A stretch of 43,256 nt of DNA, from assembly GCA_048615375.1 (NCBI GenBank), contig JBMCLJ010000002.1, positions 1-43,256 on the forward strand. Direction: 5' to 3'. The position numbers were made by a program, and so were the translations under genes. Below are positions 1-43,256 of this stretch, piece by piece (positions within the stretch are counted from its first letter, which is position 1; every line of letters begins with the position of its first letter). Under the pieces are notes generated by a model. It did no database searches, was not told where the DNA came from, and saw only the letters and a program-made list of their open reading frames with translations. This DNA is from Candidatus Dojkabacteria bacterium (lineage in GTDB: Bacteria > Patescibacteriota > Dojkabacteria > JAOAGR01).

Positions 1-192
1 TCCTGGAAGTGACTGGATATGTTGCTGCCAGAAGTCCGTGAAGGGAGAGATGGGTTGAACGGGAGTAGCCAGGCTACTCTCGGGGTACTCGTCGGAGTTT
101 AAATATCTCAGTTCATTAGATCCAAAACGTAGTAAACTAAAAAAATTTTGAGAAGGTTGACTAACTGTATATAGCTTTCTGTTAATTTTCAT
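1..192 (-). CDS. Partial hypothetical protein (runs off the left edge of the window)
   Basis: ATG at 192 on the minus strand opens a stop-free frame to position 1 (MKINRKLYTVSQPSQNFFSLLRFGSNELRYLNSDEYPESSLATPVQPISPFTDFWQQHIQSLPG...). It starts 9 nt after the stop of the upstream minus-strand gene. Not in the ORF track because it is truncated. Confidence 0.45.
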   Translation of the reverse strand, partial: MKINRKLYTVSQPSQNFFSLLRFGSNELRYLNSDEYPESSLATPVQPISPFTDFWQQHIQSLPG

Positions 193-201
193 GCGGTGTT
201 A

Positions 202-1278
202 TTAGCCTTGTCCTGCTCTGAGTTCTGCGTTCTTCTGTATAGCCTGAGCAACTAATGTGCCAGCGTGCTCCATGGCGTTATGTCGATCAGTTCCATCAGG
301 GATTCCAAGTGCTTGATCCTGGAATATCCATGGATCTAGCGCAGATATCATTTTGTCTGTATAGCGAACAACATGATCTTCAGGGTGATAAGTCACTATG
401 AATTGTTCAGGAAGAGCTAGTGGTTGAGACAGTGATTGTAGCCTTGCTGCATGTCCCCGTGGAGGATAGTCAAATAAGTAGTCACGGAAAAAACCTCGTT
501 GGACTGCTTGTGTATAGAAGCGCCTCAGAAGTAGGTGTCCTATGCCATCACCAGCAATTAATCCATTGATGCCTACTAATTGTTCAGGGGTGAAAGGTGT
601 GTGGGCTGCAATGATTGTCCTTGGTTGCCCTTGCAAACCATTCCTGGCTAAGTGACTGCTACTTGTGACTCTTCCTCCGAAGGAGTGTCCTAAGAAGAAA
701 CTATTTTGAACCCTTGATCCATCTGAGTGTGTATCCTCAAGATGACGCATGAATAACTCTGCTGCAATTGCCATCCCATCATGGTCAAATGTTTCAGTTG
801 GATACGCAAGACTCATAACATTTGCATTAGATTTGCGTAAGCTCTCTACGCCTTTTCGCCTAAAAAGGAGATGAGAAGGATTAAAGGTGTCATGTCCTCC
901 TGCATATACCCCAGTACTTTGAGGAGACGTGTGTGGTGCTTCAACAAATCCTACAAACAGATTCCTCGCTAATTGTGGATAAGCTGCCCGCGTTTTTTCT
1001 GAATCATCTGCTACCCATAAACTAGTACCATCAATGGTACGTTGAGTTTTAGCATTTGCTCCCAGTAAATTTTCTGCGCTAAGCTCAAACGCTTCTGGGA
1101 CAGCTACAACTAGTTGGTCAAATTTTGGTTGATTCATAATTTTTGAGTAGTAACTTAATACATTATAAGCTAAGAGCCAGGTTCCAGCTTCTACACCAGT
1201 CTGAAGAGTTAAGTTCAAAAACTCTCTCCTCGTTAACCTGGTTTGCAGGTTGATGGATTCGTCACCATTAATCGGCAA
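202..1278 (-). CDS. Putative alpha/beta-hydrolase-fold protein with Tat-like N-terminal motif
   Basis: 358 aa, TTG start. GHSFGG nucleophile elbow, candidate Asp (HPEDHVV) and His (DRHN). N-terminal TRREFL followed by a moderately hydrophobic stretch. Confidence 0.55.
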   Translation of the reverse strand: MPINGDESINLQTRLTRREFLNLTLQTGVEAGTWLLAYNVLSYYSKIMNQPKFDQLVVAVPEAFELSAENLLGANAKTQRTIDGTSLWVADDSEKTRAAYPQLARNLFVGFVEAPHTSPQSTGVYAGGHDTFNPSHLLFRRKGVESLRKSNANVMSLAYPTETFDHDGMAIAAELFMRHLEDTHSDGSRVQNSFFLGHSFGGRVTSSSHLARNGLQGQPRTIIAAHTPFTPEQLVGINGLIAGDGIGHLLLRRFYTQAVQRGFFRDYLFDYPPRGHAARLQSLSQPLALPEQFIVTYHPEDHVVRYTDKMISALDPWIFQDQALGIPDGTDRHNAMEHAGTLVAQAIQKNAELRAGQG

Positions 1279-1338
1279 TCTTATAACTATATTATATCAC
1301 ACTCTCCGGTGCTTCGCTATCATTTTTTGATCGTTTTC

Positions 1339-1347
1339 TGCTAAAAT
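1339..1347 (+). promoter_or_regulatory. Candidate extended -10 promoter (TGcTAAAAT) for uvrA
   Basis: TGCTAAAAT in the divergent intergenic region, about 75 nt upstream of the uvrA ATG. Confidence 0.35.
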
Positions 1348-1423
1348 CAAAGGATAACTCTCAAAAAATATTAATTATTACATATTATTCATAGTCAAAC
1401 GTAATTCATAATTTATAACATTC

Positions 1424-4400
1424 ATGGAAGAATTCATTAAAGTTAAAGGTGCGCGCGTCCATAACTTAAAAAATGTTGATGTTAACATCCCAAAAAACAA
1501 ACTCGTTGTCATCACCGGTCTCTCCGGTTCGGGTAAGTCTTCACTGGCGTTCGATACAATATACGCAGAAGGACAGCGAAGATATGTAGAAAGTCTCTCC
1601 GCATACGCCAGGCAATTCCTTGGTGTTATGGAAAAACCTGATGTCGACTCCATAGAAGGTCTATCACCCGCGATCTCAATTGATCAGAAATCCGCTTCAA
1701 GTAACCCGCGATCTACTGTCGGTACCATAACCGAGATTTACGATTATATGAGGTTACTGTTTGCCAGGACGGGAGATCCATACTGCTATATCTGTGGAAG
1801 ACCAATTGAGTCACAGACTGTCCAGGAAATAGTAGATCGAGTTCTACAATTACCCAAACAATATAAACAAAACAACATTCGAGTACTGATACTTTCACCT
1901 GTTGTCAAAAACCGAAAAGGAGAATACGAAGATCTGTTTAGTAACCTCTCAAATAAGGGCTTCGCGCGAGTCCGTGTTGATGGAGAAATACGAAACCTTG
2001 AAGAAGAAATCAAACTCGAAAAACAAAAAAAACACTCAATAGAAATCGTGGTTGACAGACTTGCAATTACTGATTTTGACGCCATGATAGAAAGTGAAAA
2101 AGAACAGGATAACCCTTCACGGGTTACAGAAATTGAGGAGGAGTTCAAAACATTCCGCCAGAGATTGACTGACTCGGTTGAAACAGCACTCAGGTTCGCC
2201 GAAGGTGAGATGATAGTGACACTCTACGATGAAAAAAAAGATATTCTCTTCTCAGAAAACCTTGTTTGTAAATATGATGGCATTTCCTTTCCTAAAATCG
2301 AACCGCACACATTTTCTTTCAACTCTCCCCACGGCGCGTGTCCTGAATGTCATGGACTTGGCTCTATAAAAAAAGTAGATCCAAAGCTTGTCTATAACCC
2401 AAATCTTACCGTGATGGAAGGTGCTATCTTCCCCTGGTCGCGTTCTGTCGATCCCGAAAGCTGGTATATGAAGCGCATGCAAGCACTCGCTGAGGCGAGA
2501 GGATTTTCATTGAAGACCTCTCTCAAAGATCTGAAACCTGAAGACTTAAACGCGATTCTGTATGGATCTGACGATAAAATTAAAGTATCACTCGAAGGAG
2601 GAAGTTTTTCCGGAACGTATGATTCAACCTTTGAAGGAGTGATACCAAATCTTGAACGTAGATATCAGGATACTGACTCAGAACATGTTCGTACCGATAT
2701 CGAAAAATACATGATTATAGAACCCTGCCCCGAATGTCAGGGGACGCGCCTTCGAAAGGAGGCAACTTCTGTGAGAGTTGGTGGGAAAAATATAGTTCAG
2801 GCTTCAGAAATGACAATTGACGCTTGTAAGCATTGGGTTGACCAGATTGCTTCAGGACAGGAGAGTGATGCATTTAAAGGTGATGAGTCAGTATATTTTG
2901 ATGAAAAAAAACAGGCTTACATCCGACCGTACAAAGTAGATGATGACGAATACTACGAATATATGTCATTAACTTCTCATAAACAGCAAATTGCAAAGCT
3001 GGTTGTGAAAGAAATCTCTAATCGACTGAGTTTTTTAATCTCTGTTGGCTTAAGCTATCTCACGTTAAACCGCACTGCACGTACGCTTTCCGGGGGAGAA
3101 GCTCAACGTATACGCTTAGCATCGCAAATTGGTTCCGGTCTCTCCGGCGTTCTCTATGTACTTGACGAACCATCGATAGGTTTACATCAGCGGGACAATT
3201 CCAGATTGATAGGTACATTGAAGAACTTACGGGAACTTGGAAATACAGTGCTGGTTGTCGAACATGATGAAGAGACCATGATGGAAGCGGACTGGCTGAT
3301 TGATATGGGAGAAGGAGCAGGAATTCACGGCGGTAATGTGATTTCTGACGGTGTTCCTGGTGATTTTGTACAGAGCCCGTTTTCTGTGACTGCACCCTAT
3401 TTACGAAAAGAGAAGATCGTTGGGGAAGAATTTTTACCAAAGAAAAAGAAAAAAAGAGTACAGAATGGGAAAACCATTGCAGTTAAAGGAGCTTTCCAGA
3501 ATAATCTCCAGGGCATAGATGTAACGTTCCCACTAGGTAAATTTGTCTGTGTGACAGGTGTAAGTGGTTCTGGCAAGTCAACATTGATTAACGATATTTT
3601 ATATAAACACCTGCATAATCACTTTTTCCATACGAATAAAAAAGTAGGAAACTTTAAAAGCATCGATGGAGTAGAGCATATTGACAAAGTAATTAATATT
3701 GACCAGTCTCCGATTGGCAGGACACCCCGGTCAAACCCGGCAACATATACTGGTTTTTTTACAGATATACGTGAAGTATTTGCGAATACCAGTGAAGCAA
3801 AGCTACGGGGATACGGTCCTGGTCGCTTTTCCTTTAATGTCAAAGGAGGTCGGTGTGAAACCTGTAAAGGCGATGGACTATTGAAAATTGAAATGCAATT
3901 CCTGCCGGACGTATACGTTCCCTGCGAGACTTGTCATGGAAAACGATATAATCGAGAGACTTTAGAGATCACCTACAAAGGAAAAAGTATCTACGAAGTA
4001 CTGGAAATGTCAGTAGACCAGGGAGTAGAGTTCTTTACCAATATCCCTCGCATAGCCCGTTACCTTTCGCTCCTCCAGGAAGTAGGGCTTGGCTATATTA
4101 AGCTTGGACAGCCCTCGACAACATTGTCCGGTGGAGAGTCGCAACGTATCAAACTGGCTACAGAATTAGCCAAACGTTCTACTGGAAGGACGCTGTATAT
4201 ACTTGATGAGCCGACTACCGGACTTCATTTCGCGGACGTGGATAAACTACTGAATGTGCTCCATAAGCTTGTTGAAAAAGGAAACACCATGATAATTATT
4301 GAGCATAATCTGGATGTGATCAAAACAGCAGACTGGATTATTGATCTTGGGCCTGAAGGGGGAACAGGTGGAGGGGAGCTTGTTGGAGTAGGGGCGGTAG

Positions 4401-4459
4401 AAGATATTATCCAAAATAAGAAAAGCTGGACTGGGAAGTACCTGAAAAAAATTCTGTAA
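1424..4459 (+). CDS. uvrA: Excinuclease ABC subunit A
   Basis: GARVHNLKN start, two Walker A motifs ([18 protein letters not shown]), LSGGEAQRI and LSGGESQRI signatures, CxxC zinc fingers, LDEPSIGLH and LDEPTTGLH. Confidence 0.99.
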
Positions 4460-4489
4460 AAGTTACTATATACTGAAAAGAGAAATACA

Positions 4490-6004
4490 ATGAAAGCTGT
4501 AGTTATTGGAGCTGGTTTGGGCGGGCTTGCAGCAGCAATCCGACTTGCACATGCCGGTTATGAAGTTGAAGTATTCGAGCAGTCAGATTCCGCTGGAGGC
4601 AAAGCAGGTGAGCTCCGTGCTGAGGGTTTTCGCTTTGATAGAGGACCAACAATTGTGACGATGCCGTTCATTATCAAGGAATTGTTCGACGATATTAATA
4701 AAAATATTTCAGATTACCTTCAATTCACACAGCTGAGCACAAGTACAAAATATTTCTATCCTGATGATACCATGATTAACGCGTACCAGCATAATGTATC
4801 GTTTGCACAGGAGATCGCGCGTACTACTGAAGATTCTGTCGAATCAGTATACCAGTTCTTCGACTATGCTCGAAAGATTTATGAACTCAGTGAACCGATC
4901 TTCATGCGACGAAGTCTGGGGCAGCCGGAAACATTTATGTCAAAAGAAGCAGTTAAATCTTTATTTCGGCTCAGAGATCTGGATACAAAGAGGACAATGC
5001 ATGAAGCAATTTCTTCTTTTTTTAACGATCCAAAAACCATTCAGCTTTTTGACCGGTATGCGACCTACAATGGCTCAAATCCATACCTGGCCCCCGCGAC
5101 ATTAAACATTATATCTCATGTAGAAAATCGTTTAGGAACATATGTCCTGAAAGGAGGGATGCATGTATTGGTTCGTGCTTTGGAGCAAGTCGCACTGGAA
5201 AAAGGTGTTACGGTACACTACAACACGCCAGTACAAAGTATTTTGATTGATTCACGTAACGTGGTGACTGGTATCGAAATACCTGCCGGTACAATCAAGG
5301 CTGGAATAGTTGTTTCTAATGTTGACGTGAATGTTACGTATCAAAAGCTTCTCGAAGATACTTCCTCTCAACCGGCAAAAAAATACGCCAGGCTTGAACC
5401 GTCAACTTCTGCATTAGTTTTCTTCTGGGGAGTAAAAAAAGATGAAGAAGTAGCGAGGGCAAGCAAGAATATGGAAATTCACAATATCCTCTTTTCCCAA
5501 AATTACCGTAAGGAATTTCAGCAATTATTTATTGAGAAAATTTACCCTGATGATCTGACAGTGTACCTCTACATCTCGTCAAAATTCGTGCCCGGTGATG
5601 CACCTGATGGCTTTGAGAACTGGTATGTCATGGTAAACGCTCCGTATGTAAACAGTAAGTACGCTAATGAGTACCAGGATGAAGAAGAACTTCTCGCATC
5701 ACTAAAGACTGGAATTCTTCACAAAATTCATACAGTACTTGGAATTGATCTCACTTCCAAAATTGTTTTCGAGGAACGCCTTAGCCCTCAGATGATTGCA
5801 TCAAAAACTGGAAGTTTTTTAGGCTCATTGTATGGAATTTCTTCAAACTCCAGGTTCTCAGCATTTCTACGCCAGCACAATCGATCAAAAAAATATAATG
5901 GTTTGTATTTTTGTGGAGGTAGTGCTCATCCTGGCGGGGGAATCCCGCTTGTTCTCCTTTCTGGGAAAATTGTCGCTGACCTGGTAATGAAGTATCATGG
6001 TTGA
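4490..6004 (+). CDS. crtD: CrtI-family FAD-dependent carotenoid desaturase, most like 1-hydroxycarotenoid 3,4-desaturase
   Basis: GAGLGG Rossmann motif, FRFDxGP, QLFDRYATYNGSNPY, SALVFFWG, HNILFS, DAPDGFENWYVMVNAP and YFCGGSAHPGGGIPLVLLSG. These blocks match my recollection of Bacteroidota-type CrtD. Family is secure, subfamily less so. Confidence 0.8.
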   Translation: MKAVVIGAGLGGLAAAIRLAHAGYEVEVFEQSDSAGGKAGELRAEGFRFDRGPTIVTMPFIIKELFDDINKNISDYLQFTQLSTSTKYFYPDDTMINAYQHNVSFAQEIARTTEDSVESVYQFFDYARKIYELSEPIFMRRSLGQPETFMSKEAVKSLFRLRDLDTKRTMHEAISSFFNDPKTIQLFDRYATYNGSNPYLAPATLNIISHVENRLGTYVLKGGMHVLVRALEQVALEKGVTVHYNTPVQSILIDSRNVVTGIEIPAGTIKAGIVVSNVDVNVTYQKLLEDTSSQPAKKYARLEPSTSALVFFWGVKKDEEVARASKNMEIHNILFSQNYRKEFQQLFIEKIYPDDLTVYLYISSKFVPGDAPDGFENWYVMVNAPYVNSKYANEYQDEEELLASLKTGILHKIHTVLGIDLTSKIVFEERLSPQMIASKTGSFLGSLYGISSNSRFSAFLRQHNRSKKYNGLYFCGGSAHPGGGIPLVLLSGKIVADLVMKYHG

Positions 6005-7133
6005 CATGTTACTTCTTGCTTTTACGACGGTGATCGCCCTGATAACACTAGTGGTTGCGCTGGATAATTTTTTTCACGCCCCACGGTTGGAGAATACTGG
6101 AAAACGTAAGATTCCCGTTGCAAGTGCATATCCATTTGTCTCAGTACTCATACCTGCTCGAAATGAAGAAAAAAATATTGCTGCCTGCATTGATGCTGCC
6201 AGTGTCCAAACATACCCCCATATGGAAATTGTAGTGCTTGATGACGACTCATCCGATACAACACTGGAAATAGTACACAAATACAGTAAAACAGCAAAAC
6301 CAGGATCTGTTTGTGGGTTCCGGCTGATACGTGGTAAGCGGCTTCCGCCGGGGTGGACTGGAAAAAACTGGGCATGCTTTCAATTGGCGCAGGAGGCATG
6401 TGGCGATGTGATACTGTTCATTGACGCGGATGTTGTTCTTGCTCCACACGCAGTGCAAACAGCAGTTTCAGGAATGCAGGCATATAAAGCTGACATTTTA
6501 TCTTGTTTTCCAGTTCAGATTACATGTTCCTTCGGTGAGATGCTCATAGTCCCTATGATGCAATGGATTTTATTAGCTTTCCTTCCATTAAAGCTGGTCT
6601 TCGAGTCAAAGAACCCTGCATTTTCAGCAGCGAACGGTCAATTTCTTATGTTTTCAAAGCATGTTTACCAGAAAATTGGAACTCACGCGGCGTTTAAAGA
6701 CAATGTTGCTGAAGATATTGAAATGGTTCGTTCAGCAAAAAAAGCGGGTTTTTTACCGGTTACTGCCGTTTCGGGTAAAAATACAGTTGTGTGCAGAATG
6801 TACAGAAATTTCCTTGAAGCATACCAGGGCTTCGCAAAAAACTTTTACCCCGCTACAAATGTCCACCTACTTGTTTTTATGGTTCTAATGGTATTCGTTA
6901 CTGTCGTATACTTTTTACCGTTTATCCTTATGCTCTTCGATATGGTATTTATTGTCCCAGTTCTTTTTCTGCTGACCAGTGCAGGAATTATCAGAGTAGT
7001 TTCAGGAAACAATATTGTTCGTAACATTTTCCTTTTTCCCCTGCAAATAGTATTATTACTTTCAATAGGCTTGTACTCGGCATATGTAACCAGTACCAGG
7101 CGAGCTGTATGGAAAGGAAGAAAATTACCATAG
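5997..7133 (+). CDS. GT2 glycosyltransferase, CruC/CrtQ-like carotenoid glycosyltransferase
   Basis: N-terminal TM, VSVLIPARNEE, DDDSSDTT, LPPGWTGKNWAC, FIDADV, ANGQF, AEDI, CRMY, C-terminal TMs and WKGR end. Overlaps the crtD stop by 8 nt. Confidence 0.8.
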   Translation: MVDMLLLAFTTVIALITLVVALDNFFHAPRLENTGKRKIPVASAYPFVSVLIPARNEEKNIAACIDAASVQTYPHMEIVVLDDDSSDTTLEIVHKYSKTAKPGSVCGFRLIRGKRLPPGWTGKNWACFQLAQEACGDVILFIDADVVLAPHAVQTAVSGMQAYKADILSCFPVQITCSFGEMLIVPMMQWILLAFLPLKLVFESKNPAFSAANGQFLMFSKHVYQKIGTHAAFKDNVAEDIEMVRSAKKAGFLPVTAVSGKNTVVCRMYRNFLEAYQGFAKNFYPATNVHLLVFMVLMVFVTVVYFLPFILMLFDMVFIVPVLFLLTSAGIIRVVSGNNIVRNIFLFPLQIVLLLSIGLYSAYVTSTRRAVWKGRKLP

Positions 7134-7819
7134 TGGATGTCAATCAAAATACAAAAATACACAAGACTGACTTTTCAAGTCTTGTCCTATCTTACCTGGT
7201 ACGATACGGAGACAAAGTAATTTACAGTTTCTTCCTCTTTGGTGCTATATTGCATATGTACCCCGGAAGTCGTGCCTTGATGGTAAGCTTAACAGCTATT
7301 GTTCTTTTTATTCTCTTGTTTTTAGCATTTCTTCCCGAGGTACTGCATAAGAACATCCGGTTAATGACTGGAGTCTTTGGAATCGCTATTTTCACACTTT
7401 TGATAGAAATAATAGGTCATGAAACTGGGATTGTTTTTGGGGAATACGAATATGGTGAGATACTTGGACTGGCTGTTTTTGGTGTACCAATACTTATTGG
7501 CTTACTATGGTCTGCGATTATCATTGCATGCACCGCCATTACGACCAGGATTATCAGTAATACGTGGATATCCAGTTGTCTTGCAGGCTTATGTGCAGTA
7601 GGCTTTGATTGGATACTTGAACCGGTTGCAATTAAATTAGGTTACTGGGACTGGGAAGGGGTTGGAGTACCATTCCAGAACTATCTCGCATGGTTCGGAA
7701 TAACCTTCATTTCCTCAATATTACTCCGTAAGCTGAATGTAGAACCAAAAAGCTTGCAATTTGAAAAGTTTTTCATTTCATTAACATTCTTTATGGCAGC
7801 ACTTTTCCTGTTCATTTGA
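7109..7819 (+). CDS. cruF: CruF-like carotenoid 1,2-hydratase (DUF422 carotenoid biosynthesis membrane protein)
   Basis: Multi-TM protein with EIIGxxTGxxFGEYxYGxxLG, GVP-I---W, DWILEPVAxxLGYWxW and VPFQNYLAWF motifs typical of the CruF/DUF422 family. Overlaps the upstream GT2. Confidence 0.8.
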   Translation: MERKKITIVDVNQNTKIHKTDFSSLVLSYLVRYGDKVIYSFFLFGAILHMYPGSRALMVSLTAIVLFILLFLAFLPEVLHKNIRLMTGVFGIAIFTLLIEIIGHETGIVFGEYEYGEILGLAVFGVPILIGLLWSAIIIACTAITTRIISNTWISSCLAGLCAVGFDWILEPVAIKLGYWDWEGVGVPFQNYLAWFGITFISSILLRKLNVEPKSLQFEKFFISLTFFMAALFLFI

Positions 7820-7888
7820 AGGTTTCGGTTATAAAACAGCCTGATAGAACGGTATTATAACTTATGTTATTTAATTTCATCATATAAT

Positions 7889-7917
7889 TTGCAAACTGAA
7901 TATAAACACTGTAAAGT
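7889..7917 (+). promoter_or_regulatory. Sigma70-type promoter for the mraZ operon
   Basis: TTGCAA (7889-7894), 17-nt spacer, TAAAGT (7912-7917), immediately upstream of the MraZ boxes. Confidence 0.55.
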
Positions 7918-7921
7918 AATT

Positions 7922-7950
7922 GTGGTTATAAGTGGTGAATGGTGGTGAAT
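7922..7950 (+). promoter_or_regulatory. MraZ-binding direct repeats
   Basis: Three GTGGT repeats with 10-bp periodicity (7922, 7932, 7942) just before the mraZ ATG. Matches the known GTGG-N6 MraZ operator layout. Confidence 0.85.
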
Positions 7951-7951
7951 A

Positions 7952-8380
7952 ATGCTCATAGGCGAATTTGAATCAAAGTTAACAGATAAAAATCGAATCG
8001 CCTTGCCAAAGAAGTTTCGTGAGGAAATCGGAGATACATTCATAATCACACAAGGTTATGAAGGAAGTGTCATTCTTGTAGATGAATCAAGGTTTCTTGC
8101 TCTTACACAAGAGATACGAGACGGGAGTTTTGTAAACGATGCAATTCGAGATACAACCCGGTTTCTGATAGGATCCGCCCATGAGGTAAAGCTGGATAAA
8201 CAAGGGAGATTTGTACTGCCCCAATCTCTCAGGTCATTTTCGGATATTGAAAGTGACGTCATTTTTCTAGGTCTCATGCGTTGGGTTGAAATCTGGTCCA
8301 GGGATGTATGGTTACAGCGAAAAACATTGATCAGCAATGAAGCTCCAAAAATAGCCAGTCGGCTTCCTGGTGCAGCTTGA
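7952..8380 (+). CDS. mraZ: Division/cell-wall cluster transcriptional repressor MraZ
   Basis: 142 aa with two SpoVT/AbrB repeats (DKNRIALPKKFR, LDKQGRFVLP, VEIW), located upstream of rsmH. Confidence 0.97.
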   Translation: MLIGEFESKLTDKNRIALPKKFREEIGDTFIITQGYEGSVILVDESRFLALTQEIRDGSFVNDAIRDTTRFLIGSAHEVKLDKQGRFVLPQSLRSFSDIESDVIFLGLMRWVEIWSRDVWLQRKTLISNEAPKIASRLPGAA

Positions 8381-8411
8381 AGCTGCACCAACCAGGTGTA
8401 TAATTAAATCT

Positions 8412-9326
8412 ATGGAACAACATACACCTGTGCTGCTGCGTGAAGTATGCATTCAATTTGAAGGAGTAGTGAATGCAAAAAAATCAATTGTTGCTGTTGA
8501 CTGTACATTGGGACAGGGAGGTCACTCATATGAGCTTTTCAAGAGGCTCAAATATGGAGTTTTGATTTCAATTGACCTGCATTCTGACTCGATAGAGTGG
8601 GTGCGCTCTCATTATGGTCTTAACCCTTCGCATGCATATCCTGGAGTATATGAAAAAATCCAGGAACATAAGTGCTGGTACGTCTTAGAGCAAGACTTTG
8701 CTGAGATTGAGCAGGTGATAAAACTGTTCAAGCTGGCGCGTGTGGATTTTATTCTTGCTGATTTAGGTTTTTCTAATTATGAACTCAGCAGCGACCTCGG
8801 CATATCATTTGAGCGACCCGATCAGCCTTTAGACATGAGGTACACAAATAATGCCACTTTGCAGGCAAAGGATGTTCTCAATACATTCAGCCATGAGGCA
8901 TTGCGTGAAGTATTGCAGCTTCATGGAGATATGCAGGACAGTGGCAAACTTGCCAGGAAAATCGTTGCGTATCGAAGTCATCGATTATTCCAGAAAGTAG
9001 GCGACTTGCTTGCCCTCTTCAATCGTAGTTCATTTCCTGAAAGTACCAGGATTAAGCTTTTCCAGGCACTCAGGTCGTACATTAATGAGGAGCCCGATAA
9101 ACTTAATGCGCTAGTAACAAAAGTTCCACAACTGGTACATCCTTCAGGCGAGGCGAATATCATTACATTTAACTCTCTCGAAGCATCTCTTGTGCGGTCT
9201 TCGTTATATCCGCTTTCCAGCAGGGAAGTAAATATAGCGGAGATGATACGTAATCCGCAAAGTAGAAGTGCTACATTATACATATACAAAAAAGAATCAA
9301 ACGCGCGCGGTTCGGAAGCCGAATAA
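8412..9326 (+). CDS. rsmH: 16S rRNA m4C1402 methyltransferase
   Basis: HTPVLLRE, DCTLGQGGHS, ADLGFS, PLDMR, FQALR and NPQSRSA. ATG 8412 preferred over GTG 8370. Confidence 0.93.
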   Translation: MEQHTPVLLREVCIQFEGVVNAKKSIVAVDCTLGQGGHSYELFKRLKYGVLISIDLHSDSIEWVRSHYGLNPSHAYPGVYEKIQEHKCWYVLEQDFAEIEQVIKLFKLARVDFILADLGFSNYELSSDLGISFERPDQPLDMRYTNNATLQAKDVLNTFSHEALREVLQLHGDMQDSGKLARKIVAYRSHRLFQKVGDLLALFNRSSFPESTRIKLFQALRSYINEEPDKLNALVTKVPQLVHPSGEANIITFNSLEASLVRSSLYPLSSREVNIAEMIRNPQSRSATLYIYKKESNARGSEAE

Positions 9327-9594
9327 GGCTTTGCGTTGGTTATTTGTGACTTTCTCCGTACTTATCATTGCTACTGTTGCAACCCAGCTGTATGTTATGA
9401 GTGTGTATGCCGTGAAAGGAGAAGAAGTAGCTAAACTGGAGAAGAAAAAAGAAGTACTCGAAAAACAGAATAAGCTTTTATCAGATGAGATTGCAGATTC
9501 AAGAAGTATAGAATATATTAGAGAAAGATCTCAGCATATGGGCTTCGTGGATATTGACCACGACAATGTGAAGTATATCGAAATAGAAGACTAA
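9268..9594 (+). CDS. ftsL: Cell division protein FtsL-like
   Basis: Small bitopic protein (basic N-terminus, one TM, coiled coil, xMGF near the end) between rsmH and the class B PBP. Confidence 0.7.
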   Translation: MLHYTYTKKNQTRAVRKPNKALRWLFVTFSVLIIATVATQLYVMSVYAVKGEEVAKLEKKKEVLEKQNKLLSDEIADSRSIEYIRERSQHMGFVDIDHDNVKYIEIED

Positions 9595-9595
9595 A

Positions 9596-11647
9596 ATGGA
9601 TCAGTCTCTAAAAGAAAATGCAAAATATTTAAAACTTTCATTTGTTGTTCTGTTTGCAGTTTTGATTGCGCAGCTTTTTCGAGTACAGGTTTTGGAGAAC
9701 GATAAATGGTCGATAAGATCAGCAATTCGTAATGAACTGAGGATGACGTATGCGGCCTCGAGAGGGAACGTTTTTTTTCATGACGGTAGCCCTCTGGCGG
9801 TAAATGAACTTGCATATGGAATTTTCGTTCTTCCAGAAGTATTTAAAGATGATGATCTGATTCAGGATGGCATTACATTCGCTTCCTTCGCGCATGCTGC
9901 TGCTGACATTCTTGGAGTTGACCGTGAAAATTTATATTCACAGATAGCAGATCCAGGGAAAAAATATGTCCCTATCGCAAAAAAAGTTTCAGTAGGTACC
10001 ATGAACACCTTAATGGAAGCGTATCCACTGGATTTACATATATGGACATATGAGGAACAGATGAAACGGATCTATCCAGATGGTCAACTTGCATCAAAAC
10101 TTATCGGTTTCGTAGGCAAGGACGAGGAAGGTAATGAAGCAGGAAGGTATGGAATAGAAAAAGCATTTGATGGAGTTCTTCGAGGAACAGAAGGTCTTTT
10201 TGAAGGTCAGAAAGATAGTAATAACCATGTCATTGTCAGCGAGAACTTTGAGAATGTGAATTCGCGTAACGGTATTGATATAACGTTAACAATCGATAGG
10301 GGTATCCAGATGATGCTTGAAGAAAAGTTAATGTATTGGTTAGATAAACTCAAGGCAAAGGAGGCAACTGCGGTGATATTAGAACCAGGTACAGGAAGGT
10401 TAATTGCCTCCGCAAATGTTCCTCAGTATGATCCTAATCAGTACTGGAAAGGTGAAGTCGTTGATTGTGAGCTTGAATACTATGTAATACATACTGACTG
10501 TAATGAGGAAGAAGAGGAGGAGAAAGATCCTGAACTGACTGAGGACATAACTGATATTGAAAATCAGGATGAATTAGATGCTAATTATCCTGACGGTTAT
10601 GTTGAGGAGATGCAAAAGCAAGAAGAAGAGAAGAAGAGACAGGAAGAGGAGGAAGAGGAGGAAGAGAAGGACAAAGTTGACGAAAGAATTGCGAAGTATA
10701 ACCCGCTGATACGAGAAAACTTCCGCGAGGAGGATATGCCTCTCTCGGAAGTGCATAGAAACGCGGCAAACTCATTTTTGTACGAACCTGGCTCTGTCAT
10801 TAAAGTGTTAACGTTAGCTATCGCGTATCATTATAACGCAGTACCTCGAGATCCACATTTCCCGCTTGGTGGTCATAGTGGCTGCGCTAAAATTACTGAC
10901 CGTGTTCTTTGTACTTCTGACAAACGTCCCAAAAGCTCGTTAAATGTTGTAGAAATGCTTCAATACTCTGATAATATTGGTGCAATCCGGGTCGCGCAAA
11001 CAGTGCCAATAGAAAAATATGTCGATGCGCTTAATCAGTTCGGCGTAGGCAGGCCTACAGAGATTGAACTTGCAGACGAAACTGTTTTCTCAATGAAAAA
11101 TAAACTATTCTGGACAAAAATCGACCAGGCAACTGCCTCGTATGGTCAGGGAAGTGTAGCGTTTACACCTATTCAATTAGCCCACGCGTGGAATATTCTC
11201 GCTTCAGACGGTAAAGCATACAAGCCATATCTAGTGCAGAAAATAAACGATAATGGCGTAGAGAGTTCTTTTGATCCCACCTACCTCGGCCAGGTCGTCA
11301 ATGAAGAAGCTGCAAAAGACGCTTTACATGTTAACGCACTTGCCTCGCGCGATTCTTTTCTGACAGAAGCGCGGGATTTTCACCAGAAATACCCATTTAC
11401 AGCAAAAACAGGAACTGCGAACATACCAAAACCTGATGCAGCTGGTTACCTGGAAGATGTGGTTAATACGAGCTATCTTGGCTCAGCACCGCTTGATACT
11501 CCAAAGTTTACTATGCTTGTCTGGTTTCGAGAGCCACGAATTGGCTCCGATGGTAAACCGGTAACCTCATTGAATACGGCTCAAATTGCATGGATCGACA
11601 TTGCTGAGGAGCTTATGGTCAGAATGCAGGTGCCACCACGTAAATAA
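9596..11647 (+). CDS. ftsI: Class B penicillin-binding protein (FtsI/PBP3-like) with long acidic insertion
   Basis: N-terminal TM, RGxxxxxDGxxLA, RIYPDG, GRYGIE, LTIDxxIQ. Transpeptidase motifs EPGSVIK (SxxK), SDN and KTG. Position in mraZ-rsmH-ftsL operon. Confidence 0.9.
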   Translation: MDQSLKENAKYLKLSFVVLFAVLIAQLFRVQVLENDKWSIRSAIRNELRMTYAASRGNVFFHDGSPLAVNELAYGIFVLPEVFKDDDLIQDGITFASFAHAAADILGVDRENLYSQIADPGKKYVPIAKKVSVGTMNTLMEAYPLDLHIWTYEEQMKRIYPDGQLASKLIGFVGKDEEGNEAGRYGIEKAFDGVLRGTEGLFEGQKDSNNHVIVSENFENVNSRNGIDITLTIDRGIQMMLEEKLMYWLDKLKAKEATAVILEPGTGRLIASANVPQYDPNQYWKGEVVDCELEYYVIHTDCNEEEEEEKDPELTEDITDIENQDELDANYPDGYVEEMQKQEEEKKRQEEEEEEEEKDKVDERIAKYNPLIRENFREEDMPLSEVHRNAANSFLYEPGSVIKVLTLAIAYHYNAVPRDPHFPLGGHSGCAKITDRVLCTSDKRPKSSLNVVEMLQYSDNIGAIRVAQTVPIEKYVDALNQFGVGRPTEIELADETVFSMKNKLFWTKIDQATASYGQGSVAFTPIQLAHAWNILASDGKAYKPYLVQKINDNGVESSFDPTYLGQVVNEEAAKDALHVNALASRDSFLTEARDFHQKYPFTAKTGTANIPKPDAAGYLEDVVNTSYLGSAPLDTPKFTMLVWFREPRIGSDGKPVTSLNTAQIAWIDIAEELMVRMQVPPRK

Positions 11648-11672
11648 TTATTCTTGATTTATTCAGAGATAA

Positions 11673-12275
11673 TTAATTAATAACAAAATCCTCTTCACGT
11701 CCAATTATCATTGCTTTAGGGAGGACGGTAAGTGAGTAGATTAACGGATCCCGGCGTCGTTTATTAATCTCTAACTCTTTCTCAGAAATGACATAATAGA
11801 AAATTTCCCGTCGTTCCACATTCTCGGCCTCTTTGATACATTCCTCAAGGGTTTCTATATGCGGTTCTCCGACAATCAGTAAGTCGAGGTTTTGTGCATC
11901 CGATTTTTCACGGTTTAAATATGTGTGAGTAAGGATAGCGTAGCGGATATTTCCTAACTTTCTCCTGTTCTTAAACAAGTAATGGCCTACTCCATACGAC
12001 TTCATAATTGTACTTCGAAATTCATTATAAAACGCAAAGTCAGGATTAATAGTATAGTACTTTCGAATCCCGTCTTTTTTTGAAATAAGGAACTCTGTTT
12101 TTTCCATGGAAATGAGTTCGCGTCTGACAGCATTTATCTGTTCGCCAATATCACGTGCAATTTTGCGCATATGTAGAAATTCAGAAGGAGAGGTATAAAA
12201 TAGCGACATTATTTTATATCTAACCCGTGAGGTAAAAAACTGCGCAGTGATTTGTTTTAAATCATGTTTAACCAT
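11673..12275 (-). CDS. Winged-HTH (ArsR-like) protein fused to a degenerate nucleotidyltransferase-like domain
   Basis: N-terminal HTH (MRKIARDIGEQINAVRREL...GIRKYY). C-terminal part has LDLLIVG but lacks the GSxA motif. Confidence 0.65.
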   Translation of the reverse strand: MVKHDLKQITAQFFTSRVRYKIMSLFYTSPSEFLHMRKIARDIGEQINAVRRELISMEKTEFLISKKDGIRKYYTINPDFAFYNEFRSTIMKSYGVGHYLFKNRRKLGNIRYAILTHTYLNREKSDAQNLDLLIVGEPHIETLEECIKEAENVERREIFYYVISEKELEINKRRRDPLIYSLTVLPKAMIIGREEDFVIN

Positions 12276-12371
12276 ATTTTTTTATTATGATAAAAATCAG
12301 AAGCGATTATAACACGGATAACACCTCAGTATGCAATTGTATCTAAAAATTGCACAATATCAAATAATTGT

Positions 12372-13340
12372 TTAATGAATTCTCCTGCTCGAGAGATTCG
12401 CTTTTTGAGTGATAAGTTTGTCAATCTTGATTTGTACGAGTAGCGATGAAGTGAGAAAGATTATAATGACTACAAAATAAGGTATGAACTGAGAAAAAAA
12501 TTCTTCTGTTGTTTTTAGATCTGAAGAATTGATAATGAGCTTGGGTGGGTTACGATTTTTAGTTTTTGGCAATTCTTCAGAAAAGTACGTACGTATGCGC
12601 TCGTCAGTAATATTTTGAAATAATTCAATCCTGCCTGTTACCTCGTATTCCTGATCGGCAAGAAGATCAGGGTCTTCTACCTGTTTCTTCTCAAGGGCAT
12701 TACGGGTATCATTCTCTCCTCCTTTCAGCAATAAAAAATCCCGTGGATTATCTTCAGAATAAATTGGCAGATATACTTCCTGCTTCACGAGTTCCTGGTA
12801 TCGTTCGTCTTTGTAATCTTGTTTAATAAAAGCGTCAGTATAATTTGTTCTTCCCTTCAGTGTGACTATCTCCCCAATATACTTATTATTCAGTACATTG
12901 GCTACTGAGACTTCTTCTACCTGTCGTTCTACAGGCTCAAGATTAAATCGAACTACGGTAATTATCGCTGCAATACCAAGGCAGATTGTCCATAAAAGCC
13001 ATAAGGATGCCCAAAAGTTTGCTATATTTGAGGTGTACAAACGATTTTTTGAAAACAAAATGAGCAGGTGTGAAGATAACCCGTTTTTAAATATTTTTCG
13101 GGCAAATCGATCGCCGTAACGTGCTTTCCATCCGCAGGTATCACAACGCAGTTCAATAGAAGGCATGACTTTGATAGAAAAAGAGAGAAGCTTAAGTTCA
13201 TAGTACTTTTTGACCAGTACAAAGTTTCTTTGTTCATTATTGCCTGAGCATGAGTACTTGCATACCTCCGGAAACACTTGAAGTAAAGTTTTATGGAGTT
13301 GAAAAGAGATTACATCTTCAATTTTTTTCTTTTGGGTCAT
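12372..13340 (-). CDS. Hypothetical membrane protein (N-terminal Cys motifs, two TM segments, extracytoplasmic domain)
   Basis: CKYSC...RCDTCG, TM at ~aa 108-131, soluble domain, C-terminal TM. Starts 1 nt after the stop of the upstream GT2. Confidence 0.7.
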   Translation of the reverse strand: MTQKKKIEDVISFQLHKTLLQVFPEVCKYSCSGNNEQRNFVLVKKYYELKLLSFSIKVMPSIELRCDTCGWKARYGDRFARKIFKNGLSSHLLILFSKNRLYTSNIANFWASLWLLWTICLGIAAIITVVRFNLEPVERQVEEVSVANVLNNKYIGEIVTLKGRTNYTDAFIKQDYKDERYQELVKQEVYLPIYSEDNPRDFLLLKGGENDTRNALEKKQVEDPDLLADQEYEVTGRIELFQNITDERIRTYFSEELPKTKNRNPPKLIINSSDLKTTEEFFSQFIPYFVVIIIFLTSSLLVQIKIDKLITQKANLSSRRIH

Positions 13341-13341
13341 A

Positions 13342-14244
13342 CTATTTTGAACTTTCTATACGTACCCAGCTTTTTTTTAATGCTGTTGCCCGAAATTTTG
13401 CATACCAGAAAATTACAAGCCACAACCATAAACGTGCTGGATAGAGAAGCAGAGAATAGACACATTCACGGGCATTTTGAGCATAGTTGATCGGGAATAG
13501 AGAGTATGCCAGCTCATGTTTCAACGTGCGTTTCAACCCTGTTGATTGTTTATACTTTTTTAATTGAGAATACCCTCCGACAGAGCGTTTTTTTTGCTTT
13601 ATCCAATCCTGGAAATTTTTGGGGTACTTTACGTACACTTTTGCTTGTGGTTCGTAGGCGACTCGAAAGCCTTGTTCGACTACGGTGAGCGTTACATATG
13701 CATCGTCGACAAGTATACTCTCAGGAATGCTGCTACTGAGAGATCTTCGTATTGCGTAGAGATATCCGCTCATGAAGTAGTAAGATCCATGTGTTTGTGA
13801 GTCACAGCGTTTTTTATGTGCTGCGTCGGCAAGTAGATGTCCCCAGTATCCAAAACAACGCGCGCGTGAATCAGCACTGACAGGGCGTCCAGAAATACTC
13901 CCTATATCCTGATGTGTAAATCCAGAAACTAATGTCTCAATAGCTTTATTAGCGACAATCACATCTCCATCCGTAAAAATGAGAATATCTCCCTGCGCTA
14001 TTTCGATTGCGATATTAAGTGCAGTTACCTTTCCTTTTTGGGGATCAAGTACATGGGTAAACGATGAAAAATTACATCTCTTTACAACCTTTTCAGCAGC
14101 CTGGGCAGTTTCTTCATCCGGGCATATTACCAGTATTTCCATAGAATCCAGTACTTTTTTTGAGGTATCCCTGAGTACATTGGATAAACTCGCTTCGACC
14201 GTCTCGGGTTCTCTCCATGCGGTAATGATTAAGCTATATTTCAT
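13342..14244 (-). CDS. Glycosyltransferase family 2 (PgaC/cellulose-synthase-like motifs)
   Basis: GKVTALN, FTDGDV (DxD), SGYLYAIR, VDD, YEP and QKKRS at the QxxRW position. Confidence 0.85.
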   Translation of the reverse strand: MKYSLIITAWREPETVEASLSNVLRDTSKKVLDSMEILVICPDEETAQAAEKVVKRCNFSSFTHVLDPQKGKVTALNIAIEIAQGDILIFTDGDVIVANKAIETLVSGFTHQDIGSISGRPVSADSRARCFGYWGHLLADAAHKKRCDSQTHGSYYFMSGYLYAIRRSLSSSIPESILVDDAYVTLTVVEQGFRVAYEPQAKVYVKYPKNFQDWIKQKKRSVGGYSQLKKYKQSTGLKRTLKHELAYSLFPINYAQNARECVYSLLLYPARLWLWLVIFWYAKFRATALKKSWVRIESSK

Positions 14245-14349
14245 GGCAGATGTTACTATTCAGTACGTATTAACTCAATATCCACACGGTGATTCACAGA
14301 CTTGTTTGATTTTTCTTTTATATTTTCGTAAGGTGGACTACGTAACGAT

Positions 14350-14670
14350 ATGGATAATAATGTGACACCTCAAAATGCTATCTCAAATACAGGAAGGAAT
14401 ATAAACCCAAGAGAGCTTGATTTAAACAATACTTCTTCAGCGCCCGCTGCAGGAAAACAGCTTGATTTTTCAGGGATTTCTTCAATAGCATCATTAGCTG
14501 ACACGCACTCATCTCATGGAGCACCTGCTGCCAGTCAAAAAGATACTAAAAACGTTGACGGACAGGAAGAACAAAGTACAAGTAATACCATGCTCATACT
14601 GGTTTTGTTTCTATTTCTTATTTCACTTGGAGTGGCTAGTTATTTTGCATATTTATACTTTTTTGGATGA
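14350..14670 (+). CDS. Hypothetical tail-anchored small membrane protein
   Basis: 106 aa, S/N/A-rich disordered N-terminus with a single C-terminal TM helix. Confidence 0.65.
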   Translation: MDNNVTPQNAISNTGRNINPRELDLNNTSSAPAAGKQLDFSGISSIASLADTHSSHGAPAASQKDTKNVDGQEEQSTSNTMLILVLFLFLISLGVASYFAYLYFFG

Positions 14671-14743
14671 GATAGCTATTCTGAAGCGCAGATAACCCGA
14701 CAGCTCGAAATCAATACGCCTGTAGTGTATAATGTTACTGTTT

Positions 14744-15853
14744 ATGGATCAGAAGTACTCGTTTACACAAAAATACAATGACACGACTTTTCATGAGGAA
14801 ATTGAAGCTGTCGTCTCGAAAGAAGAATTTTCTAAACTGATTGCAAAAGCGAAAAGTGACGTACAAAAAAACGCCTCTTACAAAGGTTTCCGCAAAGGAC
14901 ATGTTCCTGAGAATGTTCTCATGAGCGTGTATGGAGCTGAGATTTCAGACCAGGCTATAAATCATGCTATTAATACGGCGCTGCAAAACCTGGAGGATAT
15001 TCAGCCCCGGCCTATTGAACCTATTCATGTAGAAAACGTTAAGGTTGATGATGATGGGAATCTGGTGATTTTGTACGCTTATCTTCCTTCTCCTGAAGTG
15101 AATGTAGAGATTCCTAAAGCTGGCGTTAAAAAACCGAAGCCAAAAAAAGTTAAGCAGGATGAAGTAGAAAAAGAAGTTCAGAATGTCTGGTTTCATTACG
15201 CTAAAAACATTAATCCTGATGTTAAAAAAGAAGATTATAACCCTGATGACATTGGTGATGACTTTTTCGAGAAAGCCGGTGTCAAAAATGAAAATCCGAA
15301 TATTAATTCATTACAGGAGTTGCGTGAGTTTATAGAGAAGTATTTGCAGTCACTCAGCCTCCAGGAAGCAGATATCGCGTTGCGAGACTCTATCAGGGAT
15401 GCGTTAATTAGCAATTCAAAATTCGAAAAACTTGAAGGTATTGTATCAAAAGAGCTTGATAACAGGATCGAAAAGTATAAATCTCAATTTGCCAATTTAG
15501 GTATCGATCCTGATGACTATTTAAAAGAAAAAGAGGTGAATCTGGATGCTTTGCGTGATGAATGGAGAGACAAGGCAGAACAGGATATTAAATTTGAGCT
15601 ATGCTTACAGCAATACGGTCGAGAACAAAAAATTGAACCTACACAGGAAGAGATAGATGCAGAAATTGCAAAACTGGATGAACAAACCAGGAAGCATTAC
15701 AATAATGACGTGCAAACGCTCACCAGCCTTGTACGGTATTACTATGTAAATCAGAAATCTTTTGATATGATTGCCCGGGAGCTGGTAGTTTCGGACGACA
15801 CTCCTGCCAGGGATGCAAAGAAAAAGGAAGTTAAAAAAGACAAGCAACAATAA
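14744..15853 (+). CDS. tig: Trigger factor lacking a recognisable FKBP PPIase domain
   Basis: Ribosome-binding signature GFRKGHVP and SurA-like C-terminal domain. About 370 aa. ATG 14744 preferred (TATAAT at 14728-14733). Confidence 0.85.
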   Translation: MDQKYSFTQKYNDTTFHEEIEAVVSKEEFSKLIAKAKSDVQKNASYKGFRKGHVPENVLMSVYGAEISDQAINHAINTALQNLEDIQPRPIEPIHVENVKVDDDGNLVILYAYLPSPEVNVEIPKAGVKKPKPKKVKQDEVEKEVQNVWFHYAKNINPDVKKEDYNPDDIGDDFFEKAGVKNENPNINSLQELREFIEKYLQSLSLQEADIALRDSIRDALISNSKFEKLEGIVSKELDNRIEKYKSQFANLGIDPDDYLKEKEVNLDALRDEWRDKAEQDIKFELCLQQYGREQKIEPTQEEIDAEIAKLDEQTRKHYNNDVQTLTSLVRYYYVNQKSFDMIARELVVSDDTPARDAKKKEVKKDKQQ

Positions 15854-15855
15854 TT

Positions 15856-16089
15856 ATGAATGATAACATACTCGCAGGTGTACAATTAGTAATTTCTATC
15901 TTACTTATACTTGCTGTCTTGATGCAACAACGCGGTACAGGAGTTGGTTCACTATTCGGTGGGCCGAGCAGTATTGGTGGTGGAGAATATTTCCGAGCAA
16001 GGCGTGGCATAGAGAAGTTTTTATTTTATTCTACAATAATACTAGCTACATTTTTAGTGATTACCAGTTTTGCGTTTTTATATGTATAA
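15856..16089 (+). CDS. secG: Preprotein translocase subunit SecG
   Basis: 77 aa, two TMs, VLMQ...G.G..FGG...RRGIEKFL. Confidence 0.93.
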   Translation: MNDNILAGVQLVISILLILAVLMQQRGTGVGSLFGGPSSIGGGEYFRARRGIEKFLFYSTIILATFLVITSFAFLYV

Positions 16090-16095
16090 TTTCTC

Positions 16096-17901
16096 GTGAA
16101 AGTTTTGCGGGAGTCAAAAACAAAAAAACAACCTGGTATACCATCATTAAAACCTGGGAAGATTATCTTCTTTGTACTTCCAGTATTGTATGTAGCACTG
16201 ACGCTTCTCACGATATCAAATTTTGATGTTGTTACTGCTATACAGGAAGAAAAAAAGGGAAATAACACAATTGTTGAGGGATTACTCTTTCCATCAACCT
16301 CAGCTTCGCCTGAGGAATTGTTTTACGTGGATCCCTTACTGTCTGATACTAATGACGAATATACACGTGAACTTCGGACGAATCTTTCCTTTTTATTGTT
16401 TTCGAGTCTGTTCAAAGAAAATACTGGCAATTCTCTTGATAACGACTTAGTGAAAGAATACTCATTTGAAGATGCAACAACGTTCAAGGCAACCTTGCGT
16501 GACGACGTAGTGTGGCATGATGGATCCAGATTAACGGCAGATGATGTAATTTTTACTTTGAATGTAATTAATGCAATTGGCCAGGACGGTTTTTACTTTG
16601 GAGCAGTTAATGGTTCAGAAATCGAATACAATGCGCCGAGTGATTATGAGGTGTACATCAAGCTTAAGACAGCGGATGATAAAGGTGAGCCAAAGCCAAA
16701 TGCTGCATATTTATATGAGTTGACCTTTCCTGTTTTACCTAAACATGTTTTAGAGCGGTATCGTCCAGCGTCACTCAAGAAGCTGCCATTTACTGAATTC
16801 GGAAAGAACCCGCTGGGCTCAGGGATATTGAAGTTTTCGACTAACAGAAGGATCGAGATGGTGTTTGAAAGAAATCAGGACTATTATAAAGACCAGGTAC
16901 ATTTTGATGAATATATTTTTCGATTTTATAAAGACTATGATGCTTTGATTAAAGATGCACAGCTGAAAAATGTTCACATAATTACACGAAAAGACGTTGT
17001 CGGGAGTGATGATCTGCATGAGAACCTCAATACGATTGGAATGAACAACTATAAAATGACGATTAAGAATAAAAGACTCGTACTGTACTTTAATCTTGAC
17101 TACAAGGGTGAAGAAAACAGTCCTTTTTCTCAATTCCCTTACCTGAGAAGCAGTCTGCAAAAAGTTATTAATCGGGAAAATATTACCCAAAACCTGGGAG
17201 GGAATTGCCGGGAAATCTATGGTCCAATTGACCATACCTCCTGGGCTTTTTCAAATGACTTTTTACAAAGCCAGCAGTATAACGAAGAAGAGTTTAAAAA
17301 AAATCTCAAGGAACTTTCCTATGAGATGAAGGACGGATACTACCAGAATCAACAAGGTAGACTCTCTTTTACTTTGACCTACCTATCCGGTGATGTCAGG
17401 GATGTTGTAGCACGAACATTGCAGCAGGATTTAAAGACTGTTGGTGTTGAGGTTAAGCTTCAAGAAGTGTCATCAAGTGCACCAAAACCAACAGCCAAAA
17501 ACGCACAGCAGGTTGAAGAATACGAAGATTATACTTCCATCATCAGCAATAGAAACTTCGAAGCATTGCTATCAACTTCAACACAATACCAGGAACCAGA
17601 TCGTTTCTCAGAATGGCACTCATCGAGAATAGAACCACCTGGACTTAATATCTCAGGGTTTGATAATAAAATCATTGACTTAACACTTGTTGAAGGACGT
17701 GTTAGTACTTCGGTTAAGGAAAGGAAAGCTAAATACGAGCGTTTTCAAAAGACATTTGCTGAATATGCTCCGGCAATTTATTTGTTGAACCCTGGTATGA
17801 CGGTATATTATTCAGACCAACTCGAAGATATTGAGCAGATTCAGATTATTGATACACATTATCGTTATGAAGATATTGCTAATTGGAAATTTAAAACCTA
17901 A
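16096..17901 (+). CDS. ABC-type peptide/nickel substrate-binding protein (SBP family 5, OppA/DppA-like)
   Basis: N-terminal TM anchor, LRDDVVWHDGSRLTADDVIFT, PVLPKHVL, PLGSG, ERNQDYY, WHS...GLN.SG and ERKAKY...Q.....PAIYL. Confidence 0.85.
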   Translation: MKVLRESKTKKQPGIPSLKPGKIIFFVLPVLYVALTLLTISNFDVVTAIQEEKKGNNTIVEGLLFPSTSASPEELFYVDPLLSDTNDEYTRELRTNLSFLLFSSLFKENTGNSLDNDLVKEYSFEDATTFKATLRDDVVWHDGSRLTADDVIFTLNVINAIGQDGFYFGAVNGSEIEYNAPSDYEVYIKLKTADDKGEPKPNAAYLYELTFPVLPKHVLERYRPASLKKLPFTEFGKNPLGSGILKFSTNRRIEMVFERNQDYYKDQVHFDEYIFRFYKDYDALIKDAQLKNVHIITRKDVVGSDDLHENLNTIGMNNYKMTIKNKRLVLYFNLDYKGEENSPFSQFPYLRSSLQKVINRENITQNLGGNCREIYGPIDHTSWAFSNDFLQSQQYNEEEFKKNLKELSYEMKDGYYQNQQGRLSFTLTYLSGDVRDVVARTLQQDLKTVGVEVKLQEVSSSAPKPTAKNAQQVEEYEDYTSIISNRNFEALLSTSTQYQEPDRFSEWHSSRIEPPGLNISGFDNKIIDLTLVEGRVSTSVKERKAKYERFQKTFAEYAPAIYLLNPGMTVYYSDQLEDIEQIQIIDTHYRYEDIANWKFKT

Positions 17902-18568
17902 ACCACTTTGCAATACTTCCAAGGCAGCCTTTGAGTCTGCTGTTCTCGTCCTCCGCGAAGGGATCAAGTATAAAAGTTCCTTCACTGGTCTGCGCAGATG
18001 GTTTTTTGTCTTGTTGGTCGTGAACTGTTTGTTGGGTTAGATTTTCTTCTTTCTGAGTACCTTGTGTACTTCCTTGTTGAAGAGCGTTTATTGTATTGGT
18101 TTTTTGATCGAGAAGCTTTTTATAGTTCACTACCAGTTCTTCCGCATTCCTCAATCTTAGTTCTATATCCTTGTTTTTCTTGCCTTCATTTTCCAGCTTT
18201 TTAATCATTTCTCGAATATCCTTCGCTTTGTTCAGCATGTCAAGGTGTTCTGTTGATTCATACATATCCCTGGCAATCTGATGCTCTGGTATCGAGCTAT
18301 TGAAAAGATAGTAATTCAAGCCAGTATTGTCTGGTTCACGTCCAAGAATTTGCTTATAAAGTCTAGCGATCATGTCCCTTCTGGGTTCAGCCGGCATAGG
18401 ATTTGAGTAAGAGGTTTGTGAGGTTGGAGGAGGTGAAGATTGTGCAGGTCCGGCAGGTTGAGAAACGTGTGATTGCTGAGCGTTGCCTGGTTGTCCAGCA
18501 GGTATCTGGCTCCATTGTGATGTATTATTCCAGGTATACGAACTGTGGCTACCCGTGTTGTTGTTCAT
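17891..18568 (-). CDS. Hypothetical protein with DUF4214-like helical domain and coiled coil
   Basis: Q/P/S-rich N-terminus, IARLYKQILGREPDNTGLNYY...SxE, coiled coil, C-terminal amphipathic helix. Confidence 0.7.
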   Translation of the reverse strand: MNNNTGSHSSYTWNNTSQWSQIPAGQPGNAQQSHVSQPAGPAQSSPPPTSQTSYSNPMPAEPRRDMIARLYKQILGREPDNTGLNYYLFNSSIPEHQIARDMYESTEHLDMLNKAKDIREMIKKLENEGKKNKDIELRLRNAEELVVNYKKLLDQKTNTINALQQGSTQGTQKEENLTQQTVHDQQDKKPSAQTSEGTFILDPFAEDENSRLKGCLGSIAKWFRF

Positions 18569-18697
18569 GAGGTGATTATACTATAAGTGTGATGTTATAT
18601 CTATAGGATTAGACTCCCGTAGGATTTCTCAGGTATGCATAGGTAAGTGCTGTCGTAAGTCTATTGTTAATTGTTATTGACTGTAATAGTATATACC

Positions 18698-19882
18698 ATG
18701 AAGTATTTTTTGGTAACACCGAACAATGCATTCAAGATGTGTTTAACAATCGGCATGTGCATACTGCTTACCTTGACCCTGGTGAGTACAACAAATGCAG
18801 AATTTGTGCCAATCACACCTAATTACTCTACTTCTATTCCAGAAAACCAAATAATTAAACCTATCAAGAAAATTGTTATCAGTCCTGTGAAAAGACGTTC
18901 TGTACTTTCGTTGACACATACGAAATTTGCCCGGGAGATACTCTATTTTATGCAGAAGAATGGGTTTATACGTTCACCAGTTGCCTATGTTTTATTTAGA
19001 GACAGTACAGTTGTGGAACTTGAAAAAGACTGGGTCTTAAATGATTTCAGTAATAGTTACGATGAGGGCGTTCTATTTGTTCTGCTCGTATATGAACAAC
19101 AATTTGACATGGAGGATTATAGAGCAGGTTTTCGGACGCTTATTCCCCGTATTGAGAATGCCCTGGGTTCTACTAATCTTACAAGCGTAGAGGACGTAGA
19201 GCTAAAGGACTTTGTGATTGAAAAAGGTGATGAGATTGCGCACCTGGAATTCACCGAACCGGAGGAAAAAAGTGATATTCGAAGCATGTTTGCAGCTGTT
19301 GACTTTACGAAAAAGGAGAAGCCTGACCTGCGTGTTACACAGGTAGATTTGCCGAAACGTGTTGAACCGCAGAAAACAATACAGGGGAAAGTTACTATCG
19401 AAAATAAATCTGACTTTTCCTTTGTGTTTAACGAAAGCGCTGTACTCGAATTTAAATTTAATGATAATTCAGTATTTCATGTTAACGAGTCCTGGTTAAA
19501 TCTACGTACCGCAGTCAGTTTGGATGAGGGATATATACTTGCACGAGGAAAAAAGACATTTGAAGTTGACTTGCGAGCTCCTCTATTACCCGGTTCTGTT
19601 CGCGATACTATGAGAATAACATTCGCGGACACCGAACTAAGTAATCAGGAGATTGAACTGGAAGTTGCTGATATTGGCCAAAAAATTTTACGTATTGAGC
19701 CAACAAGTTTGGGCTATTTGTATATTCGAAGGGAGCCGGACAGGAATAGCCCTGAAGTCGGCAGAGCACCAGCTGGCTTGGAGTTTGAGTATGTCGAGGA
19801 ACAGAACGGGTACTATAAAATCAAGTACAACAACGGCTTCGCGTGGGTCTACAAAACTTATGTAACGATACTTTCACGATGA
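18698..19882 (+). CDS. Exported protein with Ig-like (CARDB/NBR1-like) domain and C-terminal SH3b domain
   Basis: Signal-like hydrophobic N-terminus, PDLRVTQV...GKVTIEN beta-sandwich, C-terminal YLYIRREP...EEQNGYYKIKY.NG.AWV (SH3b). Start uncertain (18671/18698/18737). Confidence 0.7.
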   Translation: MKYFLVTPNNAFKMCLTIGMCILLTLTLVSTTNAEFVPITPNYSTSIPENQIIKPIKKIVISPVKRRSVLSLTHTKFAREILYFMQKNGFIRSPVAYVLFRDSTVVELEKDWVLNDFSNSYDEGVLFVLLVYEQQFDMEDYRAGFRTLIPRIENALGSTNLTSVEDVELKDFVIEKGDEIAHLEFTEPEEKSDIRSMFAAVDFTKKEKPDLRVTQVDLPKRVEPQKTIQGKVTIENKSDFSFVFNESAVLEFKFNDNSVFHVNESWLNLRTAVSLDEGYILARGKKTFEVDLRAPLLPGSVRDTMRITFADTELSNQEIELEVADIGQKILRIEPTSLGYLYIRREPDRNSPEVGRAPAGLEFEYVEEQNGYYKIKYNNGFAWVYKTYVTILSR

Positions 19883-20205
19883 ACAGGTTACTGCGCCATA
19901 GTGCACTACAGCTGAAACATATTGGGATTAATATTCTACTGTTACTTGGACTGCTGAGTATTCCTTTTGTTGTACATTCCTTGCATGGTAAGAATCAAAA
20001 TCAACCTGAGATAACAGCAGAGGCTGCAGCTCAAGCAGATGTCCTGGGAGAGAGTACAAGTGTGTACACTCAAACCACAGTGCAGGAAAACGGGGCTGGG
20101 TCCATGAAAAAGATCATGTTTTACACGCTCGTGACTTTGTTTTCAATTAGTGTTATATCATTTATAAGGTATAAATTGATTGCCGCGAGACATGACAAAC
20201 AGTAA
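19879..20205 (+). CDS. Hypothetical small two-TM membrane protein
   Basis: ATGA overlap with the upstream stop. Two TM segments flank a VLGEST-containing loop. Confidence 0.6.
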   Translation: MNRLLRHSALQLKHIGINILLLLGLLSIPFVVHSLHGKNQNQPEITAEAAAQADVLGESTSVYTQTTVQENGAGSMKKIMFYTLVTLFSISVISFIRYKLIAARHDKQ

Positions 20206-21100
20206 AGATACAAAGAAAACCCTTGGAAGAGGATTATCCTCTTTGCTTCCTGAAGTGAGTGTTGGAAATGATGAACAGAAAGAAGATGGATTCGCATACA
20301 TTGCTATTGAAGATATCTCACCTAATCCGTACCAGCCACGACAAAACATTCCGTTAGCATCGATTATGGAACTTTCGGAATCAGTAAAGGAGAAAGGGGT
20401 CATCCAGCCTCTTATTATTTCCCGCATGAAAGATAATAAGAGCAAATATTTTGTGATTGCTGGAGAACGCAGGCTGCATGCCGCAAAGCTTGCAGGGCTG
20501 GAAGAAATTCCAGCGCTTATTAAGGAATTTTCCGATGCCGACATGGCAGAGATAGCAATTATCGAGAATATTCATAGAAAAAATTTAAATCCGATTGAAG
20601 AAGGATATGCCTTCATGAGATTGAATAAAGAGTTCAATCAAACCCTTGAAACTATTGCAGCGAAAATAAGTAAATCGGTTACCTATGTAGAACATAAAAT
20701 TCGGTTAACATCACTTCCACGTCTTATCCAGAGTTCCATAGCAGTTGGTGAAATATCAGAACGACATGGTACAGCACTTATTGGACTTAAGGATGAAGAA
20801 GCAATGGTTGCAGCACTCAAGATAATTATTCGAAATAATCTGAATGTAGAAAAAACCAATGAGCTGGTGCGTCAAATTAAAGCCGAGTCCAGCGAGGGGG
20901 GGAAACTTCTTGGGAGGCATCCCCGTATGGAATGGGATCGAAAATACGAGTACATTAAAGAAGATTTAACCAAGGTATTCGGGCAGGAAGTGAAACTCCG
21001 AAAGAACAACAAAGATGGAGGATCACTGATAATTACATTTGCAAACGAAAACGAGCTTGTATCTCTTTACGAACAACTCAATAAAAAAAAGCAGAGTTAA
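20192..21100 (+). CDS. parB: Chromosome partitioning protein ParB/Spo0J
   Basis: LGRGLSSL ParA-interaction motif, PNPYQPR, GVIQPL, IAGERR CTPase box, IENIHRKNLNPIEE and HTH. Confidence 0.95.
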   Translation: MTNSKDTKKTLGRGLSSLLPEVSVGNDEQKEDGFAYIAIEDISPNPYQPRQNIPLASIMELSESVKEKGVIQPLIISRMKDNKSKYFVIAGERRLHAAKLAGLEEIPALIKEFSDADMAEIAIIENIHRKNLNPIEEGYAFMRLNKEFNQTLETIAAKISKSVTYVEHKIRLTSLPRLIQSSIAVGEISERHGTALIGLKDEEAMVAALKIIIRNNLNVEKTNELVRQIKAESSEGGKLLGRHPRMEWDRKYEYIKEDLTKVFGQEVKLRKNNKDGGSLIITFANENELVSLYEQLNKKKQS

Positions 21101-21422
21101 AGGATTTGAGACATTTGCCTCAATCTACGAAAACAAACAGGCGGTAGAAATTATCAGGAAAAAACGTATTTCAAAACCCTATCAATTCCTTGGCGTCTGG
21201 ATTGCCCAGAATCTTGATGATTTTGAAAATGTCTCAATGTACATTCGGCTTGCGAAATATCAGGACAGGTCTCTGCTTGAAAATGCAGTTTCCTATGTAG
21301 CTGATTACCCTAATCCTGGTTCGAAACGAAAGCTGTTTATGTGGTATTTAAAAGGTAAATTGAGAAAAATACCAAAGCCTCCAAAGAAAAAGATTCAGTC
21401 AAGTCAAGATTCCTTATTTTAA
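21039..21422 (+). CDS. Small basic helical hypothetical protein
   Basis: Open frame with ISKPYQ.LG..IA..L.D....MYIRLAK...LFMWYLK. Start uncertain: the TTG overlaps parB by 62 nt. Confidence 0.6.
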   Translation: MQTKTSLYLFTNNSIKKSRVKGFETFASIYENKQAVEIIRKKRISKPYQFLGVWIAQNLDDFENVSMYIRLAKYQDRSLLENAVSYVADYPNPGSKRKLFMWYLKGKLRKIPKPPKKKIQSSQDSLF

Positions 21423-21466
21423 TAATCCTATTTAATTTTTTTAATGAGGTGCGTATAATCGACTAT

Positions 21467-22621
21467 ATGCTATTACTTGCAATAGATACTTCATGTGATG
21501 AGACCTCAGTCGCGATTGTCGATAAAGATAGAGTTTTAGCTAATAAACTTTCCTCCCAAATCAAGTCGCATAAGGAGTGGGGAGGGGTGGTGCCTGGTCT
21601 CGCGAAAAGAAAACATGAAGAGCTTATTGATTTAGTAATTGAAAAAGCATTGCGTCAAGCATCAGTTACATTGGAAAAAATTGATGTATTTGCTGTGACT
21701 GTGGGGCCTGGGCTGGCGATCGCATTGGAAGTAGGTATACAAAAAGTGCAGGAACTGGCACACAGATACAAGAAACCTGTAGTAGCTGTAAACCATATGG
21801 AAGGTCATATTCACTCTGCTTTCGCAAAAAATTCACAGGGAAAGCCAGAGCTAACGTTTACATTCCCTGTGCTTTGCTTGTTAATATCAGGAGGACATAC
21901 TGAATTTGTACTTATGCAGGATCATGGGAAGTACCAAATCATCGGCGAAACCCTGGATGATTCAATCGGTGAGGCATATGATAAGGTTGGGCGTATGCTT
22001 GATATGGGTTATCCGGCTGGTCCTGTTCTTGAGGTAATCGCTCGAAATGGAAATGAACACGCTTATGATTTGCCTGTGCCGATGAAGTATTCAGGTAACG
22101 CTAATATGAGCTATTCAGGTCTTAAAACCGCGACTATGCAAGTAATACAGCATGAAATTTCAAGCTCAAGAAATATATACACTGAGAAGTTTAATAAACG
22201 GATCCAGGAATCATACAAAAAACGTTTTGGCAATACAAAAATACCGTCTGATTCATTACATGAAACACGTGATGAAGCTGGTATTGTCGCGGATATCGCG
22301 GCTTCATTCCAGCGAGCTGCAGTTGAACAGCTGCTGCTGAAAACGCGCTATATCATCCAAACAGTTTTCGGTGAGAAGCCTCCTTCACATATGATTATCG
22401 CTGGAGGTGTTGCGCAGAATATCTTTATCCGAAAGAAATTTCGTCGTGAGTTGAAGGATACAGTAACCATTCATTACCCGACAAGTCCAAAATTATACAC
22501 TGATAATGCGGGTATGATCGGTATTGCTGCTTACTACAATGCACTCCGGGGAAATTTTATTTCTGATATAAAAAGTCTTGATAGAATGCCGAACTGGAGA
22601 GTAGAAACTGTATCGTATTGA
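21467..22621 (+). CDS. tsaD: tRNA t6A37 threonylcarbamoyltransferase TsaD
   Basis: LAIDTSCDETS, GGVVP, GPGL, NHMEGH, SGGHT, TLDDSIGEAYDK, SYSGLKT, GGVA.N and TDNAGMIG. Confidence 0.97.
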   Translation: MLLLAIDTSCDETSVAIVDKDRVLANKLSSQIKSHKEWGGVVPGLAKRKHEELIDLVIEKALRQASVTLEKIDVFAVTVGPGLAIALEVGIQKVQELAHRYKKPVVAVNHMEGHIHSAFAKNSQGKPELTFTFPVLCLLISGGHTEFVLMQDHGKYQIIGETLDDSIGEAYDKVGRMLDMGYPAGPVLEVIARNGNEHAYDLPVPMKYSGNANMSYSGLKTATMQVIQHEISSSRNIYTEKFNKRIQESYKKRFGNTKIPSDSLHETRDEAGIVADIAASFQRAAVEQLLLKTRYIIQTVFGEKPPSHMIIAGGVAQNIFIRKKFRRELKDTVTIHYPTSPKLYTDNAGMIGIAAYYNALRGNFISDIKSLDRMPNWRVETVSY

Positions 22622-22705
22622 GGTCCTTGTGAGAAAAATCCCTTATACTCGGGGTGTTAAAATCTATGTGAGGGGATTTGTTTAGTAAAAGTATTTTATA
22701 GGTTC

Positions 22706-22734
22706 TTGACTGAACAGCTACTTTCGCTTACTAT
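22706..22734 (+). promoter_or_regulatory. Sigma70-type promoter of groESL
   Basis: TTGACT (22706-22711), 17-nt spacer, TACTAT (22729-22734). Confidence 0.7.
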
Positions 22735-22739
22735 CCTAA

Positions 22740-22766
22740 TTGGCAGACGTACAAGTCATCTGCTAA
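22740..22766. promoter_or_regulatory. CIRCE-like (HrcA) operator upstream of groES
   Basis: TTGGCAGAC-N9-ATCTGCTAA versus consensus TTAGCACTC-N9-GAGTGCTAA. It lies at the predicted transcription start. Confidence 0.7.
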
Positions 22767-22792
22767 ATAAATCAAAATACTACATAAGCAGT

Positions 22793-23092
22793 ATGGCAGA
22801 ACAAAAAATAAGGTTCAAACCATTAGGCGTGAACGTTCTGGTAAAACCAGACGAAGCCGAGACAAAAACAAAAAGCGGTATAGTGCTTACCGAAGATACC
22901 TCAGAAAAACCACGTAGTGGAACTATTGCAGCACTGGGTACTGGTGGGTATACACCAACAGGTCAACAATTCGCGTTTACCGTTAAAGTCGGGGATAAGG
23001 TGTATTGGAGATATGGAGGTTCAGAACTTGAGCTGGATGGAGTAAAGTACCTGGTAATGGCTGAAACAGACCTGTTAGGTATAGAAGAATAA
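22793..23092 (+). CDS. groES: Co-chaperonin GroES
   Basis: KPLG..VLVK, KTKSGIVL, VKVGDKV, YGGSE and ETDLLG. True start is ATG 22793. Confidence 0.97.
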   Translation: MAEQKIRFKPLGVNVLVKPDEAETKTKSGIVLTEDTSEKPRSGTIAALGTGGYTPTGQQFAFTVKVGDKVYWRYGGSELELDGVKYLVMAETDLLGIEE

Positions 23093-23150
23093 AGAGAAAA
23101 AGTAACGAATGTTACAACTTTCATAATTACGTAGAAAATTAAGACAAAAT

Positions 23151-24800
23151 ATGGCAAAACGAGTATATTTCGGAGATAAAGCAACAAAAAAAATTCGCAC
23201 AGGCGTTGACCTGATCGCAAACGCTGTTAAAGCGACACATGGTCCTAAAGGAAAACATGTTGGTATTCACAAAAAGTATGGTGCGCAGCATATGACCAAG
23301 GACGGTGTTACCGTCGCTAAAGAGATTGAATCGAGCGATGCGTTTATTGATTTCGCGGTAAAAACCATACGCGAAGCCGCGTCTCAGGCAGCAGATTATG
23401 CAGGAGATGGTACAACTACTGCAACTATTCTTGCGCAGGCAGTCTACAAATATGGTTTAAAGTATGTAGCGGCAGGCGCAAATGCAACTTCTATCCAGAG
23501 GGGGCTTCAAAAATCTGCAGATGCTGTTATTGAGCATGTGGAAAAAATTGCGAAGGAAATATCAGCTGATGATATCAGCCAACTTGAACGGGTAGCTACC
23601 ATTTCTGCAAATAACGATGAAGAAATGGGAAAGAAAATAGCTACTGTTATTAATAAAGTTGGAAAAGAAGGTGTGGTAACCGTTGAAGAGTACCAGGGGA
23701 CAGGAATATTGACAGAGTATGTTGAAGGACTGCAAGTCGACAGGGGGTATATTTCACCGTATTTCGTTACAGATTCCTCACGAATGGAAGCAGTGGTTGA
23801 GGATGGGTATGTGCTTGTTACAGACCAGAAGCTTACGTCAATCAAAACAATTCTTCCTGTCATTGAAAAAATGATGGAATCAGGAAGCAAGAATATGGTG
23901 ATAATTGCTGAAGATGTTGAAGGAGAGGCACTTACCAACCTTGTAGTTAATAAGCTGCGGGGTATATTTAATATCGTAGCTATTAAAGCTCCTGGATTTG
24001 GTGACAGGAAAAAAGAATTATTACAAGATATTGCGGTATTGACTGGTGCTACTGTAATTTCAGAAGAACTTGGTCGCAAGTTAGATGAAAATGTGGAATT
24101 AAACGATCTGGGTCGGGTACGAAGATTCGTAGCCGATAAGGACAATGCAACATTTATTGAAGGAAAAGGTGAGAAAAAGCAGATTGACGATAGAATCGCG
24201 CAGATTCAGAATGTTATGGCTAACACAACTTCTGAATATGACCGTGAGAAACTGCAGGAACGGCTTGCAAAGCTTACAGGTGGTGTTGCTGTTGTAAAAG
24301 TTGGAGCACCCACTGAGGTAGAGATGAAAGAGATAAAAGATCGTATAGATGACGCTATCCAGGCTACAAAAGCTGCTCTTGATGGGGGTATAGTCGCTGG
24401 AGGAGCCGTTGCTTATGTTAATGCATTGGCATCTCTTGATAAAGTAAAATATGATGGTGATGAATCATTTGCGAAAGAAATCATGAAGCGAGCTCTACGA
24501 GAACCAATGCGCCAGTTATTAATTAACGCTGGTGTTGATAGCCCTGATAAAATCATCGCTGAATGCGAAGAAGCAGGGGATGGGACGGGGTACGATGCGC
24601 TCCGTGGAATATCAAAGGTTGACATGATTACAGAAGGAATTATTGACCCAGCAAAAGTAGTAAAAAGTGCAGTTAAAACTTCTATCTCGGTAAGTGGTCA
24701 GTTACTTACCACTGATGTCATTATTGTCGAGGAAGAAGAGGAAAAAGAAAAGGCACCTGCAGGAGGCATGGGAGGAATGGATCCAGGTATGATGATGTAA
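23151..24800 (+). CDS. groEL: Chaperonin GroEL
   Basis: TKDGVTVAKEI, AGDGTTTAT, KAPGFGDR, EKLQERLAKL and GGM tail. Confidence 0.99.
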   Translation: MAKRVYFGDKATKKIRTGVDLIANAVKATHGPKGKHVGIHKKYGAQHMTKDGVTVAKEIESSDAFIDFAVKTIREAASQAADYAGDGTTTATILAQAVYKYGLKYVAAGANATSIQRGLQKSADAVIEHVEKIAKEISADDISQLERVATISANNDEEMGKKIATVINKVGKEGVVTVEEYQGTGILTEYVEGLQVDRGYISPYFVTDSSRMEAVVEDGYVLVTDQKLTSIKTILPVIEKMMESGSKNMVIIAEDVEGEALTNLVVNKLRGIFNIVAIKAPGFGDRKKELLQDIAVLTGATVISEELGRKLDENVELNDLGRVRRFVADKDNATFIEGKGEKKQIDDRIAQIQNVMANTTSEYDREKLQERLAKLTGGVAVVKVGAPTEVEMKEIKDRIDDAIQATKAALDGGIVAGGAVAYVNALASLDKVKYDGDESFAKEIMKRALREPMRQLLINAGVDSPDKIIAECEEAGDGTGYDALRGISKVDMITEGIIDPAKVVKSAVKTSISVSGQLLTTDVIIVEEEEEKEKAPAGGMGGMDPGMMM

Positions 24801-24823
24801 TGCTCCATCAATTTCATTGAACA

Positions 24824-24848
24824 GATAGCGGGTAGGGTGCCCGCTATC
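24824..24848. terminator. Hairpin between convergent groEL and folC
   Basis: GATAGCGGG...CCCGCTATC 9-bp stem overlapping the folC stop. No clear U-tract. Confidence 0.6.
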
Positions 24849-26172
24849 CTGCATTCTGCAGAAGATCACTGATCATAAATAGTGAGCCAGTTGCAAGTAT
24901 GCCACAGTCAGGATGTTCTTTCTGCAATTGCTTTGCGCGCTCCATTGCTTCACTTGGTTTGTAGATCACTTCGAAGTTTCCTTGAGCATATGCAGTGCTG
25001 ATATCAGTGTCTGTAAACCTCTCAGGTGTACCCATATCACTCGGACGTCTCGAGCCGGTAATAAGCATTGTGTGGGCTATCCGGGTAAGTGCCTGGAGAC
25101 TTTGATTTATATCCTTACGCTTTTTGAAGCGGAATATTGTAATGAATTTCTTTTTTGGATAGTAGTAGTTGAGTGAATCAACCAGTTTCTGGATTTTGTC
25201 TGGAATATGTGCCCCATCAATAATAATAAGTGGTGTATTAGAGAGCACCTGGAACCTGCCAGGTATGTATGCTCGCATCAGGCCTTGTCGGATTGATTCA
25301 CTCGTGACATCAGGAAATTCATTGATCATGAGTGATGTTATTGCACTGGCAAGAGCAGCGTTCTCTATCTGAAATAAACCCGGAAGCGTGAGAGAAATGT
25401 TTTTTACATTGAATGTATTGCCCGGGAAATGAAAATCGAAGCGATGATTCGAAATGGTAGATGTATCTGAAGATTCCAGGGAAAAGTCTTGAGCGAGACA
25501 AAATAAGGTTGATTTCGTGCTACGAACCTTTTTTTTCAGGATGTCCAGCAACTCTTTTTCCTGTATTCCAGTGACCACGAATGATTCGTCCTTAATGATT
25601 TCTTGCTTGTCCTTGAGAATTAATTCTTTTGTATCTCCCAGAATTTCTGTATGTTCGAGCCCAATATTCGTAAGTACCTGGTATCTGGAGTTAATGACAT
25701 TCGTACCATCCAGTTTACCACCCAGACCTACTTCAATAACATTAATATCTGTTTCTTCATCACGAAAGTAATGAAAAGCAATAGCCAGGAGTAATTCGAA
25801 ATACGATGGCGGGACTCCAAATTCCTTAAGCATGACATCGATTTCTGGAACAATGTTTTCAACTAAAGAAACGAATCTACGTTTATCTATGTTTTTTCCA
25901 TTGATCTGAGCTCTTTCCCGTACGGTTATCGTGTGAGGGGAGACATGCAAGCCGGTTTTGTAACCTGCTGCCTGGAGAATGGAAGCGATCATGGTTGCGG
26001 TGGATCCTTTCCCTGCAGTCCCGCCTACATGAACAAAATGTTGACCATGGTGGGGATTACCCAGTCTTTTTAATAAATACGTAATTTTTTCCAATCCCCG
26101 GTTTTTGTTCCACTTCGTATTTTTGTTTGGGATAAAACTATGTATGTAATTTATTGCTTCATGATAGTTCAT
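24844..26172 (-). CDS. folC: Folylpolyglutamate/dihydrofolate synthase
   Basis: HVGGTAGKGST, SPH...RER, SYFE, EVGLGGKLDGTN, IGLEHTEILG, PGRF, DGAH and TGSLF. ATG 26172 preferred. Confidence 0.95.
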   Translation of the reverse strand: MNYHEAINYIHSFIPNKNTKWNKNRGLEKITYLLKRLGNPHHGQHFVHVGGTAGKGSTATMIASILQAAGYKTGLHVSPHTITVRERAQINGKNIDKRRFVSLVENIVPEIDVMLKEFGVPPSYFELLLAIAFHYFRDEETDINVIEVGLGGKLDGTNVINSRYQVLTNIGLEHTEILGDTKELILKDKQEIIKDESFVVTGIQEKELLDILKKKVRSTKSTLFCLAQDFSLESSDTSTISNHRFDFHFPGNTFNVKNISLTLPGLFQIENAALASAITSLMINEFPDVTSESIRQGLMRAYIPGRFQVLSNTPLIIIDGAHIPDKIQKLVDSLNYYYPKKKFITIFRFKKRKDINQSLQALTRIAHTMLITGSRRPSDMGTPERFTDTDISTAYAQGNFEVIYKPSEAMERAKQLQKEHPDCGILATGSLFMISDLLQNAG

Positions 26173-26325
26173 AATGTAATCACTTCTATGATTTGTGCTA
26201 TAACCAAACGATAGTACCATTAACTACGTTTCTTTATCTATTTTTTTTATGCACATAATCAGTGAGTCCTTTCCATAATCGAGACTATTCCACTTTTATG
26301 CATATATGATATATAATGGGTATTA

Positions 26326-27057
26326 ATGGAAGAAATCAAGCTATGCGCATCTGTAGAAGCAGAATCAATGGACATGTTTTTATGTAAACTGGAAGAAGTG
26401 CAGAAAACTTTTTCCTGTGTAGAGCTCCGTATTGACTCCATAAAGAATTTTAAAATCAGCTTTATACACAAAGTTCGTGAGCTCGTATACCGGACAGCAG
26501 TGCTTTCATGTAGAAAAAAGCAGGATGGAGGTATCCATGAAATAAATGAACGTTTGCGGCTAAAGATTATTAAAGAGGGGTTTAAACAGGGCTATGATTT
26601 CATTGAACTTGATGTGCAGACAGCAGAAGAGGCATATCTTATGACATCAGGTAACAAAAGATTAATTCTATCTTATTACGATATTCAGCAGACACCTTCA
26701 TACCTCGAACTGGTTGATATTGTTAAAAGAATGAATGCACTAAACCCATATATCGTTAAGATTGCAACACGGATTAATACCAGCCAGGATGAGCACAGTG
26801 TATATAAATTACTGATAAAACTAAGGTCACGGCAGAAATTTATATTGGTTGGACTGGGTGAATCAAGTAAAAGGTTTAATATTTTAGCTTCATTTTCGGG
26901 AAATTACTTTACCTATGTACAAAGTAATTCTGGAGAAGTTTCGGGATTTGCAAATGAAAAAGCACTCAAAGAAATATTGAAAGAAATCAAGATCGATTCC
27001 TCCAGTAATGGAACTGTTAATGAAGCACTTTCACGGTTGAGGATAAATAACCAATAA
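26326..27057 (+). CDS. aroD: Type I 3-dehydroquinate dehydratase-like protein (degenerate active site)
   Basis: VELRID, CR...DGG, ILSYYD..QTP and IVKIA (Schiff-base Lys). The catalytic His and the APGQ loop are not conserved. Confidence 0.7.
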   Translation: MEEIKLCASVEAESMDMFLCKLEEVQKTFSCVELRIDSIKNFKISFIHKVRELVYRTAVLSCRKKQDGGIHEINERLRLKIIKEGFKQGYDFIELDVQTAEEAYLMTSGNKRLILSYYDIQQTPSYLELVDIVKRMNALNPYIVKIATRINTSQDEHSVYKLLIKLRSRQKFILVGLGESSKRFNILASFSGNYFTYVQSNSGEVSGFANEKALKEILKEIKIDSSSNGTVNEALSRLRINNQ

Positions 27058-27075
27058 ATTATACTCAAATTGGGT

Positions 27076-27837
27076 ATGAGAACATGTAGTTTATTGTCGT
27101 GGAATGTACAACGAGCTGAGATGTGCAAACCTGAACAGACCCGGGAAGCAATACTCTCATTGCTTCAACTTGTGCAACCAGGAGTATTGTTACTTCAGGA
27201 ATATTCACACAATATTAAATCCCTGTGCAAATCAGCGTACTTATCGCTAGGATATATCCAGGCTTCAAAGCTTCTTGCTTCGAGGCAGAATATTGAATTG
27301 GAAATTCTCATTAATGAAAACGTATTTGAGGTTGTAGATGTACAGTATATTTCATACTCTGATATTAAGCATACAGTGAGTCCCCATGGAGCACTCATCG
27401 TTACTTTAATACCCCATGCTATTGGTGAACAATTTCGTGTAATAACAACACACTTAACAGCGAAACAGGATTGGCGTGCAAGAAAAATCCAGCTTGAACG
27501 TATTTTTAGACTCTATGATAACGATAAAGTTATTATTGCCGGTGATTTTAACACCATTACAATACAAGATACAAAAGTTTTACGTACATTAGGTGAACAG
27601 TATCCAGCATATCAGGAAGCAACGCACAATATCAATCGAACGTACTATCCTCAAAGAATCGACAATATACGTTTTAACAACAGAATTATTCGATTTCTGG
27701 GGTCATTAATATATCTAACAGGATATGCCAGAAAGCTTGATAGAATATTTGTTAGAGGAATTGGTTCTGACCAGTGTATTACCTGTGATCCTCAAAGGTC
27801 TGACCACGTTGCATTGCTTGCCGAATTAATCCTTTGA
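27076..27837 (+). CDS. Endonuclease/exonuclease/phosphatase (EEP) family protein
   Basis: SWNV, LQE, THL, AGDFN, LDRIF and SDH motifs. Confidence 0.9.
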   Translation: MRTCSLLSWNVQRAEMCKPEQTREAILSLLQLVQPGVLLLQEYSHNIKSLCKSAYLSLGYIQASKLLASRQNIELEILINENVFEVVDVQYISYSDIKHTVSPHGALIVTLIPHAIGEQFRVITTHLTAKQDWRARKIQLERIFRLYDNDKVIIAGDFNTITIQDTKVLRTLGEQYPAYQEATHNINRTYYPQRIDNIRFNNRIIRFLGSLIYLTGYARKLDRIFVRGIGSDQCITCDPQRSDHVALLAELIL

Positions 27838-27891
27838 TTGCCAAACAGATTTTGAAAAAATTGATAATTCATTGTAAAGTACGTCACTGGT

Positions 27892-29481
27892 ATGAAAATA
27901 TACGTTGTGGCGATTTGCGGGGTTGGGGTTGGTAACCTTGCAATGCTATTAAAAGAACAAGGACATGATGTACGAGGGAGTGAGTTCTCAGAAAAAACAT
28001 ACTACCCTCCAATGTCTGAATTGCTAAATCGAAGTGGCATTATTGTTGATTTCGGTTTTTCATCCGATTGTATTACTCGAGATATCGATCTGGTAATTCT
28101 GGGTGGCGCTGCTTTGATTCACGATAAGAATAACCCTCAGGTAGCCAGGGCAAAAGAATTAGGAATTAGAGTTATTTCCTACGCACGTGGGGTTGGAGAA
28201 TTTATTGCAAAAGAAAAAAATATTGAGGTGGTCGGGAACCACGGGAAAACCACAACAACAGCACTGATAGCGAGAACATTGCAGGAATGTCATGTGGATC
28301 CATCGTACTTTATCGGGGGAGCGCCGATAGGTTTTGATAAAACGGTCTATGCAGGAGCCGGTGATTGGTCAGTATGTGAAGGCGACGAATATCCTTCGAT
28401 AGGGCAAGAACCTGGAGGTAAATTCATGTACCACGCCCCTCGACATGTTGTGCTTACCTCTGCAGACTGGGATCATAAGAACATTTATACTACAAAAAGT
28501 TCTTATGTTGATAATTACATCAAGCTTTTAGGCATTCTTCCGGCAGATGGCACGATTGCTGCTTGCTATGATGGTAAAGATGTATTTAAAGTACTTAAAC
28601 ACGCCCAAAACAGTATTAACCTTTACACATTATCTTTGTTTTCTCACTATAATCCTGGACATCCACCCAGCACCATTGCATGTCATAAAGATATCAGGGA
28701 GAAAATTACCCATCTTCAGAAAAACCACAAAGAGGTTTATAAAAGAATGGGGCGAGTCTACTATGTACACGATATTGATTTTCAATGGAAAGGCAGCGCG
28801 ACATCAAAATTCAAGGTGGCTTGCTATGATGTAAAGTCGAATGATGTTAAGGATCTTGGATCCTATGAAACGGTACTTATTGGATTAATCGGAATAGAAA
28901 ATTCACTTGCATGTATTGCAACGCTACATGGTCTTGGTTTTGATACAGGTTGCTTGCAGAATGGGATTAAAGCATTTGCAGGAGTACGAAGAAAGTTAGA
29001 AGTAATTCCGACTCATAATGAGTATACACTGATTAATGATCACGCGCATTCACCTATAAAAATCAGATCCGCCTTACGCGCAGTTCGATTAAAATATCCT
29101 AAAAGTAAAATCTTTGTGGTCTTTCATGTTGTCCAATCGGGATTAAAAGAAGAGAAGACTTTTCATGAACTTTCTGACGCATTCAATCCAGCAGACTATG
29201 TGCTTATTCCCAGAGTATATCCTGATACTTCTACCAGGAAACAATTTTATGGCAAAGATTATAAGGAGGTAATTCAGCAAGGTACTCAGGAGACAGAGTG
29301 TTTAAAACCGGGAAACGTTTTTTATACGCCTGTTATAACCCAGATGAAAAGTATTTTAGAAAACAACATTAAAAAGAACGATGTTGTAATAGTCATGAGT
29401 AGCGGTGATGTTCAGGAATTTCTTTTACTATGTACAAAATTAAGAATTGACATAGTACACAGCCCTACACAGTTTACATAA
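27892..29481 (+). CDS. mpl: Mur ligase, Mpl-like (murein tripeptide ligase) / MurC family
   Basis: AICGVGVGNLA, YPPMS (Mpl-type), GNHGKTTTT, EGDEY, DH, F.GVRR and DHAHSP. Mpl versus MurC is not fully resolved. Confidence 0.7.
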   Translation: MKIYVVAICGVGVGNLAMLLKEQGHDVRGSEFSEKTYYPPMSELLNRSGIIVDFGFSSDCITRDIDLVILGGAALIHDKNNPQVARAKELGIRVISYARGVGEFIAKEKNIEVVGNHGKTTTTALIARTLQECHVDPSYFIGGAPIGFDKTVYAGAGDWSVCEGDEYPSIGQEPGGKFMYHAPRHVVLTSADWDHKNIYTTKSSYVDNYIKLLGILPADGTIAACYDGKDVFKVLKHAQNSINLYTLSLFSHYNPGHPPSTIACHKDIREKITHLQKNHKEVYKRMGRVYYVHDIDFQWKGSATSKFKVACYDVKSNDVKDLGSYETVLIGLIGIENSLACIATLHGLGFDTGCLQNGIKAFAGVRRKLEVIPTHNEYTLINDHAHSPIKIRSALRAVRLKYPKSKIFVVFHVVQSGLKEEKTFHELSDAFNPADYVLIPRVYPDTSTRKQFYGKDYKEVIQQGTQETECLKPGNVFYTPVITQMKSILENNIKKNDVVIVMSSGDVQEFLLLCTKLRIDIVHSPTQFT

Positions 29482-29493
29482 CTATAGTAAAGC

Positions 29494-30603
29494 ATGCATT
29501 TTGAACCGTACGTAGAAGTACTTCCGCTCATTATTCTTTCATTTGTTACCGCTCTTGCAATCACTCCTTTTTTACGTTGGTTCGGGCTTCGTTATGGTTT
29601 TGCGACCAAGCCGAAGGCTGAGTGGAAACCAGATGAGAGAAACGCTGTCACTGTACATCATACCAAGCGGATGTCTCGATTGGGAGAGTTTGCGATGCTT
29701 ATTCCTCTTGGTATATTTATGTGGCAGGACTTGAGCCTTAATATTCAGGTTTTAGGTTTTGTCCTTGCTGCTGGATTAATTGCAGTTATCGGTGCATTTG
29801 ACTCCAAGTATAATCTCAATGAATTTGTCAAGCTTTTTATTCTTATTTTCAGTGGAATTATACTTATCTTTACAGGTACTATGATAGATATCAACTCGAT
29901 TGTTCAATTATCCTGGTTGCCCGAAATCACTATAAACAATCCGGTTCTCAATGAACGCATGTCTGTCTTTTCAATGATCATTACGCTTATGTGGATCGTT
30001 GTTGTACCATATGCGCTAAGCCTTGTAGGTGGAGTAGATGGTTTGTCTGAAGGGACAACTACCATTGCTCTCATGATTCTGGTTCTGATTGGTATCAGAA
30101 ATGGTGATACATTTACCATTGTGATTGGCTCGGTATGTCTTGGAGGTATGTTGGGTCTGCTGCCCTATAATTTTCATCCCGCTATGATATTTTCTGAGCA
30201 TTTAATCTTTGGCTTTATTATTGCAGTGCTGTCCGTTACCTCCCAGGCAAAGATTGCTACTTCCATTCTCATACTAACTGTACCTTTGATAGACTTTATT
30301 TTTGTGCACTACTTGAGGACAAAGAAATACTTTTCAGAACAAAAAAAATTTAATTTTAGGTTATTGCTTCACTATTATGGGACTGGTGATAGGAATCATT
30401 TACACCACAAGCTCATGGATCTGGGGATGAAACCTGCTCACATTGCTCTTTTTCAGTACATACTGTACGCCGTATTAGGCTTTGCAGCTCTGGTTGTTTC
30501 TGGACTGTATTTGACGCTTGTAGTGCTTGGCAGTATTGTGTTAGTTGTGCTAATATTATGCTATATAAACTACCAACTCAATAAGATACATAAAGATACA
30601 TAA
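29494..30603 (+). CDS. MraY/WecA/TagO-family (GT4) polyprenyl-phosphate sugar-1-phosphate transferase homolog with altered catalytic motifs
   Basis: About 11 TMs, VH....RLG, GVDGL, YNFHPAMIF, P..D and DRNHLHHKL (WecA/TagO HxHH). Confidence 0.85.
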   Translation: MHFEPYVEVLPLIILSFVTALAITPFLRWFGLRYGFATKPKAEWKPDERNAVTVHHTKRMSRLGEFAMLIPLGIFMWQDLSLNIQVLGFVLAAGLIAVIGAFDSKYNLNEFVKLFILIFSGIILIFTGTMIDINSIVQLSWLPEITINNPVLNERMSVFSMIITLMWIVVVPYALSLVGGVDGLSEGTTTIALMILVLIGIRNGDTFTIVIGSVCLGGMLGLLPYNFHPAMIFSEHLIFGFIIAVLSVTSQAKIATSILILTVPLIDFIFVHYLRTKKYFSEQKKFNFRLLLHYYGTGDRNHLHHKLMDLGMKPAHIALFQYILYAVLGFAALVVSGLYLTLVVLGSIVLVVLILCYINYQLNKIHKDT

Positions 30604-30606
30604 AAT

Positions 30607-30960
30607 ATGGATAAATATTCAGAAATAGATAAAAATTTATTGGATTTGATCGCAAAAAATTGGGGGAGCTACTGCCCTTCATGTGGTGCACAGAAAGATT
30701 TGGATAAGTTGAAAATTATCCGAAAAATGGGTTCAGCTACACAGATCTTATCTGAATGTGAGCAATGTGGTATGAAAACTATCATAACTGCTTTCCCAAA
30801 CCTTGGTATGCATATTAATCAAATCCGAACTGACCTGAATACTTCGGAAATCGAAAGATTCACTTCTCCGGTAACTTCTGAAGATTATTTAGACTTTTAC
30901 AATAAAGTGAAAAAAGTTCAGAATACAAATGATTTGATTAATATGATTAATAAAGTATAA
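30607..30960 (+). CDS. Small zinc-ribbon hypothetical protein
   Basis: CPSCG...CEQCG, TDL...EI.RF..PVTSEDYLD. Confidence 0.75.
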   Translation: MDKYSEIDKNLLDLIAKNWGSYCPSCGAQKDLDKLKIIRKMGSATQILSECEQCGMKTIITAFPNLGMHINQIRTDLNTSEIERFTSPVTSEDYLDFYNKVKKVQNTNDLINMINKV

Positions 30961-30967
30961 TTTACCT

Positions 30968-31300
30968 ATGTCAAGAAACATCAACAAAGTAACAATTTTC
31001 GCAGTTGGAGCTGCAATCGGTTCAGTAATAGCACTTATGTTTGCCCCTTTTTCCGGGAAAAAGATGCGTAAATTGACCTCTGACAAAGCAAAAGTAGGAT
31101 ATGACAAAGCAAAAGACAAATATTCTTCTTTTGAAAAAAGTACTCTAAAACCAAATATCCTCAAAGCCAAGCTTAAAGGAAAAAAAGCCTGGGAAAATTC
31201 CAAAGGACATGCTGGCAAAGGCAAGGACTCTGTAGTCAAAAAAGCTGAAGAAGTTGGAGGTAGTTTCAGGTCACGTTTGTCAAAAAAAGAGGAAGCTTAG
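30968..31300 (+). CDS. YtxH domain-containing protein
   Basis: F.VGAAIG...ALMFAP.SGKKMR followed by a lysine-rich helix. Confidence 0.85.
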   Translation: MSRNINKVTIFAVGAAIGSVIALMFAPFSGKKMRKLTSDKAKVGYDKAKDKYSSFEKSTLKPNILKAKLKGKKAWENSKGHAGKGKDSVVKKAEEVGGSFRSRLSKKEEA

Positions 31301-31332
31301 TATTGCATCTTTCTAATCTACAGTAATCATAT

Positions 31333-31369
31333 AACGCACTTTTCTATTGGGAAGTGCGTTTGTTTTTTT
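31333..31369 (+). terminator. Rho-independent terminator (between convergent ytxH-like gene and rsmA)
   Basis: AACGCACTT / AAGTGCGTT stem (31333-31360) followed by TGTTTTTTT. Confidence 0.8.
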
Positions 31370-32231
31370 AAATCGTTTTCTCATCTAAAGATTCATAGAG
31401 TCGTATCCAGTTTTGTAACGTTAATTGACTAGGTCGCACGCGGTCGTCCAGACCCGCATCCTGCAGCATCTGTGCCGTAAGCCCTGCCTGTTTAAGATTA
31501 TTGAGGACTGTCTTCCGGGGTTGCATAAAACCACTTTTTATAAATTTTGTAATTGTATTGCGGTCTAAATGCTTATAATCGTCTGTTCTGGCAAACTGTA
31601 TGACTGCTGTATCCACTTTAGGAATTGGCATAAAGTGCTTTGGAGGGATAAAAAATTTTATTTCTGAATCAGCATACAACGAAGTGAACATCGCCAGGAA
31701 TGCTGAATGTGGTGGTCTGGATACATATCTTTCAGCAACTTCTTTTTGTAAAAAAAATGTTGCAGTGCTCCAGTTACTACCAGAGGTAAAAAGATTGTGG
31801 ATAATAGGTTTGGCAGCATTGTAGGGGAGTGATCCGGTTACCTTAAATGATTGTCCTGTTGACCTGTTCACTTTTTCTTTAGCAGCAATGTTCTGATAAT
31901 TTACTTTTTTCGCGTCTGCCCAAATGATATGGTAATTCGAAAAATTTTCTAACGTTTTCTCTAAAGCTGCTTTTTTCCCCCTGTCAATTTCTACACAATA
32001 AACCATTTGTGCACGTTCGCATAAAGAATATGTAATGATTCCAATGCCAGGGCCGATTTCTACGAGTGTATCTTCTGCCTCGGGGTCTATCGCGTGCATA
32101 AACCTGAGTAACGACTTTTGATTTATTAAAAAGTTTTGGCCATATTTTTTTTTAAAACCTTCCCCAAGTGTATTTGTAATAAACCTCACCAGGTTGATAT
32201 TGGCTAACGTTGTTTGCTGAGCTGGTTTCAT
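31368..32231 (-). CDS. rsmA: 16S rRNA adenine dimethyltransferase RsmA/KsgA
   Basis: KKKYGQNFL, EIGPGIG, VEID, GSLPYN, QKEVAER, F.P.PKVD and F.QPRK. Confidence 0.96.
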   Translation of the reverse strand: MKPAQQTTLANINLVRFITNTLGEGFKKKYGQNFLINQKSLLRFMHAIDPEAEDTLVEIGPGIGIITYSLCERAQMVYCVEIDRGKKAALEKTLENFSNYHIIWADAKKVNYQNIAAKEKVNRSTGQSFKVTGSLPYNAAKPIIHNLFTSGSNWSTATFFLQKEVAERYVSRPPHSAFLAMFTSLYADSEIKFFIPPKHFMPIPKVDTAVIQFARTDDYKHLDRNTITKFIKSGFMQPRKTVLNNLKQAGLTAQMLQDAGLDDRVRPSQLTLQNWIRLYESLDEKTI

Positions 32232-32243
32232 GGTTATTCTTCC

Positions 32244-33530
32244 TTATGATTTTAACGAAAGACTTTTTTGGTCTCTTTTATCGCGCGATATTTCAGTACT
32301 GTAGCATTCGTACACTCCTGCAGTAAAGGCAATTATAAAGAAAACTAAACTAGAAGAGAAAAAAGCAGTTAGTAAACTGGTAAAGTCTTTACCCACAACG
32401 ATAAAGATTAATACCTGGAGCAAACTTGCAAAAACAGGTAAATAAATATACTTCTTTTTTCCTGTGGTGAATAACCAATTAGAGAGTAGATATGATGTCG
32501 ACATGAACGTTGTGGCAAATAAAAAATATATTTCAAGAGAACGGGATGTTAAAGTGAGTTCAGTATCAAGAAAGCCTAATATATACGAGTGTAGTAGAAT
32601 GAATCCTCCACTTAAACTGATTCCTGCAATCAAGCCAATCAAGGTAGTAAAGAAGAATACGAATTTCTTAGAGTGGTCGCTTTTATTCGCTACTGAATAC
32701 ACAACAGCTGATACAGTAAAAACTCCAAAAAAAATGATTTTACGGAAAACCTGAAGGGTATTAAACTCTGTCTGGGCAATAGAATCATTAGGTAATACCC
32801 TGTCAGCGTAGACTATATCAAAATTTGCAAAAAATTCTAACCCGGCTGTCATAAGCATGATCCCGGAAAAAACAGGGAATAGCTTAACGGGCGTATAATG
32901 AATGTTTTTAAAATTGACATACTTCATGTCAAGACATATAAGCATGCTCAACACGAAACCAAGGATATGACCCAGCAGAATGCCGTTGATGCTCATGCCA
33001 AGCAGTACTGCAAAAATGAATCCTAAAAATAGTCTTCCTGCTGCTTCAAGATTCATTGAAATCACTGCGATTGTGTAGTTTTCCTCATTTTGCTTCAAAC
33101 CTCTGAAGATATTCGCTATCACGCCGATCACAGCCAGGATAATCAGCAGCGCTGACGTTATTATCGTGCCACCCTCAAGAATTGATGTCAAAATATAATT
33201 AACAGGAATGAGAAGAACCGCAAATACGATTAAACAGATAATTGCTTTATTCTTAGCCCGGACCAGCGAATCTTTAACATTACGGAATAGTGAAAGTCCC
33301 TGGCTGGTGAATATACGCATGACAGCCAATGAAGGTATAAGTAGTATGAGAGAGGCGCTCGTGTAGGCGGTGTAGAGATTAAAAAGAGGCTCGTCAATCC
33401 GGAGCAGGATGATGTTAAGCAGGTAGTTAAGTCCATTTGCGATATTACCGCCAACAAACATTAATAAATTATTCTTGAGTAGTTGTCTTTTACCGTTATT
33501 TACTTCAATATTTTCGCTATTTCTTTCCAT
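32244..33530 (-). CDS. Wzx-like polysaccharide/oligosaccharide flippase (MOP superfamily)
   Basis: About 12 TMs, N..NYL N-terminal motif, RG..Q, E...RL and DIV.A in the second half. Confidence 0.65.
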   Translation of the reverse strand: MERNSENIEVNNGKRQLLKNNLLMFVGGNIANGLNYLLNIILLRIDEPLFNLYTAYTSASLILLIPSLAVMRIFTSQGLSLFRNVKDSLVRAKNKAIICLIVFAVLLIPVNYILTSILEGGTIITSALLIILAVIGVIANIFRGLKQNEENYTIAVISMNLEAAGRLFLGFIFAVLLGMSINGILLGHILGFVLSMLICLDMKYVNFKNIHYTPVKLFPVFSGIMLMTAGLEFFANFDIVYADRVLPNDSIAQTEFNTLQVFRKIIFFGVFTVSAVVYSVANKSDHSKKFVFFFTTLIGLIAGISLSGGFILLHSYILGFLDTELTLTSRSLEIYFLFATTFMSTSYLLSNWLFTTGKKKYIYLPVFASLLQVLIFIVVGKDFTSLLTAFFSSSLVFFIIAFTAGVYECYSTEISRDKRDQKSLSLKS

Positions 33531-33557
33531 AAAAGCATGGTTATTATACATGGAGGA

Positions 33558-33965
33558 TCATTTTTTATCATCAAGTGCCCAATTCGTAAGGTTATTCAAC
33601 AAGGCAATAAAAAGCGAAGATACAATGATAATCGCAATCCTGGACAGTGAAATCGATGAAACCTGGATATCAGAATTTGAAATCGCGGAAATATAACCAT
33701 TGCTGATTGTAAAACCACTTATTAATAAGCTAAATAAATATATCATTGCTACCGAAACGAGAAAATTAAACAGGCCAAAAGAGAAGAAATTAATTGGGAG
33801 AGTTAAAAACGAAATAGTCGGCCGTATGAATATCTGAAATACCGTCAGGAAGAGAGCTAAAAAAAGCATGGTTACTGGCGAATTAAATTCAAAACCGTGT
33901 AGTAGTTGATCTACAATGAATAGTATCGCAATAAAGGAAAAAAATCTTAGTACAGCTTTTTTCAT
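33558..33965 (-). CDS. Phage holin family 4 / YvlD-like 4-TM membrane protein
   Basis: IRP....LTLPIN....GLF...V and GF.I motifs. ATG 33965 preferred. Confidence 0.8.
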   Translation of the reverse strand: MKKAVLRFFSFIAILFIVDQLLHGFEFNSPVTMLFLALFLTVFQIFIRPTISFLTLPINFFSFGLFNFLVSVAMIYLFSLLISGFTISNGYISAISNSDIQVSSISLSRIAIIIVSSLFIALLNNLTNWALDDKK

Positions 33966-34077
33966 TGCATGTATGTTTGCACATCTTCTTTGAAATGTAA
34001 AAAAAGCACAGCGAAAAAACTTTGCATAATTCAAAATATCAGTTAATATAGTCGTAGTAACTGAGCTGCTCGTATAC

Positions 34078-34713
34078 ATGGCGAAGAACAAAACAGAAAA
34101 ACCTTTTAACCTTCTTTACAAGTTTGAACCACAAAAGTCAGGAATCGATAAACTATACGATTTCGTAATGATGCAAGGGCGAATGATTGTGGTTTTCGTC
34201 ATGCTTATTATTATTGTTGCGTTTGTATTTCGTTTTCCTCTTGACCGTCAGTTAAATAATGAGATTAAACGCGCGGAAAAAAATGTGCAGAGGCTGGAAT
34301 ATTACGAAGGCGAAATCGAGAATGGATTTCGTGATACCCTCGCTAGGACAGAGTCCGCAAGAAAATACCTGGATACCTATCCGCGAGAAGAAGAAGCTCC
34401 TGTAGTTGGGCTTGCTGAAGATGAAAAAACCGGCCAGATAGAGGTTTACAGGATTCTGGAAAAAGCTTTAGAGATTAAAGAGGAGTTTGACGAGGATATC
34501 GTCCTGTATGAATATTCATATGAGAGTGATCCAGCACTGGAGGGACAAAGTATGTTAACCATTTCCGGGCTGGCTTCGACTAATCAAATTGCTGAAAAGT
34601 TCAGGGACACTATTCGTGAAGAAAAGAAGCTTGTGCGGGCAATAACCATGAGCAGTCGGTCCGCGGATGAAGGATTCGCTATCAATCTGGTTATTACTGT
34701 CAAGAAACCATAA
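34078..34713 (+). CDS. PilN-like type IV pilus alignment protein
   Basis: N-terminal FNLL motif (PilM-binding INLL equivalent), single TM, coiled coil, LTISG.A ferredoxin-like domain. Confidence 0.6.
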   Translation: MAKNKTEKPFNLLYKFEPQKSGIDKLYDFVMMQGRMIVVFVMLIIIVAFVFRFPLDRQLNNEIKRAEKNVQRLEYYEGEIENGFRDTLARTESARKYLDTYPREEEAPVVGLAEDEKTGQIEVYRILEKALEIKEEFDEDIVLYEYSYESDPALEGQSMLTISGLASTNQIAEKFRDTIREEKKLVRAITMSSRSADEGFAINLVITVKKP

Positions 34714-34725
34714 AAAAACTACATT

Positions 34726-35448
34726 ATGAGTAAAACCAACCATTCTAAAGTAAGCATTTACGATTTTTTTTATGCGAACAAAACCAGAAAAGCATACTCC
34801 ATGCTTGGTATAAGTTTAATTCTTATTATTATTCTTGTAGTATTTGCTTTGCTGCCAACAATTAGAACTATCGGCAGAATTCGGGAAAATATCTCAGTTT
34901 ATAAAGAGTTGAACGATACTGCTGAAACAAAAATTAAAGCGAGTCAGAATTTACAGTCCCAACAGAATACAACCAGCGAAGAATCGCCAGATGGTCTAAA
35001 GAATGAAATTGATTTTATGAATAAGGTCTTCTCACATGATTATTCTATTGAAAGTTTATACTTGAATATAGAGGAGAGGGCAGAAAAAAACGGAGTCAGA
35101 ATAGTCGATATCGATTCAACATACGAAGTAGAAGGCAGTTCTGTCAGCTCAGAAGATTTTGACAGTAGTTCATATTCGCCTTCTACCTATTCATATGAAC
35201 TTGATCTCAGCATCCAGAGCAAGGATACCGATGATCTGTTCGCATTTATAAATAGTATTGAAGGGCCTGACGAGTTTCCCATTTTTGCCAGAATAGGAGA
35301 CATGTCGATTACTGACCATCGGTTTAAAATTGAAGAAGGGAGAGGAGATGAAAAGCCAAAGGAATACCTTGATGCTACAATGCAGTTCATCATTTATCTT
35401 GATGAGACCCGGTATGCAGAAGGAGGAGCGTTCGCTGATGATTTTTGA
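34726..35448 (+). CDS. PilO-like type IV pilus alignment protein
   Basis: Single TM followed by FALLPT, coiled coil, A.KNGV.I and L.AFI..IE. Lies directly after the pilN-like gene. Confidence 0.6.
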   Translation: MSKTNHSKVSIYDFFYANKTRKAYSMLGISLILIIILVVFALLPTIRTIGRIRENISVYKELNDTAETKIKASQNLQSQQNTTSEESPDGLKNEIDFMNKVFSHDYSIESLYLNIEERAEKNGVRIVDIDSTYEVEGSSVSSEDFDSSSYSPSTYSYELDLSIQSKDTDDLFAFINSIEGPDEFPIFARIGDMSITDHRFKIEEGRGDEKPKEYLDATMQFIIYLDETRYAEGGAFADDF

Positions 35449-35489
35449 AGTAAGGAGCTGGGCTTTCTGTTACAATCCTGCATACGAAC

Positions 35490-36545
35490 ATGTTTAGTAA
35501 AAAAAAATTCACTGTAAAGATTGAGTTTCCTAACAAGCAAATACTTAAGTTGCTTGTAGTTGTTCTTTTGGTGTTTTTACTTATTTATCTTAAGACAGAA
35601 GTGTTGATACTTCTGCTGGCGTTCATCTTTATGGCAGCCTTTAAGCCGGCAGCTGAATTTCTTGAACAGCATGTTAAAATTCCCCGTGCGATCTCCCTCT
35701 TTACTGTGTATTTAGTTGTACTTACAATTCTTGGCGCATCAGTTTATTTTGTAGGTAAGCCGCTTTCGAGTGAAATTAATAATTTTGTGGAGAATACTCC
35801 AAGAATTGTAAATAATTTCGTAGCATCAGTTCCTTTTTTTAATGATCGTTTTAATGAAGAAGAGATAAGTACCGCAATTAATGAAAGTATTAACGGGCTT
35901 TTTGACAATTTTCGAAGTACATTTGATGCTATCATTAACTTCACTTTCGGTGCATTTAACATTGCTGTAAATATTATTACAATATTCATCATCTCGATTT
36001 ATCTTTATCTTGAAAGGGAAAAAGTAATAAATTATATTACACGTTTATTCAATCTGGATAAGAAGCACTTTATGTATACCTACGAAAAAGTAGAAGTTCA
36101 ATTGGGTGCCTGGGTACGCGGACAGCTATTACTTGGTTTGATAATTGGCTTCTCAACGTGGATTCTATTGTCACTGTTCGGGTTTAAATTTGCTGTTCCA
36201 CTTGCTTTTCTGGCTGGATTGCTGGAGCTGATTCCAATTATTGGGCCGATAATAACTGGAATCCTTATAACGATTGTAGGTTTGAGCACGAGTCCGATTC
36301 TTGGCATAATAGGGCTGCTTATATCAGTTCTACTTCAGCAGCTGGAAAACAGTTTACTGGTGCCAAATATTATGAAAAAAGCAGTCGGTCTTTCTCCAGT
36401 GGTGACCTTACTATCGATATTAATTGGCGCGAAACTACTAGGATTGCTTGGGGCTGTTATTGCAATTCCTTGCGCAGCAACTGTATCAGTATTGCTTGAT
36501 GTTTACATGCAGCATCGTTTAAACCATAATCAGGAAATGAATTAA
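35490..36545 (+). CDS. AI-2E family transporter (PerM/YhhT)
   Basis: WVRGQL, ELIPIIGP, QQLEN.LLVP.IM...VGLSP and G...AIP. Confidence 0.93.
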   Translation: MFSKKKFTVKIEFPNKQILKLLVVVLLVFLLIYLKTEVLILLLAFIFMAAFKPAAEFLEQHVKIPRAISLFTVYLVVLTILGASVYFVGKPLSSEINNFVENTPRIVNNFVASVPFFNDRFNEEEISTAINESINGLFDNFRSTFDAIINFTFGAFNIAVNIITIFIISIYLYLEREKVINYITRLFNLDKKHFMYTYEKVEVQLGAWVRGQLLLGLIIGFSTWILLSLFGFKFAVPLAFLAGLLELIPIIGPIITGILITIVGLSTSPILGIIGLLISVLLQQLENSLLVPNIMKKAVGLSPVVTLLSILIGAKLLGLLGAVIAIPCAATVSVLLDVYMQHRLNHNQEMN

Positions 36546-36547
36546 GA

Positions 36548-37180
36548 ATGATTACCTATTTACGACCAAAATTTGATAAATTTGTAGAAAAGTCAGTTAA
36601 CCGTATACCGTTTTTAATTAAAATTCACCCGGATGTATTGTCACTAATGACTGTGTTTGCAGCCTGTATAACCGCTGGTCTGTTTATATCCGGGAATTAT
36701 CTATGGGCACTTGCAAGCTTTATTCTAGGTTTTGTTGATGGGATTGATGGCGCTGTCGCCAGGGCGACGAAGACAAGTTCCGCGTGGGGGGGCTTCCTTG
36801 ACGCGACTCTTGATAGAGTTACCGAAACTATCATAGCTTTCTCATTAGGTTTATCAGGTTTGATTAGCTGGCCGATTTGTTTCCTTGGAATTACTACAAG
36901 CTTATTAGTAAGCTATTTAAAGGCAAAGGCTGAAGCCGGACTCGGTATTGATAAAGTCGGTACGAATAACCTTTCAGTTGGTCTTGTGCAACGCTTAGAG
37001 AGACCCATATTCATTGCTGGTGGAGTGCTTGTATACGTATTTGTGTACCAGGGCACGTTTCTTGGTTACAACGCTGTTGAGCTGGTTACCATACTCCTTA
37101 TTGTTTTGACAGTTATGACTTTTGGTATGAGAATGCGTGTAGCCTATCAATTATTTAAGGAGAAAAAAAACAAGAGTTAG
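36548..37180 (+). CDS. CDP-alcohol phosphatidyltransferase (PIP/AIP-synthase-like)
   Basis: Signature DGIDGAVAR-x8-GGFLDATLDR, SYLKAKAE and VG..QR.ER. Confidence 0.88.
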   Translation: MITYLRPKFDKFVEKSVNRIPFLIKIHPDVLSLMTVFAACITAGLFISGNYLWALASFILGFVDGIDGAVARATKTSSAWGGFLDATLDRVTETIIAFSLGLSGLISWPICFLGITTSLLVSYLKAKAEAGLGIDKVGTNNLSVGLVQRLERPIFIAGGVLVYVFVYQGTFLGYNAVELVTILLIVLTVMTFGMRMRVAYQLFKEKKNKS

Positions 37181-37206
37181 CACTGCCTATACATTTCTGC
37201 TAAAAT
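37177..37206 (+). promoter_or_regulatory. CIRCE-like operator overlapping the extended -10 of dnaJ
   Basis: TTAGCACTG-N9-TTCTGCTAA (37177-37203) overlapping TGcTAAAAT (37198-37206). Confidence 0.7.
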
Positions 37207-37215
37207 CGGCAACGT

Positions 37216-38328
37216 ATGGAAAATCAAGATTACTATGAAATCCTTGGCGTTTCGCGGGACGCAACAGAAAAAGACTTGAAAAAAGCTTTCCGCAAGAAAG
37301 CAGCTGAACTACATCCTGACAGAAATAAAGATCCGAAAGCCCCTGAACAGTTTAAACAAGTTAATGAAGCGTATCAGGTTCTCTCAGATCCACAAAAACG
37401 AAGTATGTATGATCAATATGGATCCGCAGCATTTGCACAGGGTGGCGGAGCTGGTGGAGAGAGAGGAGGTTTTGGGGGGCAAGGTTTTGAATTTGATTTT
37501 TCGGAGATGTTTGGAGGGGCTGACGTTGAGTCTATGTTCGGTGATCAAAGTATTTTCTCTGATCTATTTGGTAGGCGAGGTGGAAGAACACGTATGAAAC
37601 GAGGTGATGATATCGCAATCGCGATACATGCAACCATGCTTGATGTATTACATGGACCGGAAAAAGAAATCTCCTACCAGAGAGCGGTGCATTGTCCTCA
37701 ATGTGGTGGAAGTGGTGGAGACAAGGTAGAACAATGCAGAACCTGTAATGGATCTGGACGAGTCGCCCAGGTAAGTCGTTCAATCTTTGGAAACGTACAG
37801 ATGGTGAGAGAATGCCCTACGTGCCGGGGAACTGGGAAAGAGATAGTAGATAAGTGTACTAAATGCAAAGGAGAGTCAGTAGTTACAGAACAGAGAAGCT
37901 TTAAAATCCGTATTCCTCAGGGAATAGAGAACGGGATGAATATTCGCTTTCGGGGAGAAGGTAGTGCCGGGAAGTTTGGTGCTGAGCACGGGGATTTGTT
38001 TGTACAGGTAAATGTTCAGCCGGATACAAGGTTTGAAAGGTCAGGAGACGACTTGATTATAAAAGTTTCTGTGCCTGTATATTCATTAGTTTTAGGTGAT
38101 GAGATACAGGTTTCTACGCTTGATGGCGATAAGAAAGTCCGTATTCCTGCGGGTCTTAATGTCGGAGAAGATCTTATACTCAGGGGGCTCGGTTTGCCAA
38201 ACTTCAGAAGCAAAAAAAGAGGAAATATTCTATTAAAATTAGATATAAATATCCCTAAAAAACTTAAAAAAGAAGAGCGGGATCTGTATGAACAGTTACG
38301 TGCTATTGATATATCCAACGGAAAGTGA
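37216..38328 (+). CDS. dnaJ: Chaperone DnaJ
   Basis: J domain with HPD, G/F-rich region, four CxxCxGxG-type motifs and C-terminal domain. Confidence 0.98.
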   Translation: MENQDYYEILGVSRDATEKDLKKAFRKKAAELHPDRNKDPKAPEQFKQVNEAYQVLSDPQKRSMYDQYGSAAFAQGGGAGGERGGFGGQGFEFDFSEMFGGADVESMFGDQSIFSDLFGRRGGRTRMKRGDDIAIAIHATMLDVLHGPEKEISYQRAVHCPQCGGSGGDKVEQCRTCNGSGRVAQVSRSIFGNVQMVRECPTCRGTGKEIVDKCTKCKGESVVTEQRSFKIRIPQGIENGMNIRFRGEGSAGKFGAEHGDLFVQVNVQPDTRFERSGDDLIIKVSVPVYSLVLGDEIQVSTLDGDKKVRIPAGLNVGEDLILRGLGLPNFRSKKRGNILLKLDINIPKKLKKEERDLYEQLRAIDISNGK

Positions 38329-38390
38329 GTGTAATATTGAAAAAGAGTTTTTTTTAAGGCACTATGTAGGATATTGAAGCTAAGTTATGT

Positions 38391-39254
38391 ATGGAGAATC
38401 AGTCTGATAAATCACATATCCACTTGCTGGATTCGTATAAGAATACGAAAGACAACATCCAGACTGTAAAATCACAACAAAAGACAGCGCGCAAACGTCC
38501 TCGAATGTCCAGGATTAGAAGTCTATACTACAAAGAAGGAAGGAAAGTTGATAGGGGTAACAGGAAGCAGGGTGCGCGCAAAGCACTTATTACAATTTTG
38601 CTACTTGTAGCGTGTTTATCTGTAGGTCTGTATTTTGTAACTAACTACAAAAGTACTAAGTTCCGCATGAATTCCGTCAAGTATGTGCAGCATGATATAA
38701 TAAGGGATCAGGTATCGGATTATATGCAAAGTCAGCTTTACTTTAATCTTGATACTTCTGAGTTAGAAACTATGATTTTGGAAAAAAATAGTCTGGTAAA
38801 GGAGGTTGGTATTACAAAAAGTATTGCGCAAGGTCTTGTAATCAATATTACAGAACACACGCCACTTGCCTATGTACAGCATGCACCAAGTGGGACTAAA
38901 TATATTGCCACAGAGGGAGTGGGTTTGATAAAATACTCTTCAATAAGTGCAAAACTCTACGAATTACAGTATACTGGTTCTGAATTGGATTCTCCTTTTA
39001 TGTTAGATTTTGTAAGAAAAAGTATAGAATTCATTGATTCAACAGCTGAAATCGGGTATATAGGAACATACTCTTTTGATAATTTTGGAAATTTCTCTAT
39101 ACTAACTCCAAATCAGAAGGTTATAAAAGCTGATTTAAAAGAAAGCTACTTTACTATTGACGAACAATTCAAAGTGCTTCAAAATGCTGTAACTGAAGGG
39201 GGAAGCTTTAGTGAGATAAATTTACGCTTTAAATATTTGGTTGTAAAAAAATAA
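38391..39254 (+). CDS. ftsQ: FtsQ/DivIB-like cell division protein
   Basis: Basic N-terminus, single TM, POTRA-like segment (VKEV.I.K....GL.I.I.EH.P), INLRF C-terminal motif. Directly upstream of ftsA. Confidence 0.65.
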   Translation: MENQSDKSHIHLLDSYKNTKDNIQTVKSQQKTARKRPRMSRIRSLYYKEGRKVDRGNRKQGARKALITILLLVACLSVGLYFVTNYKSTKFRMNSVKYVQHDIIRDQVSDYMQSQLYFNLDTSELETMILEKNSLVKEVGITKSIAQGLVINITEHTPLAYVQHAPSGTKYIATEGVGLIKYSSISAKLYELQYTGSELDSPFMLDFVRKSIEFIDSTAEIGYIGTYSFDNFGNFSILTPNQKVIKADLKESYFTIDEQFKVLQNAVTEGGSFSEINLRFKYLVVKK

Positions 39255-40583
39255 ATGGCGAGGAATATAATAACTGCTATTGACGTTGGATCGTCAAAAA
39301 TCTGCACGGTAATCGCGGCAATAAATGATGAGACTTCAGAGCCAAGTGTAATTGGTACTGCTGTAACTCCTTCTCACGGAATTAAAAAAGGCGTGGTTGT
39401 AAATATTAGTGAAGCTGTTGATGCAATTGGAGAATCTCTTTCTTATGCAGAGAAAATGGCTGGTATTGGTGTGTCACTTGCTGTTGTGTCAATTGATGGG
39501 AAAAATATTTTTTCAAATAATACTCGTGGTGTTATCGCCGTCTCAGGAGAAGAGATCGCGTATGATGATGTACAAAGAGCAATCGAAAGCGCGAAGACCG
39601 TTGCGATCCCGCAGCAGGTGCGGAAAATAATTCATGTTCTGCCTCGTGAGTTTATCGTCGATTCACAGGGTGGAATCCGCGAGCCCGTAGGCATGACAGG
39701 CTCGCGACTTGAAGTAGATGCTCATATTATTTCAGCGCTTACCACAACCGTGCACAATATTGATAAAGCTTTTCAGCAGCTTGGCTTACGCTCTGTTCCG
39801 GTATTTGGAGGGCTGGCGTGTGCAAGTTCCGTGTTGACAAATACGGAGAAAGAGCTTGGCGTAATGGTACTTGATATTGGCTATAGCACTACTGATATTA
39901 CAATCTACCAGGAAGATGCAATCGCATACAGTGGTTGTGTTATCCTGGGTGGATATGCAGTAACAAGTGACCTTGCAGTTGGATTGCAGATCCCGAGTGA
40001 ATACGCTGAAAAAATAAAACTCAGCGTTGGCAAGTTCATAGAAGAATCCTCAAAAAATTCTTCCCACGCGACTCGCTCTTCCAACGTTCCATCATATTTA
40101 CGTGCGGATAAGGAGCAGATAGTTGAGAATAATGTGGAAGATGATGGGGATAAGGACTTGCTTGATATCTCATCACTACAGGTTCCAAATCTGACACATT
40201 TATCCCAAAGGATGTATGATGAAATTGTAGGGTGTCGGTTGGATGAAATTTTCCAAATGGTGGCAGATCAAGTGTCGCTGGCCGGTTTTTCGGTAAAACA
40301 ACCAGCCGGAATAGTGCTTACTGGAGGTAGTGCAAATATGCAAAATATTGCAAAGCACTGCTCACGTTTCTTTGGTGTGTCCTGTAGAATTGGTGTCCCG
40401 CAAGGTTTGGGAGGTCCATTGATTGACGAAATAACTGGACCTGAATTTGCTGTAGTACAAGGTCTCATCTCAAAAGGGATTGAGTTCTACTCTTCATTTG
40501 GAGGATATGATGATATGGGTGGACAATCCGGCCCAAGCATTGTAAATAAGATAAAGGGACTTTTTAAAAACTTCGTACCGTAA
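39255..40583 (+). CDS. ftsA: Cell division protein FtsA
   Basis: IDVGSSK, GIKKGVVVNI, P.GM.GSRLE, EKELG....DIG, AEKIK, GIVLTGG and C-terminal amphipathic helix. Confidence 0.97.
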   Translation: MARNIITAIDVGSSKICTVIAAINDETSEPSVIGTAVTPSHGIKKGVVVNISEAVDAIGESLSYAEKMAGIGVSLAVVSIDGKNIFSNNTRGVIAVSGEEIAYDDVQRAIESAKTVAIPQQVRKIIHVLPREFIVDSQGGIREPVGMTGSRLEVDAHIISALTTTVHNIDKAFQQLGLRSVPVFGGLACASSVLTNTEKELGVMVLDIGYSTTDITIYQEDAIAYSGCVILGGYAVTSDLAVGLQIPSEYAEKIKLSVGKFIEESSKNSSHATRSSNVPSYLRADKEQIVENNVEDDGDKDLLDISSLQVPNLTHLSQRMYDEIVGCRLDEIFQMVADQVSLAGFSVKQPAGIVLTGGSANMQNIAKHCSRFFGVSCRIGVPQGLGGPLIDEITGPEFAVVQGLISKGIEFYSSFGGYDDMGGQSGPSIVNKIKGLFKNFVP

Positions 40584-40592
40584 AACATTGCT

Positions 40593-41804
40593 ATGTTAAT
40601 TAAACCGAACACACAAAATTTAGGAGCAAAAATAATAATATGTGGAGTTGGTGGCGCTGGAAACAACGCAGTCAATTCAATGATCGAATCCGGGGAAATC
40701 CAAGGAGTAGAGTTTATTGCAATTAATACTGATGAACAAGCCCTTGAGCGGTCACAGGCAGAGACAGTACTGGCAATCGGTAAGGATTTAACAAAAGGTT
40801 TAGGTGCTGGAGGAAACCCTGCCGTTGGTAAGCAGGCAGCTTCCGATAGTGTTGATGATCTCAGTGAAGCGTTGGCCGGTGCAGATATGGTATTTGTATC
40901 TGCTGGAATGGGGGGAGGAACAGGTACGGGTGCTTCTCCAATCATTGCTGGTATCGCGAAACAATTAGGAGCTTTAACTGTTGGTGTCGTCACGAAGCCT
41001 TTTCTTTTTGAAGGAACTACCAAACAGAATTACGCAGTACAGGGAATTGATGAATTGCGTTCAAAAGTAGATGCTTTGATTGTAATACCGAATCAGCGCG
41101 TGCTCGAAATCATAGACCGTAATGTAACCTTCAAACAGGCAATGCAGAAATCTGATGAAGTACTCCTTAATGCTATTAAAAGTATCTCCGATATTATTAC
41201 GCTCACAGGACAGATTAATGTTGATTTTGCAGATGTTAAAGCCATTATGCAGGATGCAGGTACAGCGCTGATGGGAATGGGTGATTCCGGAAATAAAGAA
41301 TCCCGGGCGGTTGACGCAGCAAAAATGGCTATAAATTCGCCGCTTCTTGATTATTCAATTAACGGCGCTAAAGGTGTGCTTGTCTCAATTCGTGGCTCTG
41401 CAAACCTTTCAATGACAGAAATCAGTGAGGCTGTAGAGGTTGTCAGGCAGTATGTTGACGAAAGTGCTAATATAAAATTTGGCGTAATTTTAGATGAAGA
41501 TATGGGGGACAGTGTCGTTGTAACGGTACTTGCTACCGGATTTGATAGCGACCCTATGGAGTCCGAGTTTCGGCATGTTCCACACGAAGAAACACGAGTA
41601 GAAAGTTCCCCTCAACTGCGTCATTCAGACTACTCCGGAGGAAATAGTTCGACTCCTACAAACAATCCTTCTCCCCAGCAACAGAGTTCGCCATCCCAGG
41701 GGACTATGCAACAGAATACTCAGCAAAAAAAACGTAAAGATGACGATGATGGGGACGCGGATCTTGACATCCCAGCATTTATGAGGAGACGCAATAATTT
41801 ATAG
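40593..41804 (+). CDS. ftsZ: Cell division protein FtsZ
   Basis: GVGGAGNNAV, GGGTGTG tubulin signature, INVDFADV and C-terminal LDIPAFMR. Confidence 0.99.
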   Translation: MLIKPNTQNLGAKIIICGVGGAGNNAVNSMIESGEIQGVEFIAINTDEQALERSQAETVLAIGKDLTKGLGAGGNPAVGKQAASDSVDDLSEALAGADMVFVSAGMGGGTGTGASPIIAGIAKQLGALTVGVVTKPFLFEGTTKQNYAVQGIDELRSKVDALIVIPNQRVLEIIDRNVTFKQAMQKSDEVLLNAIKSISDIITLTGQINVDFADVKAIMQDAGTALMGMGDSGNKESRAVDAAKMAINSPLLDYSINGAKGVLVSIRGSANLSMTEISEAVEVVRQYVDESANIKFGVILDEDMGDSVVVTVLATGFDSDPMESEFRHVPHEETRVESSPQLRHSDYSGGNSSTPTNNPSPQQQSSPSQGTMQQNTQQKKRKDDDDGDADLDIPAFMRRRNNL

Positions 41805-42493
41805 TGCAGGCCACGAATATACTTAAAAAAGCAAATATTGCACCATTCAATAATCCTTTATTTCTCGAAGAAGCATTTACTCACCGGTCTTTTAGCAGGA
41901 AGCATAATGAAAGACTTGAGTTTTTGGGAGATGCTGTATTGGAATTAGTGATTTCTGAACTTTTATTCCAGGATTTTCCTGACAGACCTGAGGGAGATCT
42001 TACCAGTTTCAGGGCTGCTGTTGTGAAAACAGAAAGCCTTGCTGAGGAAGCAAGTCGTCTTGATTTAGGAACTGTTATCAGGATGTCTAAAAGTGAGGAA
42101 CAAACTGGTGGCAGACAACGACTGTATATTCTCGCAGATGTATTTGAAGCTCTCATTGGAGCTATATATATCGATCAGGGGTATGAGAATGCCAAGGCGT
42201 TTATCACGAAACACCTGTATTACAAAGTGCAGCAAATAGTTGAAAACAGGTTAGACATAGACTCAAAATCAAAATTACAGGAGTATTCCCAGGAAAAATT
42301 CAGACAAACACCTTTTTATAAAGTTGTGAAAGAAGAAGGACCCGATCACGAAAAAGTATTTACTGTTGTGACAGTTGTTGGAGATAAGATGTATGAAAAA
42401 GGTACCGGCAGGTCGAAGCAGGTAGCTGAGCAGGTAGCAGCACGAAAAACACTCGAAGTGCTTGGTATTATAACGTTAACAAGCGATGAGTAA
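41804..42493 (+). CDS. rnc: Ribonuclease III
   Basis: HNERLEFLGDAVL, ADVFEALIGAIY and dsRBD (EGPDH...F). The GTG start overlaps the ftsZ stop. Confidence 0.98.
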   Translation: MQATNILKKANIAPFNNPLFLEEAFTHRSFSRKHNERLEFLGDAVLELVISELLFQDFPDRPEGDLTSFRAAVVKTESLAEEASRLDLGTVIRMSKSEEQTGGRQRLYILADVFEALIGAIYIDQGYENAKAFITKHLYYKVQQIVENRLDIDSKSKLQEYSQEKFRQTPFYKVVKEEGPDHEKVFTVVTVVGDKMYEKGTGRSKQVAEQVAARKTLEVLGIITLTSDE

Positions 42494-42501
42494 GTTGATA
42501 G

Positions 42502-43155
42502 TTATTTATAATCGTTGACAAATCTATCAGCTTCTTTCGATACCTCGTCTATCGATTTTGTAGCATCAATGGTAATAGTTGGTATACCCTGAAAATACTC
42601 ATCAGATAAGCACTCTTTCGTTTTCTCAACATATTCCTGGTATCTTCGTTCTACGACTTCCGGCCGATCGTCCAGACGTTGTTTCAATTGTTCCTGTGTA
42701 AAGTGAGCAGGTGGTGGATTATGCGTTAAATGATATACATTTCCATCAGGAGCAAGAACCCTTCCGGTAAGCCGTTCAAGAATTATCTCAAGTGGTGCTT
42801 CTAAAACAACTATCCATTTTAGATCATAATCATGGTAGTAACAAAACTTATCAAAAAGCCGTATCTGACTTTTCTTGCGGGGGAAGCCATCAAAGATTAT
42901 ATCTTTGCGACTGGAGTTAAGCTTCAGACGAGGATACTCGTAATCAAGTATTTCCTTCATCAATTCATCAGGTAACAGGTGACCAGCGTTAATGATTTCC
43001 TTAAGTTCAGGATGTTTTTCTTCTCGTATCCAGTCCCGTATCAACTCGCCGGTAGTGATATGCATATACCCAAACTGTTTTGATAATCTTCTGCCCAGTG
43101 TACCTTTTCCCACGCCATTAGGGCCAAATAGCAGTCCGATGGATTTTTTAGTCAT
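42502..43155 (-). CDS. adk: Adenylate kinase
   Basis: GPNGVGKGT P-loop, TGELIR, DGFPR, LID region (YH...NPP) and QR.DD. Confidence 0.93.
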   Translation of the reverse strand: MTKKSIGLLFGPNGVGKGTLGRRLSKQFGYMHITTGELIRDWIREEKHPELKEIINAGHLLPDELMKEILDYEYPRLKLNSSRKDIIFDGFPRKKSQIRLFDKFCYYHDYDLKWIVVLEAPLEIILERLTGRVLAPDGNVYHLTHNPPPAHFTQEQLKQRLDDRPEVVERRYQEYVEKTKECLSDEYFQGIPTITIDATKSIDEVSKEADRFVNDYK

Positions 43156-43256
43156 TGCCTGGAATTGTACGGTAAAAACTACTCTTTGAAAAGCTTACCA
43201 AAGAGACTGTTGCACAACTTCTCCCCCTAGCCCTATACAATAAAAATTGCCATAAT

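Follow-up and report, generated by a model that had tools for sequence, protein, structure and literature searches.

Between uvrA and mraZ, the window (the whole analysed stretch of 43,256 nucleotides from a Candidatus Dojkabacteria genome) carries three overlapping genes of the CrtD, family-2 glycosyltransferase (GT2) and CruF families. We give an even chance to the reading that this cassette is the still functional residue of a carotenoid cluster that was formerly complete and probably gained by horizontal transfer; it would now tailor imported psi-end carotenoids into non-acylated glycosides. The broader proposal, that the lineage runs a carotenoid salvage in which imported lycopene- or gamma-carotene-type pigments are turned into its own glycosylated xanthophylls by CruF, CrtD and the CruC-like GT2, is put forward more tentatively, with a chance somewhat short of even. 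A sequence-only reading had described the three genes at this site, and the ORF layout and the family matches, whose scores are far above chance level, bore it out (Table 1).

Table 1 Genes of the cassette and its flanks, with positions in the window
Feature	Position	Strand	Remarks
uvrA	1424-4459	+	upstream flank; NCBIfam UvrA 1452 bits
crtD-like FAD-dependent desaturase (ORF1)	4490-6004	+	504 aa
CruC-like family-2 glycosyltransferase, GT2 (ORF2)	5997-7133	+	378 aa
CruF-family membrane protein (ORF3)	7109-7819	+	236 aa
mraZ	7952-8380	+	downstream flank, start of dcw cluster; Pfam MraZ 74.6 bits
rsmH	8370-9326	+	RsmH 154.9 bits

Cassette genes and their predicted chemistry

Neighbouring cassette genes share 8 and 25 bases, with spacers of 30 bases behind uvrA and 132 bases ahead of mraZ, and the dcw cluster continues after mraZ with rsmH, an ftsL-like gene and ftsI. 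Given the 30-base spacer, uvrA and the cassette are probably co-transcribed. The host lineage belongs to the CPR, as the earlier reading had supposed, and placement with named class members gave it the class label Dojkabacteria, whose listed genomes range from 0.4 to 2.3 Mb. The habitat was salty microbial mats, here a carotenoid-rich hypersaline mat. The same DNA also turned up in two other studies, in one hypersaline-lake run and one microbial-mat run, and contigs from RNA libraries may be of DNA origin.

ORF1 scored 338.1 bits against the crtI_fam model TIGR02734 (cut-off 238.1) and 457.1 bits against the CrtD equivalog NF042421, just under its cut-off of 500. In a quick tree with 73 of the 130 available rows, the window CrtD fell inside a CrtD clade (SH-aLRT 100, 47 rows) together with the protein P0001, the CrtD of class-mate G022, named CrtD proteins and CrtD of Ignavibacteriota and Bacteroidota, and the CrtI copies from the same loci formed a separate clade. 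P0001 was its twin (94% identical), and the G022 protein was a weakly supported sister (SH-aLRT 80). The window CrtD keeps 51 of 57 near-invariant positions, and G7, G9, G11, G12, E30, G36 and G37 were invariant in the alignment; the N-terminal glycine motif is what we take to be the FAD/dinucleotide-binding motif. By analogy with characterised relatives, ORF1 is a putative 1-hydroxycarotenoid 3,4-desaturase.

ORF2 matched the Pfam GT2 model PF00535 with 89.1 bits (cut-off 23), has the DxD motif D143-A-D145 and keeps 62 of 66 near-invariant positions. It is 40-46% identical to the GT2s of crtD-acyltransferase-GT2-cruF clusters and fell into a clade of these cluster GT2s (SH-aLRT 95, 44 rows), which is internally unresolved, and synteny agrees with this placement. 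The predicted function is glycosylation of the carotenoid 1-hydroxyl. ORF3 matched the Pfam model Caroten_synth (PF04240) with 98.5 bits (cut-off 25; 100.2 bits in the genome scan) and missed the cut-offs of the NCBIfam CruF equivalogs, which include bisanhydrobacterioruberin hydratase and gamma-carotene 1'-hydroxylase (71.8 vs 154.7, 45.9 vs 300 and 29.3 vs 400). It keeps 23 of the 25 near-invariant columns of the cluster-linked CruF group and is a candidate carotenoid 1,2-hydratase. GT2-CruF fusion proteins in the class-mates G015 (closed, without crtB) and G024 tie these two steps together.

If the three products act as their characterised family members do, CruF would add water over the 1,2 double bond of an acyclic (psi-end) carotenoid, CrtD would introduce a double bond at C-3,4 of the 1-hydroxy end, and the CruC-like GT2 would attach a sugar to the 1-hydroxyl; because there is no acyltransferase, a carotenoid glycoside without an acyl group would be expected. 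The substrate would be lycopene, gamma-carotene or similar, from the host or the surrounding hypersaline mat. We infer uptake, product and role as well, and the glycoside might serve membrane reinforcement or photo-oxidative protection.

It is unlikely, in our judgement, that the substrate of the module is instead a different isoprenoid lipid, imported or in the membrane, such as a polyprenol, a squalene/hopanoid-like lipid or a quinone side chain. The top NCBIfam match of ORF2 was the hopene-associated HpnB (142 bits, cut-off 379), followed by CruG (112 bits, cut-off 600), neither of which reached its cut-off, and the NCBIfam results for ORF2 contained no CruC model. PF04240 also matched Methanosarcina acetivorans in the control set, which to our knowledge is not carotenogenic, the closed family genome G001 retains a GT2 without cruF or crtD, and the lineage depends on imported polyprenyl lipids in any case. 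But the remaining members of the CrtD clade sit in full carotenoid clusters, and the GT2 and cruF are orthologous to those of carotenoid clusters by both order and sequence. In 11 of 12 genomes of the class the GT2 is accompanied by cruF, and in all four GT2 genomes that have the backbone it is accompanied by crtB. The GT2 of G001 keeps 52 of the 66 conserved positions, compared with 60-63 in the others, which suggests relaxed or changed constraint in that genome only.

Erosion and constraint of the cassette

Comparison with six genomes of the same family (G001-G006; G001 closed, two others near-closed) showed stepwise erosion of the cluster, in the series G005, the source genome, G004, G006, G003, G001 and G002. 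The gene after uvrA is the GT2 in G001, G003, G004 and G006 and a lycopene-cyclase gene in G005, and the same dcw genes as in the window adjoin uvrA-GT2 in G001, G003 and G006. In G004 crtD is reduced to N- and C-terminal pieces, in G006 the GT2 and cruF lie at separate sites, and in G003 cruF is broken by an in-frame stop and a frameshift; in G002 the dcw genes adjoin uvrA and the site is empty of cluster genes. The cassette had been described as an insertion between its flanks, but a fresh insertion does not fit the uvrA linkage common to five of the six family genomes. Instead, it appears to be left over from a larger cluster with the order cyclase-crtD-GT2-cruF and adjacent crtB and crtI, judging from the gene arrangement in G022. 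An Ignavibacteriota/Bacteroidota-type carotenoid cluster would then once have stood beside uvrA in the Dojkabacteria lineage, and the module may be what is left of it.

The decay within the family means that the module is not essential and may be in the process of being lost. Together with the complete clusters of the class-mates G022 and G142, the erosion series would also fit a relic of a lost pathway, intact by chance or recent disuse and now with neither substrate nor function. We consider this rather unlikely. The independent metagenome run X4 contains a strain about 95% identical. The two strains thus differ by about 5%, and of the 24 differences listed for the GT2 and cruF 17 were synonymous, where 23% would be expected (binomial tail 9e-7), and the comparison for uvrA was similar (12 of 14 listed differences); these counts rest on 40 listed of 329 strain differences, none of the 40 inside crtD. 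For crtD, the comparison with P0001 gave 29 substitutions and one in-frame codon deletion, which at an estimated 78 or so base differences corresponds to a rough omega of 0.17-0.21 if P0001 is the protein of the X4 strain. No frame-breaking indel was found in the cassette of the X4 strain, and the catalytic-type conserved positions are kept. These are signs of purifying selection on the cassette, and they would strengthen the case for carotenoid scavenging. Moreover, intact tailoring ORFs occur in crtB-less genomes of several families: 14 of 28 cruF-positive class genomes are without crtB, and in the 13 of these 14 in which cruF was inspected it was open in 12 and broken in G003 alone.

Backbone and isoprenoid genes

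Profile searches of the source genome gave no match for crtB (PF00494), polyprenyl synthase (PF00348), IspH, UPPS, HMG-CoA reductase or GHMP kinases, and the crtI_fam search matched the cassette gene only. Lycopene cyclase, CrtW and acyltransferase were absent from this genome, where tblastn matched only the cassette, and the cassette was likewise the only match when class-specific CrtB, CrtI and GGPPS were used as tblastn queries. The best match to a lyeJ-type UbiA lycopene elongase in the genome lay on another contig and, at 18.9 bits, fell short of the cut-off of 34.2. The genome encodes Mur ligases and has two MraY/GT4 genes but no UPPS, in keeping with a general dependence on isoprenoids from outside. 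The genome search found no rhodopsin or heliorhodopsin, and the window yielded no uptake system for carotenoids or lipids. So the earlier statement that the 43 kb has no crtE, crtB, second crtI, cyclase or acyltransferase holds and extends to the whole assembly as searched, and the whole-genome search for crtB or crtI elsewhere, on which that reading had been made to depend, found none. Its premise that CPR bacteria lack the backbone is not general, as crtB occurs together with a crtI-family gene in approximately 20 of the 221 class genomes. Since the searches uncovered no way for the lineage to make phytoene, GGPP, IPP or even undecaprenyl diphosphate, the substrate would have to come from outside.

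A self-sufficient carotenoid pathway (phytoene synthase, phytoene desaturase, GGPP synthase and an IPP source) was thus not found in a genome of 1.36 Mb that is 91.9% complete, but at 92% completeness, 125 contigs and a contamination estimate of 5.6%, a short contig with crtB and crtI may have been missed. The pathway might then be complete but split, with crtB, crtI and GGPP synthase in the unassembled or unbinned 8%; in G022, crtB-crtI lies on a short contig of 5.5 kb, the kind that is lost in binning, and contigs break within the cluster in G005 and G004. We think this quite improbable, since seven unlinked isoprenoid functions are absent together from the source genome, and crtB, crtI_fam, polyprenyl synthase and UPPS were found in none of the six family genomes, the closed G001 included. 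In addition, cruF is directly followed by mraZ in both the source genome and the X4 strain, so crtB-crtI is not at a G022-like position. If backbone genes did turn up, the finding would be no more than a normal pathway with its genes split.

An assembly or binning artefact, in which foreign Ignavibacteria-type DNA was fused to a CPR genome or placed in its bin, might be suspected from the contamination estimate and from a CrtD closer to Ignavibacteria/Melioribacteraceae homologues (49-55% identity) than to the best class-mate (44-47%), but it is effectively refuted by X4 contigs that span the uvrA-crtD, crtD-GT2 and GT2-cruF-mraZ-rsmH junctions, by a UvrA identity that tracks kinship (66-78% within the family, about 57-62% to full-length matches of other families), by the uvrA-GT2 linkage in four other family genomes, and by a cassette G+C of 0.37-0.44, inside the range of the contig. 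The chimerism at the cassette edges that the first reading had named as a possible refutation was therefore not found.

The prevailing view is that CPR bacteria draw lipids and cofactors from their hosts, but concrete testable examples of the compounds taken up and of their use are few. Here, a three-enzyme operon with well-understood chemistry is apparently under selection in a genome in which no isoprenoid route was found. If the salvage reading is true, this would be the first case of a bacterium whose carotenoid metabolism consists of tailoring alone, and the glycoside could serve as a chemical marker of lipid transfer from host to episymbiont. The same logic may recur class-wide, given the share of cruF-positive genomes without crtB. 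An exogenous-xanthophyll antenna has reportedly been proposed for heliorhodopsins in recent work, and the pathway may also feed such an antenna in G016 and G013, where heliorhodopsin genes adjoin cruF. The class series begins with full clusters, passes through tailoring-only sets and GT2-CruF fusions and ends in pseudogenes; it offers a rare view of how reduced genomes take apart a pathway gained by horizontal transfer and which of its steps stay useful.

Comparison with known carotenoid systems

The closest arrangement was found in complete clusters of Ignavibacteriota, Bacteroidota and Chlorobiota (e.g., locus L104), in which crtD, GT2 and cruF have the same order and strand as in the window, with identities to the window of 43-53% for CrtD, 33-45% for the GT2 and 29-46% for CruF. 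This gene order occurred in 36 of the best 80 loci. Best matches, common gene order and the CrtD tree all agree with the affinity to Ignavibacteria, Bacteroidota and Chlorobi suggested earlier. Those clusters differ in a PlsC-type acyltransferase (PF01553, cruD-like) between crtD and the GT2, which is missing in the window, and in carrying crtI, crtB, lycopene cyclase and crtW, all four of which the source genome lacks. In the same class, G022 has cyclase-crtD-GT2 with a crtD/GT2 junction that, like that of the window, is without an acyltransferase, and its cruF, crtB and crtI are at the start of another contig. The class-mates with complete clusters (G022, G142 and G013) keep crtB, crtI and polyprenyl synthase, whereas the family of the window keeps none of them; G013 and G039 keep GHMP kinases, which this family does not.

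In the available part of the source, expression in E. coli is described as having shown the CruF 1,2-hydratase, the CruC glucosyltransferase and the CruD acyltransferase (PMC13704108), and CruC and CruD are given as inactive without CruF in the accessible text of a second paper (PMC7414004). The gamma-carotene glycoside ester pathways of Chloroflexus aurantiacus and Rhodothermus marinus, as outlined in these portions (PMC13704108, PMC7414004), follow the same CruF/CruC logic, 1,2-hydration and then glycosylation of the 1-hydroxyl, a likeness by family and not by direct sequence comparison. Fusions with cruF occur on both sides, cruF-crtB in R. marinus and GT2-cruF in the Dojkabacteria class-mates. 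Both organisms make their own backbone; the window adds CrtD and is without CruD.

Carotenoid genes in CPR bacteria are not new in themselves, as the lyeJ-crtD-cruF ("bacterioruberin") genes of Lake Baikal Patescibacteria include crtD and cruF homologues, according to the part of the report that is available (PMC9948471). The window differs from that set in having a GT2 instead of lyeJ and in forming one overlapping operon, and the available part of that report does not discuss missing backbone genes. Saccharibacteria rhodopsins with a possible dependence on host retinal are another parallel: as the accessible sections of the source describe it, this CPR lineage encodes the user of a cofactor derived from carotenoids and not the synthesis of that cofactor, and supply by neighbours is proposed (PMC9296517). 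There the cofactor would be imported ready-made, whereas in the window three enzymes would remodel the imported pigment.

Cassette genes and their predicted chemistry

G000 is a member of the Dojkabacteria (WS6), a CPR/Patescibacteria lineage. Its assembly, of which the window is one entire contig (C2), has 1,357,128 bases in 125 contigs with 91.9% completeness and 5.6% contamination; the 40 nearest genomes are 0.6-2.3 Mb in size and the class genomes listed 0.4-2.3 Mb. The sequence-only reading had reported three overlapping genes between uvrA and mraZ, and the ORF coordinates and family matches agreed with it. ORF1 scored 338 bits with the CrtI-family profile TIGR02734 (cut-off 238), and its top match was the CrtD equivalog NF042421 with 457 bits, slightly below the cut-off of 500; the function given for NF042421 by NCBI is 3,4-desaturation of 1-hydroxy ends. 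ORF2 is a family-2 glycosyltransferase (PF00535, 89 bits), and ORF3 matched PF04240 'Caroten_synth' with 98.5 bits against a cut-off of 25.

Coordinates of the cassette, its flanks and other features of the window and of G000
Feature	Position	Strand	Remarks
uvrA	1424-4459	+	upstream flank
ORF1 crtD-like	4490-6004	+	504 aa; starts 30 bases past uvrA
ORF2 GT2	5997-7133	+	378 aa; 8-base overlap with ORF1
ORF3 cruF	7109-7819	+	236 aa; 25-base overlap with ORF2
Spacer	7930-7951		directly upstream of mraZ
mraZ	7952-8380		downstream flank
Second GT2 (PF13641) adjoining two Pfam-less ORFs	13342-14244, 12372-13340, 11673-12275	-	unrelated to cassette GT2
ORF	32244-33551	-	435 aa; without family match
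ORF	202-1278	-	358 aa; without family match
Holin-like gene	33558-34091	-	177 aa; 4-TMS phage holin superfamily IV, PF04020, 58 bits; surroundings otherwise housekeeping
MraY/GT4-type gene	29494-30603
MraY/GT4-type gene	C63:1411-1926
Second, shorter UvrA-like gene	C34:11489-13312		654-aa frame
UvrA C-terminal fragment	C99:8-367

At 0.37-0.44 per kb, the cassette stays inside the contig's G+C range of 0.35-0.44, and the other genes of the contig are housekeeping ones (ftsL-like, ftsI, trigger factor, ParB, TsaD, GroEL, Mur ligases, MraY-type GT4, KsgA, DnaJ, FtsQ-like, FtsA, FtsZ, RNase III and adenylate kinase). Scanning 1200-8500 for promoters and terminators gave chance-level results, with 19 promoter-like signals (17.1 expected) and 6 terminator-like signals (5.3 expected), and so gave no hint of where the operon begins or ends. 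At the end of the spacer before mraZ, a TGGTGAAT-like word occurs twice in tandem, which by analogy we presume may be an MraZ operator-type repeat.

In characterised systems, according to the available part of PMC13704108, CruF is the 1,2-hydratase, CruC the glucosyltransferase of the new hydroxyl and CruD an acyltransferase, and the available part of PMC7414004 states that later steps fail without CruF. The cassette would then convert a psi-end carotenoid to a 1-hydroxy-3,4-didehydro glycoside with no acyl ester, and it would require substrate import, because no endogenous backbone was found. We consider it an even chance that the cassette is such a tailoring module working on imported psi-end carotenoids. 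Another lipid as the substrate is rather unlikely. The leading NCBIfam models of ORF2, HpnB (142 bits) and CruG (112 bits), each scored far below their cut-offs, and ORF3 fell below the cut-off of all three NCBIfam CruF equivalogs; the family-level matches of ORF1 and ORF3 were both over cut-off.

Sequence constraint and the search for backbone genes

In the hypersaline-lake run X3, pieces about 98-99% alike show DNA of the same organism or of close strains, and the microbial-mat run X4 carries close-strain DNA (about 95% alike); these are two studies apart from the possible source study. Habitat is read from these two runs, the small-share runs X5, X6, X8-X11 and X13-X16 being left aside. Comparison with these strains and with homologues gave signs of purifying selection on the cassette. 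Near-invariant positions (at least 90% conserved in named homologues) were kept in CrtD (51/57), GT2 (62/66) and CruF (23/25), and the GT2 keeps D143-A-D145. GT2 and cruF together account for 24 of the differences listed between the window and the X3/X4 strains; 17 of these were synonymous, where 23% was expected at random (binomial tail 9e-7), and uvrA had 12 synonymous among 14. The listed differences are 40 of 329, and none of the 40 is in crtD. The 94% identical twin of the window CrtD (P0001) has 29 substitutions and one residue missing at position 258, which matches exactly a 3-base deletion at 5261 in X4, so P0001 is probably the protein of the X4 strain. Taken as such, and set against about 78 estimated base differences, it gave a rough omega of 0.17-0.21 for crtD. 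Apart from this in-frame crtD codon, the only X4 indels in the region were two of a single base each, both in the spacer between uvrA and crtD. Contigs from RNA libraries (X7, X12), which can contain DNA, lay on uvrA, crtD and the GT2 start, and among the pieces listed none covered 6740-7807 (cruF). With this pattern of differences, a silent relic is an unlikely explanation of the cassette.

The tailoring reading depends on the missing backbone. Profile searches of the whole assembly found no SQS_PSY (crtB/crtM), polyprenyl synthase, IspH, UPPS, HMG-CoA reductase or GHMP kinase, no UbiA over cut-off (top 18.9 against 34.2 bits), and no crtI-family gene other than that of the cassette, besides one 29-bit Rossmann match; control genomes gave the expected matches for the backbone and isoprenoid profile families. 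A tblastn search of G000 recovered only the cassette; its queries were CrtB, CrtI and GGPP synthase, both of donor type and class-specific, as well as cyclase, CrtW and acyltransferase. The backbone genes that the sequence-only reading had not seen in the window did not turn up elsewhere: no crtB or second crtI was found by either search in G000, from which 8% of the genome is missing. The search covered G000 and six same-family genomes (G001-G006), and crtB, polyprenyl synthase, crtI-family genes (E<=1e-20) and UPPS were each found in 0/6 of the latter. Of these six, one is closed and two consist of 9-10 contigs. That the backbone genes exist but were left unassembled is therefore quite improbable.

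Two MraY/GT4-type genes occur in G000 along with several Mur ligases, and these enzymes need a polyprenyl-phosphate carrier. UPPS was found in 12 of the 41 genomes searched, none of them G000 or its six relatives, so dependence on imported isoprenoid lipids seems, by inference, to be general in the family.

The uvrA-linked locus in the family

The window UvrA shared 66-78% identity with its counterparts in the six family genomes, compared with about 57-62% for full-length matches from other families, which means that the uvrA flank is native. An orthologous GT2 directly follows uvrA in G001, G003, G006 and G004, and in the first three of these the uvrA-GT2 pair stands tail to tail with mraZ-rsmH-ftsL-ftsI. 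G005 has a lycopene-cyclase gene directly after uvrA, and then the contig ends. In G002, uvrA and mraZ are separated by 734 bases, in which a search for cassette remnants gave chance-level matches only, and a GT2-cruF pair opens another contig. Contigs of the X4 strain span uvrA-crtD (record 21), crtD-GT2 (record 22) and GT2-cruF-mraZ-rsmH (record 24). This uvrA linkage and the bridging contigs show that the locus is ancestral to the family and its junctions are real. The cassette had been described as inserted between its neighbours, but a fresh insertion does not fit a linkage so common in the family; chimeric edges, named as a possible refutation, are contradicted by the native flank and the X4 contigs over all junctions, and an assembly artefact is hardly credible. 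No flank synteny was found between the window and cassette loci outside the family.

Erosion of the cluster was also seen in the family. An in-frame stop and a frameshift disrupt the cruF of G003 (L117, about 9613-10300 (-)); that of its congener G006 is intact (236 aa). Of the crtD of G004 (L115:4797-5198), about 33 residues are left at the N-terminus and 111 at the C-terminus, beside an intact cruF. Separately, the UvrA matches of two class-mates were discontinuous, with long gaps in G015 (C1:90530-97182) and a shorter one in G024 (C12:45-3089), and inteins or insertions are possible causes. G000 also carries a second UvrA-like gene and a UvrA fragment (see table).

Distribution, origin and comparison with known systems

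Besides P0001, the top CrtD homologues among 5.8 billion proteins were 49-55% identical, and the named ones were from Melioribacteraceae or Ignavibacteria; the closest class-mate CrtD, that of G022, had 44-47% identity. Nearly all of the best 80 loci in species genomes were from Ignavibacteriota/Bacteroidota; a few carried the label Spirochaetota, Myxococcota or Chlorobiota, and a single one was from Dojkabacteria. By our own count, 36 of the 80 had crtD, GT2 and cruF in this order on the same strand, with about 0.65-0.9 kb between crtD and GT2. In one complete cluster (L104: crtI, crtB, lycopene cyclase, crtD, acyltransferase, GT2, cruF, crtW) this gap holds a gene for a PlsC-type acyltransferase (PF01553, 35 bits). 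G022 resembles the window in a crtD-GT2 junction without acyltransferase, there preceded by a cyclase gene, but unlike the window genome it has crtB and crtI, on a contig opening with cruF.

In a CrtD tree made by a quick method from 73 of the 130 available rows, the window, P0001 and G022 fell in a clade with named CrtD (SH-aLRT 100), the first two weakly sister to G022 (SH-aLRT 80), and the remaining Dojkabacteria crtI-family genes formed two separate class-specific clades. Few Dojkabacteria have a CrtD of this type (the window lineage and G022) and many Ignavibacteriota/Bacteroidota do, so that transfer into Dojkabacteria would be the economical reading of this distribution. The trees of GT2 and of CruF had a basal polytomy of Dojkabacteria and Ignavibacteriota/Bacteroidota rows and do not discriminate between single and several acquisitions, donors or directions; an AU test did not reject the five family CruF rows as one clade (p 0.479), which is no proof of it. 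The Ignavibacteria/Bacteroidota/Chlorobi affinity proposed earlier thus stands on best matches, shared order and the CrtD clade.

Among 221 class genomes, PF04240 was found in 28, SQS_PSY in 21 (one weak), a crtI-family gene (E<=1e-20) in 28 and a CruC-like GT2 (E<=1e-25) in 12. By our tally, 20 of the 21 crtB-positive genomes had a crtI-family gene, 14/28 cruF-positive and 8/28 crtI-positive genomes were without crtB, and the 12 GT2-positive genomes had cruF in 11 and crtB in only 4. Gene orders were crtI-crtB-GT2-cruF (G142), crtI-cyclase-GT2-cruF without crtB (G106), cruF-crtI (G016, G108) and GT2-cruF alone (G126, G002). In G015 (closed, about 0.76 Mb, without crtB or polyprenyl synthase) a gene for a GT2-CruF fusion (L118:10344-11700) comes directly after a crtI-like one, and a GT2-CruF (PF04240) fusion in a single ORF adjoins a polysaccharide deacetylase in G024 (L130:8438-9898 (-)). 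The cruF frame was open in 12 of the 13 crtB-less genomes checked (all 14 but G009), being broken only in G003; G052 is a weak case among the crtB-less genomes, its crtI-like gene abutting a contig end. Five crtB-positive class-mates were searched, and IspH was found in none; GHMP kinases passed the cut-off in two, G013 and G039, and matched weakly in G142. A "complete pathway" in the others, including the closed G057, therefore means crtB and crtI and not necessarily IPP supply.

Heliorhodopsins, already reported from Dojkabacteria in the available part of PMC9166423, were over cut-off in 94/221 class genomes. They adjoin cruF and crtI-type genes in G016 (PF18761, 333 bits; L119:10422-11183 (-)) and G013 (contig C17; L121, about 2462-3211), and in G054 (C10:18004-18735) one lies less than 2 kb from crtB-crtI. 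By our tally, a heliorhodopsin is present in 24/37 genomes that have any of cruF, crtB or a crtI-family gene, against 71/184 of those that have none, related genomes not being independent. A 2025 preprint (10.1101/2025.11.27.691015, available part) proposed that heliorhodopsins recruit exogenous xanthophylls as a second antenna, and the adjacency may link tailored xanthophylls to it. For G000 the rhodopsin antenna idea was dropped, as profile searches found neither a heliorhodopsin nor a type-1 rhodopsin (the control genomes likewise had no type-1 match, which limits the type-1 negative).

The enzymes and the gene order are already known. Patescibacterial crtD and cruF genes are reported in the available part of PMC9948471, where they are interpreted together with lyeJ as a route to bacterioruberin; for Saccharibacteria, the available part of PMC9296517 proposes host-supplied retinal. 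Our literature search, mostly without subscription journals, found PMC9948471 as the only link of cruF/crtD to CPR, no account of CPR or episymbionts salvaging carotenoids, and no paper describing a tailoring-only operon together with erosion and fusion. Compared with these systems, the apparent novelty lies in several features occurring together: an operon that is tailoring-only and constrained, in a genome and a family where no isoprenoid synthesis was found; its seeming derivation from a complete cluster that class-mates still carry; an apparent family-level erosion series; and the GT2-CruF fusions.
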